The notes beneath the pieces are model-generated. The model made no database searches and had not been told where the DNA came from. It saw only the letters and a program-made list of their open reading frames with translations. A DNA stretch of 62,591 bases, filler included, from Chrysochromulina tobinii (lineage: Eukaryota), in assembly GCA_001275005.1 (NCBI GenBank). It is 11 parts of 11 records of this genome, joined end to end, with 100 filler letters (N's around TTAATTAATTAA, not from the genome) between each part and the next. Parts side by side here need not be neighbours in the genome. Positions count along the whole stretch, not along the records: positions 28,037 to 49,861 come from JWZX01000828.1; 10 more parts are not named here. The stretch is one strand, 5' to 3'. Made by a program: the position numbers and the translations under genes. The stretch's first letter is position 1. Each line of letters starts with the position of its first letter. This document shows, one piece after another, positions 1 to 62,591 of this stretch.

Positions 1-288
1 GATCTGGTTCCATGATGGAGACCGTCCCTGTGACCTGGCCCTTCACGTTGAGTTCACAGCTGCGTAACTTTGGGCGTCACGCAGCAGTGAATTCGAGATG
101 GGCCGGGGCTTCTTTGTGAGTCTCTTAAACCTTCTGCCCCTCTTGCTTGACTGTGAAAGTTGATTGGCTTCGTGATTGGCCGGGGCTTCACTTCTGAGAG
201 ACCCACTTTCCTCTCGTCGCTGTCGCGCGCTGCTGCAGGTTCAACTCAGCCAGTCGTAATCACGTCGTCTATCCAGCGTGAAGCGTCC

Positions 289-2143
289 ATGGCTCCCAAG
301 CCCTCGGAGAGCGTGACCAACACCGCTCCTCTTTGGGCCCCGGTTGATGGACGTCCCGATATCGATGTCCCCGATCGGTACTGGGCCTGCTATTTCATCC
401 TGTACCTGCTGGGCATCGGCTCGCTGCTTCCGTGGAATGCGCTCATCACGCCGACCGAATACTTCCAGCTGCGCCTCACCGGCTCGCCCTTCATCACGTC
501 GTTCGAGTCCATCCTCTCCGTGTCCTTCACGTTCTTCTCCTTCACGTGGGTCGTGCTCCTGCAGTGGCTGCAGCACGTCATCCCGATCCGCGTATGCATC
601 CTCGGCGGCCTCGTGACGCTCCTGCTCGCGCTGGGCACCCTCACGGTGCTCGCCATCGAGCCGCTCTTCGCCGCGGACGATGAGCTGCTCGATGTGCTCG
701 CCAGCGGCGCCACCGGCCAGTTCGTCGCCCTGATCTCGTGCGCGGCGATCTGCGGCATCGGCCAGGCGTTCCTGACGGTGATGACGTACTCGTACGCCGC
801 CGTCTACCAGCGGCCGCAGTACCTTCAGGCCATCTCGGGCGGGCAAGGCGTCGCAGGCCTCTCAGTCACACTCGCGAATGCCCTTCTCAAGCTGCCAGGG
901 ATTGTGCACGAGTGCGCGAGCGACGGCGACGAGGCGGGCACGCCCAATACGACGCGCCGCCTGAGCGAGAGTGGCCCGAGCGTCGCGCACGCGCGCGACC
1001 TGATCGCCGCAGCGTCCGTGTACTTTAGCGCCTCGTGCGTCGTCATCCTCGCGTGCATCGCGGCCTTTCTGGTCCTCGAGCAGCTACCCTTCACGCGCGC
1101 GCGCCAGCGGATGGCAGAGCACTCGACCTACGTCCATGCAGCCGCCCGGAGCGAGCGCGCGTATACCGACTCGAGCAGCAGCACGGAAAGACCGCTGCTG
1201 CTGCACGTCGCCGCCAGCGACCACCCGCCGCCGCCCGGCGAGCATCGCATCTCCAGCGGCGCGCGGGCGCGCATCATGCCCACAGGGGGCACCGGCATCG
1301 GCGACTCCCACAGCGAGGGCATTTCCCACAGCGAGGGCATTCGACGGCGGGCGGCGCCGAGCGAGGAGCCCGAGATGGCGAGCCTGGACACGCGCGTCGC
1401 GATCGACGCGCTCGTCGCGGGCGACGCGGATGCGCGGCTAGGGGGGGTCAGAGGGACTTGCAGCCTGGTCGCGCGGCTCTGGAAGTGGTGCGCCTCCATC
1501 AGCCTCGTGTACATCGTGACGATCGCCATCTTCCCGGCGCTGACGGTCACGATTGCGCCTTCGGGGGGCTCGTGCGCGTCGAAGCAGCTCTTCACACCCT
1601 TCGGTTTCGTCATCTTCAACCTGGGCGACACCATCGGGCGCAATCTGCCCTGCCTGCTCAGCCGACCCTCGACGATCCTTACCGCGGTCGTCTCGCGCGT
1701 CGTCTTTGCACCGCTCTTCATGCTGTGCTATACGGGCTCGGGCGATGCAGCCGGCCCGCTGCAGCTCCCGATATTTGAGGGCACGGACGTGATGCCCTTC
1801 GTCATAATGTCCGCCTCCATGACCTCCAACGGCCTGCTTTCGAGCTGATTGCATCTGAGTGCATGCTGATTGCCGCGGGTGCTGATTCCTCCTCAGGTTC
1901 GTCTTCTCGATGTCCAACGGCCTGCTTACGAGCTCCGTCTTCGTCTCGTCACAGCTCGAGGGAGTCATGCCAGCGAGCAAACGGCAGCAAGGCGCGACGC
2001 TGCTCGTCATGTTTCTGAACACGGGCATCTTTGTTGGTGCGGCCCTCTCGTTCCTCGTGCGGTACGTCAACTGCACGCCCAGCGAGGCCAACGGCTTCGA
2101 CTGCAACCCCTTCCTCACGAATGCCAACTTCACCGGTCCGTGA
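289..2143 (+). CDS. Equilibrative nucleoside transporter (ENT/SLC29 family), 2 exons, intron 1809-1896
   Basis: ENT motifs LGIGSLLPWNALIT..YF, SGGQGVAG, VTIAIFPA, FNLGDTIGR and SNGLL. Splicing AT|gtcc...tcag|G joins ORF 160..1848 in frame to ORF 1910..2143. Confidence 0.9.
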
Positions 2144-3272
2144 CGGAACGAGAGGAGTTCACAGGGAGGAGTTCACAGGGTACCCACCATGCGCGACAGG
2201 GTACCCACCATGCGCGACGTCCAGCGTGACAGCCCTGCCCTTCCCCATCCCCCCCCAAGGGGCCCTCGGGCTGTCCAGCGGCGCAGCGACCACAGAGTGT
2301 GAACCATCGACGCTCGAGCGTGTTTGCGCGCGAACGCGGCTCGTCGCCTTCAAAGTTTGGGAAACTCTAGGCCCAGGAGCCAGGTTGATTCGCCGCCACC
2401 CTGTTCCTATCCGCGTTCCCCGCCCCGCTTTGGCTTTCCCACCTTTCCGGATTCCGCCTGCTCTATCCTATCGTTTTGCAGGGAGGTCTTGTATTATAGT
2501 TTTGTGTCATTGAAAAGCGGCTACTACATGCGGTCTCGTGCGTCGTGGCGCGCACGGCGCAAACTCCGATCCTGCATGAACATCAACGGCATACTCGCAC
2601 TCACGAAACGCTGACTCACGTCACTCTAGCACAACATCCGTCAACCCTTACTTGGGGCCATCCCCATGCCCATAGCACTACTGTGTGCAGCTTGCACGGC
2701 GGCAACGGCACAATCGCCCATGCGCTCACCACTCCCAACCGAACACAAGGTCGCTCCTCTAACACATCACTTCACAGATGGTCAGTTCTGTGATCACACT
2801 CGTCGTCGCCCCATCTCTGGACAACGAAAGCACGCTAGCCGCAGCTGCTCCCGCCCGAAATCCCACAGGCCGAGCGAGCCCTCGCCCCTAGTCGGCGCAT
2901 ACGCCCACCATGCCCACGACAGCGCGAGACCTCAGAGCTCGACATAGCAGCAGACTCTCCCTCTGAGCGCTGCGTCTGTCCCTCCTCCCCTCCCCATGCC
3001 TCATGTGGAACCCGAGCAGCGAAGGTCGACAAGACCCGCTGACGGTCGTCATATCATAACATCATCACACAAACGATCGCGGCCTGGCGCGGCAAACGCG
3101 CCGCCGAGCCGCGTCGAATAGCCCAGCGAGGGCAATAGCAAAGAGCATCAGCAGATCGCGGCCAAATCGGCCGACGCATGTGCCGAGCACATGGCCCCAC
3201 CCCATCTCGGGGAGGGGCACCATATTTGGTAGCAGGGCGCGATTCGTCAACGCCCTGCATTCGGCGACCTCC

Positions 3273-6023
3273 TTAGTAGGCCTCGATCATGGGAATCTGG
3301 AACGTCGGGTACGAGAGGTCCTCAGTGACCGTGTCCTGCTCAAGGAGCACGGACAGGTTGAAGATCTTTTTGCACAGGTAGGCCATCGATCCCGCGTCCA
3401 CCTTGCACACGTCCGAGGGCGTGATCTTGGTCTTGGTGGCCGCGACGTTGGCGCTCGACGCCTTCATGCCTCGGAAGCCACGCGGGGTGCCGAGCGCGTT
3501 GGCCACGTCGCCGACGCCGCCGAGCGGCACGCGTGGGCGCGCCGACTGCTGCGGGGGCGGCATGCGGGGCGTGAGCCGCGCGGTGTTGCCGCCGTTGCGC
3601 TGCGAGAGTTGGCCGCGCTGCGACACGAAGCCGTTGGAGTACTCGCGCTGCGAGGCGGGCGCGTTGGAGCCGTACTCACGGCTCGTAAACTGGCGCTGCG
3701 TGCCCGACCCCTTGTTGGGGGACATGGACTGCTCCTCCATGACATTCTCGATCTGGGCCAGTCGCTCGGTCATCGCGCCCGCCGTGGACTGCAGCATACC
3801 CGCGGTGTTCGGGTCGCGTGACGCATAGTCGGCGAGGATGGCGACGACGTCGTCGAAGCCGGCCGAGTCGGCGTAGTCGAGCGCGGACTTGCCCTCGACG
3901 TCCTCGCGCGTCGCCGTCGCGCCCGCCTCGAGGAGGAGCCGAACCGAGAGGAAGTCACCACGCGCAGCCGCGTGGATCAGCGGCGTGATGCCGAACAGGT
4001 CAGCCACGTCGGGATCCGCATCGTGCTCGAGCAGGGAGGCGAGCACCTCGCGGTGCCCAAACGAGGCCGCGAAGGCGAGCGCGCCATAGCCCTGCGAGTC
4101 GACCGCGTCCGGATCCGCCTCTGCCTCGAGGAGCAGGTTGACCACCTTGTGGTGGCCTCCATATGCGGCCTTGATCAAGGCGGTCTTGCCCGTCACGTTG
4201 TCCTGCACGTCGACCTCGGACCCCTCGATGAGCAGGAGCTCGACCATCGACGCGTGCCCACGGTACGCGGCGCAGTTGAGCGCGGTGTTGCCGTCGCAGT
4301 TCGCAATGTCCACGTCGCCGTTGACGTCGAGGAGCAACTTGGCGACGTCGAGGTGGCCGTACCATGCCGCGAGGATGAGGGCAGAGTCGCCGTAGTGGTT
4401 CTGGAAGTTGCGCAGGCGGCCGAGCTCGCCCGTGGCGGCCATATCCTGCAGCGCAGCCAGCTTGTTCTCCTTGACCAGCTTGAGCAGGCGCAGCTTGTCG
4501 TCGTCGTCGAGCATGGTCGTGCCGAACGTACGCGTCGCGTTGAGCTGGCGCGCCTTAGCGGACTTCTCGCGCTGATGCTTGCGCTCGGCGGCGAGCTGGA
4601 GGCGCGCGGCCTTCCGGGTCTGGATGCCATCGGCCGACTTCATCTTCTCATCCACCTTGCACGCGACCGCGTCGGACTTGGCCTGCGCGTTCGTCTCGAT
4701 GCGCAGACGAACTTGGTCCTCCTTTTCGCGCTCCTTTTGCAGACGCTGCGACTCGGCAGCGTGCTTGGCCGCGCGCTGCTCCTCGGCAGTCTGCATGCGC
4801 TGCTTGTGCTTGAGGAGGATCTCCTCGGGCGACTTGGTATGGCGCGCCGAGAGGCGCTCTGCCAGCTCCGTCGGCACCGTCGAGGGCTTGTCCGTCCACG
4901 CCGCCGCCACAATGTCCATCACATGCGTGTTCTCGTTGAACTCCGCCTGGAACGGCACGGGCGCGATCACTTCCCGGCGGCGTCGGCGCGCGGAGAGCTC
5001 GGCGGGCAGGGCACCCATGAGCTCGACCGGGCTGGCCGGGCTGCTGCTGCTGCTGGCAGCCCCCGACGAGGGCTGCATGCTGTTCAGGGAGCGCCCGCCG
5101 AGTGGCGTAGGCGAGCCCTGTGGGGTTTCCGTCGCGTCCTCCGGGGGGCCCACCTCGTTCGACTCCATGCGACGGCGGCGCACCTCTTCGGCGCGCGCGC
5201 GCTCGCGGGCGAGGCGCTCGGCCTGTTGCTGCAGCTTTGCATTCCGGAACGCGTCCGCCGACTCCTGCTTGCGGTGCGAGGTCTGATCGATGTCATTGAG
5301 GTGGCCCTCGCGCCTCTCGGTCACTTTTTGGGCACGCTCGTGTTCGCGCGCCGTGTGCTGCTTGCGCTCCGAGTCGAGGCGCGCCTTCTGCTCGGCCGCC
5401 TTGGCATTGCGCTTGTTGGTCTCCTCCATGATCTGCTCGACCGACTTGCGCGTGCGCGAAGACAGCTTGTGGTGCAGTGGCGAGTCGGCCGGCGGGCGCG
5501 AGTCCTTCGAGGGTGTCGAGCCGGTGCCGAACATGGCCCAGGGCAGGTCGATGACCGTCTCGCCGTGCGCCCGCGAGGAGTTCGCCTCGTCGCCGAAGCC
5601 CCGCTCCGTGTCGCCGATGCTCACCTTGCGCTGGCGCACGAGCTCGGCCCGCTCCTCGTCGCGCTTGAGCCTCTCGGCCTGCTGCTGCAGTTTGGCGGCG
5701 CGAAGGGCTTCAGCAGCGGCCTGCTGGCGCTGGGTCTTCTCGCCGATGGCCGCGATGGAGGCGTTGTGCTTCGCTCGCACCTCCTCCTCGTGTAGCCGCT
5801 CAGTGTGCAGGCGCTCCGACTGCTGCGCGCGCTTCGCCGCGAGGGCCGCCTCGGCGTTTTGCTGCCGCCGCTTGGCCGACTCGAGCAGGTCGTCAACAGA
5901 CTTACGCGAGCGCGAGCTGAGCTTGTTGTGCAAGTGGGACGCGTCCGAGAGGGGCTTGTCCGTCCATTCGGACCAGGGCTCGGCAATCAGGAGCTGCTCG
6001 TCGGGCATCATCGGCTCGGCCAT
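3273..6023 (-). CDS. Ankyrin-repeat protein with three N-terminal charged helical repeats
   Basis: About 6 ankyrin repeats (GDSALILAAWYGH, GNTALNCAAYRGH, GKTALIKAAYGGH, GITPLIHAAARG). N-terminal LHxKLSSRxRKS motif repeated three times. Confidence 0.85.
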   Translation of the reverse strand: MAEPMMPDEQLLIAEPWSEWTDKPLSDASHLHNKLSSRSRKSVDDLLESAKRRQQNAEAALAAKRAQQSERLHTERLHEEEVRAKHNASIAAIGEKTQRQQAAAEALRAAKLQQQAERLKRDEERAELVRQRKVSIGDTERGFGDEANSSRAHGETVIDLPWAMFGTGSTPSKDSRPPADSPLHHKLSSRTRKSVEQIMEETNKRNAKAAEQKARLDSERKQHTAREHERAQKVTERREGHLNDIDQTSHRKQESADAFRNAKLQQQAERLARERARAEEVRRRRMESNEVGPPEDATETPQGSPTPLGGRSLNSMQPSSGAASSSSSPASPVELMGALPAELSARRRRREVIAPVPFQAEFNENTHVMDIVAAAWTDKPSTVPTELAERLSARHTKSPEEILLKHKQRMQTAEEQRAAKHAAESQRLQKEREKEDQVRLRIETNAQAKSDAVACKVDEKMKSADGIQTRKAARLQLAAERKHQREKSAKARQLNATRTFGTTMLDDDDKLRLLKLVKENKLAALQDMAATGELGRLRNFQNHYGDSALILAAWYGHLDVAKLLLDVNGDVDIANCDGNTALNCAAYRGHASMVELLLIEGSEVDVQDNVTGKTALIKAAYGGHHKVVNLLLEAEADPDAVDSQGYGALAFAASFGHREVLASLLEHDADPDVADLFGITPLIHAAARGDFLSVRLLLEAGATATREDVEGKSALDYADSAGFDDVVAILADYASRDPNTAGMLQSTAGAMTERLAQIENVMEEQSMSPNKGSGTQRQFTSREYGSNAPASQREYSNGFVSQRGQLSQRNGGNTARLTPRMPPPQQSARPRVPLGGVGDVANALGTPRGFRGMKASSANVAATKTKITPSDVCKVDAGSMAYLCKKIFNLSVLLEQDTVTEDLSYPTFQIPMIEAY

Positions 6024-6373
6024 CTTTTCCGAAAAGCGTCGGATCCCCAAAAGTGCGATGCGCTTGGACTTTGAGGCTCAATTGGGATCCGGCCGAAGTG
6101 CGCGGCTTTTGGACGTTTCAACACTTTGAACTTTCAATTTACGAAACCCGTGATTAAAGTTTGCGCACACGGGGGTGCCACCACGCACTCTCCCAGTATT
6201 TTGAAGGTGGATGCCTGGCCGTGGCAAACACACAAAGTTGCAGCGGTTGATTTCTCAACTGGCCGCTGTGCAGTGTACTTAAATGAGAGACCCGCGGGGC
6301 TAACCTCGAGAGACCTCTCTCGAGAGTTACCCGGCGTGCGCACGCGGTCCGGCGCGGCCCCAACGCCTCGAGC

Positions 6374-8085
6374 TCACTGGGCCTTCCGCTTCGCGTCGGC
6401 GCGCTGCGCGGCGGCGGCCTCGAGCTTGAAGAGCTCGAGGCACTCATCCTGCATTCGGAGCACGTCGGCCATGCTGTGCCCGTCCCACGCGCGCTCTGGC
6501 TCGCCGGTGCTGCTGCCCGAGGCGCACTCCGCCACGACCGCCTGTATCTTGGCCTTGAGCGGTGCACTCAGCTCGAAGTTTGCGAAATAGACGAAGGGCA
6601 GCTCCAGGCACTCCGGATGCAAAAACTTGCGAAGCTCCGTCGGCGTGTGGCGCGTCGCGCCGAACCAGACGACCTTCTGGGGCAGTTTGGCGGCCTCGGT
6701 CATGGGCATCGAGAAGATGGGCGACGCAGGCGACCAGTAGAGCGGCTCCATGGCACCCACGATGCGCGTCGAGCCGCTGAGTGGCGAGTCGGTCATGGTC
6801 CACCACTTTGGCCACTCGTCGAACGGGTTGCGAGGCAGCATGAACATGGGGCAGCATGAAAACGGCAGGATGTCGTCCAGCCAAAAGTCACGCAGCGTGA
6901 GCGCGGTTAGTACCTGCAGCGCCGTGTAGATGAGCGCGGGCAAGAAGAACCCGGTCTCGTGCGCCCAGCCCTGCAGCACCGCGGTCCAAGGCTCACGAGA
7001 CGGCACGCCGACTAGAAAGGCGAGCAGCGCGGGCGACCAGAAGGTGACGAAGTCGAGTCCCTGGAGGAGCAGGATGCCGAAATGGAAGGCGAAGCCGCCC
7101 AGCCCGCAGAGCACCATGAGCAGGTCCGAGGTTGGCGCGAGGATGAACGACGTCTCAAACAGCACCGAGCCTGACGCCAGTGCTGTCGCCAGCCAGGGAC
7201 GCGTGAGCAGCTGCTGCTGCAGCCTTCGCACAACGGCGCTGTCCGTCGGTCGCGACCACATGCCGTCGAAGACGTACGCCTGCAGCGTCGGGCCCCAGCC
7301 CCAGAAGCGCTGGAAGCGCGCGCCGCACAGCAGCTTGCACATGCCCGACGCGAAGTAGCCCGACGCGAGATAAATTCGAATCAGGACCAAAGGCCACTCC
7401 GACCGTGACTTGACTTGATGATCGAGCGACGGCGCGCAGCTGAGCAGCAGGAGGAGTGACGGGATGAGGATCGTCGAATGACCCGAGCACGTCACCTCGG
7501 CGTACAGCTGCGGGAAGTAGCACAGCGAGAGCAGGTACGCGACGAACAGGAAGACTCGCGGCGCCATCGGCGTGCACGCCGCGAGCAGGCAGCCAATGAG
7601 CGCGAGTCCGGTCAGGCGCAGCTGCGGCGCGCTGAGCCTGGGCGGCGTCAGGAAACCGTACAGTGGCGCCGGGTGCGCGCCGAGCCCGCGCTTTTTTGCC
7701 ATCTCGAGCCTGCGACGCGAGGAGCGCGGCAGCGTCACGGCGGCCGTTCATCGGCGTGTGAGAGCGACGGCGGCGCGACGGGGCGGAGGAGGTCGCGCGA
7801 GGGCGTCTTTACAGCATCAGGCGGCGGGAAGAGAGCTGCGTACCCGGAGTTGTCGAACCACTCGAGAAACCGCACCTGGCGGCCCAGTGTCCACATGAGC
7901 GCGGCGGCGAGCCAGAGGCAATAGAGGAGCTGAAATTGACGCACCGGGTTCTCGTAATCGACGGAGCCAAAGTATGCGAACGCGCTGCGCAGCAGCGGCG
8001 ATTCCTCGGGTAGCAGCGCGGAGACGAATCGGCCCAGCCAGGTGAAGGCGTGCGCCCACGGAGGATGCGTCGGACTCGACGCCAT
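6374..8085 (-). CDS. Multi-pass membrane protein, HTTM/DoxX-like; probable intron 7710-7843
   Basis: ORFs 7735..8085 and 6374..7738 join in frame via GG|gtacgc...gcag|G (FDNSG-LEMAKK). Hydrophobic segments with [15 protein letters not shown] and FH motifs. Confidence 0.55.
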
Positions 8086-8120
8086 TGATGACTTTTGTAA
8101 TCAATCGTGGCCTCGTCTCC

Positions 8121-8657
8121 ATGTATACAGAGCCTCTTGCTCAGCCCTCCAACCTGCGGCGGCTGAGCGCCGCACGCTTCTCGGCCTGCGGTCATGCGCG
8201 CGTGCCATGCGCCGTCTGCTCACGTCTGAATGCGCTCGCCCGCTCGGTGGCAGGCCGGCCCACAAGTCGTTCTTCACCAAGAAGAAGCTCGCAAAGAAGC
8301 AGAACCAGAACCGCCCGATCCCGCAGTGGATCCGCATGCGCACCGGCAACAAGATCCGGTGCGTGGATCACCCCATTCAATACGTGGCCGTAGCCAGCGC
8401 GGCGGCGCAACGCGCGGCAGCCTCGCAGGCAGCCCTCGTGGCTCAGCTTGCAGCCCGCTCGGCAGATGCAGCCCGCCGGGCAGAGACTTTGCTGGTGCCC
8501 CTGTCTGGCTTGGCTCACTCGACAGCGCTTGCGCGTTGATCAAGCGTCACCTCTCCACTCTCGATAACCTACTTCGTGCTGCTGACCGTGCCCTCTTTTG
8601 TCCCGCAGGTACAACATGAAGCGCCGCCACTGGCGCCGCACGAAGATTGGCCTGTAG
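8121..8657 (+). CDS. RPL39: 60S ribosomal protein L39 (eL39), 3 exons
   Basis: Spliced product [51 protein letters not shown]. Exons 8254-8358 and 8609-8657, intron 8359-8608 (GT-AG). The start codon is split AT|G; the position of the first exon is uncertain. Confidence 0.95.
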
Positions 8658-9068
8658 ACGCTCGGGCAATTGGGGGGAATGCGAGGGACACTCTTTTTGT
8701 ACAGCTTACGTGTCATACCTCTGTGGCTGCCCCACGTTTGTGCCGTCGAGCGCAACTGCGCTTTGCGGTCACTCGCGTCGTGAGCTCGCATCTACGTATC
8801 CCATGAGTTGCGAGCGCTGCCCGTCGCCCGCGGCGCCATCATCGTTCTGTTTTTGTGCCGGTGCGTGGTGTGCGCAGCGCCGTGTGGTAGCTACAAAGAC
8901 GTTGACACAGAAAACCCTGTCTTATTGGCGGGGCAACTTTTCTCTACACGAGAGGAGCAGCGCGAGGCGGGGGCGCGCCCGCGGGCCGCGCGCCGCGGGC
9001 TCCGCGCGCCCCGGCGGGGGCGCCTGCCCTCTGGCGGCGGGGCGCGGCGGGTGCGGGCGGGTTACATT

Positions 9069-9168
9069 NNNNNNNNNNNNNNNNNNNNNNNNNNNNNNNN
9101 NNNNNNNNNNNNTTAATTAATTAANNNNNNNNNNNNNNNNNNNNNNNNNNNNNNNNNNNNNNNNNNNN
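9069..9168. other. Artificial contig linker (N44-TTAATTAATTAA-N44); also at 19252, 21389, 23824, 27937, 49862, 53618, 55908, 58448, 61091
   Basis: Identical 100-nt N-flanked spacer with stops in all six frames, present 10 times. Confidence 0.97.
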
Positions 9169-9467
9169 TGGAATGAGATTTGCATGCCCCGCGACCGCAG
9201 ACACATGTCTGGAACCGTCTATGCACCCTCTCGATGGGTGCCACACGTAGGGGGGGTGGGGAGTTCGGCACAAAAAAAAGGCCGCGACGGCGCCCGCTTC
9301 ATCCCTCCTCTTTTTGAGGAAACAGGGTTCTGAGGGGATCCACCGGCAAACGAGGCTGTGGGAAATACGGGCGCTCGCGCACTTTTTTAGCGCTGGCGGT
9401 TAATCTCTGAGGCTTCCCTCCCGGTGTTCCAACGGGGTGGGGAAGAATGGTTAGTAAAAACGTAAAG

Positions 9468-9895
9468 AACCACGAGTTAGGCGCATAGGCGGGAGCCTAT
9501 TAACCACGAGTTAGGCGGGAGCCCAACCACACGGTAGTGCCACTTGAGGTGCCACACGTGAGCGGGGGGGGCAGATGAGCCGGACAGCCCCAGGTGAGCC
9601 ACGTGAGCCACGTGAGCGGGGGGGTCAGATGAGCCGGCCAGCTCCAGGTGAGCCAAGTGAGCGCGGCGGGGGGGTGGATGAGCCGAGCCTGACCACCTGG
9701 GCTCCCCGTGCGACGAGGCCGAGGTGTAGATTTCGACGGCTGGCTCACGTGGGAATGCGACACCTGGAGCCGCGCGCGTTCGAGGCGATCGACACGTGCG
9801 TCGTGTGGCTCACGTGAGGTTTTAAGGTGATTTTAGGTAGTTACACGTGCCGAGGTGTCGAACCACCTGAGCCAGGCCCCAGGCGTCTTGGCTCA
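9468..9895. repeat. Non-coding array of GTGAGCC/CACGTG motifs with short direct repeats (TE-subterminal-like)
   Basis: Seven CACGTG plus CAGGTG/CACCTG variants; duplicated GAGCGGGGGGG..CAGATGAGCCGG and AACCACGAGTTAGGCG. Confidence 0.6.
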
Positions 9896-10115
9896 CGGTC
9901 CGAGACCGAGTGGCCCATCTCTGGTAGGATACAGGCGTTAAGGTTAAGGTGGGCGTGGAAAAAGCGTCAGCCGCTCAATGCAGCCGCTGCATTATAGCCG
10001 CATTCCGAAATTGTACTGAGCTCGAGTGGAAGTTCGACTAGAAGTCAAGTACTGATTCACCCATTGTGTTGGAATCCTAACCCCGAGGTCCAACAGTACA
10101 AAATTGCGGTAACGG

Positions 10116-10979
10116 TCATCTCTCGTCCCTGTCCATGATGGTGGCGAGGTGCATGAATAGGCTCACAATGTCGGTGTACAGAGTGGCAGCGGCGAGCAGG
10201 TGCTCGTTCGGCCGGATCTGTCGCTTCTTCTTCCCGCCCATCATCATCTGGGTGTTGACGACGAGGTAGCCCATGTAGAGAGCCACACCCGCCGCCAGCC
10301 TGACCGTTATCATCCAGTCGCCGCCAAAGAGCATCTGGAAGCCGCCGAGGACGAAGAGGGCCCACATGCCGCCCGAGAGCAGCCCGCCGGACGCGCTCAC
10401 GTCGCGTCGCGTTGTGAGCGCGTACAGGGTGAGCCCGCCTGTCGCGGCCGCCGTCGTGGCCGCTGCGCGCAGTAGGAGCGCCGTCGACATCCCTGCGGTG
10501 ACCGAGCCGATCGAGAGGGCCTCAAAGGCAGTGAAGAGGCCGAGGAGAAGGTAGGCGAGCGGCGAGGACGCTTGCCGCTGGTTGGGCATGTACTGCAGCG
10601 CGACGAGCGGCAGGAGCGGCAAGAAGACCATCCCAAGACCGAGCCTGCTCATCAGCTGCACGGCCATGAGCGGCGAGGCACGGAGCAGCGCGATGATGGC
10701 AGTTGTGAGGAGCAGCTGGACCGTGACGGTCGAATAGACCTTTTGCATGAAGGCCTTGCGGACCGCGGGCCGCTCGAACTGCTGCACCACGAACACGCGC
10801 TCAGCATTGCTCATCTCCGGCTCAGCAGGCACGAGCGCTCTCGACGGCTCGACGGCAGACCGACCGCTCTGGTACCGGATGGACGAAGCGCCGCCTCGCA
10901 GGCTGAGGACGGGTAAACGACGGTCGGCGGCCGCGGCCGCGAGCAGAGCCAGCACGCCGATGTGAAGCGTGCGTGCCAT
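10116..10979 (-). CDS. Bax inhibitor-1/TMBIM (Lifeguard-like) membrane protein with signal peptide
   Basis: VRKAFMQKVYSTVTVQLLLT, YLLLGLFTAFEA, YLVVNTQMMMGG and AAATLYTDIVSLF are TMBIM hallmarks. Confidence 0.88.
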   Translation of the reverse strand: MARTLHIGVLALLAAAAADRRLPVLSLRGGASSIRYQSGRSAVEPSRALVPAEPEMSNAERVFVVQQFERPAVRKAFMQKVYSTVTVQLLLTTAIIALLRASPLMAVQLMSRLGLGMVFLPLLPLVALQYMPNQRQASSPLAYLLLGLFTAFEALSIGSVTAGMSTALLLRAAATTAAATGGLTLYALTTRRDVSASGGLLSGGMWALFVLGGFQMLFGGDWMITVRLAAGVALYMGYLVVNTQMMMGGKKKRQIRPNEHLLAAATLYTDIVSLFMHLATIMDRDER

Positions 10980-11423
10980 TATGTGAAACGCGGTGGTGCG
11001 TGAACGTGATGGACGTTCACAGCAGCGGAGACAGTGCACCTCGAGTTGCCATCTTAGTAATTTCTTCAGAAGCGCGCGCGCGCAAGGCCGAACGGAAGCC
11101 CGACGCCGCGCCGCCCGTCTGCCGCGGCTTTCTCGCAGAGGCCGACGTCTATAAGCAACGGTCCCCGGGAAGATGGACAATCATGCAATCAGATGTTATC
11201 GAAGACTAATCGAAGACGTTAGAGGCGCATTAAAGACGTACCGCCCGCCTGCGAGGCTCTCTCTATCATCCTTCGCAGTTCGCTATACCGCGCACCCTGA
11301 CTGAGCACTTCCAACTTGCACTCCGCGACACACTGTTCGAGCATGACCGCGAGCCCAACACCACACTCATGACCTGACTTGATCCGCACACTGTGCACAA
11401 AGACCAACCCCAAATGGGTGGCA

Positions 11424-11491
11424 GGGAGATGGCATCTCGTCGGCAGATCCATCGGGAGATGGCATCTCGTCGGCAGATCCATCGGGAGATG
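11424..11491. repeat. 30-bp tandem duplication
   Basis: GGGAGATGGCATCTCGTCGGCAGATCCATC twice plus a partial third copy. Confidence 0.85.
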
Positions 11492-11605
11492 GATGGCAGC
11501 GCTCGCCCTCCGATGCTGCGGGGCGCGTCGCGCTGGGCGCGTCGCGCGGGGCGCTGAATAAATAGAGGCGCGAGCGACGCCCCGGAGACTGGTGGCTGCG
11601 ATTCG

Positions 11606-12910
11606 TTAATGAGGCGTCAGCGGCGCCCCGGACATGATCTTCTGGATGATGAGCCCGAGGGAGAGCGGCATGATGGCCAACCCGATGCACAGGAGGCCGA
11701 AGCCGACCCAGCGTGACGCCCGGTCGGGGAAGAGGAGAAAGTAGGAGGCGCCTGGGAGGATGTACGAGACGATCGTGGAGCCGGTGGCGCCAACGATGGA
11801 GAGGATCATCCCGAGGTCGTCGACCATGAAGGCGATCGAGCCCGTGCACACGACGAAGAGCGTGGTGATCGAGTAGTGCAGTACGTCCTCGTCCACGGTG
11901 GCACAGTTCTTCACAATCGACGAGAAGGCGGCGCGCGACGGGTGCGCCTGGAGCGGGTAGCAGCACGTGACGACGAGCGAGATGGCGAGGCGCGCGACGG
12001 CGACGGTGATGTTCGCCTGAGGATACGAGACGAGGATGTCCTTCGAGACGAAGCTACCGAAGGTGTAATAGCCCGAGGAGCCGAGTAGAATGTAGATGAC
12101 CAGTGCCACCGAGACCGCAATGAACGCGACCGTGGCGTTGCGCTCGCGCGTCGGGTTCGCCAGCTCGTTCGTGATCGAGAAGATGTTTTGGTGGCACGTG
12201 TACGAGAAGACGAACACCGGTAGGGCGCGCAGGATCGTCATTGGGGACTGCACCAGGACGATGGTCCCTTCGCACTCGTCCTCTTTCTCGGCGCACGCGT
12301 CAAAGTCGGGCATGAGGTCCGGGAAGGCCTTTTCGATGGCGAAGACGACGATCATGACCGTGATCAGCAGCACGCACGAGAGCGCCACCTTGGACGCGTG
12401 CTGCAGCGCCGTGATCTGCTTCATGTAGGCGAGCGGCCCCGCGACCGCGAGCGCCGCGATCGTCCACAAGCGCCGGTCGAGCCAGATTCCGGTGGCGCCG
12501 AAGGCGGCGATGGCCTTGGGTACCGAGTCGGCGATGACGATCAGGTACGACGTGGCCACGCCGAAGCACTTGATCGCCACCGCCACGTCAATGTACACGC
12601 CCGCGCCCGGCACCGCAAGCTCCGAGACGGAGCGGAAGTTGGCCGGGCGGCCGGCATAGTCGGCGGCCTCCGAAAGGCACACGAGGGCGGTGGCGGAGCA
12701 TAGGCCAAAGGCGAGCAGCATGATCGGACCCAAAAGGAAGCCGCACTGCGCGAATGCATACGGCAGCCCAAGCATACCCGCACCCAAGATGGTGTTGGAG
12801 AGGACTAAGATGCCGCCCACGAGGGGAGTACCCGAAGCAGCCGCGCCGGTCGTCGGAGGGAGGAGCGGCTGAGCGAGTGCGCCCGTCGGGGCCGTCTTTG
12901 CCCCTGGCAT
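11606..12910 (-). CDS. Amino-acid transporter (Aa_trans; AVT/SLC38-like)
   Basis: NTILGAGMLGLPYAF, IKCFGVATSYLIVIAD, FVFSYTCHQN and VGATGSTIVSYILPG; about 11 TM segments. Confidence 0.92.
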   Translation of the reverse strand: MPGAKTAPTGALAQPLLPPTTGAAASGTPLVGGILVLSNTILGAGMLGLPYAFAQCGFLLGPIMLLAFGLCSATALVCLSEAADYAGRPANFRSVSELAVPGAGVYIDVAVAIKCFGVATSYLIVIADSVPKAIAAFGATGIWLDRRLWTIAALAVAGPLAYMKQITALQHASKVALSCVLLITVMIVVFAIEKAFPDLMPDFDACAEKEDECEGTIVLVQSPMTILRALPVFVFSYTCHQNIFSITNELANPTRERNATVAFIAVSVALVIYILLGSSGYYTFGSFVSKDILVSYPQANITVAVARLAISLVVTCCYPLQAHPSRAAFSSIVKNCATVDEDVLHYSITTLFVVCTGSIAFMVDDLGMILSIVGATGSTIVSYILPGASYFLLFPDRASRWVGFGLLCIGLAIMPLSLGLIIQKIMSGAPLTPH

Positions 12911-13224
12911 CGGATCGCTCTGTAGAAACAGCAGCGGGGCGCGCTCCTCGGCTATTGATGTGCACCCGAAGGCGGTCCGAGGGCTCCGTTTCGAGATGCA
13001 GAAAATAGCCAAGTTTGGCCACGTGTCACCCGGTTGGCCGCTTCGCGATATTCATTCTCGGCGTGCACGACCCCTCCAGGCCCCGAATCTCAAAATCTGG
13101 AGTGAATCACCGCCGCCACTCGCCACGATCACGCGCAAAGTCGACGGGCAGCTAAAAGTCTATAAGAGCAAAGACGAGGACCTACAATAGTAAGGCCGCG
13201 GGGAGTGCGCGGTCGCCAGCATCA

Positions 13225-14059
13225 TTATACGGCTGCTGGCGCCTCGCCCGCGCCCTTGGTCGGCAGCTTGTCCAGGTAGCCGCTGGCTGCGGCCTGCCCG
13301 GGTGACATGATCTGCACGCGGTTCTCCTCCCTCGGCACGCCATCGGGCGGCAGTCGAACGTAGAATCCCTTTTGGTCTTCGGCCGAGTATTGCTCTGGAA
13401 GGAAGCCGCACTCGTCGATCGAAAGTGGCGCGGTGCCATCGACGCCGGCTCGGAGGCCATCAAGGCGGCGGAGCGCCTGCTGCCGCTGCGCAACCTTCAT
13501 CTCCGAGTTGGGAGGCGCGCACCATAACTGCCGAACGGAGCGAGAGACTCGAAGCACACAAGCCGCTGCTGTCAGCGAGGCACGCACAGCCGGAGGCGAT
13601 ACGACGGCCGTCCGCATGCATTCCATTCGCGCCACGAACCTCGAGTGTCTTGCTCAGGCCGATTTCGCGCGGCTGCAGCAGCTTCGCGTGCTCGAACACG
13701 AGCCGCTTCTGCACGACGGCTGCGAGGCCATAGTCGTCAGTGGCCTCCGCTCGAGCAGCGACCTTGCCGACGAACCAAAACTTGTCCTTACCAGGCGCGT
13801 GCACGTACACGTCCACCACGTTCGGCGGCGGATAGCCATCGATACGCAGCGCATTGTACGAGTTCATCTGTCGCTCAAAGTCTTTCTTGTTCAGCGGCTT
13901 CTTTGGCGCCGCCGCCTTGGGTTGCGGCGCGCCAAAGCCACCCATCGAGCAGCAGTGGCAGCGATGGGAAGTGGCGACGTTGAGCAGGCCCGGGGCCACG
14001 TGAAAGGTGCTAGAGCCGGCAGGGTAGGAGAGGAGCACGATCGCTTGGAGGAGGCGCAT
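13225..14059 (-). CDS. Putative plastid-targeted hypothetical protein, 2 exons (intron ~13529-13639)
   Basis: Signal peptide, then F-initial transit-like segment and GGFG. LE|gttcgt...ggcag|LWCAPPNSE joins ORFs 13460..14269 and 13225..13635. Confidence 0.65.
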
Positions 14060-14342
14060 GCGGCGGGATGGACGATTGTGTGTGACGTCAAGACAATCGA
14101 GATCGCGCCTCGCCAAACCCCGCAAGAAAGTGTGGGTCTCAACGTTGTCTAGCTTCAGAGACCAGCGACCCTCGCCTCCGCTGTGGAGACGAGCTGAACT
14201 ACGCCAACCCCCAGCGCCGTTGCCAAAGGCCAAGAGCGCCCACGAGAGCGTCGGGCCACCCGCGCTCACTTATGCTCAGGCCTCAGCTCTTGCAATCTTG
14301 CATAGTTGAGCTCACAGCTCTCAGCTCTCATCTCTTGCTTGC

Positions 14343-16166
14343 TCAGAGCAGTAGCGGCAGCGCGACGGCGAAGAGATCGAGGGTCGGATCGAGCTGCCGA
14401 CCCAGGCCCTCGAGCACCACGATGGCAGTGACCAACGTCGTGAAGTTGGGCTCCACCTGATGAGGGGGGCAATCACCACGATGGCAGTGAAGTTGGGCTC
14501 CACTTTGACGCGGTGCAATCAGAGGCAATTAGAGGCAATCAGAGGCAATTAGAAGTTGGGCTCCACCTTGACGCGGTGCACCCGCACCAGGGTCGTCAGC
14601 TCAAGCAGCACGTCGCCAATCTTGAGGGCCTTGAGGTTGAACGCCCCCCGAGACCCCAGACCGACGCCCTGCACGATGCGCTGCACACCCTCCTCAAAGG
14701 CCGTCGGGTCTTCACACGCGTGCTCGGGCGAGTGCTCCAGCATCAAGCGCGCTGCCTTCCGCCCGTCGCCAGCGCCCAGGGCACGAAAGAGGCGCTTGAA
14801 GTTGGCCTGCAGCACTCGGAGTGCCACGTAGTCAAGTCAAGTCAAGTCAGTCAAGTCAAGTCAAGTCAAGTGCCACGCAGGAGGAGTCGCTCGGGAGGGC
14901 ACTCTGTGAAGGGCACTCTGTAAAGGGGCACTCTGTGAAGGGGCACTCTGTGAAGGGTAATGTGATGGGGGCTCCTTTCACCTGATCTCGTGCGCTCAGC
15001 TCGACGGCGAGGCCCGCATCGACGAAACTGATTCCAAGGGGCGCGCTCGGGTCGTCCGGCGCCATGACGAGTACATTGCCTGGGTGCAGGTCTGCATGCA
15101 CGAAGTTGTGACGAAGCACCATCGTGAAGAACGCCTCGAGGCCGCGGCGAGCGAGCTCGCGATCTCGCGCGATCCCGAGCCCGAGCTGCCCCATCTCCGG
15201 CCGGAGATCGCCGCGATGTCGCTCGAGCATCTGCGAGAGCGGCGTGCCGTTGACGAAACTCTCGACGAGCACCGATCTCGCGACAAGACCTTCGTCGAGA
15301 AACGGTCGCGGGAATTGGATGGCGCCGCCGCGTTCGGAGCCAAAGTTGGCGCGGAAGCGAGCCAGATTCGTCGCCTCCCGTCGCAGGTCGAGTTGGGACG
15401 CCATGAACGCTGCGAACTCGTCTGCCGAGTCCGATAGCGCGAGCCAGCGCAGCCCACGCACAGGCAACCAGTCTTCCACCAACTTGGCAGCGGTGCGCAT
15501 CAGGTACACGTCGAGCGCCACCTGCCGGATGACGCCCGGGTGAAGTACCTTGATCGCCACCCGCTCGCCCGCGGCCGTGGCGCCGCAGTGCACCTGCGCA
15601 ATGCAGCCTGACCCGACGGGAACTGGATCGACGTGCGCAAAGAGTTTCGTCAGCGGCGCTCCGAAGGCGGCCTCGATGGTCGCGCGCGTGTGCTCGACGC
15701 TGTGCGCGGGCACGGTGTCGTGCAGCGTCGCGAGTGTGCGGCACACGGAGAGCGGCAGCACATCGGGCCGCGTTGAGGCCCACTGACCCAGCTTGATGGT
15801 GCACGGCCCTCCGCGTTGCAGTGCTCGAAGCATCTCGAGCTCGAGGCGACGCTGGAAGAACTCCGGAAGGAGGTACGCGGGAAGCAGCAGCAGCAGCGGC
15901 GGAAGCATCACGGCCCCCAGCCAAAGTGCACGCGCGATCAGACGGAGCACGTCTGCCACCGTATGCACTCGGAACGTGGAGAGCTCGTCGTCGGCCGCCG
16001 AGTCCTCACGGCGGTGGCTCGCGAGCCTCAGCACAGTCGGCGCCGGCCGTCGAGGCGGTACGAGCCACGCTCGGTCGGTCGGAGAACACGCACAGAGCCA
16101 CGGGCGCACGCGCGAGCAGCACAGAGGCGCGAGCGCCGTCGAGGAGCTCACCATGCGACGCAACAT
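14343..16166 (-). CDS. ABC1/UbiB (ADCK2-like) atypical kinase, 3 exons (introns 14807-14981 and 14457-14566)
   Basis: GPCTIKLGQWASTRPD, GSGCIAQVH, VAIKVLHP, NFVHADLHPGN, VDAGL; spliced C-terminus VEPNFTTLVTAIVVLEGLGRQLDP. Confidence 0.92.
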
Positions 16167-16279
16167 CCGCAAAGAGTTTTTCGTCCTCCTAAAACGCTCG
16201 AGTTGGAGTGTTGAGAAGAAAGTCATGTGTTGCTGATCACGTTACAGCGTGATTCACATGAAGAAAACGCAAAGAAAAC

Positions 16280-16897
16280 ATGCTTCGCCTTCTCTTTCGC
16301 CAAGCCTCCTCGATGCGCCGCGGACGATTGCCATCGCTGCCAATGGTCATCTCGCGCGGATGCTCCACCGAGGACCCCTCGCGGCGTGTGGCCGCATTCC
16401 GAGTCGCCGAGCTGCGTCGACGACTACAGGCTGAGGCGGCAGGGCCAGGCGCGAAGGTGAATGCCGAATGGATACCTGGACTGATCAAGTCGTCAGCCGG
16501 TGGCACGCCGGCACGTCTTGCGCCGGGGATGGCTGCGGAGCTGCTCTTTGAGGTCGGCTGGAACGCGCGGCACCGCTACCTCGACGTGCGGGAGCACGCT
16601 GATGGCGGCAAGGTACATGGGGCACTGCATTGCCCATTCCTTCCAGAGGCACACAGCTTCGAGGCACGCGCGAGCGACGCGCTTCGAAGCGACGGAGGCG
16701 GGATTCCCAAGGCAGCACGTGTCATCGTCGGCTGTGACGGGAGCGAGGACTCTGAGGACGCGCAGGCGGCGGTGACGATCCTGCAGCGCGCGGGGTATGT
16801 CAATGCGGTCGTCCTCGACGGCGGATTCGAGCGTTGGCGCACCGAGGGGTTGCCCGTCGAGAAGGAGGAGGAGATGATCCCAGATAGCACGCTGTGA
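16280..16897 (+). CDS. Rhodanese-domain protein
   Basis: YLDVRE..GKVHGA, IVGCDG and LDGGFERWRTEGLPVE. Confidence 0.85.
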   Translation: MLRLLFRQASSMRRGRLPSLPMVISRGCSTEDPSRRVAAFRVAELRRRLQAEAAGPGAKVNAEWIPGLIKSSAGGTPARLAPGMAAELLFEVGWNARHRYLDVREHADGGKVHGALHCPFLPEAHSFEARASDALRSDGGGIPKAARVIVGCDGSEDSEDAQAAVTILQRAGYVNAVVLDGGFERWRTEGLPVEKEEEMIPDSTL

Positions 16898-17191
16898 GTG
16901 AATCAGTACAAATCACCGCTCTTCGGACCGTTTCTCCAGGTCTACAGCCCCATTCGTATAGTACCTGTGCTGTCGTACTGCGTGGAACTGCTGCGCGCGC
17001 GGTCTCCGCGCGTTGGAGAGCCGGGAGGGCGACGAGGGTGGGTATGTTATTAATACGGGTCTGAAGTATATAAAAGATTTAGTACGATCCGCAGGGGCTG
17101 AATCCGTCCTGAATGACATGATGCAGAGTCTTCGCTGTGTCTTCACTGTGTCTTCACAGCCACTCAGTCCTATCAGCGAATCACAGCGCTG

Positions 17192-18334
17192 TCAGGACGG
17201 CCCGTATTTGGCCTCGAGCCCCCGGCGAACCATCTCCATTTGGATCGCATGACCCGTCGCCTTGTCCACCTGATGAGACTCCCGCGCCTCCGGGGGCATC
17301 GGCTCCTTACTTAGCCAGACTAGGATGACTTCGCTGTTGCCACGGCTTCCGTCTGCTTCACTGCCACCGCCGCCGCCGCCCTCGCTACCGCCGCCCTCGC
17401 CGCCGCCTTCCTCGCCGCCGCCGCCCTCGCCGCCTTCCTCACTCTTGTACCCGCGTACTTGCCATTCACTCGCCTTCCCTCGCACCCGCCAAAGACCGAT
17501 ACGGTAGCGTCGAGCATCCTTGGTGCGCGGATGGGTGAGGCACGCGCCGGAGCCCAGGTCGAAGATGTATGCATGCGCAGGGCAGCTGATGCATGGTCCA
17601 TGCGTGCTCCCTGCAAAGGCATCACTCAAATCTTCGATGTCACTCATGGCCAACGAGATCGCCGCGTGCGGGCATGCCTCCTGCACCGCCCAAAAGCTCG
17701 TCAGCCCGCGCCGCCACACGACGACACGCTCGCCCTCCCACGCCGCACACGTCGAGCGGTGGACGGCAAAGCTTTCGAAAGGGGCACCCACTCCAGCCGC
17801 CTCCCCAGCCGCCTCCCCAGCCGCCTCCCCAGCCGCTGATCCAGCTGCTGCTCCAGCCGCTGCTCCAGCCGCTGCTCCAGCCGCTGCTCCAACGCTCGTC
17901 GCGTCGCTCGTCGCATTGCTCACCGCCTCGGCCGTCGCCTCGGCCGTCGCCTCGTTTATGACGGTGACCGTGTGCACGTGCACGTAGCTCGTTTCGATGC
18001 GGCCGCGTAGCAGCGCTAGCCGCAGCTGCAGCCGCAGCTCACGCTCTTTGTCGCCGAGCAAAGCAAGCGAGGGTGGTGGGAGGGGCTTCGCGTGCGCGGC
18101 CGGTGCAGAGTGCTCAGAGGTTGCGGCTGACGATGCAGCGGGCGCAACGGACGTCACCACTGGCGCGACGGCTGACTCGACGTTGGAAGGATCGGTGCGA
18201 GGCATCGGCTCTCGCGGTGAAAGGTGGTTGTGAAGGCGGTGGCGAAGGCGGCGGTGGCGAGGGTGATGGGCAGGCGGTGGCGGCGAGGGAGGCGGGTAGG
18301 TAGGGGGAGGGTTTAGGGAGGTTTCCTGGCCCAT
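17192..18334 (-). CDS. Rieske [2Fe-2S] ferredoxin-domain protein with low-complexity linkers
   Basis: CPH...CISCPAHAYIFDLGSGAC Rieske ligand motifs; start codon uncertain. Confidence 0.8.
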   Translation of the reverse strand: MGQETSLNPPPTYPPPSPPPPAHHPRHRRLRHRLHNHLSPREPMPRTDPSNVESAVAPVVTSVAPAASSAATSEHSAPAAHAKPLPPPSLALLGDKERELRLQLRLALLRGRIETSYVHVHTVTVINEATAEATAEAVSNATSDATSVGAAAGAAAGAAAGAAAGSAAGEAAGEAAGEAAGVGAPFESFAVHRSTCAAWEGERVVVWRRGLTSFWAVQEACPHAAISLAMSDIEDLSDAFAGSTHGPCISCPAHAYIFDLGSGACLTHPRTKDARRYRIGLWRVRGKASEWQVRGYKSEEGGEGGGGEEGGGEGGGSEGGGGGGSEADGSRGNSEVILVWLSKEPMPPEARESHQVDKATGHAIQMEMVRRGLEAKYGPS

Positions 18335-18513
18335 GTTTACAGGTCCCTGCACTCGGAGGACCGCTCATGCCATGCACTCGTGCTCACGGGACAGTTCTCA
18401 GGGAAGGTCTCCAAACTTACGCGACTTACGCGTCGAAACAGAGTAGACCCAAATCTCCGAAAAAGAGTCTCGCTTCTTTTTCTATTTGTAGTCTGCAAGC
18501 TGAGTGGATTTCA

Positions 18514-19167
18514 ATGAAAGCGAGGCGACAAAACCCCGCCCAGGACGCGCAGCGCGACGCCCTGAAGCGCATCCTCTTGTGCAAGAAGGAGAGGAAGTGG
18601 CAGGACGCCATCGCCATCCTCTCAAAAGCACGAATGGAAGGTGCCCCGCTCTCGACCGTCTCGTACAATGCGGCCATTGATTGCTGCAGCAAGTCCAAGC
18701 AAGTCCGGGTGGCGCTCGAGCTCTTCGACGAGCTCGTGTGCGTGGGCAACTTCCCGGATGCGGTCACCTATACCACGCTCATCGACGCGTGCGGCCGCGC
18801 GGGCCACCTCGACCAGGCATTCGCCCTCTTTAGCCGGTGAGCCCATGCCCGTCTCTGGATCGGTCGAGAACCTCCGCGCCCATCTGGCGCCGAACCGCGG
18901 CCGCGCCGCGCAAGGGTCGTTTAGGGCCGAGCTGGGCTCTGCGGCGCGCCCGAACGCCCCGCGCGCCCTCGTCGCCCGTCGCCTCCGCAGCGGCGTGGTT
19001 GCCGGCGCCTCATGATGGTGGTGCTGCTGCTGCTCATGACTGCGCCATCGAGTGTTCCTCCGCGTGGCCGCAGCATGCAACTGGCCAACGTGGCGCCCAA
19101 CCTGATCACGTACAACGCGCTCATCCATGCGTGCGCGACGGTGGGCGCCACGGACGCGGCGTTCCAG
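18514..19167 (+). CDS. Pentatricopeptide-repeat protein, 3'-truncated by contig end (intron 18837-19073)
   Basis: Repeats VSYNAAIDCCSK, PDAVTYTTLIDACGRAG and PNLITYNALIHACA. Confidence 0.9.
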
Positions 19168-19351
19168 GTGCGTTGTGCCCTCGACCCTGTGGAACCGTCC
19201 CCCCCCCCGTCCCCCCTCCGCCCCCTATGGACCCGTCCCCCCTCCGCCCCCNNNNNNNNNNNNNNNNNNNNNNNNNNNNNNNNNNNNNNNNNNNNTTAAT
19301 TAATTAANNNNNNNNNNNNNNNNNNNNNNNNNNNNNNNNNNNNNNNNNNNN

Positions 19352-19880
19352 CTTGCCGCTCCACTTAGAGTTCACTGGCTACGGCAGCTTGCCACTTGGC
19401 CCGGCGCCTGACGGCCTCGGCAGCTTGCCGATCGGCACGGCGCTCAGCGACCACTACGGCTCGCCGCTCGGCTTGGAGCTCGATTGCTTAGGCAGCTTGC
19501 CGCTAGGTAGACGCTCGACGGCCTTGACGGCTCGCCCTTCGGCTCAGGGCTCGATTGCTAGAGCTCGCCGCTCGGGTCGCGCTTGACAGCTACGGCAGCT
19601 TGCCTCTCGGTCGCCTCTTGTATCGGCACTCGAGTGCTTTTTGGCAGCTTGCCACTCTGTGACTCGCTCGACGTCCTCGAAGGCTTGCCACTTGGCTCAG
19701 CGCTTGTTGCGCTTGACGGCTTCGGCAGCTTGCCGATCGGCACGGCGCTCAACGACCACTGCGGCTCGACGCTTGGCTAGGAGCTCGATTGCTTTGGCAG
19801 CTTGCCAATTGGCTTGGCGCTTGACGGCTTCGGCAGCTTGCTGCTCGGCTTGGAGCTCGACGGCCTCGGCAGCTGGCCCC
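19352..19880. repeat. Degenerate ~33-bp minisatellite (GGCAGCTTGCC-core)
   Basis: Recurrent ggcagcttgcc..(c/t)ggc..gcgct.gacggc units; reading frames are broken. Confidence 0.75.
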
Positions 19881-19929
19881 TCTATGGCCCCTCAGCTCGG
19901 CGCCAATAGCTAGCGCGCTTCCGAAAGGT

Positions 19930-20580
19930 GGACTGGGCGGTCCCTCTGTAACTGCTGCAGGTGGCAGGCAGGCTTGACGCCCCTAAGGGCGACTTGGCCG
20001 CTCTCGACTGCGTGGGTGCTGCTCGGCTGTGACTATGCAGTCGCATCCTTCAACACTTGACTAGCGGTCCCTCTGTGACTGTGCTGCGGGTGGCGTCTCC
20101 GGGGCTGGTCGGGCTTTCTCTGTGGCTGCACTGGCTATCTTCTCGTCCGACTTCCCAATAGGCGGTCTGCGCCCTCCTCGACTCCGTGTGCGGCTCAGTT
20201 CTGCGAGCACCCTCGACTCCGTGTGCCAGCTGGGCTCGGCAGTCTATCTGCGACCGAATGGCTGCGGATTGACTGCTGAGCTGGGCGAGCCATCTGCGAC
20301 TGCTGCAGATGGTGAACTGAACGCCCTAAAGGGCGATCTGGCCGTCCTCGACTGGGAGCAACTCTGGGGCTGACTCTGAGAGTGAGCGCGTCTGAAAGCT
20401 GAACTGGGCGAGCCATCTGCGACTGCAGGTGGCGAGCCTGACGTCCTTCGAATGATTGTGCTGCTCGGCTGACTCTGCTAGCACTTACTCCTCAGATATA
20501 GGCTATCTGCGACTGCACTGGCGAGCTTTACGACCCCCCCCCCTTGGTGCGGGCGACTTGGCCTCTCTCGACTGCGTGTG
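19930..20580. repeat. Degenerate interspersed repeats
   Basis: About four copies of ctgcgactgc..ggtggcgagc..gacgccc..gggcgacttggcc..ctcgactg. Confidence 0.55.
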
Positions 20581-20624
20581 CGCGCTGTCTGCAGCGGGCG
20601 TGTCTGAGCCTCTCTCGTCAAGAA

Positions 20625-20806
20625 GTCGCCGGGTGACGGCAAGAAGAAGAAGCCCTCGGACGGACTGGAGCGGATGAAGGGCGGCAACCCGGCTGGGCCG
20701 CCCTGCCGCACCTTTGCCAGCGGCACGTGCAACGCAAGTGCCGCTTCTCTCACGAGGAGAAGGCCTCGGACGCGGGGCCGAGGACGGCGACGACGAGGAA
20801 GAGTAG
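20625..20806 (+). pseudogene. Remnant of a CCCH zinc-finger gag-like ORF C-terminus
   Basis: DGKKKKPSDGLERMKGGNPAGPPCRTFASGTCN-(frameshift)-KCRFSH, resembling the C-terminus encoded at 24413-24600. Confidence 0.6.
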
Positions 20807-21987
20807 GGCGTCTGCCTTGCCTTCTCTCTATATCTCGCTGATGTCTTGCTGATATATCTCGCTAGTATCTCGCTGATAGCCTGATGATATCTCGCTGATT
20901 TTCCTCGCTGATTTTCCCTTGCTGATTCGTGGGTGGGTGAGCTCTGCGTTCGCTGATTCGCGGGTGGGCGGGTGGTTCAGAATCGCGAACTCGCTTCGGG
21001 CGCGCTCCGTTGTGCGTCTGCATGCCGCGAGCCAGCGGCACGCTTTTGCATAGAAGGAATCCGTCCCGAAGCTTGGGTATTGATTGGCTGACGTGTACGG
21101 TAACAGTACGGTAACGGACTGTGTGCTGCCACGTGTAACGTGCATGCACCGTCTGTTTGGGGGTAGGGTCAGAGATTCACACACGCGAATCTGCAGTACA
21201 GCAAGTCTCTCGCCAGTCGAGAGCAGTTTTAAGCCTCTCATCAGTCGAGAGCAGTGCTAAGCCTCTCACCAGTTGAGAGCAGTTCTAAGTAGGCGAACGC
21301 GAGTGTGGCAAGCTCAGTGCGAGCCACGCAGTGTCTACAGTGATTGAGGACCAGTGGATGAGGACCAAGTGGTAAGGACATGACCCGANNNNNNNNNNNN
21401 NNNNNNNNNNNNNNNNNNNNNNNNNNNNNNNNTTAATTAATTAANNNNNNNNNNNNNNNNNNNNNNNNNNNNNNNNNNNNNNNNNNNNCACCGCCGCCAC
21501 CGCCCACGCCACCGCCCTCGCCGCCTCCATCCCCACCGCCGCCGTCGCCGCCCCCTCCTTCGCCTCCGCCGCCTTCGCTTCCGATGGCCTCGCCGCCGCC
21601 GCCTCTGTCCGGCCGCCCTCGCTGCCTCCGGCACCTCCTCCACCTTCACCTCATCCTCCGTCTCCGCTGCACATGCCCCCACCTCCGTCCCCGCCGCCGC
21701 CGAGCTCGCCACCCTCGCCGCCGCCGCCCTCACCACCCCTTCGCCGCCTACCTCATCCCCTGCCCTCGCCCCCCCCCCCACCATCGCCCCTGCCATCTCC
21801 ATCGCCCCTCACCAATCCATCGCCTCCGCTGCCTCCGCCGCCCCCACCGTCTCTGCCACCTCCATCGCCTCCGCCGCCTCCGCCTCCTTAGCCCCCTCCG
21901 CCTTTTCCGCCACCGGTCCCGCCACCTCCGTCGCCGCCGCCACCCTCGCATCCGCCCTCGCCACCACCACTCTCTCCCCTACTCAGG

Positions 21988-22360
21988 CAATGGAGGCGTA
22001 TGCGGCGCTCGACAACTCCCCCGACGAGTTCATTCGTCGCATGTTCTCCGAATGGATCACGTCAATTGACGCCGGCATTTCGCGCTTCCTCGAGACCTTC
22101 CTCATGCAGGTGATTGCGTACTGATGACCCACTGATGACCCACTGATGACCCACTGATGACCCACTGATGACCCACTGATGACTCACTGATGACCTCTGA
22201 CGATCCACTGTTGACCCACTGATGACTCACCGATGACTCCCTCGCAACCTTCCTGATGCAGCGCTTGACCACGATGGAGCTCGTGGGCAAGACGTGGCGT
22301 GAGCGGTACGGGTACGTTGCACAAGCCTTCGACAAGTCGTTGCTGCATCTGAGCTCTGAG
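21988..22360 (+). CDS. Internal exons of an unidentified gene (intron 22110-22261)
   Basis: Acceptor ctcag at 21987; AMEAYAALDNSPDEFIRRMFSEWITSIDAGISRFLETFLMQ|RLTTMELVGKTWRERYG reads in frame across a GT-AG intron. Confidence 0.6.
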
Positions 22361-22379
22361 GTCCATCATTGGGAGAATT

Positions 22380-22630
22380 TTTTGGTTTGTGTTTGTGTTT
22401 GTTTGGTTTGGTTTGTGTTTGTGTTTTTTTGGTTTGTGTTTGTGTTTGTGTTTTTTTGGTTTTAATTTATGTTTGTGTTTGTTTGGTTTGAGTTTGTGTT
22501 TGTGTTTTTTTGGTTTGTGTTTGTGTTTGTGTTTTTTTGGTTTGAGTTTGAGTTTATTTAGTTTGAGTTTGTGTTTGTGTTTTTTTGGTTTGTGTTTGTG
22601 TTTGTGTTTTTTTGGTTTGTGTTTGTGTTT
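22380..22630. repeat. (TTTGTG/TTTTGG)n microsatellite
   Basis: About 250 nt of T/G simple repeat. Confidence 0.9.
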
Positions 22631-22963
22631 CTTTTCCTTTCCCAAATCCCAAATTGACTTCATCTCCAACGATTCACGAGAACCGTCAACCCGACACGAA
22701 GGGGTGAATGGCACCAACGGCCATCCCGCCACTTCCTGCTTAGAGGGGGTGACCAACCTAAAGTTCAGTAAGCAGAACAGTGTCGACGAGGCCATTACGA
22801 GATAATTACAAGATGCACAGTGGTCGATCTTCTCTCAGAATCTGGAGAATTAGCCTACGCAGCCAAGCTGCTCGGACCCCACCAACACCCTCTACGTTGG
22901 GACGCCACCCGCCACCGTCGACCCACCAATGCGAATAATGCAACAACCACCCCTACACCGCAT

Positions 22964-23823
22964 ATGACATCCTCCCTCCGCCTCCGTGGTAGCGGCACTA
23001 AGAAGGGCAAGAAGACCGCCACTCGCACTCCAACCCGCGGAACATTCGACCCTCTCGACACAGCTGACGACGACGACGAGACCCCAGACGACTCATCGAC
23101 ACTAACATCGACACTTCACCCCGACATTGAAGTCGTCGGCTCCTCCTCGGACCATGCTAGTACCATCTCCCCCTCACTACCTGCACACGCACCCGTGCCG
23201 ACGACGCCTCTCGACCCCTCAGCTGGCACTCGTGAACTCTCACCCACCGCTACCGACCTCGAGGACCTCCGAACTGCCACTGACGCAAATAGAGCCGCCC
23301 TTTGTCACCTTGGCACCGACCTGCACCTGCTCTCCGACGAATTCCGTCAATTCCGTTCTGATCAACGGGCCCGAGATCAGGCACATCAAGACGCGACCAC
23401 ACGCCTCACCCTGCAATTCGAATCGAACTCCCGCGTACAGTCCACCAAAGACGACGGCCACGACGCGTCGCTCGCCGAACTTAGCTCCAGCCTTCGCCTC
23501 TTCACTGAAACCCAAGAAGCGAAGATTGATGAGATGAAGACACTCTTCTCCAACGCACTGCTCAAGATTCAAGGCGTCGCCTCTGGAGACCTCGACGAAC
23601 CGGCACAACACCCACCTACGCCTGACGCACTCAGATCCACACCACCTCTCGCTGGAGCTCCAGGCGCAGATAGATTCACCCACCTCCCTTTCGGACGCGG
23701 TCGTCCCCTCCGCGGTTCCCCCCAACCGCACCCTCGCCTCACGCGCCCGGAGGCAGCCGGCCTATCAAGCTACGCCCGCAACCGTGGCTCTCCCCACCAG
23801 CGCGACTCGCTCGGTGAAAGCCC
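22964..23823 (+). mobile_element. Possible retrotransposon gag-like ORF, 5' part (truncated)
   Basis: Intronless, C/A-rich ORF with disordered N-terminus and coiled coil; composition differs from host genes. No diagnostic motif is visible. Confidence 0.3.
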
Positions 23824-24412
23824 NNNNNNNNNNNNNNNNNNNNNNNNNNNNNNNNNNNNNNNNNNNNTTAATTAATTAANNNNNNNNNNNNNNNNNNNNN
23901 NNNNNNNNNNNNNNNNNNNNNNNCGGCCACGCCTCCGTCCATTGCGATTGCGGCCCCCGTGCTTGGGGGTCCGGAGAGCGTGCGCGTTGTGTGTTTCACA
24001 GCAGCAGCAGCAGCAGCAGGATAATTCCAACACTTCCAATTCATGCCCGACCTTTTTAGTTCGCGGAGCTGTGTTTGGGGGGTTACGGCCCGAAGCATAC
24101 TATATGCAATTCGCAACGGCGACGTCCGGTGCCGACCACCCCTAGACACAGGCGCGCCTGCCAGGACGCGCGTTCACACATCCCTCTCTCAAGCCACTTC
24201 GTTTCGAACGAATGGCTGTCCCTCTCCGCCACTGGACGGACTCGGCCCTCCTGGCCGGCATCGACTACGATGCCATCCCATCGCCGACGCCTCCACCCGG
24301 CGTCGCGCCCGCGACCAGGCCTCAGCCTGCCGCATTTCTTCTTTTTCCCCGCCCCATGCGCAGCATTCCCACCGCCTGGCTCCTCATCTCTTGGCCTCTC
24401 CCCACAGCCGCC

Positions 24413-25394
24413 TCACGCGGCGTGGCTGAACGAGCACGTCTTGAATGGGCACGCCTTCCCCTCCGCGAGGTACTTACACCGGTCCCCCAGCGGGTTCCCT
24501 CCCGCCTTCCGCGGCAGCTTGTTCGGCCCGACGGCCCCCTCCTCATCCGCGTACCTCCCGCCCCCCCTGGGCGTCTCCTCCCCCTTCTGCTTCTTCTTCC
24601 CCTCCTCCCCTCCCGAGCGCCTCGAGCTGCCTCTTGCGCCTCTCCTCCTCCTTCTTCTTCTTCTTCTTCTGCGCGTCTGTCAGCTCCCCACCGGGCTGCA
24701 GCAGCTTCTTCTCCCGCGCGCCGAGCGCCATCGCGTTCTGCACCATCTGCGGCACCGTCGACATCGTCTGCGCCATCGCCAGCGAGAGCGTCGTCCCCCC
24801 GAGGCTCGTCGCCTTGAACAGCGCCGTCGCCAGTGCCGCACACACGTGCCCATACTCGGCGTTCGACATCACGTCGCGCTTCTCCTCCAGCTGCGCCAGC
24901 AGATCCTCCGCCACGTTCGCGTTCGCCCACTGCGACTTGTACGGCGGCCTCAGATCTTTGGCGCCCGCACCGTCGTCGCGCTTGTCGGCCGGCGCCACCA
25001 CGCCCGCCGTCACGAGCACACAGCCCATGAGCATCCGCCGAAACTGCACGAGGTTGCCGTCGGTGCTCACCGCCGCCAGCTTTGTGAACGCGTACCTATT
25101 CGGGTCCGGGAAGCACTTCTCGCTCACCACCCAGTACCCGATGCGCTTCATCTGACTCAGCGTCGCCTTCTCGTACGGCTGCATCCTGAGGTTGTACATC
25201 TCCTTCAGCAGCTCGCACTTGGTCCTCACCGACTCGGCATCGAAGCCGACCAGCGTCATCTCGCGGTCCTCCTCCGACTGCGTGGTCACTGTGAGCGTCC
25301 CCTTCTGGATCGCCGCCGCGTCCCCCACCACGCCTCCTCTCTCCTCCTTCTTCAGCCGCTCGCACAATGCAGCCAACCGCCGCATGATCTCCAT
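24413..25394 (-). CDS. Gag-like ORF ending in a CCCH zinc finger (one frameshift near 24610)
   Basis: After a 1-nt shift, ORF 24543..25463 continues as GEEGKKKQK...LPRKAGGNPLGDRCKYLAEGKACPFKTCSFSHAA*. Confidence 0.65.
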
Positions 25395-25438
25395 CCTACT
25401 CTCGCCATGGCGGCTCCCACCGATCAGCCGACCGCCCG

Positions 25439-27706
25439 ATGGGAGGCCTCCTCGTCCTCCCACCCGACCAACGGCGCGTCTCGGTCGTTCAAGGCTTCCG
25501 CGCTCATTTGGACGCCGCAGCCGTACTCAGCTTCCCTCTCGACCAGCGCCTCCGCGCCAGTTCTCTACCGCCGGACGTTGCCATAGCCATCTCCGTTGCA
25601 ATGCGCCTCGGCGCCAGCCTCCAAGTCGCCCGCCGCGAGATCCTCGCCGCCCTCATCGACGTCTCCGCACGCCTCCGCAATCTCTCCACCCGCATCTCCT
25701 CCCTTATGCCTCCCTCTGTCCACCGAATCTCCGGTCGCGTCCACGTCGCCCTCATGGCCGCCATCATCGACGCACTCGGCTGGCTGGACACTTCCCTCCC
25801 TGAGCGCTTCGTCTACGGTTTCCCCATTGTTGGTTCCATTCCCGACAGTGGCGTATACCGACCTATCGACCCCGGCTCTCTTGACGACCACCTCGCCCGT
25901 CTCCACCTCTTCAACTCCACCGCTCGTACATGGTCCCGTCGTCTCCACCGCGACCTTGAATACCGCCAGTGGGTTGCTTCGCACGAAGCCCGCGAAGCCG
26001 ATCTCGCCGTTGCGATCCAGACGCGCAAAGAGCTCTCCAAAGGCGTGGTCGTCGGGCCCTTCGACTCCGTCGAAGCCCTTCACGACTCCGTCTCCTCTCT
26101 CTTTCCCCACCTCCCTCGACTCGCCACCGTGCCGCGCCCCTGCCGTCGCTTCGGCGTCCGCCAGAAGGGCAAGATCCGCGCCATCGACGATGCGAAGGGC
26201 AACGGCGCCAATGCCGCCACACGTCTCGTTGAGACCATCACCTCCCCAAGCTTCTCCTACCCCGCCGTCGTCGCCCGCGCCGTCACCGTGGTCGCCGAAT
26301 CCTCCGACCCTCCCCTACCGACTCCGCCAATGACGCTCAGTCTGAGCGACCTGGCCATGGCCTACCGCCTGATCCCCTGCTCCCAGCCGTGGTTCACGAC
26401 CTTCGGCTTCTTCGACCCAACGGTTGTTCCCCCGCGACCTCAATACTACTGGCTGCCAGGCCACACCTTCGGCCACGCCGCCTCCGTCGTCAACTTCAAC
26501 AGGTTCGGCGAACTCCTCGTCATCGCCGCCCGTGCGCTCGCGGCCGTCCCAGTCGAGCACTACGTTGACGACTTCATCATCCCAGACCTCTCCCTCGGCG
26601 GCAGGTCCGGTCTCGACGTCCTCGAAACCCTGGTCCTCCAACTTGGCGCCGGCTTCCGCCGACCGCCCGGCACCCTCGCGCGAGCCCCTGAGCTCGACCC
26701 AGAGAAGACAGCCGAGCCAGCCTGGGCCAACACCCTCCTTGGCGTCGTCGCCGACCTCTCTGATGTTAGCACGCCTACCGCCGCCGTCCACTTCCACGTC
26801 AACGCCTCCCGCGTCGACCTCATTCTGCACGAATTCGACGCTGCCTTTCGCGCCGGCGTCCTCACCCCACATGAGGCCTCCCGCCTCCGCGGCAAGCTTT
26901 ACTTCGTACTCTCCGCCGCCCTCGCCTCCGTCGGACGGGCAGCCACCCTCCCTCTCGTGCAGCGTCAATACAGGGACTCGTCCAACGTCTTCCTGCCCGA
27001 CTCCGAGTTGCACCACTCCCTCCTTTTCTTTCGCGCCCTCCTTCCTGCGCTCCCGCGCCTCTCCATCTCCCTCATTCCTCCTTCCGAGCCCCCCCTCATC
27101 ATCTACAGCGACGCCTCCTTCTCTCGCCGCCGGCGGCCCTCCGCCCCCGAGTGCTCCGACACCTCAGACATCCGCCGCCTCCGCGGCGCCCTCGGCGCTG
27201 TCGTCTTCGACCCAACCGACGGCTCCGTCCGTTTCGCCCACGCCGAACCCAACTGGGCCCTTCTCCTATCCTCCTGGGCCACCGATCGGAAGACCTACAT
27301 CGCGGAACTCGAGACCTTAGCCGCCGTGTCCACCTACAACACGTACGGCTCTCTCATCCAGGGGCGCAAGGTGCTTCACTTCATCGACAACACCGTCGCC
27401 CTCTCCGCGCTCATCCACGGTTACTCCGGCAAGCCCGAGCTCGCCAAGATGGTCAACATCTTCTACCTTCAGATGATCGGCCTTCGCGCCTCAGTCTTTT
27501 TCGACTATGTACCCTCCAAAGCCAACATCGCTGACCTTCCCTCCCGGGGAGACATCGCCCGCCTCCGGCTCGAGCTCCGTGGTCTATCCATCCGCGGCGG
27601 CTCTCCCGACCTCCTCGCGGTCCCGTCCATCGCCGACTGGTCTTCCGACCTCTCCGCATGGACTCGCCGCCATACCCTCAGGTCCTCAACCCGCCTCCCC
27701 GTCTGA
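25439..27706 (+). mobile_element. DIRS/Ngaro-type retroelement pol: reverse transcriptase + RNase H
   Basis: RT motifs GKIRAIDD, DLAMAYRLIP, FGHAASVVNFNR, HYVDDF; RNase H motifs IYSDAS, IAELETLA, FIDNTVA, YVPSKANIADLPSRG. Confidence 0.9.
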
Positions 27707-28234
27707 GGCTTCGACCCTCTCCCTCTCCATCTTCCCTCCTCACACTCGTCTCTCGTCACCGGGCTGCTCTTGTCGCTCCTGCGCCACCTGCGGCACGCTG
27801 TCGGGCAGGCGCCTACGCTCGAGTAGAGTAGACCAGACCAACCTTTCATGACATTTGTAGCCGTCCGGGTCCCTTCTATCCCCCGATCCCGGCTCCTCTC
27901 CTCTGTCAGCCTCATAGGTTACTGGCCTCCGGCATCNNNNNNNNNNNNNNNNNNNNNNNNNNNNNNNNNNNNNNNNNNNNTTAATTAATTAANNNNNNNN
28001 NNNNNNNNNNNNNNNNNNNNNNNNNNNNNNNNNNNNGCTCTCCATGTGTGAGGTCGCGTGAACGGTTTCTTGGGTGGAAAGGCCGCGTCTAGCGGTTCAC
28101 AGATCAGAAATTCAGCCCCCTGGTTATGTGTTCGTCGCTCGCGCCATAGGCCTCCGACGTACCCCGCGTACAGAACACAAGCGACTCACGCCTTTGGGGG
28201 TCGGCCTAGTCGCGGCCACTACCACGCCACCCGC

Positions 28235-29256
28235 ATGCTCATATCTTTCGCTTCCGTGGTCGGCCTAGCCGCTGCACCCAGCTTCGACTCTTTCTTGACG
28301 ATGGCTGTTGGCCGATGGAAGGGCGCCAGCTACACGTGGCAGGCGTTTGAATCGGACGGTGCTCGGCCTCTCGGGGTGGCACCAGGGTATGTGACCACCC
28401 CGCTCGCCAGCACAACGACGGTCAGCGAAGTCATGCGGTCGTGTGGCGGTGCGGTTCAAGGAGTTGAAGAAGCTCGCACCGGCCCGCAGCCGACGAAAAT
28501 CATGCTCAACCGCCAAGTCGACGGCACAACTTTCTTCACATACGGAAGCTGGGCACAGGCGCCCCCAATACTGAGCCTTCCGGGTGCTGCTGATGGCGAC
28601 ATGCTCGCCTCTACGAACGCCTTCGGCATCAGCGTGTGCCTTGCCCACGGAGATCGATCCCGACGTCGCTTGCTCGCGGTCGTAGCCGACGGCCAGCTTG
28701 CATGCTGCGACTTGACCATCGAGGGCTTTGAATCCGCAGAGGGCTCGGTGCGCGATTTGTTTGGTCTTGCTTTCATCGGAGGTAACGCATGACTGACGAG
28801 CATGACTGATTTGTGTTTATTCGTGTTTGCACGCAGACTTCAGTGGCCGACACGTTGCTCAACGGACGGATGCAGTGCGTGGTCGAGGCCAGAGCCTGGG
28901 AGGGCGGAGCGTCGTCCCTCATGCTTGAAGGCACGCTGCCCGAAGGTGCAGACAGCTGGATCAATGCTCGCACGCGATGGACAACGTCCGAGGCGCCAAT
29001 TGAGGGTGGCGCGCCGCTCATTCCAAGGCGGCACACGGACGATGAGGCATCGACCCGCATCGCGTATCTTCCTGGAGGATGTTGGCTTCGCGTGGCCAAA
29101 GCTTGGACGCGTGGCGATGGCGGTTACGAGAGTGGCATCGAGTTCGAGGCGGGTTCCCTCTCACCCGAGGCCGGGGAGGTGAAAACCATCAGTCACGCCT
29201 TCTCTTCGGATGGCGTGCTGCGACGCGTGCGCTTCTTCAAGGTGGAGGCCATCTGA
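28235..29256 (+). CDS. Hypothetical protein with signal peptide, 2 exons (intron 28748-28836)
   Basis: ORFs 28058..28792 and 28813..29256 join via TCG|gtgcgc...cgcag|ACT; beta-rich, GRWKG start. Confidence 0.6.
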
Positions 29257-29592
29257 GCGCGGGTGTGCGGCGGCTGTGGCGTTTACGACTTGCGCGCGAC
29301 GCGCCGGCGCGGTCTTGCCCCGCTGCCGCGGTGCGCGGAAGGAACGAATAACGAAGGCGTCCACTAGCGCTGCCGGTGCGCCGCGTTTGGCGCGTTAGCG
29401 AGTACAAGTAAATTTGGCGTTAGAATGCAAGACGTGATGGTTCTATACGACAACTTCCAGCATGTTGAGGTCTGTAGGCACTCATGCTCCCACATATCTC
29501 TTGATCATCATGTGCCACATTGCTGACATTCCTCTCAGGTCTGTAGAGCAGAGCTCTCACGACTTGTGAACTGCGCATGTGCTTGTGGATGT

Positions 29593-29890
29593 CTACTTCT
29601 GCTGCTGCTGCTGCTGCTCCTGGAGTGCGCGCTTGCGCGCACGTTCCTCGTCGCGCTTGATTGCCCAGTCTTGCCTCATATCGCCCTTTGTCTCGAATAG
29701 GACTTTATTCATCATCGCCTTGCGCTCCTTGAGACGCTCCTCATCCTCAGGCCCAAACTTTTCACGGAGCTTGGCCTTCGCAGCCTCCGACGCAAGCAGC
29801 TCTTCCCTGCTGAGCTGCGTCTTACCACCAGTATAGGCAAACGCCGCGAGCGAAGGCACGACGAAGAGTAGCGTGTAGAAGACAGTTAGC
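29593..29890 (-). CDS. Last exon of a small single-pass membrane protein with charged tail
   Basis: Acceptor tttgcgcag, then LTVFYTLLFVVPSLAAFAY (TM) and a charged helix; first exon not resolved. Confidence 0.5.
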
Positions 29891-30540
29891 TGCGCAAATA
29901 CATGGTGGCATCGGGAAGTCAGTTTGGTGCGATCACATGCAGCTAGTGAGATGCGCCCGTCACCTTCGAATTGAGCACCATGCCACGGTACACTATGGGT
30001 TTCGGCCCACCCGCCGTCACTCCTGGGACCTGGTGCCCAGGCGGCGGCGCGAAGCGTTCCGACGGCAAGCGTGTTGACAGTGCTCTTCTCCACATCGTCG
30101 ACATTTTTCACAGATCTCCTGGGAATTTTCACGGAAACAAGGAGAGGCTGGGCAGATCTTAGACTTTCCGAGCTCTTCACAGCCCCTGTGGATTTTTGTA
30201 ATAACTCGACACCTCCCGAGACACACCGGACCGGCGTAACGGCAATTGCGTAACGGATGCAGTTAGAGTTACCCTGGACCCTTACCACAGCTCCACATAC
30301 CGGTACTCGAACAGCCGCCGGGCCGGGCCGCTTATCGTTTTAGCCCCGCCCTTCGCCTAAAGCGCGTCCACGACGAGCGGGCGGCGGATTGATGGCTTGG
30401 AATGCGATGGCGCCAGTGCTCGCGATGCGAACTCGGGGATCCGCGGTCTCATTGTCCTGTACCGCTGTACGGTGGGACAGTCGCTATCACTATGCTCTGG
30501 TCCGCCGGAGCCCTCGTCTCTTGGCCACCCTCAGGCAGGC

Positions 30541-32844
30541 CTAACGCGCCGACTCGCCGCTGCCCTGCTGCGCGATCCATTCCAATCGAGCCGCCTCCTT
30601 CTTGGCTGCCCGCTCCTGCTTCCGAGCCATCACCGCTGCATGCGCTGCCGCGGCCTCACCCTCTTTGTCGGCCGCCTCGCCAACCTTGTCGGCGACCAGA
30701 CGCTTCTGAGTGGCCACGCGTTTGGCCGTGGCTCCTCCGATGGCCGCCTTGGCTTCGGCCTGCTCCGCTTCCAACTTGGAGGTTTCGGCCTTGAGGCGCG
30801 CCGCTTCGGCGTTATCGGCGAGGCGCACAGCCTTGAGCCGTTCAGCTTCAGCCTTCTCGGCGGCCGCCGTCTTCCTCGCCTCCTCGGCCCTCTTTTTCTC
30901 CCTCATTGGGTTGGTCTTCTTCCGAGCGGCTCCCCCTCGGGCGTGTGCTTGAATGGTCTCCGTCGCCTCTGCTCGCTGCTTAGCCTTCTTCCTGCCCCTC
31001 TTGCCCCGTGCGCGAGACTGGATCTTGACGGCCGACGGCCCTCGTCTCCTGGCCTCTTCGGCCTCAGCATACTCGGCGGCAGCCACACGCACAGCCTCCG
31101 CCTCCTCGGCAGCCACACGCACAGCCTCCGCCTCCTCGGCAGCCACACGCACAGCCTCCGCCTCCTCGGCAGCCACACGCACAGCCTCCGCCTCCTCGGC
31201 TGCCACACGCACAGCCTCCGCCTCCTCGGTTGCCACACGCTCCGCCTCCGCCTCCTCGGTTGCCACACGCACAGCCCCCGCCTCCTCGGCTGCCACACGC
31301 ACAGCCTCCGCCTCCTCGGCTGCCACACGCACAGCCCCCGCCTCCTCGGCTGCCACACGCACAGCCTCCGCCTCCTTGGTTGCCACACGCTCCGCATCCG
31401 CATCCTCGGCTGCCACACGCCCAGCCTCCGCCTCCTCGGCTGCCACATGCTCAGAAAGTTTCTCCTCGGCTGGCTCATGATGCCCAGAGTCTGCGGCAGT
31501 CTCCGTATCCACGTGATCCACATGCTTGGCCTCCTGTGTGGACTCGTCACCTGCCGCCTCCTCTGTGGCTACATTCACCTCCCTGTTCACCTCTGAGGCT
31601 GCAATCACCTGCACATTCACCAGCGTCGCCTCTTCTGCAGAGGACTCCTTCGACTCTTCCTTAGTTGGCTGATCCTTTGGCACTTCCCGAGCTGGCGTTA
31701 GAACCGGAGCTGTGCGGAGCTCCGACATCTCTCCATGCTCGTCGGGGATGTCCTTGTGTGTGTCCTGTCTCGTCTCCTCGTCCTGAACCACGATCGTATC
31801 CACAATCGTCCCCACTGCCTCCTGAATCGCCAGATGCTGGGCGGGCGCCTCGCTTCCCGGCGGCAAGTGCGACGCCACATCAGCCAGAGCAGTATTACCA
31901 TCCTCAGTGCCAGCACTGTACCTATCACTGTGCCTATCACTGTGCCGCTTGCTATCTGACCGACGAGGCTCTTCGTGCTGTAACGGAGACAGGTAAGACT
32001 TGGCGAGCGTCTCATCACTGCGAGTGCGCGTGCGAGCGCGAGTGTAACTAACAGGCGTTCTGGCCTCCAGCATGCCTTCCCCCCCTTGATCCTGCTGACG
32101 GCTGCCTTCTGTAAGCCCTTCTGCATTTGGAGGCTTGATCGAGGTGGCTGACACCATCTCCTCCATCACGCCATCACTACGTCGGTGACTATCGTCAAGG
32201 AAAGCGACGGTGCTAGGCGTCCTGGCCCTCGGCTCGGCCGTCCTGCTACTTGCTGCCAGATCCAGAACGACAGCTGGGTCAGCGCTAAGGTCCTTGCTAA
32301 GGTCAGCGCCTTCGTCCGCGACCTTCATCGCTACATGTACCAGGAAGAGCTCATCCTTCTCCTCGAGCAACGGCCGCCGCATTGCGCGGGAGGCTCGCCG
32401 GGAAGAGGGCAGGGGCTTGAGACTTGTAGGTGGACGCGAGAGATCACCGAAGAGCATCTCGTGGATGAGCGTGCCAGAGGTCAAAGGCCGACCGTCGAGG
32501 CCGAATGGGGTTGGCGGAGGGAGTTCGAAGATCTTTGAGCATGGAGGTAGCTTCAGCCTCGGGGTGATCCCTCGTGAAACCAGCCCTCGATCTAGCCGAC
32601 GCATTTCAGGCGAGCCGTTGGCGATCCGCACGGTCAGCAGGCGCGACAAGCTCGCTGCTCGTCTGGTTGCCCACACACGGCGCTCAGCTTGAAGTTGTTG
32701 CAGAGTCAATTGGAGATGCCTCGGATCATCAGCTTTTGACGAGGCTGATCTGAGATGTGCGAGCCGAGGAGATTTAACTCTGGGCGAAAATGAACCTCTG
32801 ATCGGACCGAGTGGCGACAACACATCGATGTTCAGGCGTTCCAT
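30541..32844 (-). CDS. IQ-motif (calmodulin-binding) protein with Ala/Glu repeats
   Basis: IQSRARGKRGRK and IQAHARGGAARK; about 12 copies of EEAEAVRVAA. Confidence 0.7.
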   Translation of the reverse strand: MERLNIDVLSPLGPIRGSFSPRVKSPRLAHLRSASSKADDPRHLQLTLQQLQAERRVWATRRAASLSRLLTVRIANGSPEMRRLDRGLVSRGITPRLKLPPCSKIFELPPPTPFGLDGRPLTSGTLIHEMLFGDLSRPPTSLKPLPSSRRASRAMRRPLLEEKDELFLVHVAMKVADEGADLSKDLSADPAVVLDLAASSRTAEPRARTPSTVAFLDDSHRRSDGVMEEMVSATSIKPPNAEGLTEGSRQQDQGGEGMLEARTPVSYTRARTRTRSDETLAKSYLSPLQHEEPRRSDSKRHSDRHSDRYSAGTEDGNTALADVASHLPPGSEAPAQHLAIQEAVGTIVDTIVVQDEETRQDTHKDIPDEHGEMSELRTAPVLTPAREVPKDQPTKEESKESSAEEATLVNVQVIAASEVNREVNVATEEAAGDESTQEAKHVDHVDTETAADSGHHEPAEEKLSEHVAAEEAEAGRVAAEDADAERVATKEAEAVRVAAEEAGAVRVAAEEAEAVRVAAEEAGAVRVATEEAEAERVATEEAEAVRVAAEEAEAVRVAAEEAEAVRVAAEEAEAVRVAAEEAEAVRVAAAEYAEAEEARRRGPSAVKIQSRARGKRGRKKAKQRAEATETIQAHARGGAARKKTNPMREKKRAEEARKTAAAEKAEAERLKAVRLADNAEAARLKAETSKLEAEQAEAKAAIGGATAKRVATQKRLVADKVGEAADKEGEAAAAHAAVMARKQERAAKKEAARLEWIAQQGSGESAR
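31073..31447. repeat. 30-bp coding tandem repeat (~12 copies)
   Basis: GCCACACGCACAGCCTCCGCCTCCTCGGC(A/T) units. Confidence 0.92.
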
Positions 32845-33167
32845 TGTGCTGAAGAATCCGTTACAATTACTATGAGTTTGCATGCACTGAGTCCACTCTC
32901 TTCCGGAAGCGGATCGACACGAGCCGGCTCTCCGAGTAGCGATCCGAGTGTCAACAGCCAATGCACAGCCAAAAAATTAGAAATTCTCCCGACGCCTGTA
33001 AAAACCTAAAGAGTACAACAATCATGCGTCCTTCCAAGATAATTCCGAGTAGGAGATCCGTCACACGCCTGCAATTTGCGCCCTGCCATAGATTCCTCGA
33101 GTATTGACAGCCAATTCACAGCCACATTGGTTGCTCTTCCCATTCACACTTCAAGGGCTTCATTGAC

Positions 33168-35195
33168 ATGGCTTCATTGTCGGTCTCTCCGGGCGGTACG
33201 CTCGAGCTGCGGCTGCCGCTGCGCGTCGTGCTGCTATCGGCCGGTTCGGCAGCTATTGCATGGACGCTTGCGTTGGGCCTCTACACACGTCGTCGCGGGC
33301 GATATGCGCCAGCTACCTCGTCGGAGGACTTCGTGCGCTCCGGCGTTGCCATCCTCCGGTGGCTGACCAACTATCGGAGCCGCACGTGCCGTCAGTTGCC
33401 AATCGTCTCGACGGTCGCACCCAACTATCTACGTGACTCACTCCCGGCAACTGCTCCCGAGGAGCCCGAGCCCTTCAGCAACATCCTGAGCGACCTGAGC
33501 GAGAAAATCTTACCTGGTCTTACGCACTGGGAGAACAGTGCAAGCTTCTTCGCTTACTTCAAGCCTCACTCATCGTACCCCGCGGTGCTCGGCGAGCTCG
33601 TCTGCGCGGGGCTAAATGTCATGGGCTTTGACTGGATCGCATCGCCCGCATGTACCGAGCTCGAGGTCGTTACGCTCGACTGGCTCGGCAAGCTCTTGCA
33701 ACTTCCCGAACGATTCCTATCGTGCTCAGCCGGCCCCGGAGGCGCGGTCATCCAAGGGAGCGCGGGCGAGGCGGCCATCGTCATCCTGCTTGCGGCCACG
33801 CGCCGCGCGCAGAGCCGTCGCGCGGCGGCCAGCCGCAGTGCAGGTGCCCCGCTCCTCGGTGGTGCAGGCGCCACTGCCGACGCCTGCACAGGCGCCGCAG
33901 CAGACGACGTCGGACGGAGCCGCTGCGTGGTCTACTGCTCGGACCAGACGCATGCCATCATCAAGAAGGCGTGCATGGTCCTCGGCCTTCGCTGCCGGGC
34001 GCTGCCCACTTCAGTCGAGACTGGTTTCACCTTACGAGGCGAAGTGCTTGCCGCCGCCATCGATGCAGATCTCGCAGATCTCGCAGAGAACTGGCTGCCC
34101 GTCGCCGTGGTCGGCACGAGTGGCACGACGACCTCGTGCGCCTTCGACCCGCTCGACGAGCTCGCTGATGTGTGCACCCCGCGTGGTCTGTGGCTCCACG
34201 TCGACGCAGCGTACGGAGGCGCATATGCATGCCTCGACGAGGTACGGCCTCTTTTCGCCGGCCTCGAGCGCTGCGACTCGTTTTGCGTCAACGCGCATAA
34301 GAAGCTGCTCGTGCCCTTTGACCTGGCGGCGCTGTACGTGGCCGACCGGCGCCCGCTGCTCCACGCGCTCAGCCTCACCCCCGAATACCTGCGTAATGAC
34401 GCCTCTGAGTCGGGCGCCGTTGTCGACTATGAGCATTGGCAGCTTGGGCTCGGCCGTCGCTTCCGCGCGCTGAAGCTTTGGTTTGTGATGCGCCGCTTCG
34501 GCGCGTCGGGCGTGCGCGCGCACGTGCGCGCGGGGATGGTACTTGCACGTCGCTTTGCCGATCTCGTCGCCACCTCTGAGGTCTTCGAACTTGCGGCGCC
34601 GCCCTCGCTCTCGCTCGTCTGCTTCCGCCTCATGCATGCTCGCGTGCCGCATGGCTCCGAGGACGACGACGCTCTGCATATGGAGTTTCTCGCACGTGCG
34701 AAGGCGCGAAATGTCTTCATCATTCGTTCGCGTCTCGGCGGTCGCCTCATCTTACGCTTTGCCTGCGGCGGCATCGAGCAGACGGTCCAGGAGGTTGAGA
34801 GGGCCTTTGAGATCCTCCGCGCAGTGGCCAGGGATTGGATGGCCAGCACTATGATGACTTTCAGAGACGTTGCTCAACACTTTGGCAACTCGATCGCCGC
34901 AAACAACTACCCAGCCGCCTTCGAGCTGCTAACGCCTGAAGCTCAGGCCGTTTACTCACCCGAAAGCCTGAAGGCAGCGGTGGCTTCCATGACCTGTGCC
35001 GCCCCAGGAGGGATTCAAGAGGTGGAGGTGATCGAGGAAGGGATTTTGGAAGATTGGCCCGCCAAGCAACCTGGGGATGTCGCGAGCGTCTACGTGGCGT
35101 TGACAGGTGCTGGCTTTGCTGAGGCCGTGGCGGTGATCGTTGTGCAGCGCAATTGCAACCTTCTGATCCGACATCTGGAATGGGGAAGACCGTAA
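33168..35195 (+). CDS. PLP-dependent aromatic L-amino-acid decarboxylase (group II) with N-terminal hydrophobic anchor and extra ~115-aa C-terminal domain
   Basis: PGLTHW..FFAYF, WIASPACTELE, GTTTSCAFDPL, HVDAAYGG, NAHK (PLP Lys), LGRRFRALKLWFVMR. Confidence 0.92.
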   Translation: MASLSVSPGGTLELRLPLRVVLLSAGSAAIAWTLALGLYTRRRGRYAPATSSEDFVRSGVAILRWLTNYRSRTCRQLPIVSTVAPNYLRDSLPATAPEEPEPFSNILSDLSEKILPGLTHWENSASFFAYFKPHSSYPAVLGELVCAGLNVMGFDWIASPACTELEVVTLDWLGKLLQLPERFLSCSAGPGGAVIQGSAGEAAIVILLAATRRAQSRRAAASRSAGAPLLGGAGATADACTGAAADDVGRSRCVVYCSDQTHAIIKKACMVLGLRCRALPTSVETGFTLRGEVLAAAIDADLADLAENWLPVAVVGTSGTTTSCAFDPLDELADVCTPRGLWLHVDAAYGGAYACLDEVRPLFAGLERCDSFCVNAHKKLLVPFDLAALYVADRRPLLHALSLTPEYLRNDASESGAVVDYEHWQLGLGRRFRALKLWFVMRRFGASGVRAHVRAGMVLARRFADLVATSEVFELAAPPSLSLVCFRLMHARVPHGSEDDDALHMEFLARAKARNVFIIRSRLGGRLILRFACGGIEQTVQEVERAFEILRAVARDWMASTMMTFRDVAQHFGNSIAANNYPAAFELLTPEAQAVYSPESLKAAVASMTCAAPGGIQEVEVIEEGILEDWPAKQPGDVASVYVALTGAGFAEAVAVIVVQRNCNLLIRHLEWGRP

Positions 35196-35769
35196 CGCCG
35201 TGAAACCCGTGGAGTGGTTCTGCAGGGGGGTTGGGCGGGGTGGTGTCTCTGTCTGGCGAGACAGAGATTTGTAACTGAACAAGCAACCCAACCAATTGGC
35301 CGGACTCCCTGAATTGCGGTGGGGATTTGAAGGCGCTGATGCCGGTGTCTCTACGCTAACGTCTGCCCGGCGTGACGCTCGGGGCTGGTTCGTATGTGGT
35401 ATGAGCGGGGTTACTTCATCGAAGGTTCGATTCGATTGTGGATTGATCGGATACTTAGGGAAGAGGCGCGCGTGATCGGATGTACCTGACACATGATGTT
35501 ATGATGATATGGCTCTGAGGTAAACTGTACGGCACGTGGATAAAGTTGAGAAAACTGTGACACAGCCATCTGAGAACTGCTGATAACCGCGGTGTGAGCT
35601 GTCGGAGCTTTTTCGCCGCGCGCTTTTCTGCATTTTCGGTTTGGCCGCCGGCCGCCGCGCGCCTGTGGCGCCGCCGCGCGCGTGTGCGTGCGTCCCAGTA
35701 CCGCCCTGGGCTTGCGATTTCATTCGACGGCTTGCATGTCAACCCGTCTCCTAGCTTGCAAGTGCAAGG

Positions 35770-36729
35770 CTACTCCTCGTCTGACCACGCGCACACACGG
35801 AAGCCGCCCTGCTCGAGTAGGCGCCGCAGCGTGCGCACCTGCTCCAGCACTTGGGGCAACGTGCGGAGGCTCTCGGGGAGATCGTCGCTCAGATGCGCGA
35901 TAGCCGTCTCGAGGAGCTCACGCACGGTACTTGTGGCATGCAAGATGCTGCGCTCGACCAGCACCCATCCGACCGGCAGCGGCCAATCCTCATCGTCCGC
36001 TAGCTCCGGCACACTCAGCCACTCGTCTGGCCCCTTGCTCACCACCACATCCAAGCCCGCTGGCCCGTCGACATGTACCGTGCGGCGCGGTGCGCGAGAG
36101 GGCGTGGGTGATGCGGAGGCCACGCCGTGCGCGATGACCATCGGCCATGCAGATGCCACCGCAACAGATGCCGCGCCTTCCGTCGCGGCAGCCTCGCCGC
36201 TGCTGGGCGAGCAGAAGCCCTCAGGCAGGGAGCCAGAGCCCGTGACCCACCCGAGGGCTGTGCGTGTAATGTCGAGCGCCACGCCCACTGGAACGCCCTC
36301 AACCGGCCTGGAAGCGCTATCCCTTGCGAGCGGCATGTGCCGACCGTACATGACCACGTCGGATGGGTCCTCCACCATGAAGGCGACCTCGGCAGCAGAC
36401 AAATCTCGCTCGCGCCGGTAGACGGGTTTGCCGTGGTTCTCGCGCTGCAAACGCGTATACGCACCCTCGAAAGCCATTCCAGCTGCTCGAACAGCCAGCA
36501 CCGAGTGCTCGAGCTCTGCGACATGCACATCAAGCAGCCAGTCGCCCACCCACGCTCTTGCCCCAGCAGGCGATGAAAAATCGCCGGGCGCGAAGGCCAT
36601 GAAGCTTTCGCTGCCGACCGCAGGCGCGATCCACCATCCTTGCCAGCCGGGACCGTCTCGATCGTCCCAATAGTAGAGCCAGGGGGGCTCGAAGGCGACA
36701 GGTTGGTCACACATGCGAGCAACGAGCAC
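35770..36729 (-). CDS. Hypothetical protein (YYWDDRDG..GWW / ENHGKPVY motifs)
   Basis: Open 319-aa frame with Trp-rich motifs of a type I recall from other algal proteins; 5' end uncertain. Confidence 0.5.
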   Translation of the reverse strand: MLVARMCDQPVAFEPPWLYYWDDRDGPGWQGWWIAPAVGSESFMAFAPGDFSSPAGARAWVGDWLLDVHVAELEHSVLAVRAAGMAFEGAYTRLQRENHGKPVYRRERDLSAAEVAFMVEDPSDVVMYGRHMPLARDSASRPVEGVPVGVALDITRTALGWVTGSGSLPEGFCSPSSGEAAATEGAASVAVASAWPMVIAHGVASASPTPSRAPRRTVHVDGPAGLDVVVSKGPDEWLSVPELADDEDWPLPVGWVLVERSILHATSTVRELLETAIAHLSDDLPESLRTLPQVLEQVRTLRRLLEQGGFRVCAWSDEE

Positions 36730-37053
36730 GATCGCCGGATCGCCGTGAAGACTCGGCCGTGCGTGTGAACGTTAACACGCGACAACCGTGTGTTTGAACG
36801 TTAACGCGACTGACGCGACAACCGGTGCTACGGCACTGTTACTGCCTGCTCAGGATACACACACCTTACGAGACACGGAGCATGCGTGAAGATCGCCGTG
36901 AAGGACAACTTCAGTGTAAGAACTTGACAGAACCTGACAGAACCTGACAGAACCATCATTATCGCTCATGCCGATGCGTCTCGCCTTCAAAAGAGTTGGG
37001 CGCAAGCTGCGAGCACGGTTGGATGCTTGATTTCACATCTAGTTCATCAGCGA

Positions 37054-40000
37054 TCAGGTGCGAAGCCCCAGTTCCACAAGAATCGACCTGTTGTGCTCAA
37101 TACTGGCCAGATTCTGTTTCTCATATTCAGATAGGCTATCCTCTGGCAGAAGATCGTCAGTGCCACGCAACGGCATGTACTTGGCGAAGGGCACACCAAG
37201 CTTTGAGAGACGTGGTTCAAGCCAGCAAGGCGGACCGGTGTGGCCAGCACTGCTGCTGCTGCTCCCTGAGCTTGATGAGCTGCCTCCAAGAGATGTGGTG
37301 CCTCTGCAGACGGCTGGAGCTTCCAGGCTCGCATAGAGCCTATCACGCGGGCCAGGCTTACCTATCGCAGCGAGGACCTCGACAGTGAACGCTTCAAACA
37401 CGTTCAGACAAATTGTCTGTGCCACAGCTGTATACTGCACCTGCAATGTGCCCACCAGCCGAGGCCGCTCCTCAGGTCTGAAGCTGAACGAGGCAAGAAT
37501 CTCGTCCGGGTGCAGCTTGCGCAAGTCGCCTGTGTTCAGCTCCTTGATCTCATGCACTGTGAGCGGCGTCTCCCGTGTCTCGAAGGCGCGGGACACGCAC
37601 AACAGCGTACCTGGCGTCTTGAGCGAGCCGTACGAGCTCGTGGGCGAGCGCGCCCCTGATGGCCAGCCCAGGCCGACAACATGTGAGTGCTCATTGGCGA
37701 GCTTGAATTGAGTCGCGTTCAAGAATAGGTCCAGCCCAGTCGTGGTACTATATGGCTTGAGTACCGAACGCAATGCTGCGGGTTTGTTGGCTTGCGGTGG
37801 TGGCGGGGTGAATCGGTCGAAAGCAGCCTTGTCACGAAAGCCGACCAGCACCAGCCGCTCACGCACATTGGCACAACGAAAATGACTGCCAGAGACCACA
37901 AAGACCTTGACATAGTACCCAAGCTTTTTCAGGTGGTCGAGGCTGAGGAAGTTGAGGAGGTTTGGCACATTCTCGCAAATCAGGCACGGGTCGTAGATCC
38001 CAGCAGCAAGACGAGCCTGCAGCGCCTGAGCCATAAGTGAAAAGTTGTCACCGAAGGTTTCGTCCTTGAAACCGAGCCGCTTCCCTTCAGTTGAGAAGGG
38101 TTTGCAGCAGAAGCCACAATAGACTATCGTCGCTGGACGGGCGACAGATGCGTCGGTACCCATCTTTGAGATGTTGTCCAACGGCGCGTGCCTAAAGTCA
38201 AAGGTGGCCAGGTAGGCTGCCCGTGCTTCCGGATCAATGTCGCATGCACCGATGCACGCACCGCCTGCACGGTGACCGACCCTAGTAAAACCGCCGCACG
38301 GCCCGTGGGCCCAATCCATGAATGTCCATGCCGCTGCCGAGTACTCGTTGTCGGCGACCCACTTCTCGACGATCGACAGCTGCGGCACCACGGTGCGGCG
38401 CCAGATGGGAGTGCGGGTGCCATTGCGGCAATCGATGAAGCAATCAGTGCAACTAGCACACAAGACCTCGGTCACGACGCTCTCTGCATCTGCCTCCAAA
38501 CTCTTTATGTGCCAGCCCGAATTGAAACGCTGGGCGCAGCTAATATGCACCACATTCTTGCAGCCTTCGCCCTGCCCGCCACATAGCACCAAACCATCAA
38601 TCAGCTGTGGGTTGTGGCAGCCAGCTGCAGTACACCGCCAGCCCTTTTGCTTGATGGTTTTCTGAATTGACTTTGAGCGGTTGGAAAAAGACCACTGATC
38701 CATCAGGCACGTGTGGCAGCCAGAATTCTGACTGCAAAGCCGCTCTGCATTGTGCCGTTTGGCAGCTGACGGACGCTTCCCTCCACCAAATTCGATTGCA
38801 TCGTTGAACTTTAGGCACGAGATATGTGCCCATTCGCCATCAGAACGCTGCCGCATCATGCCATCACCACGTGCACACAGGCAGCACACGGCAGGCATCC
38901 CTGTGCCTTGCACATGCGTGCAGTGATCGCAAGTAAATCGCATGTTCTTGGCGGCCGAGCGTCCAAACAATGGCCCATGTCTGGGCTGGCCGTAGCAGAA
39001 GAGGTGGACTGGCACACCACAAGCATCACAGAAGATGATCTCGTTCGCATCACCAGGCTCCGAGCCGATGCGCTGGTCCAGTGTGCAACATACAGCGCAC
39101 GCACGCATCTGCTCCTCGAGCAGCTGAGCACTTGGCTTGTTGCACAGCACGCCGTACAAGCATGTGCAAATAGCCCGCCAGTCTGCACATGCAACCTGCC
39201 CGGCGGAGCGATTCACGAGCCACTGGACCTTAATCTCAACATCGTCCAGATCCTCGCACTGCGTTAGACCATCATCGTAATTGATAAGGACAGTATTGCG
39301 GCCAGCCGGAGCAGCATCGTAGTTGACGTTGCCCCAATACCATTCTTTATCTCCATCCCAGTACACGCGCACGCGGGAGGCAAGCAGCTTGCGGCATCGC
39401 GAGTGAAGGTATGCCGTGCAGCCAGGCCGTATGCAAGGGGAGGGTGCCTCTCCCTCATGCTCGCAAACCACCACCTCGCCTTCATTCTTGAAGTGGCTCG
39501 GCTCCACAAGGTTTGCACGGGCAGTGCCATCCGACGCGAAGTCATTAGGATTGCCCTCCCCGCACACGAGGCACGGCCGTTGGAAGTCCAGCTGGCACCC
39601 ATGTGATTGGCATCGCCATCCTAATCGCTTATCGGTGTGAGCGCACGTCACGCTCGGATCACCTTCCTTTAACAGCTCGGGCACGCGCCGCACGCGCTCG
39701 CAATGAGCGTTGCACACTCGCATTCCCTTCACCACCGGATGGTCGGCAGTGGCGGGCGAATGGCATGATGGAACGTTGCATAAGGGTTTGCTTTTGAATT
39801 TTGCAACGATGGGAGTAGCGGGGAGCTTTGCTGGCCGGCGAGCTTGCTTGCTGATCGCAATCGTTACTGCACCGCCGGATGCAACGTTGGCACCAATTGC
39901 CACCGTGGAGCATGCTGCGACAGAGCACGATGTCTCGGCTGCAGTCTCAAGGCTGCTCACGCGGCACACAGTCGACTGCTCCCGAGTTTGCCTTGGATGA

Positions 40001-40365
40001 TAGCCTGGTACGCTGAAACGGCGGCACAGCAGCCATCGCCTGGCTATGACTGGGACTGGGAGCTCGCCTGGCTGCTGAGACTCGGAGCCGCTCAGGCGAG
40101 CTGGATGAATCAAAACCGGGAAGAAGGGAATTCCAAGAGGATCTGTTGCCTGTGGGCACTCGAAAGAAAAATTATCGCCGTCGAACCAGAACTTTTGTCC
40201 ATCGCTGAACTCAATACGATGCTCCAAGTGCCTATCATAGATTTGCGTGTCCACAATCATGCCCTGCTTCCACCGATTGCCCAACAAATTGTTGCGACCA
40301 AACGCCATTTTTCCAATGTCATCATGGTGCGGCTCACCTCTCTTCGCTCTCTTCGCTCCATTCAT
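37054..40365 (-). CDS. C5-cytosine DNA methyltransferase fused to Tudor, ADD-like and PZP (PHD-knuckle-PHD) domains
   Basis: MTase motifs FMDWAHGPCGGF (I), CDID (II), GFCCKPFS (IV), ENV (VI), RERLVLVG (VIII), LRKLHPDE (IX). Tudor RVRVYWDGDKEWYWG..INYDDG; PHD NEIIFCDACGVPVHLFCYG; knuckle CCLC..GEWAHISC. Confidence 0.85.
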   Translation of the reverse strand: MNGAKRAKRGEPHHDDIGKMAFGRNNLLGNRWKQGMIVDTQIYDRHLEHRIEFSDGQKFWFDGDNFSFECPQATDPLGIPFFPVLIHPARLSGSESQQPGELPVPVIARRWLLCRRFSVPGYHPRQTREQSTVCRVSSLETAAETSCSVAACSTVAIGANVASGGAVTIAISKQARRPAKLPATPIVAKFKSKPLCNVPSCHSPATADHPVVKGMRVCNAHCERVRRVPELLKEGDPSVTCAHTDKRLGWRCQSHGCQLDFQRPCLVCGEGNPNDFASDGTARANLVEPSHFKNEGEVVVCEHEGEAPSPCIRPGCTAYLHSRCRKLLASRVRVYWDGDKEWYWGNVNYDAAPAGRNTVLINYDDGLTQCEDLDDVEIKVQWLVNRSAGQVACADWRAICTCLYGVLCNKPSAQLLEEQMRACAVCCTLDQRIGSEPGDANEIIFCDACGVPVHLFCYGQPRHGPLFGRSAAKNMRFTCDHCTHVQGTGMPAVCCLCARGDGMMRQRSDGEWAHISCLKFNDAIEFGGGKRPSAAKRHNAERLCSQNSGCHTCLMDQWSFSNRSKSIQKTIKQKGWRCTAAGCHNPQLIDGLVLCGGQGEGCKNVVHISCAQRFNSGWHIKSLEADAESVVTEVLCASCTDCFIDCRNGTRTPIWRRTVVPQLSIVEKWVADNEYSAAAWTFMDWAHGPCGGFTRVGHRAGGACIGACDIDPEARAAYLATFDFRHAPLDNISKMGTDASVARPATIVYCGFCCKPFSTEGKRLGFKDETFGDNFSLMAQALQARLAAGIYDPCLICENVPNLLNFLSLDHLKKLGYYVKVFVVSGSHFRCANVRERLVLVGFRDKAAFDRFTPPPPQANKPAALRSVLKPYSTTTGLDLFLNATQFKLANEHSHVVGLGWPSGARSPTSSYGSLKTPGTLLCVSRAFETRETPLTVHEIKELNTGDLRKLHPDEILASFSFRPEERPRLVGTLQVQYTAVAQTICLNVFEAFTVEVLAAIGKPGPRDRLYASLEAPAVCRGTTSLGGSSSSSGSSSSSAGHTGPPCWLEPRLSKLGVPFAKYMPLRGTDDLLPEDSLSEYEKQNLASIEHNRSILVELGLRT

Positions 40366-40676
40366 TGGTGCGGCGGCGGTGGCGGCGGCGGTGCGGCGCA
40401 AGCCTCGTGCAGACCCCGCGTGCAGACTCCCTCCGATGCGGGGACGCTCGGTGTGTGTACCCGCACTGCTCTGTGGGGAGATGTACTGTACCAAAATGTT
40501 TCGGCGACTAAGGGCGTTCGTTATTCGAAAGAGATCACAATCTTTTTGTGCGGTGCCCACGTCGGCGCCCCCGCGCGATACCGGTAAACGGCTCCCCCGG
40601 TGTCTTTTTACCGGTAAACGGATCTGACTTGCGCGACCCACGTCTCGGCTGTGGTCGTCTCGGAACAGGGCGCTGG

Positions 40677-41005
40677 ATGCCGAAGAGTTTGAGACCGAAC
40701 CTCTATCGCACGATCAAGATCGTCATGTCGGACGGCGCCACATTCCGCGTGCCGAGCGCCGTGCGCACCGTGGGCAACACGCTGCAGCTTGATCGCGACC
40801 CCGCAAATCACCCCGCCTACTTGGTGAGAGCGGCCGCCTCCCTTGCGCAAAGCCCGTGTGCAACCGAAGCTCACCGCGAGTCATCACCACCGCGTCCTGT
40901 TCTGCTGTGCAGGGTACGACCGATCAGTCGGGTATGCTTGGTCGTCGCGAGGAGCAGCGCCTTGAGCGAGTGCGGACCAAAACCAAGCAGGACCTCTTCG
41001 ATTAG
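40677..41005 (+). CDS. Organellar (probably mitochondrial) ribosomal protein bL31, intron 40824-40912
   Basis: MPKSLRPNLYRTIKIVMSDGATF...LQLDRDPANHPAYL|GTTDQ... matches the bL31 pattern (V.MSDG.TF, L.LD.D...HP.W/Y.G). Confidence 0.75.
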
Positions 41006-41594
41006 TGAGTGTTGTGTAGGCAAGCGACACGCGTACGTGTGCCGTGTACACATACAGTGAACGTTAACGATCCAGATGCCACGCTCTGCCTGACGCCGAT
41101 TGCATGCGGGTCTCTTCACTCGGAAGCGTGCGGCGTGAGAACCAGAGATCCACCTCTTAGCTCTTACCTCTTTATTATTGACGCGGACCCGCGGCGCGGA
41201 CCCTGCAGGGCCCAAGGGGGCCGGGGCACATGCGATGCGACCGATGCCTCTCAGATGCCTCTGCCTCTCCTTTACGCTGCGCCATGCGCTCTTTCAGATC
41301 TCGCGGTCGCGGCCCGCGGACTCGCAGTAGTATAATGCACGCCGGCGGTGCTTAGCCGCGCGCACCCACGCGATCCCCTGGGAGCTGGGTCGCTGCACTG
41401 GGTCGCCTCCGAGGCGACCTTCGAGAGCGCCCGTCTAAGCTCTTCTAAAAAGGACGTGAGTCACCGGGTTGTCACCGGTCCGCCGGCTACACCGCACACT
41501 ACCTCTACCGGTACCTGAAGTCCGCCGTCCTCGGCCCCGCCTCGGATCTCCAGAAAAACTTGCTTAGAATAGTCGTCGAGCTCGTGTGCAAAAG

Positions 41595-43133
41595 ATGGCC
41601 CTCGGTGAGTCGCTGCTCGCTGAGCGCGATGACATCGATGCCATCGTGCTCAACAATGCGGCCATGTTAGCTGCGCGTCAACCCAAGCGCACAGTCGTCC
41701 TGGTCGTCGCGTTGGCCTTCTTCATCTTCACCTCACTCGGCACGGTCATCATTCCAATCATGCCGCACGTGCTCACTCGGCAGCTGGACCTGTCCGAGAT
41801 ATACGTCTTCCCGCTATTCGCCGCCGGGCCCTTAGTTCAGCTAGTATTCGCGCCACTGCTAGGAAAGCTTGTCGACACGCATGGGCCCTTCTGGCCTCTG
41901 CTGATCGCTTTTGGCATCCTTGGTGCTTGCGCTGCACTCTTTGGCGTAGCACTAGCCTTTGTGGCAGACGCCGTGCAGCCAGTGGACTTTTATGACGTGA
42001 TGGGCGCAGCTGGCAGCGGCGAAGCTGGCAGCGGCGAGGCACCAATGTCGGTCGGCGCCAAACACACGATCTACGGGTGCCTCGTCCTCTCGCGCGCGAT
42101 GCAAGGCCTCTCCTCGGCCACGATCATCTCCGGAGGCCTCGCCCTCGTCTCGTCCACACACCCTGATGAGGAGCGCGGTGGTGCGTCGGGCACCGCCATG
42201 TCTGGGCTCGCGCTCGGTGCTCTCTCGCCCATCATCGGCGGCTTCTTCGCACAGGCTGCCGGTCTTGCAGCCCCCTTCTACACCCTCGGCGGCTTAGTCC
42301 TCCTCGATGCTGCCCTCCTCATCTGCCTCCGCCCCATGCTGCCAGCCTCCACCGCCACAGCGCCGCCGTCTGATGCCGCTGCGACGCCGTCTGCGGCGTC
42401 CAAGAGACCATTGTGGCGCCATCCGTCCGCCTTCATCGTCGGCGCGACGATCGCCACCGGCAACCTCGCTTGCTCACTCACCGAGCCACTCGCCCCACTC
42501 TGGCTTGGTAACGGTCCCCTCCAATACGAATCGGGCCTCCAAGGCCTCATCTTCGGAGCGGCGACCGTCTCGTATTTCATCATGACGCCCCTCGCCGGCC
42601 AATGTGCGGATACTCGGAGGCGGCGGGTGCCGCAGCTGGTGGCGGGGCTCTGTGTGAACGCGCTTGGGCTCTGCCTCCTTGGCCTCGCACCCTGGGCGGG
42701 GACGCTCGCTGATCAGACCGATCGAGCGCAGATTGCATTTCATTCGGTGCCCGTGATCGCCGCGGGCCTCTCACTCATTGGTGCTGGGCTAGCACTCATA
42801 GACACGCCATCGCTGCCCCTCCTCTCCTCTCTGGCAGAGGAGCATGGCGAGGCGGGTTTTGGAGAAGCTGGCGCCGTTCAGTCGACAGCCTTCGCCATAG
42901 GACAGACACTCGGACCGTTGCTTTCGCTCCCGCTGGTCTACGCATTCGACGCTGCAACGACCGCGCCGTGGCTCGCAGACGGCTTGGCGCCGTCAGCGTT
43001 TCCAGCGGCGGCATTGCACCTCGCCATGGTGCCCTTGCTCATCATATTCGTCAAGGTGCCGGAACCTCACTCCTCGTCCGCGGGCTCGTACGCTACGGAG
43101 CCGCTGCGGGCGGGCTCTATCAACGCTCCGTGA
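41595..43133 (+). CDS. MFS transporter, SLC18/vesicular amine transporter-like
   Basis: 12 TM segments; VIIPIMP, GKLVDTHG, SRAMQGLSSA, ERGGASG.AMSGLALG, EPLAPLWL and LIDTPSLPLL resemble SLC18 motifs. Confidence 0.8.
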   Translation: MALGESLLAERDDIDAIVLNNAAMLAARQPKRTVVLVVALAFFIFTSLGTVIIPIMPHVLTRQLDLSEIYVFPLFAAGPLVQLVFAPLLGKLVDTHGPFWPLLIAFGILGACAALFGVALAFVADAVQPVDFYDVMGAAGSGEAGSGEAPMSVGAKHTIYGCLVLSRAMQGLSSATIISGGLALVSSTHPDEERGGASGTAMSGLALGALSPIIGGFFAQAAGLAAPFYTLGGLVLLDAALLICLRPMLPASTATAPPSDAAATPSAASKRPLWRHPSAFIVGATIATGNLACSLTEPLAPLWLGNGPLQYESGLQGLIFGAATVSYFIMTPLAGQCADTRRRRVPQLVAGLCVNALGLCLLGLAPWAGTLADQTDRAQIAFHSVPVIAAGLSLIGAGLALIDTPSLPLLSSLAEEHGEAGFGEAGAVQSTAFAIGQTLGPLLSLPLVYAFDAATTAPWLADGLAPSAFPAAALHLAMVPLLIIFVKVPEPHSSSAGSYATEPLRAGSINAP

Positions 43134-43595
43134 TCCAGTTACGTTGTCGTGTAGTGAGATCCAGCCGAGGCTGCCGGATCACTGTGTATACAGTCTCTTC
43201 GCTCGGGCTCTTAAGTTGTGCACATCACCGCTCTGCGTAGCTACTCCAACCGTACTGCCGGCTCGCAGACCGGACGCACGTGCGGCGCCGCGGAGCCCGG
43301 CCGAGCTGCGCGCGGCCGCGCGGCGGCCGCGGGGGCGCGCCGGGCCGGGGGCGCGGCGTCTCCGACAGACGACTTCACAAATTCGAAATTGCGCGGTGAA
43401 CGGTATATGTCAACTTACAATGTTCAAAATAGCATCAGGAAACGCCTCTCACGTGCACACACCGCGAGCGCTCCCACTGTGGCCTTCGCACAGCCCGAGG
43501 TGCGCCCTGACTTTGAGCTCTGGGGCCACGGCCTTGTGCACGTGCGTGAAGGCTGCTGTGGCCGTGAACACGCTGATCATCACACGCGGCGACCA

Positions 43596-44192
43596 TCAAC
43601 GTCGGCGACCGACTCCGCGACCGAAGGACTGTTCCCATTTGCGCTTCTTGGGCACCGCTGTCATCTGGGCCACGAACCCTTTGCCTACCTGAGCCTCAAT
43701 CGCTAAGAGCAACGAATTGTCTAAATTGAGCGCAAATCTCTTTGCGAGTCGCCGCCTGGCCGACTCTATGGCCCTCGCCTCTGCAAGCTCGATGGCCGAT
43801 GAGCGTGAGGGCTGCTTCTGCGATTGGCCACTGCCCGTCTCGTCGTGCATGTGCTCGGGGGCAGCGTCCGGATGCAGTGCCATCAAAGAAAATACGACGC
43901 TGACACTGGCTGCCCAGGTGGTGCCACTGCCACCGACGACGTCAGGACGTTCCTCTGGCTCTGCAAAGTCGACTTCCGAACGGGACAGCTCCGTATCCCA
44001 TGCGTCACGCCCACCGAGTGCGGCATCCAGCACGAGGCAATCTCTCCGCACGCACACGCTCGCATTCGCAATCGCATCGGCATACTTGCTCGCGGGTGCC
44101 GGCGGTGGAGCCAATTCCGCGAGACCTTCGCTTGCGAGCAATGCTTGTATCTGCGCGTCATCCAGCGTTTCCTCTGCAGCAAAAGCTTGCAT
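43596..44192 (-). CDS. Hypothetical protein with C-terminal NLS-like PKKRK
   Basis: Open frame from the ATG at 44192; no recognised domain. Confidence 0.45.
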   Translation of the reverse strand: MQAFAAEETLDDAQIQALLASEGLAELAPPPAPASKYADAIANASVCVRRDCLVLDAALGGRDAWDTELSRSEVDFAEPEERPDVVGGSGTTWAASVSVVFSLMALHPDAAPEHMHDETGSGQSQKQPSRSSAIELAEARAIESARRRLAKRFALNLDNSLLLAIEAQVGKGFVAQMTAVPKKRKWEQSFGRGVGRRR

Positions 44193-44552
44193 TGTGCAAC
44201 GCCGGCAAGCGATGGGTGGGTGAGCGCTGACAGCCCTCAATAGTCTGGCGGAACAATTGTATGCTGTGAAAATGTCGCTGTGAATAGTATCGCTGTGCCG
44301 TGAATTCTTCACCACCGAAGAGACCTTAAAACTTGTCAGTGTGAGGTCTCCGGACGGTATCCGGACGATGACGTGAACGGGTTCAGCGTGACGCACAAGG
44401 TCAAAATGAAACACACAAACACTGAGGCAGGTCAACACGGATGGCGTGATCCGTGAAGTTTGTTCTCCGACAAAATGTGAAGAATTCACGCACCGAGAAT
44501 GTGACCGAAGTCATCATTTCCCCCAATCCGGGTCTTCCTTAGAGCTGCTTCC

Positions 44553-45587
44553 TTATTGCTCCGTCCTCAGATACGTCAGTGCCCGCTCAAGGCTGATGGA
44601 TCGTAGGTCCGTGCCTTTCGTGGACATTGTAAGCAGCGACGCGTTAAGGGCAGCATCCTCCGGCTCGAGGGCCGCCAAGTCGCTCATGAAGCCGTCGAAT
44701 CCAATCTCATCACGCTCCTCGGCGGTGAAAAGTACCTCGAAGACGATCGACAGCGGCAGATGATCCGCCGGCAGCGAGCGAGCGACCTGCTCGGAGGAGG
44801 CACCCTTGCCGGCCGCCGCCGCCGTGAGTGCGGCCGCAGCGGCCGACCACGCCTCGCGTATCGCCATTTCGCGCTCGGGAGTGAGCAGCGGCGATTGTTC
44901 TGTGTACCATCGATTCATCACTTCATGCAAGTGCCGGCGCACTGCCACATCGATGCCGTGTTCGTGGCCTTCGCAGCTACCTCGCGTGACGCGCATCACG
45001 CACAGATTGCTATGTCCCATTGCCAGCGCTTCGTCGCCGCTGCTACCCGTCGTCGGGAGTGGCTCACACCGCTCCACAGTCCACGGCAGCTCGGTACAGC
45101 GCAGGAGCGCTTCGAGGAGCTCGCAGCGTCTGAAGGAGATGACAGCGTAGACTCCACCGTGCGTTAGCAGCCTGGCCACATTGCATAGCAGTGGCGCACC
45201 GAGGTCCTCGGTGAGCGCACAATCGAGCATGCCCTTGTCGACCACAAGCTCCACGCAGCCGTCGGCGAGCGGCCACATTGCGCCGGCTGCAGCCGTCACG
45301 TCGGCCGTCACCCATCGCAGGCCAGCGCGCTCACCGAACCGCGCGGTCATGGACGCAGCGCAGTGCGTTTCACGGTCGACTCCGATGACGTTTGTATACA
45401 TCGCAGCGAGGTGCAAGGGCAGAATAGACGTGCCGCAGCCAATGTCGAGCACGCGCGCATCCGGCGCGAGCCCGAGGGCTTCTGGAGATAGGCACGGCGC
45501 GAGCATTGCACAATCGGCCGTGACCCACTCGAAGATGCCTCGGTCGACCGCCTCCGAGTCGACCGTGGCCTCGTCGGCCATAAGCAT
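44553..45587 (-). CDS. Class I SAM-dependent methyltransferase (EEF1AKMT4/METTL12-13-like)
   Basis: FEW, VLDIGCGTS, VVDKGMLDC and GGVYAVISF. Confidence 0.82.
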   Translation of the reverse strand: MLMADEATVDSEAVDRGIFEWVTADCAMLAPCLSPEALGLAPDARVLDIGCGTSILPLHLAAMYTNVIGVDRETHCAASMTARFGERAGLRWVTADVTAAAGAMWPLADGCVELVVDKGMLDCALTEDLGAPLLCNVARLLTHGGVYAVISFRRCELLEALLRCTELPWTVERCEPLPTTGSSGDEALAMGHSNLCVMRVTRGSCEGHEHGIDVAVRRHLHEVMNRWYTEQSPLLTPEREMAIREAWSAAAAALTAAAAGKGASSEQVARSLPADHLPLSIVFEVLFTAEERDEIGFDGFMSDLAALEPEDAALNASLLTMSTKGTDLRSISLERALTYLRTEQ

Positions 45588-45821
45588 GAGCTCTTGGTTG
45601 CGGAACACTTGCCGGACGCGTTCGACCTGTACCGGGAGTTTCCTGCGGTAAAAAGACACCGGGTTTCCTGCGGTACATAGATGCCAACGCGTAAACTTAA
45701 CCGTAACGCGTGAAAATGTGCTCGCAATCTCGCTGGATTTGTAATTTATCATCGCGGGAATGGATCTTGCTCCTCTCATCTGGAGTCGGCGCGCGATCGC
45801 CTTCACATCGTCGCCTGCCCC

Positions 45822-47762
45822 ATGAAGTTGCCCATTGGAGCATCCTCGCCCTTGGCTCGGGCGGTGTTAGCCGCACTTCTCGCAGCAGCTCCTCTGCAGC
45901 CCTTTGAGCTGCCAGCACGAGCGGTAACGCCGCCTGCAATCGAGAGACCATCTGCACTGCTTGCGGATTTCTCGATTCCAAAATTCGATACATCATCGTT
46001 TTCGCTGCCAAAGATTGACGTGCCCGACGTGTCATCGCTCTCGTTGCCGTCGGATAGCCAGCTTGCCGCTGCCAAAGATGCCGCCATGGCAAGCTTGCAG
46101 GACTTCAATGCTCAGCTTGGCCCCGCGTTCGAGGGTGCCAAGGCTCAGTTCGGCCCCGCGCTCGAGGACGCTAAGGCTCAGCTTGGGCCGGCCGTACAGG
46201 ATGCACTGTCGGCAACGAAGACCATTCTTCAGAATGCCCCGGCGGCGCAGAAGGCGATGCTCGAGAAGAGCTTCAGCCCTGAGGCGCTCGAGGCGCGCGA
46301 GAGGGCGGCCAAGGAGGCGAAAGAGCGGTTCGCAGCGGAAAAGGCGGCACTTGCCGCGCAGCAGGCAGCGGACAAATTGGCGCATGAGGAAGCTTCAGCT
46401 GCTGCGGCGAAGGCCAGGAGGGAGGCGGAGGCGCAGAAGCGCGCCGAGGTGGCAGCAGCGGCCGCGGAGCGAAATAGGGAGGCAAAAGAGGCAGCAGAGG
46501 AGCGCGCCAAAGAGATGAAGGCGAAGCAAGCAGAGGCTGCTGCTGCTCGGGCGGCAAAGTATCAGGGCATTACGAGCCGAGCGGAGCAAGGCGAAGTGGA
46601 GGCGACGGAGATGCTCCGCGACCCGAAGGCGGCGGCGGCAAAGAAGGCGGCGGCCGCGGCGGAGAAGGCGGCGGCTGAGAAGGCGGCCGCCGAGAAGGCG
46701 GCGGCTGAGAAGGCGGCGGCCCAGGCGGCAGCGGCCGAAAAGGCGGCGGCAGAGGCGGCAGCACAGGCCTCCGCTGCGACAGCGGACAAGGCCGCGTCAG
46801 TGTCCAAGGCAGCGACGGCGGAGGATGCAGCCGCTGCCGCTGCCGCGGCCCCAACGGATGCCGCGGCCAAGGCGGCCGACGAGGGGAAGGCGGAAGTCGC
46901 GCGGGCGGAGGCGAAGGTGGCGGCGGAGGCGAAGTCGGCGGCGGATGCGAAGGCGGCGGCGGCAAAGTCGGCGGCGGAGGCAAAGCCAACCGATGCGAAG
47001 ACGGCGAAGGCGGAGGCAGCGGAGGCGAAGGCGGCGGAGGCGAAGGCGGCCGCAGAGACGAAGGCGGCCGCCGCGCAGAAAGCGGCCGCCGAAAGCGCAG
47101 CCAGGGCAGAGGAGGCGCGCCAAGAGGCCATCTCAATCCGTGAGGCTGCCAAGGCTGAGGCCAGTAGCCGCCTGCAGAGTGCCGTGGAGCAAGGCAAGGC
47201 TCAGGTGGAGAAGGCCCGGGCGGAGGCGGGCGTCGTGGCGGCCGAGGCCATGAGCAAGTTCGACACGGTCAAGGCGGCGCAGGACGCAATCGTCTCGGAG
47301 ACGTCCAGCGCCGCGAAGCGGGTGCAGTCCGAGGCGGCCTCGCTCGCTCGCAAGGTGGCGCAGCTCAGCTCTGAGCAGGCGGAGACGCAGGCGGAGCTAG
47401 ACAAGACGTTCTTCCTCAATTTCGGCAAGCGCGGCGAACTCTCAGATCGGATCAATGCGCTTCAGAAGGAGGGGAAAGCGCAGGCCAAAGCGCTCGAGCA
47501 GACACGAAAAGCCGAGGCGCAGGCACTGGAGCGCGCCAACAAGGCGCAGGCCACGGCGGATGAGCAACTCAAGGTGGCGGCCAAGTTGGTCGAAGAGGCG
47601 ACGGTCAAGACCACCGAGCTCACCCGCGCAGCGGAGGCGAAAGCGAAGGCGCTCACGGCAGACGCAACCAAGCAGTCGGATGCCCTCGTCGCGAAGGCGG
47701 AGCAAAAGGCCAAGGCCCTCGAGAAGGAGGCGGCCAAGCTGGACAAGCTGAGCACACGATGA
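45822..47762 (+). CDS. Ala/Lys/Glu-rich coiled-coil protein with N-terminal signal/targeting peptide
   Basis: Hydrophobic leader ending ARA; EKAAA repeats; strong coding-type codon pattern. Confidence 0.7.
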   Translation: MKLPIGASSPLARAVLAALLAAAPLQPFELPARAVTPPAIERPSALLADFSIPKFDTSSFSLPKIDVPDVSSLSLPSDSQLAAAKDAAMASLQDFNAQLGPAFEGAKAQFGPALEDAKAQLGPAVQDALSATKTILQNAPAAQKAMLEKSFSPEALEARERAAKEAKERFAAEKAALAAQQAADKLAHEEASAAAAKARREAEAQKRAEVAAAAAERNREAKEAAEERAKEMKAKQAEAAAARAAKYQGITSRAEQGEVEATEMLRDPKAAAAKKAAAAAEKAAAEKAAAEKAAAEKAAAQAAAAEKAAAEAAAQASAATADKAASVSKAATAEDAAAAAAAAPTDAAAKAADEGKAEVARAEAKVAAEAKSAADAKAAAAKSAAEAKPTDAKTAKAEAAEAKAAEAKAAAETKAAAAQKAAAESAARAEEARQEAISIREAAKAEASSRLQSAVEQGKAQVEKARAEAGVVAAEAMSKFDTVKAAQDAIVSETSSAAKRVQSEAASLARKVAQLSSEQAETQAELDKTFFLNFGKRGELSDRINALQKEGKAQAKALEQTRKAEAQALERANKAQATADEQLKVAAKLVEEATVKTTELTRAAEAKAKALTADATKQSDALVAKAEQKAKALEKEAAKLDKLSTR

Positions 47763-48548
47763 TCGAGAACAAGACCATGAGGAGGAGAAGAGGGTCTGCA
47801 ATCCGCGAGTGTGCACTACCTTGCATGCGCACAAGCATATATTTGCACACATGCACATGCGCAGCATGCCTCATGCGCATGTGGGGTGTACACATGTACA
47901 CACGTTGCACCAGAGCGGGGACAGCAATCTATGCATATGCCAGCCATGGCCGATGGCGGTCTGGGTCTCCGGACTCCGCGTCACGTCTTCCATCGTCGCG
48001 CAGGGGTCAGAGACTCGGGGATAGTTTGCCACACGGAAGGCGAGAAAACCTAATGTTATGTAATAACCAAAGTCTGGACGGCCGGGCGGTCGGCTTGGAG
48101 TCGGCCGCCGGCGGGCCACGCGGGCGCGTGCGAACCGCGAGGGCCGAGGGGACAGCACTCAGCAGCGTCGCAGGACGCCGCCGCGGGGGCCGGGGCGTCT
48201 GACCGCGGGGCGACGACGGTAAAACCGGTAAAAGCCTTACGTTCGAGACTCTCGTCGCTCCATTGTAAGCGTGAGCCACCAGCGCCACCCGCCAGTCCGC
48301 GATGGCGATGCCGGTCGCGGGTAATTTACGGGTAACTTGGAGCCCCGCGCACAGTCGAGAGTCGACAGACGTGGCCAGATTGGCTTGTTCAGTTCACAGT
48401 TGTTCTCTTCAACGCGGCACCTCTCGAAGCATGCGCGGCGCCACGACGGGAGCGAACGCGAGGCGCTCGCGCTAGCCTCTTTTTAATTGCTGTAGATCAT
48501 TCACCTCCCCAGCAAATGCCACTGGGGCACAGAGCCTCGAGTTGAGGT

Positions 48549-49559
48549 TCAAACAAAGTGGTGTTTCGCGCCTGGCCTCGTGGGCTCAGCGAGGTTCTTC
48601 TCGCTCGTGAGTAGCCAATGGTGGACCGCCTTGTCACCAGTGCTCGCGATGCGGCGACCAGCTCGTGACGCGCCCTTGAGCCCGGCGATCGGTCCGAGCA
48701 GCGTCCTCCAGCCGCTGAGCGTGATGTTGTCTGCGACGCGGAAGAGGTGGCGCATCGCTCGTAGGCTGAAGACCTCTGTCTCCAGGGTGTCGCGTGGCTG
48801 CGGCGGGCGGAGAGTCGCCATCGTGCCGCTCGGCGAGTGAGCGTCCCACCCGTCCGAAGTGATCCACCGGCGGCGGTCACCCATCTCAAGCCGGTAGACT
48901 GCGTAGCCGTGAGCTGCCTGGAATAACTGCATCGTCTCCCCATCGACGTTGTTGCCTTCGATGGTGAGGGTGCCGACGGTGAGCTTCCGCTGCGAGATGA
49001 GGCGCTCGACGAGCCGCAGCCAGCTGCCCTCGGGCCCGTCGCTGTCCATCTTGATGAGATCCCAATGTGGGGGCGCCATCAGGTTGTGAAGGGGAAGGGC
49101 ATCTGCCGGGATCGTCGTCAATGGCTCTAGCACGCCCGTCAGCTCGTTGCGGGTGCGAGGCAAGGCCGAGAGGTTGCGCGTGAGGATGAGCTCCAGAAGA
49201 ACCCCGTGCGTCTCCTTGAGGCGGTCTCGCAGCCCGATGGGCGGGCCGCCAGCGCGGTACCCAGTCCACGCGCGCCGTGAGCGCATGCAAGATCTGGGGC
49301 CGTGATCTGGCACCGCGCACGCGAACGCGTTGAGCACGACGGAGCGGTCCGCAAAACAATTGAGGTGCGCCGATTCGCTCACGGCCATAGCAAAGTCGGA
49401 CGCGGGCTCGACGGACACCACGTGCGCACCCAGTGCGAGCATGATCATGCTCATCCATCCGTTGTTGGCTCCGAGGTCGGCGGCTCTGCAGGGCGGCCGG
49501 TGCTTTGGGCGAAGCGCGCGCGCGCGCGTTAGTATCCCTGAGGCTGCGCGCCCCCGCAT
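48549..49559 (-). CDS. FkbM-family methyltransferase
   Basis: ADLGANNGW..ALGAHVVSVEP and LIKMDSDGPE; 5' end uncertain. Confidence 0.75.
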   Translation of the reverse strand: MRGRAASGILTRARALRPKHRPPCRAADLGANNGWMSMIMLALGAHVVSVEPASDFAMAVSESAHLNCFADRSVVLNAFACAVPDHGPRSCMRSRRAWTGYRAGGPPIGLRDRLKETHGVLLELILTRNLSALPRTRNELTGVLEPLTTIPADALPLHNLMAPPHWDLIKMDSDGPEGSWLRLVERLISQRKLTVGTLTIEGNNVDGETMQLFQAAHGYAVYRLEMGDRRRWITSDGWDAHSPSGTMATLRPPQPRDTLETEVFSLRAMRHLFRVADNITLSGWRTLLGPIAGLKGASRAGRRIASTGDKAVHHWLLTSEKNLAEPTRPGAKHHFV

Positions 49560-50822
49560 GTACGCGCTCGGCCGCGCGGGACGGCCGCGAAGTCGCCATT
49601 TTTCAGCAAAAAGGTTGCCGAAAACCAAATTAGCCCTTCATACGTGTTTCCTTTCACGTTCACAAGAAAGCCCAAAGTTAGATTCGATTGCTGGTCTTCA
49701 CTGTGTCCTGTTTCACGGTTAACAAGTAAGCCCAAAGTTAGACAAGAAAGCCCAAAGTTGGACATCAGCCCAAAGTTGGACATCGTTTGCTAATCCATGG
49801 TGAAGAAGACGGACAAGGAGATGACGGACCAAGAATTGGGCATGATGTACCTGAAGGCGGCNNNNNNNNNNNNNNNNNNNNNNNNNNNNNNNNNNNNNNN
49901 NNNNNTTAATTAATTAANNNNNNNNNNNNNNNNNNNNNNNNNNNNNNNNNNNNNNNNNNNNGAGCGCCCGCACTGCTACTTTCAGTGCAGGCCAGCGGCC
50001 AGCACTGAATTTCACTGACACTGAAAGTAAAACTTGCCCCCCCACACTGCAACTGGAAGGAAATCGAGCAGTCCGTACTGAATTTTAAGGTAGTCCGCTC
50101 ATGGTGTGCATGGGGCGAACGGGCGAAACCTGATCTCCCAAAACACTAAAGGATTTTGGACAAAACCCGTACAAAACCCGAGCCAGAGGTGTCCCCAGCC
50201 TGCTCTCCCATTGATTTCTAGCACGAAACGATCAGAATCAAACGTGGAAATCCCATTCTCACAAATTCTCACGTTCACAAACCAGCCCAAAATCTTAACT
50301 CGAACCAGCTTGATTTCACTATGATTTCACCCAGTCTGCGCTGCATCACAGCACCTGGTGCGCCCTCGCCTGCTGGGTCGGCAGCACAGCACGCTTTCAT
50401 GGGTCCTTGCTGTGTGAGGGCGGGAAAAGAGGGGTGTGGCGGAGAAGGGAGGAGCACTGCGGGTCGAGAGCGGCTCGAGCGTGGTCTTGTGTTTGCGATG
50501 CTGTGTTTAGGTTCATTTTAATGATATCAATTTGATATTTATCGTGTTTACCGGGCATACCCGGCGTGGGCCGCGTGCTGGCACGCTAAATAGCGGCCGA
50601 GCAGCGGGTACCGCACTGTGGATGTACTCGAGCACTGGTCCACTGGATGTTACGCACTACTGAGAGTCGTCGGCGCAGGTCTGCACTGTTACTTTCAGTA
50701 GGTCTGAATGCCCTATACTGATTCTTCGCGCTACTCTCAGTGCTCAGGCCCAGCCTGGACCCATACTGCCAGTAGCCCTCAGTTGCTCACACCATACAGT
50801 TCAGTTGCCCACTGTTTGAAGT

Positions 50823-52672
50823 GTGGCAAGAGACTCGCTGGACGAGCTCCGAGCAGCAAATTCTGAGCTTGTGGCCGTCCTCGAGTCGTCCATCTCGAAC
50901 CAGAGCAAGGTCACGGAGCTCTTCATTGACAATAAGAAGCGCCTCGTTGATGGTATCCTCCTCAACATTTGCCGTGCCCAATCGCAGAAGAAGATGCCGC
51001 TGCTGACGGCTGCGTTGAGCGTGTTGGAAGAGGCTAACCAAGTTCCTGCTGCGTTTCACGACGTATTGACCACGTACTTCAAGGGTGCTCTCGCATCAAA
51101 GAATTGGACAAAGGATTTTATTGTGCGAGCGCGTGACCGTCGGCCGCCACCTTCAGCCGAGCCGCTTGAAGGCGTGGCTGTGGTCGCCTTCGACAATCTG
51201 ACGATGAATGTCAATTATGAATCATACGTACGCGAGGGCGAGGGCGGGTACAAATTGGACATGACCAACTGGTTCTCAACGCAGATCCCTCGCACGCTTG
51301 CTGGAGCGCAGTTTGATGCTCGAAAAATATTCAAGGAGGGCATCTTTCGGAAAGACCTGTCTCTGGATAAATTCAGCCGCTCGTTCTATCTCAACGAACC
51401 AGACATTGTTGCAAATCAGCGCAAGCGATGGGTGGACTTTCTCAAAGCTGCTGCGAATGGACGTTTGTTGGATCGACCGAATTCTAAGCCGCTGTGGCAG
51501 CCGTACAAAATATATCAGGAGCCGATGTTTGACCGTTTGCAGTCGTCTTACGCTGATGTGGAGTATGAGCTGAGCGTGATGACTCGTGCACACCGCGCCT
51601 TGCCGCTTCTGTTTGTTGCGGGCGATGGGCTCTCGTTGATGCGAATCAACCATCTGCTCGCCAACCACCCCGACAAATACATTGATCAGACGCCGTGCGT
51701 GATTCCAATCCAAGGCGAGCACCCGCACGGCCTGTTTCACGTCATGCACGGCGAGTGGCGGCTGTACAAGCCATTCATCATGTGGTGCGCAACCGCATTG
51801 GGCAACAGACAGGTGGTTGATGATCCGAACGTGTCTGTCTTCAACGTGCACAGATATTTCTTTTTGAACGTATTGACGCGTGCGTGTGCCGAGTACATCA
51901 ACGAGATCGCACAAACGCCTGGTGCTGACGATCTTGATGACCCTGCCTCATTCATCAGGAAGGCAGAATCCAATCTCGATTTTGCCTGGATTTGCCACTT
52001 TGCACACGACGCAGGCTTTTTGGTTCTGGATTTTCTGCAGGCCGTGCAGTTGGGAATCGAGACTCGAGTCGAAGGTTGGATCTTCTCTGGCGAGAGTTTT
52101 TTGCATCAGCCCATTCCAGCACGGCCAACAAGACCCAATATGTGCCCATGGCCATAATGCGAGTGTTTTGGGGCTCGGCTCTGGTCGAAGCTCTGGATGA
52201 CTTGTATCACTGCATTCGTGCGATTCCGAGCGGCTCGCATGATGGTTGTGGTGTCGGCTGGGACTGGGCTGTCGAGTTATTGAACCTCGCCATCAAGGAC
52301 CACGTAGCTGGCCACGTGAGTGAACACCAGATCAGAGAATTTGTGGCCAACTGGTCTTTGTTAGAAGCGGTGCAGAGCAGATTGTACGCCCTTCGGAATG
52401 AGCATCGGCACGCGAATACTTTGGGTCACGGTCCCGACGTCACCCGCGATGTTCACCATCTTCTAGAGATATTTCGAAAGGAAGTGGGGCGTACTTGGGC
52501 TGAGGCGACGAGCAGAAATTCAGTTTCACATGTCACAGAGGGACCAGGTCGCCAAACACAGCCCTGGCGAGAGGTGGAGAATGTGATGCGGCGTGCAGGG
52601 GATGACGCGCCACATGTGTACGTGCGCCAGTACGTCACCCGGCTCACCCCGTTTTTTGCATGGAGTCCTTGA
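50823..52672 (+). mobile_element. DUF6589-like putative transposase, frameshifted near 52050
   Basis: VAFDNL, FVAGDGLS, GLFHVMH, NKTQY and DWAVELLN resemble the DUF6589 pattern; lower GC than host genes, intronless. Confidence 0.6.
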
Positions 52673-53008
52673 CATGGAAGTATAATAGATCCCAATTAGA
52701 TCCCAATCCTTTAGTATAAGTAGCTTCCCAGCGCACAACGGAGGTACTGCAAGATGGAGTACGATGTGTAATTATCGAACGTAATTCGCGTTATTATTAA
52801 ACGCGAACGAGCGGCCGGCGGTGTGCTGCTCACCAGAGTATTACTCCGGTACACACAGTAGGAACCTCCACCTTGTCATAAAAACCTCTAATAAAATCAC
52901 TACACATCACTGCATCCCAACATCAGTTCAGTCACAACACAACACGCTCCCCAATAAATAAATAATTTGGGACGACTGTATGCAACCGCCGGACTGCATG
53001 CAAAGGAC

Positions 53009-53617
53009 TCAGTCGTCGTCATGGCTGTCGCGTGCGTCTGCGCCCATGGGGCCCCATGGGGAGCCACTTCTCGAGCCCCCCCCGGAGCCGGAGCCGGAGC
53101 CGGAGCCAAATAGGTCCGATTTGCCTTGCCGATTGAGCATGTACATCAACGACTTCAGCTGTGCTTGGGCAGTTGCAGCTGAAATCTTCTCCTTGGTGAG
53201 CTCGCTGGACATGCTCGCCTGGGCTTCGAGCATCGCCACCTGTCTGGTCTTCTCTTCAAGCTGCCGCTGGAGAGCTAGATGATCCCGCTGGCACCGAGGA
53301 GGGGTTGAAGGACGCGCACGAGGCCATCAAAAAATCGGACACCACCCTCGAGGACCAGCTGCACACGAGCCTCGACAAGCTCGGCGAATTGAGCAAGGAG
53401 GCGGACGCGGCTGATAAATTAAATTTCGTCGTGCAATCGCCCATTGAGAGCTTGCTGGTGGCGGCTGTGAGCAGGCGTGCGATGCTGAAGATTTCACCTT
53501 TCGAGCTCGGCAGCGGTGGCGGCGGTGGCGACGGCGGCGGTGGCGACGGCGGCGGCGGCCGTGGTGACGGCGGCGGTGGCCACGGCATAGGCGGCGGCGA
53601 AGGCGAGGGCGACGGCG
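53009..53617 (-). pseudogene. Pro-rich/coiled-coil ORF fragment with frameshift
   Basis: Adjacent ORFs in different frames ending in a coiled coil and GS tail; truncated by the gap. Confidence 0.3.
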
Positions 53618-53728
53618 NNNNNNNNNNNNNNNNNNNNNNNNNNNNNNNNNNNNNNNNNNNNTTAATTAATTAANNNNNNNNNNNNNNNNNNNNNNNNNNN
53701 NNNNNNNNNNNNNNNNNCGGATGAGCGC

Positions 53729-54268
53729 TTGCGCAACTTTGTGTTCACCATCGAGTTCTTCATCGGCGACACGCCATTCTGGTCATGGACAGGCCCTTTC
53801 CAAACAAAACTGGAAGGTGCGGATCCCATAGACCGATTTCTTGGTTGTCGGCTGTGGACTCAAAACGACCGTCCGCCGTGGGCGATCAATTATCTGATCA
53901 GTCATTTCCATCGATTTAACTATGCTGCAAGAATAACTGCGCGAATCCTCGTCACCAAAAGGATCGGCACGTGCATTCGTACGCGTATCTTGACTGACAT
54001 GATTACCGACGACTGGGATAATACCGGATTCTTACTAAAGGAGAGGAATAACTCTTCTACAACATTCGATTCTGATGGGAACGCCTTCACGCCCATGGCG
54101 TACCGCACCGATGTACCGGGTGGGACAGCAGCGCTCATTGTGGCGAGAGCACTTCCTCAAGTCTTGGTTGATCAAGGTATATTCGAGTTTGTCATCCTTA
54201 CTCCACATGACGAGCTTTGGTCACCGGAGGCAGCTATCGACTTCCTCGAAAGATTCGTGGCGTGGTAA
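53729..54268 (+). CDS. Hypothetical protein, 3' part (5'-truncated)
   Basis: Open frame from the contig edge in ~50% GC sequence; no recognised domain. Confidence 0.4.
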   Translation: MRNFVFTIEFFIGDTPFWSWTGPFQTKLEGADPIDRFLGCRLWTQNDRPPWAINYLISHFHRFNYAARITARILVTKRIGTCIRTRILTDMITDDWDNTGFLLKERNNSSTTFDSDGNAFTPMAYRTDVPGGTAALIVARALPQVLVDQGIFEFVILTPHDELWSPEAAIDFLERFVAW

Positions 54269-54459
54269 CGCCACGACGTCTCGCTGCCTCCACCTGCTAA
54301 TGACGCCGACGTTGTACAATGTACAATCTACAAACGTAAATGTCATAGATTGTACATTCAGACTTTACTCCACATGCTAATGACGCCAACGTTGGCTATT
54401 GACAACCTCATCTTATAACACAAATGACCACTTTGAACTACTTCACTTACCTCACCCCA

Positions 54460-55907
54460 TCACACACCTCTCTTCTTGGTAGCTCTGGAGGAGCGCACCT
54501 GCCACTTCTTCACTGCCTCTTCCAGCAGTGCTCCAGTCTTGGCCTTGTACACAGGAGCCCCCCTCGTCTTCCACGTGTTCAATGCGTGTTCATACTTTGA
54601 TGCGTGCGCGTACGATCGCCCTTCCAGAATGACCACGTCGGTATCCAGTCGCACATCTCGAACAGCTCGAACGTCACGTGCAACAAACCCACATGAGATG
54701 CCCTCGTCTTCCACCTCTGAAACCATGCCATGGAACCATGCTCCGTTCACCGTTGTCCCGCTTCGGCCGACTCGATCCATCTCGACTTCGTCTCTCGTGT
54801 CCAGGACGAACTCGGATCCATCCTTCAGCTCGAAGTCCACAGTCGTGCCCGGCACTGACAACCAGTTCATCCCATCATTGCCTCGTGAGAGCATCTCCAT
54901 GCTCAGAATCCGTGTTGCTCCGACACTCAAGGTTCGGGTCATGGAGCGCTCCACTTGGGAGTTAGAGCTGCCTCCATTGTCCCTATGAGCACCCAACCAT
55001 GACGCGCACCTCTTCGTCCCATGGTGTATTCCGATGGACTCCAGAGCGCAGCTTGCACAAAAGCACCTCCCATGGTAGATCACGAGCGTGATATGCGTAT
55101 AGCGCTCTTGGCCTCCGCTCCGATCCTCATATCCTTCGACTAGTTTTTCCATCTCTTCACAAAAGTCGAAGATCTTCAGCTGATGAGGATTGCGGCCGAT
55201 GGATGACCGTCCGCTGCCGACTTCATATGCATTCTTGCGTGTAAACACAACGCTGCACGTCGGGCACCGGAATCGTCCGCCCACAGGAGTATCATCTGAA
55301 GGCACCACACCCGAACACTTGGAGCACGTCTCCATTACAGGCTCGTCAGGGGGCTGCCGAGTGTGACCCTTGGGCACGCGAGCGAATTGGACGCTCAGCT
55401 TCGTGTTGTACAATAATTCTGGTTGTGGTGGGTTTCCCATAGGTGCGATCATGTCGACGTCCTCCACGTGGTCGTGCAACTTCGACAACACGATGGAAGC
55501 TGCGAAATTCCGAAGCTCGTGCAGGAGAGACGGATCCACCGTAGCCATAGAGATGACATGCGACCTCAGTGACTCCAATCCCATCTTCGCCCTGGGATTG
55601 GAGGCCAATTCCTACATGGTCGTCTTCGACAGCCCCAACCCGGGCAAACGCGCCGCCTTGGTCCTCAAGTCCTCCTCGGTTGAACTGAGCCGATTCCCCG
55701 TTCTGCTCTGCCCGCGTTGCTGCCAGATGCGTCTCGGGTTGGCGACAGCACCGGTGCTCACGCCACTTGCACCAGTGGCACCGTCGTCTACGTCACCGTC
55801 ACTTCCAGCGCTCTCGCCACTGCCGCCCTTGCGACTTTTCACGCTGCCTCCGGGGTCAGCTTCATCCTCTTCATTCTTCTTCCTCTTCCCCAACTGTGTT
55901 TCAGAAG
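54460..55907 (-). pseudogene. AlkB-like 2OG-Fe(II) dioxygenase with Zn-finger inserts; single in-frame TAG at 55612-55614
   Basis: LGAHRD (HxD), LSVGATRILS, FELKDGSEFVL, WFHG (distal His), ISCGFVAR (Arg); CSKC..CPTC. ORFs 55612..55893 and 54460..55608 are in the same frame. Confidence 0.7.
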
Positions 55908-56007
55908 NNNNNNNNNNNNNNNNNNNNNNNNNNNNNNNNNNNNNNNNNNNNTTAATTAATTAANNNNNNNNNNNNNNNNNNNNNNNNNNNNNNNNNNNNN
56001 NNNNNNN

Positions 56008-58447
56008 CGGAGCCGACGCCGCCGAAGGTGATGCCGTTGATCTCGTTGTTCGCGCCCACGATCGCGCCGCCGTGCCACACGCGCACGTACTGCAGGAGGC
56101 CCGACGACTCGGTCGCCACGGTGCCACCGTACGTGTAGCCGGTGACGCCCTCGATCTCCGTGGTGGTCGGCATGTTGGTCGGCGCGTTGCCGAGCAGGAT
56201 GAGGCCGCCCCACTTGCCGCGCTCGCCGAGCGTGATGGCGTTGTAATTCGAGTCCGTGGTGGCGGTGGCCGAGCTCACGAGCGCCGCCTCTGCAAGCACG
56301 GTCGTGAACGTGATCGGCATCGTCGCGCTGCCTGACGCCACGATGTAGCCGCCCTTCAAGACCACAATCGCCGGAGCACTGGTTGGCGAGGCGGCTGGAA
56401 GCGCGTACACCGTGGTTCCTGCGAAGATGTTCAGGGCGAATCCGGAGGATACGAAGAGCTGCGACGTGAGCAGGTACGATGTGCCCGAGACGAGGGCCAA
56501 CGAGCTTGTCAAAGTCCCACCGATCGCAACCACCGAGGAACCAAGTGGAGCGAAATTCGACGCTGGGACACCAGAACACGTGGAGCCGGCCATCTTGCTG
56601 GTGCACGCGAGCAACGAGTAGCCGGCGAGCCAGTTGTCCGTCGAGGAGCCGAACGCGCCCTTGCACGTCACCGACGAGAAGAAGGCGTCGCCGTTGGGGG
56701 GTGCGTCCACGGTGCCCGTGCACGCCGCGCCGGTGGCGGACGGCAGAGGGTTGAAGGTGGCGGAGCCCTCCGCGAGGTCAGTGGTGGCGTTGACCGCTAC
56801 GAAGCCGGGGGCACCAATCACCGCCGTCCACGTGTCCGCGACTATGCAGGCCGCGACGCCGGAGCCACCGGCGAGCAGAGCGAACTGCGACGCAGTCGTC
56901 GCCGTGTCGATGATGTTGTTGGCCGAGAAGTAAAAGTAGCCGGGGTTCGAAATGCTGACCGACGCCGCCGGCAGCGTCTGCGTGTAGCTCAGCGTCGAGC
57001 CGCAGTCCTCGAAGAGGAGGCCGTTCAAGTTCGGGAAAGCGAGGATGCCGTTGCCGAACTTGCCACCCGTGCCGTCGTTGACGTGGATCAGCTCGCCCGT
57101 GCGCGCGCCAGTGCCGGTGCCTCCGCCGATCAAGGTGAACGAGTAGAAGGCCGGGTGCGAGCGCGGGGTCGCGTCCTGATTCGAGCCGAGGCCCGAGTCG
57201 ATCTCCATCGAGTGGTCGCCACTCAGGCCCTCCATGACGAACAGGAACTGGCCCTTGCCAATGTAGCCCTGGTCCGTGTCGAAGGCGTCGTCCGCCACGA
57301 AGAGCACCGACAGGTACTTGACGTTCACCGTGCCGCCGAAGAACTCGAAGCCGTCGTCGACGTTGAAGGCCACCTCGCAGTGGTCGACGGCGGTGCCGGA
57401 GCCCACGCCGCCGAAGGTGATGCCGTTGATCTCGTTGTCCGCGCCCACGACCGCGCCGCCGTGCCACACGCGCACGTACTGCAGGGAGCCCGACGACTCG
57501 GTCGGGTTGGTGCCACCATACGTTTTCGCGGTGATGCCCTCGATGATCGCGGTGGTCGCCACGTTGGTCGGCGCGTTGCCGAGCAGGATGAGCCCACCCC
57601 ACTTGCCTTTCGTCTCGAGCACGGTAAGCGCGCCGGTAGACGCGTCCGTCACCACCGACGACGACGACGACACGGTGGGGTTGAAGGCAGTGAAGGTGAT
57701 CGGCATAGTCGCAGAGCCCTTTGCGAGCAGAAAGCCGCCCTTCTCGATGATCAGGGCTGGCGCACCGCCGCCACCGGCAGCCACCGGCGAGGCGTAAATG
57801 GTCACGCCCGCCTGAATGGCCAAGAGTGATGCCCGACGGAACGAACATCTGGCAGGTGAGCACGTAGAGCGCTCCACTGTAGAGCATCCTGTCTGCCGAG
57901 AGGGTGCCGCAAAGAGCGACGGAGTCGTCACGGTCAGCCGCCGAGGGGCACGTGAACGTCGAGCTGACAAAGCCCGGGCGGTTGGGCAGGTTGAAGAACG
58001 ACCAGCCATCGAGCCAGTTGACGCTGCCGAACGCGCCCTTGTACGTGGTCGGGCTGAAAAAGGCGTCGCCGTTGGGCACCGGGTCGACGTTCGAGTACGC
58101 GGCCGAGCCGCACGCGGGGCGCGGGTCGATCGGAACCATGCTGGTCTCGGTGAACGTGCCTCCAAAAATGAGCGGATCCGTGTTGGTAAAGTTCGGCGCC
58201 GTGCCAGTGCATGGCGACACAATCTGGAAGCCGGCGGTGGGGCTCTCGATGATGTTGTTCGACGAGAAGAACAGGTACGTGTCCAGCGACGCCGACGCGT
58301 TCGCCGGCAGCACCGACACAATGGACGGCGCGGCGCTGCCGCCGCTGCTGCAGGTGTCAATGCGGATGCCAGGGTGCGTCGCGACGTTGGCGAGGATCAG
58401 GTTGCCAAACTTGCCGCCCGTGCCCTCGCGCAGGCGCATCATCGCGT
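56008..58447 (-). CDS. Large protein of tandem bacterial-type beta-helix surface-protein units (partial; 1-nt frameshift near 57820)
   Basis: Repeated GKWGGLILLGNAPTN, SSGSLQYVRVWHGG, NEINGITFGGVGS, GTGGKFGN and KGAFGS..WL.G; one DDGFEFFGGTV. Parts of three units are visible. Confidence 0.75.
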
Positions 58448-58547
58448 NNNNNNNNNNNNNNNNNNNNNNNNNNNNNNNNNNNNNNNNNNNNTTAATTAAT
58501 TAANNNNNNNNNNNNNNNNNNNNNNNNNNNNNNNNNNNNNNNNNNNN

Positions 58548-60314
58548 AGCAGAACCGCACGAAGGAGAGCTTCCTGACAGTCTCCTCAGCGCCGAAATCG
58601 TCGAAAAACTCGTCGAATGCGAAGACATCTACGAATGCCGCGGTCTCCGCAGCAGACTCGCAGACGGCAGAGCAGCCGAAGCTCGTCACAACGATGCACG
58701 CGACGCACACGGATGAGAGCACCACGAGCAGCACCACCTCGCCGACCATCATCACCGACTCCACGCGCTCGAGCGCGTTCTGGGCGAAGAACACGATCGC
58801 CAAGACGCCCGCTGCAGCTACTGCAGCGCTGCAGGCAGCCGAGCCGCCAGGCACACCTCCACGTCGCGCGCGGTGCGCACGATGGAGATGAGGCAGCGCA
58901 GCACCACCTCGCCGACCACGGTCATCATCGACCACGACATCAAGCCGCGCGCGGACACCTTCACGGGGAAGCCCAAGCGCGTCGACAAGGACGGCGCCTG
59001 CCTCTTCTCGTCGCTCGGCGGGCAGCATGCCAAGAAATTAGTGCGCGAGGCCCTCGGAGACTGGCTCAAGAAGAACCCCCACTTCCCCTTCTATACCACC
59101 ACCCTTGCCCAATATGTACTGGATGAAACAGGCGAAGTGTGGTCTGTGTACTGCGCCCGCATGCAGAGCGACCGTACATGGGGTGGCCTGCCCGAGCTCG
59201 TCGCGGCCTCGCAAGTCTGGCGCCGCGTCGTCCGCGTCTTCGAGAGCATCGGCGACGGTCTTTTCCATCTGCGGGCTGTGCTCGGAGAGGAGGGCTCCTC
59301 TACCGCCCCCATCGACCTCGTGCTCGATTCGAATCATTTCGACATGCTCACCGAGGTGCGCCCGCTGCAGACGAACCCGCCCGAGACGATCACTCAGGGT
59401 GGGACCGTGAAGTTCGAGACGATCGACCCGATCGCCACCTTCGCCAAGTACTCGACAAGCGCGCCATCTGTGGAGACCAAGACCCGCAAGGCACTTGCCG
59501 ACCGTCAAGTACTCGACGACCTCACCGCGCGTAAGGAGCTCAAGCAGCTCGAGGAGCGCAAAGCGCGAGAGCGGCACACTATGCACATGAAGCTCATCAA
59601 GCGTAGGACGTCCGAGCCGGTCGCCGAGCCCAAGACCGAGCGCAAGTTGCCCGAGCCGCCCGCCGAGCGCAAGGCGCCCGAGCCGTCCACCGAGCCCGAG
59701 TTCAAGCGCAAGACGGCCGAGCCGCCCGCCGAGCCCAAGAACGAGCGCAATGCACCCGAGCCGCCCGCCGAGTCCGAGATCGAGCGCAAGACGCCCGAGC
59801 CGCCCGCCGAACCCGAGATCGAGCGAAAGGCGCCCGAGCAGCCCGCCGAGCAGCCCGCCGAGCCCAAGACCGCGCGCAAGGTGCCCGAGCAGCCCACCGA
59901 GCCCAAGGCGCCCAAGGACCTCGATGCGCGCAAGACGCCCAAGTACCACAGCACGAGAGCCGTAAGGCAAGGGCAGCTCGCGAGGTGCGCGAAGAGCTGC
60001 AAAGATACCGGATGCACCGAGCACGTGAAGACCTCGCCGCGAGCAAGGTACGCGAGCACGAGGAACTCCGTCAGCGCGAAGATTGCAAAGCACGGCAGAC
60101 TTGCAAGGCGCGAGAGGCGCGCATTGCCCGTGAGACTCCCGAGGCACGCGCAGCCAGGGAGGCACACATACTGAGCAAGGCCCGAGACGCTCGCGCCAGG
60201 GAGCGCAAGGTGCGTACCAGGGATGCCAAGGAACGCTCGACGCGTCGGACGGCAACGGGCCGCGAGCCTGCAACCAATCTTGCGACCGTGCGTGCATCTC
60301 GTGCATCGTTGTAG
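58548..60314 (+). CDS. OTU-like cysteine protease ORF with Pro/Glu repeats, frameshifted (probably TE- or virus-derived)
   Basis: DKDGACLFSSL (Cys box), WGGLPELVAAS and NHFD (His box); ERKAPEPPAEP repeats; frame breaks near 58870 and 59970. Confidence 0.7.
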
Positions 60315-60805
60315 TCAAGTGGTGGTTTGGGTATCGGCGGTTGGGTATCAGCTACCCCCTCATCTCGAGGTAAGGGAAGTTGGGGTGGCGGTGGGCGGGT
60401 AGAAAAAATTTTCAGTCCAGCCGGAGGCAGAGGCAGAGGCAGAGGCAGAGGCAGAGGCAGAGCCACGGTCGGTGGTTGGACGATGGCTCGGGTGGTCGGT
60501 AGGCGATCAATAGAGGCGATGCTCGGCCAGCAGCATGAGCGCTGTCGGCATTCAAACCGCTCTCCCAAAGTCCGTCGGTTCTCACGGCGCATGCGGCGTC
60601 GTGACCGGAAAGGTGCGGGCTCACAGGGTTGAAGCGCCAGCTTGCGGGGGCGTTGTGGTTGGTTCGCCTGCCAATCGAACAGGGGTTTGTCCGAGGACTC
60701 TTGAACTTTGATCCGTCTTCCACCGGCATCGCAGAGCTTTGATTCCTGCTCGTACGATTCTCGCCGTCTAGTTCCTCTCGGGATGACGACCAGCGTGTGT
60801 CTGCA

Positions 60806-61027
60806 CTCGCTGCCACTGCTGTTCCTTTTCTCGGGGAGGTACCGTAGGTAGCGACTACTGGAGAAGCAGGGCACCGGTTGGCAAGGTGCACGGTTGGAGG
60901 TTAGCGGTGGGCGGCTCTCGCTGCCACTGCTGTTCCTTTTCTCGGGGCGGTACCGTAGGTAGCGACTACTGGAGAAGCAGGGCACCGGTTGGCAAGGTGC
61001 ACGGTTGGAGGTTAGCGGTGGGCGGCT
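60806..61027. repeat. 111-bp tandem duplication; (GGCAGA)n nearby at 60426-60461
   Basis: Two near-identical copies starting CTCGCTGCCACTGCTG at 60806 and 60917. Confidence 0.9.
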
Positions 61028-61190
61028 GGTGTCGAGGGCACCTAGGCGGTCGAGGGAGACGTGCACGTAGTGACGGCCGTAGGCATGCACNNNNNNNNNN
61101 NNNNNNNNNNNNNNNNNNNNNNNNNNNNNNNNNNTTAATTAATTAANNNNNNNNNNNNNNNNNNNNNNNNNNNNNNNNNNNNNNNNNNNN

Positions 61191-62591
61191 ACTCAGCGAG
61201 GGTAAGGCACCGCCGCATCTGGCGTCGCCAATGCGTCACCCGCTTCGCCCAGCTCGGGTAGAGCAGGTCGTTGAGGTTTTGCACCGTCGGGTGGCCTGCC
61301 GCCTGTACGGGCGACGCGCACGTTTCCGCCGTCGCCACCGGCGCGTTCATCTGCGCTATCGGCCTGCTCGAGAGCTCCCCCGGCGTGGCCGCCGTGTGGC
61401 TGCGCAGCGAGAACGTCGGGCGCTTCCGCGAGCGCGCGACCTTATCGTCGTCGAGCTGCAGTACGTGCGGGTCGTCCGAGCCGACGTGAAGCCCTAGAGC
61501 CTGCGTCGGTCCCGCCTCCACGGGCGTGCACTGGGCCCCCGCCTGGCCGCCCGTCGCTCTGACGAGCATCTCCGCGATCGCGGAGTTGAGCTTCGGCGGG
61601 TACGCCGCCGACGGAGCCGACAGCGACGCGCCGAACTCATCCGAGCCCGCGGCGACCTTAGCATGCACACGGCCTTGGTCGAGGCACGAGCACCGGGCCG
61701 TACCGAAGGCGCGAACGAGCTCAGCCTCCCCTCGGGCCGCCACCATGATCGACGTGTACTTCTGGTACTCGGAGCCGAACTGGCACTGTGCGAACGTTCG
61801 CCTCGCCGCGTTCGTCGCTCGGCGGAGCTCGACAATGTCGGGCATGTCCCAGAGGCTGGGCGCGTCGGCCTGCTCAGGCCACCATGCCCAACCGCCTCGC
61901 CTGGAGGCCGGGTTTTCGATCGCCCACAGGACCCCCTTTGCGTCCGCCGCCGTCGCCACCTTAGCCACGAACGCGACCAGCGCGTTATGTTTGGCAAGGT
62001 AGGCGCTCCAGCGCTCGGGAACCGGCCGAATCCCTTCGACCTCGGTGAGCGATCGGAGCCGGGGGACGAGCGCCGGGCAGAAGGACGCGCACGGCGGCGC
62101 CATGAAGACGCCGTCCCACACGCCCGCCGAGACGCCCGCGAGGACGACCGACTGCACCGTTGGCCTCGACAGATCCTGCTCGGGCCCGTCGAGGAGCTCG
62201 TAAGTGTCCACCCGACCGCCTAGGCGTTGTAGCGCGTCCCGTAGGCTGTACGGGCGCTCGCGCCCCGCGAACAGCACGACGAAGCGCCGCTGCTTCCTGG
62301 GTGACTCCGTCTCCACGGGCGTCGGCACCGCCTGCGCTTCGCAGCTGTGCACCGTAAGTGCCCCGCCGGTCTCGACGGGTGGTCCCTTGGGCGTCTCGCG
62401 GTCACCCGCGTGACCCGCACTCGGGGGGGTAGGCGTCTCCTGCTCCTGCCATCCCTCGCGTTCCTCGTCGCCGCCCGTCTCCGTCGGTCGCGCTGGCGCC
62501 GTCTCGGGCACACAGAACGCGCTCGCCTCCACGGGCGCGACCTGGAAGGGCCGCCGCTTGCCGGGCCTTGGCACTCGGACCGGGGCACTCG
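61191..62591 (-). mobile_element. Retroelement-type C5-cytosine methyltransferase ORF (partial)
   Basis: VVLFAG (I), FMAPPCASF (IV), WAIENP (VI), QCQFG..QKYT and SAAYPPKL; intronless and open into the gap. Confidence 0.72.

Follow-up and report, generated by a model that had tools for sequence, protein, structure and literature searches.

A reader-fused, HhaI-like C5 cytosine methyltransferase encoded by an intronless gene of Chrysochromulina tobinii

DNA methylation in eukaryotes is usually attributed to DNMT1, DNMT3 and DNMT5. In DNMT3A and DNMT3B, a compact methyltransferase (MTase) is preceded by two readers, a cage for methyl-lysine and a zinc finger for H3, and DNMT2 is recognized by a CFT signature in its target-recognition domain. 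Lineage-specific "orphan" DNMTs generally lack companion domains according to the part of a 2025 survey that deals with them (PMC12344493), which also ties companion domains to DNA-acting DNMTs and describes the RNA-associated DNMT2 and DNMT6 as devoid of them; a table in the same source credits Prymnesium parvum with three orphans and no DNMT1, DNMT3 or DNMT5. In Leishmania, DNMT6 is accompanied by no detectable DNA methylation, as stated in one portion of PMC7463849.

The gene described here lies in a window of 62,591 nucleotides, filler included, which is the whole stretch of C. tobinii DNA that was analysed. Positions 37054..40365 of its minus strand, on which all features below are also found, hold a single intronless ORF of 1103 aa with zero internal stops, which by its frame and Pfam content encodes a reader-fused C5 cytosine MTase (protein P0001). 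The intronless frame of about 1100 residues reported in a preliminary description is thus borne out, and every motif quoted there was located (residues 31-39, 49-56, 196-324, 331-366, 423-639, 751-758, 798-800 and 835-837). From the N terminus, P0001 carries a Tudor-like barrel, a zinc module, a second Tudor within a split PHD finger, a PHD-zinc knuckle-PHD (PZP) cassette, the MTase and a C-terminal helix. Rfam matched nothing in the window.

The enzyme (residues 676-1005; 37351..38340) is a compact C5 MTase of the HhaI-like type by Pfam, profile and model. Pfam DNA_methylase (PF00145) covers residues 690-957 at E 2.6e-16, with 60.4 bits against a curated cut-off of 22, and a family-only profile (A4) run against the PDB ranks M.HhaI best at 65 bits among 47 matches at E up to 10, in keeping with the earlier view of a compact HhaI-like enzyme that is not DNMT1-, DNMT3- or DNMT5-like. 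The resemblance extends from end to end and takes in the small target-recognition domain, and the predicted C5 fold is complete (pLDDT ~90-98); it superimposes on M.HhaI at Z 29.8 (rmsd 2.5, 288 aligned) in an alignment-based model (overall pLDDT 75.8) that included 26 non-family MTases and may be pulled to the HhaI type. A single-sequence fold of P0001 (pLDDT 31) was discarded; in the ESM Atlas, the MTase retrieved only a DNA_methylase cluster. The PZP (residues 419-644; 38434..39111) is likewise assigned by Pfam, PDB and model: Pfam finds zf-HC5HC2H_2 (E 8.7e-7) and PHD (E 4e-4), a PDB search with P0001 puts the PHF14 PZP on top (E 3.2e-11), followed by BRPF1, JADE1 and M.HhaI, and the modelled cassette matches the PZPs of AF10 (Z 13.4, rmsd 3.1, 165 aligned) and PHF14 (Z 12.9) as well as JADE1 (Foldseek E 8.5e-9). 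The PHD-knuckle-PHD proposed at the outset therefore stands by sequence and predicted fold alike.

Near the N terminus, residues ~15-70 (40156..40323) are conserved across 10 aligned relatives and form five strands in the predicted model (pLDDT 82-94); the best HHalign comparison, to a sister-clade Tudor, reaches a probability of 50% (E 1.6e-4), and Pfam and PDB searches gave no match. The motifs cited for a first Tudor block are present, and these data lend modest support to its being a Tudor-like β-barrel. Beyond a disordered linker (residues 72-190) comes a zinc module with the pattern C196-x4-C201, H209-P210, C218-x2-H221, a helix and C252-x4-C257 (39595..39780), its ligands invariant in the 10-12 covering rows of family alignment A5. 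The module resembles an ADD and may be termed ADD-like; HMMER found no Pfam or PDB match to ADD, the fold was judged only within the whole model, where the match lists were filled by MTases, and the ESM Atlas returned only Tudor/PHD leads below threshold (0.79). It is followed by a split finger whose C4-H-C3 spacing suggests a PHD type: the alignment supplies its first six ligands (C265, C268, C311, C316, H321 and C324; 39394..39573), and C400-x-C402 (39160..39168), kept in 11 of 12 covering rows of A5, likely contributes the final two. Into this finger is inserted the second, RDM15/PDS5-like Tudor (39211..39384), which matches the RDM15 Tudor 7DE9 by profile (E 3.1e-7) and PTM/DIR17-type Tudors by HHalign (probability 96.7%); its presence had been noted before, but its position must be corrected to the interior of the Cys array, with six PHD-type ligands before it and a CxC after. 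When compared with the RDM15 cage residues (PMC8184781), P0001 has the full aromatic cage (W336, Y343 and Y363) and the acidic D365, which are conserved among covering family rows (W 14/14, Y 11/14, Y 13/13, D 12/12); the equivalent of RDM15 Asp645 is L367, with Asp in 4 of 12 covering rows, and the methyl mark therefore cannot be read off.

A complex prediction between the MTase and the zinc/Tudor2 region, run without an alignment and with an uncertain partner fold, scored 0.01. At the other end of the protein, behind a small β-hairpin, alignment and model place a conserved helix (residues 1078-1101; 37063..37134) that is found in most, not all, clade A C-termini; it is helical in the model, a PDB search with it gave nothing informative, and it could possibly bind a partner. 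It may resemble the HELLS-binding helix of CDCA7. That helix binds CC2 of HELLS/DDM1, as described in part of PMC11343034.

We posit, with somewhat better than even confidence, that this C5 MTase, whose catalytic core is intact and which is joined to a PZP, a Tudor with a cage and additional zinc/Tudor-like modules, likely works in the nucleus as an active DNA methyltransferase steered to nucleosomes with particular H3-tail states. Like the PZPs of PHF14, BRPF and JADE, its PZP would hold the H3 tail in its unmodified state and perhaps DNA of the nucleosome as well (binding of unmodified H3 by PZP readers is covered in a section of PMC8421203), and the cage of the second Tudor would bind methyl-lysine. 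The enzyme would then flip a cytosine, C754 would attack C6, and the methyl group of SAM would be transferred with E798, R835 and R837 holding the base. Cofactor binding would probably be weak, and gated until chromatin is engaged, because the M.HhaI residues F18, P80 and L100 are lost, positions also altered in active DNMT5.

This architecture is shared by relatives. Readers and enzyme stay together in one ORF in six other protein clusters (39-53% identical), as a fusion retained by orthologs should (readers and motif IV share an ORF in P0003-P0007 and P0058, and also in P0040), and a sister clade attaches GNAT-like and Tudor domains to the same type of enzyme; the two clades together form one long-stemmed clade (support 100/98, stem 0.92). 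An MBD-like reading of a clade B block found no match and was dropped, and a search for longer fusions returned three members, all already known. Pattern-seeded searches recovered no family member from prokaryotic genomes and none from viral contigs, where weak matches of 24-51% cover short pieces; phage matches are 26-34% identical. The combination of readers and MTase is absent from the two published DNMT surveys compared, including the pertinent part of PMC12344493, and the family is probably undescribed among reader-guided DNMTs.

Its origin is where the strongest competing explanation, unlikely though it seems to us, arises: the family could have split off from the old eukaryotic DNMT6 lineage as a rapidly evolving branch, gained readers and come to act on RNA associated with chromatin, or on some rare target in DNA, without serving as a bulk genomic DNMT. 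The first tree held 102 rows, with 25 near-duplicates and rows covering <120 core columns excluded, two later trees used 71 hand-picked rows, and the AU test used 41. In the careful tree the DNMT6-like rows, so labelled from architecture and with no named DNMT6 among them, form a clade of their own (99/95) apart from the family, yet the AU test does not reject a single clade uniting the two (p 0.56). The GFPCQxFS motif, earlier taken as a prokaryotic signature, is indeed HhaI-like but not confined to prokaryotes, being present in the DNMT6-like eukaryotic enzymes, which are HhaI-like themselves (P0175) and carry ENVP. The predicted fold also ties with DNMT2 enzymes, the DNMT2-type tRNA enzyme EhMeth (Z 27.4) standing level with M.MpeI and M.HhaI in one comparison, and passages of PMC12344493 and PMC7463849 raise the suspicion that DNMT6 acts on RNA; published DNMT6 proteins, however, lack chromatin domains, and a PZP together with a caged Tudor suggests nucleosomes as the target. 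That the MTase was acquired independently, from a prokaryotic or viral donor, is unproven: sisterhood with DNMT6-like rows is not rejected, and the searches turned up no close relative in prokaryotes or viruses. A sister link to P0056/P0117 appeared in the first tree, vanished in the next and was weak (69/80) in the careful tree; giant-virus MTases, which came from the search on the origin of P0056/P0117, group elsewhere.

Whether the enzyme is active turns on its motifs. The preliminary description had allowed for a catalytically dead scaffold. Such a poorly active or dead protein would, like DNMT3L, bind or flip cytosine and recruit other enzymes, possibly through the C-terminal helix. The SAM-contact motifs I, IV, V and X are all deviant, and the deviations reported in I, IV and X are real and common to the family: A686, C753 and A982-Q983 replace the canonical motif I Phe, motif IV Pro and motif X Gly-Asn. 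C753 is found in 22 of 24 clade A domains, whereas the sister clade has the canonical Pro-Cys in 9 of 10; motif X GN is absent in both clades. Motif I retains its glycines and adds a His (H687, 15/16 in clade A) and an insertion, motif II retains its acid, N774 is present in 24/24, and the changes cluster at the cofactor pocket. By contrast, the nucleophile C754 in motif IV (38092..38115), E798 of the motif VI ENV (37966..37974) and R835-x-R837 of motif VIII (37855..37863) are invariant, the Cys and Glu in 34/34 family domains and each Arg in 32/32 covering rows, sister clade included, despite branches of up to 1.7 changes per site. This invariance speaks against the dead scaffold, which we therefore consider improbable. 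DNMT5 is active with F18, W41, P80 and L100 replaced, and active DNMT5 and S. pombe DNMT2 both do without the motif IV Pro, as reported in part of bioRxiv 10.1101/2021.10.01.462825; in P0001, F18, P80 and L100 correspond to A686, C753 and N774, so that the pocket deviations appear largely to coincide with positions altered in an active enzyme. The W41 equivalent is I710, and Ile stands there in 36 of 49 non-family rows, so the match to DNMT5 at this position is not special. The parallel with DNMT5 explains neither the loss of the motif X GN nor the His and insertion in motif I.

A likely active family could still contain a failing copy. It is quite improbable, in our estimate, that the intron-bearing paralog does the work and the intronless gene is a retrocopy that is under relaxed selection or silenced. 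The paralog (L004-L007) has two introns and spliced transcripts, against zero introns in the P0001 gene, which also has the lowest GC (57%), GC3 (0.63) and CpG o/e (0.88) among the 14 window ORFs measured. The frame nevertheless stays open in L001-L003 and P0002; L001 and L002 are 100% identical, and L003 (99%) differs by 15 synonymous versus 11 non-synonymous changes, 0 of them at catalytic residues. The gene branches outside the paralog's subclade, and the duplication is therefore old; the relatives P0003, P0005 and P0058 are single long ORFs too. It is also present in a polyA library, in which a contig (36988-38959) runs from the PZP to the stop of P0001 without a splice joint, so that RNA does not split the ORF into separate genes over this part, although RNA support consists of contigs in which DNA admixture is possible and of which none spans the whole ORF. 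Least probable is a different chemistry at cytosine C5, with another donor or group: the fixed changes at N774 and H687 lie in the cofactor pocket and the C5-carboxymethyltransferase 8yf3 has the same fold, but 8yf3 scores 28 bits versus 65 for M.HhaI and the gene neighbourhood in the window shows no sign of a modifying pathway.

The reading of P0001 as a nucleosome-steered DNA methyltransferase admits a more ambitious version, which we regard as possible but doubtful: an HhaI-type enzyme of prokaryotic or viral origin, domesticated separately from DNMT1-6, may have given rise to a new DNMT family of eukaryotes that converged on a DNMT3-like reader front end (the ADD-like zinc module with its inserted Tudor plus the PZP) and a DNMT5-like gated SAM pocket, with the C-terminal helix recruiting DDM1/HELLS in trans and a sister clade joining a GCN5-like acetyltransferase and an MTase in one chain. 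The family is orphan-type and bacterial-looking yet integrated with chromatin: its readers are conserved, one of its duplications is old, spliced transcripts occur, and its two subfamilies differ in their front ends. If active, it would add another way of guiding DNA methylation by histones, in a compact system where the wiring of an enzyme to histone marks can be tested; 5mC in lineages where DNMT1, DNMT3 and DNMT5 are scored as missing could also be its work, the P. parvum orphans being candidates by description only.

Among known systems, M.HhaI-type enzymes (PF00145; PDB 10mh, 2uyh) give the best profile and fold match and share the catalytic Cys, ENV and RxR, but identity is ~20%, other residues stand at F18, P80, L100 and the motif X GN, and the family is fused to eukaryotic chromatin readers and has a paralog with spliceosomal introns. 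The features of DNMT1, CMT and DIM-2 are missing, with no BAH or RFTS in P0001 (Pfam, E up to 0.1) and 24-25 bits for DNMT1 with the family profile versus 65 for HhaI; no CFT..Y occurs in any family or relative protein collected, and companion domains are present, which sets the family apart from DNMT2. DNMT6 (trypanosomatids, diatoms, haptophytes and others) is similarly eukaryotic, compact and HhaI-like, without the PZP and Tudor. DNMT5 (Cryptococcus, prasinophytes, haptophytes) also has SAM-pocket residues replaced, the Pro of Pro-Cys among them, and some members carry Tudor or PHD domains, but P0001 has no Pfam match to its SNF2 ATPase/helicase or RING, the family profile gives no match to DNMT5, the ORF stops 98 aa past the MTase at a stop covered by the polyA contig, and the fold agrees at Z 18.9 versus 27-30 for HhaI. 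PHF14, BRPF1, JADE1 and AF10 share the PHD-knuckle-PHD cassette by sequence and predicted fold, but are readers or subunits of acetyltransferase, DOT1L and demethylase systems, and the portion of PMC8421203 concerned describes no fusion to a DNA methyltransferase. The Arabidopsis RDM15 Tudor (7DE9), which also serves DNA methylation, has the same three-residue aromatic cage and first Asp, whereas its second, monomethyl-lysine-selecting Asp is Leu in P0001, where the Tudor is fused to an enzyme and inserted in a zinc finger. ChloroDNMT (PWWP) and a raphidophyte DNMT1/4-like enzyme, with one PHD ~580 residues upstream of its catalytic domain, set a precedent for restricted DNMT lineages gaining a reader; their readers differ, and they are compared here by description only. 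With animal DNMT3A/B (PWWP, ADD and MTase), P0001 shares the working logic of readers set before a compact MTase, but 0 DNMT3 chains occur among the 47 PDB matches (E up to 10), there is no PWWP or ADD match, and a PZP and Tudors are used in their place.

The reader-fused C5 methyltransferase of C. tobinii is a real and conserved protein, probably of the histone-guided DNMT kind. At the coordinates of the preliminary description, 37054-40365, the minus strand carries a single long ORF of 1103 aa with no internal stops (P0001). Pfam finds a C5 methylase domain and PHD-type fingers in it, and a sequence search against the PDB places the PZP domains of PHF14, BRPF1, and JADE1 on top, with M.HhaI next. 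A polyA contig over 36988-38959, spanning approximately residue 470 to the stop, contains no splice joint, and RNA does not split this part of the ORF into separate genes; RNA covers the 5′ part in pieces only, and the contigs may include DNA carry-over. Just 3′ of the stop, numerous otherwise unrelated RNA contigs align to about 36790-36870 and differ beyond it, a pattern suggestive of a short dispersed repeat within 36800-36990; one RNA run has 42 other letters in place of 36913-36987.

The window is eukaryotic: three of four RNA runs show splicing of a GT..AG intron at 40822-40912 (89 nt) in the divergent small gene next to the methyltransferase (40642-41075, plus strand, with strong RNA coverage), and the remaining Pfam-matched ORFs are ordinary transporters and enzymes. 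No transposon or viral hallmarks occur among 30 window ORFs scanned, the adjoining MFS protein has an exact match in EukProt, and the gene occurs in runs from freshwater, lake, or mixed-culture samples. The methyltransferase gene has a GC content of 57%, a GC3 of 0.63, and a CpG o/e of 0.88, the lowest of 14 window ORFs measured, with raised CA/TG across 37054-40365; this composition could stem from weak codon bias or from deamination that methylation drives in the gene itself. Elsewhere in the window, a pyridoxal-dependent decarboxylase ORF (33168-35195, plus strand) carries some 100 added C-terminal residues that match no Pfam family, possibly from fusion or from read-through into another gene; an IQ-motif ORF (30541-32883) includes a tandem repeat with a unit of ~30 bases at 31077-31454.

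The fusion is retained by relatives. Six of 7995 scored candidates passed, a near-identical cluster plus five others with 39-53% identity, and an exhaustive search added P0058; in P0003-P0007 and P0058 a single ORF holds PHD1 together with motif IV, and Pfam detects both a PHD-type reader and the methylase in P0040. A paralog (L006 7971-11784; also L004, L005, and L007), 53% identical to the window protein in the enzyme and 39% in the readers, has two GT..AG introns (103 and 93 nt); one polyA contig, from one of four runs, shows both removed. L007 has the same assembly prefix as L002, a locus matching the window; therefore, both copies probably reside in one organism. The last exon of the L006 paralog stops ~10 codons short of where the terminal helix normally ends, and RNA contigs carry 9 extra nt at 11718 compared with L006. 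Beside it lie an open frame of >2500 codons (12155-19783, minus strand), of which 1666 aa were scanned without a Pfam match, and an ORF containing five ShK-like repeats (1798-3024, minus strand).

The domain layout is based on a structure model predicted from a 117-row alignment (mean pLDDT 75.8) and on alignments of relatives. A first Tudor-like barrel (residues about 15-70), modestly supported by HHalign, is followed by a disordered linker and a zinc module (C196, C201, H209-P210, C218, H221, a helix, C252, and C257); this module had been called ADD-like, and profile searches returned zero ADD matches. Next come six PHD-type finger ligands (265-324), then a second Tudor, whose profile matches the RDM15 Tudor (E 3.1e-7), and a CxC at 400-402 that probably completes the interrupted finger. 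The PZP (419-644), predicted to fold like those of AF10 (Z 13.4) and PHF14 (Z 12.9), leads to the methyltransferase (676-1005), and a small hairpin and a terminal helix close the protein. This helix is conserved in clade A, the clade of P0001, though absent from some members, and may resemble the CDCA7 helix. The latter binds HELLS/DDM1, according to PMC11343034 and PMC12718391.

Could the enzyme be a catalytically dead reader scaffold? The deviations in motifs I, IV, and X that raised this idea are real and map to the cofactor pocket: A686, C753, and N774 stand where M.HhaI has F18, P80, and L100, and the motif X GN is lost. However, the nucleophilic Cys and the motif VI Glu are present in 34/34 family domains, and both motif VIII Arg residues in all 32 domains that cover them. 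Active DNMT5 replaces F18, W41, P80, and L100, and the Pro is also missing in S. pombe DNMT2 (bioRxiv 10.1101/2021.10.01.462825, section 17); P0081, a prokaryote-type protein, has Cys in place of Pro, as in P0001. Because the catalytic residues are invariant and the pocket changes have these parallels, a dead scaffold is less likely, and the enzyme is probably active. The residue preceding the catalytic Cys has changed repeatedly within the family, since the divergent members P0043, P0066, P0123, and P0162 have Ala-Cys, Pro-Cys, or Ser-Cys.

Long proteins with the same enzyme and a different front end (P0075, P0077, P0079, P0091, and P0153) came from the exhaustive search. This sister clade, B, has a Tudor matching the second Tudor (HHalign 95.7%) and keeps the canonical Pro-Cys in 9 of 10 domains; EEV replaces ENV in P0075 and P0077. 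A GNAT domain is weakly detected in P0075, P0077, and P0079 (Pfam E 0.014-0.027; KAT2A E 0.046) and, if this match holds, would make clade B an acetyltransferase-methyltransferase fusion. The final tree, built on 71 rows and 313 columns (trees included no named DNMT1-6 sequences), supports clade A at 100/98, clade B at 100/99, and A + B with two fragments at 100/98 (stem 0.92). Independent acquisition of a prokaryotic or viral enzyme, as proposed initially, finds no firm backing in the trees, which counts against that first reading: the sister group of the family is weak (69/80), and AU tests on 41 rows rejected neither a joint clade with eukaryotic rows of DNMT6-like type (p 0.56; a label set by architecture and HhaI likeness against published domain tables) nor one with the comparison proteins P0056/P0117 (p 0.74).

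The reader-fused methyltransferases probably form a family of their own. According to PMC12344493, orphan DNMTs generally lack companion domains, and its section 5 names no PZP architecture. The domain table of PMC9998398 (supplementary file 21, whole) has zero rows for PF13832, PF13831, PF13771, and PF00583 and four for PF00628, none with the layout of P0001. Members might sit among the three P. parvum orphans or eight E. huxleyi "DNMT6" proteins of the PMC12344493 dataset. Full-text searches listed no paper on the family, nor is it described in the parts covered of PMC12344493, PMC9998398, and PMC7463849; it is thus probably, though not certainly, undescribed.

In PDB comparisons, a family-only profile scores M.HhaI at 65 bits, M.MpeI at 48, Dcm at 43, DNMT2 at 29-33, and DNMT1 at 24-25; DNMT3, DNMT5, DIM-2, and DRM2 are absent from its 47 matches. 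Judged solely by predicted fold, DNMT2 enzymes come out level with M.HhaI and M.MpeI in one search and ~2 Z units behind in another. Building on the fusion, its conservation, the catalytic residues, and the predicted folds, we posit that the reader modules target the enzyme to nuclear chromatin. The PZP may read the unmodified H3 tail, by likeness to relatives that bind it (PMC8421203), and the Tudor cage would read methyl-lysine: the RDM15 cage residues, listed in PMC8184781 as W616, Y623, Y641, and D643, are kept in the second Tudor of P0001, whereas the second Asp is not. Finally, SAM binding could be gated; in section 17 of the DNMT5 preprint, the replaced pocket residues are argued to make SAM binding regulatable (bioRxiv 10.1101/2021.10.01.462825).
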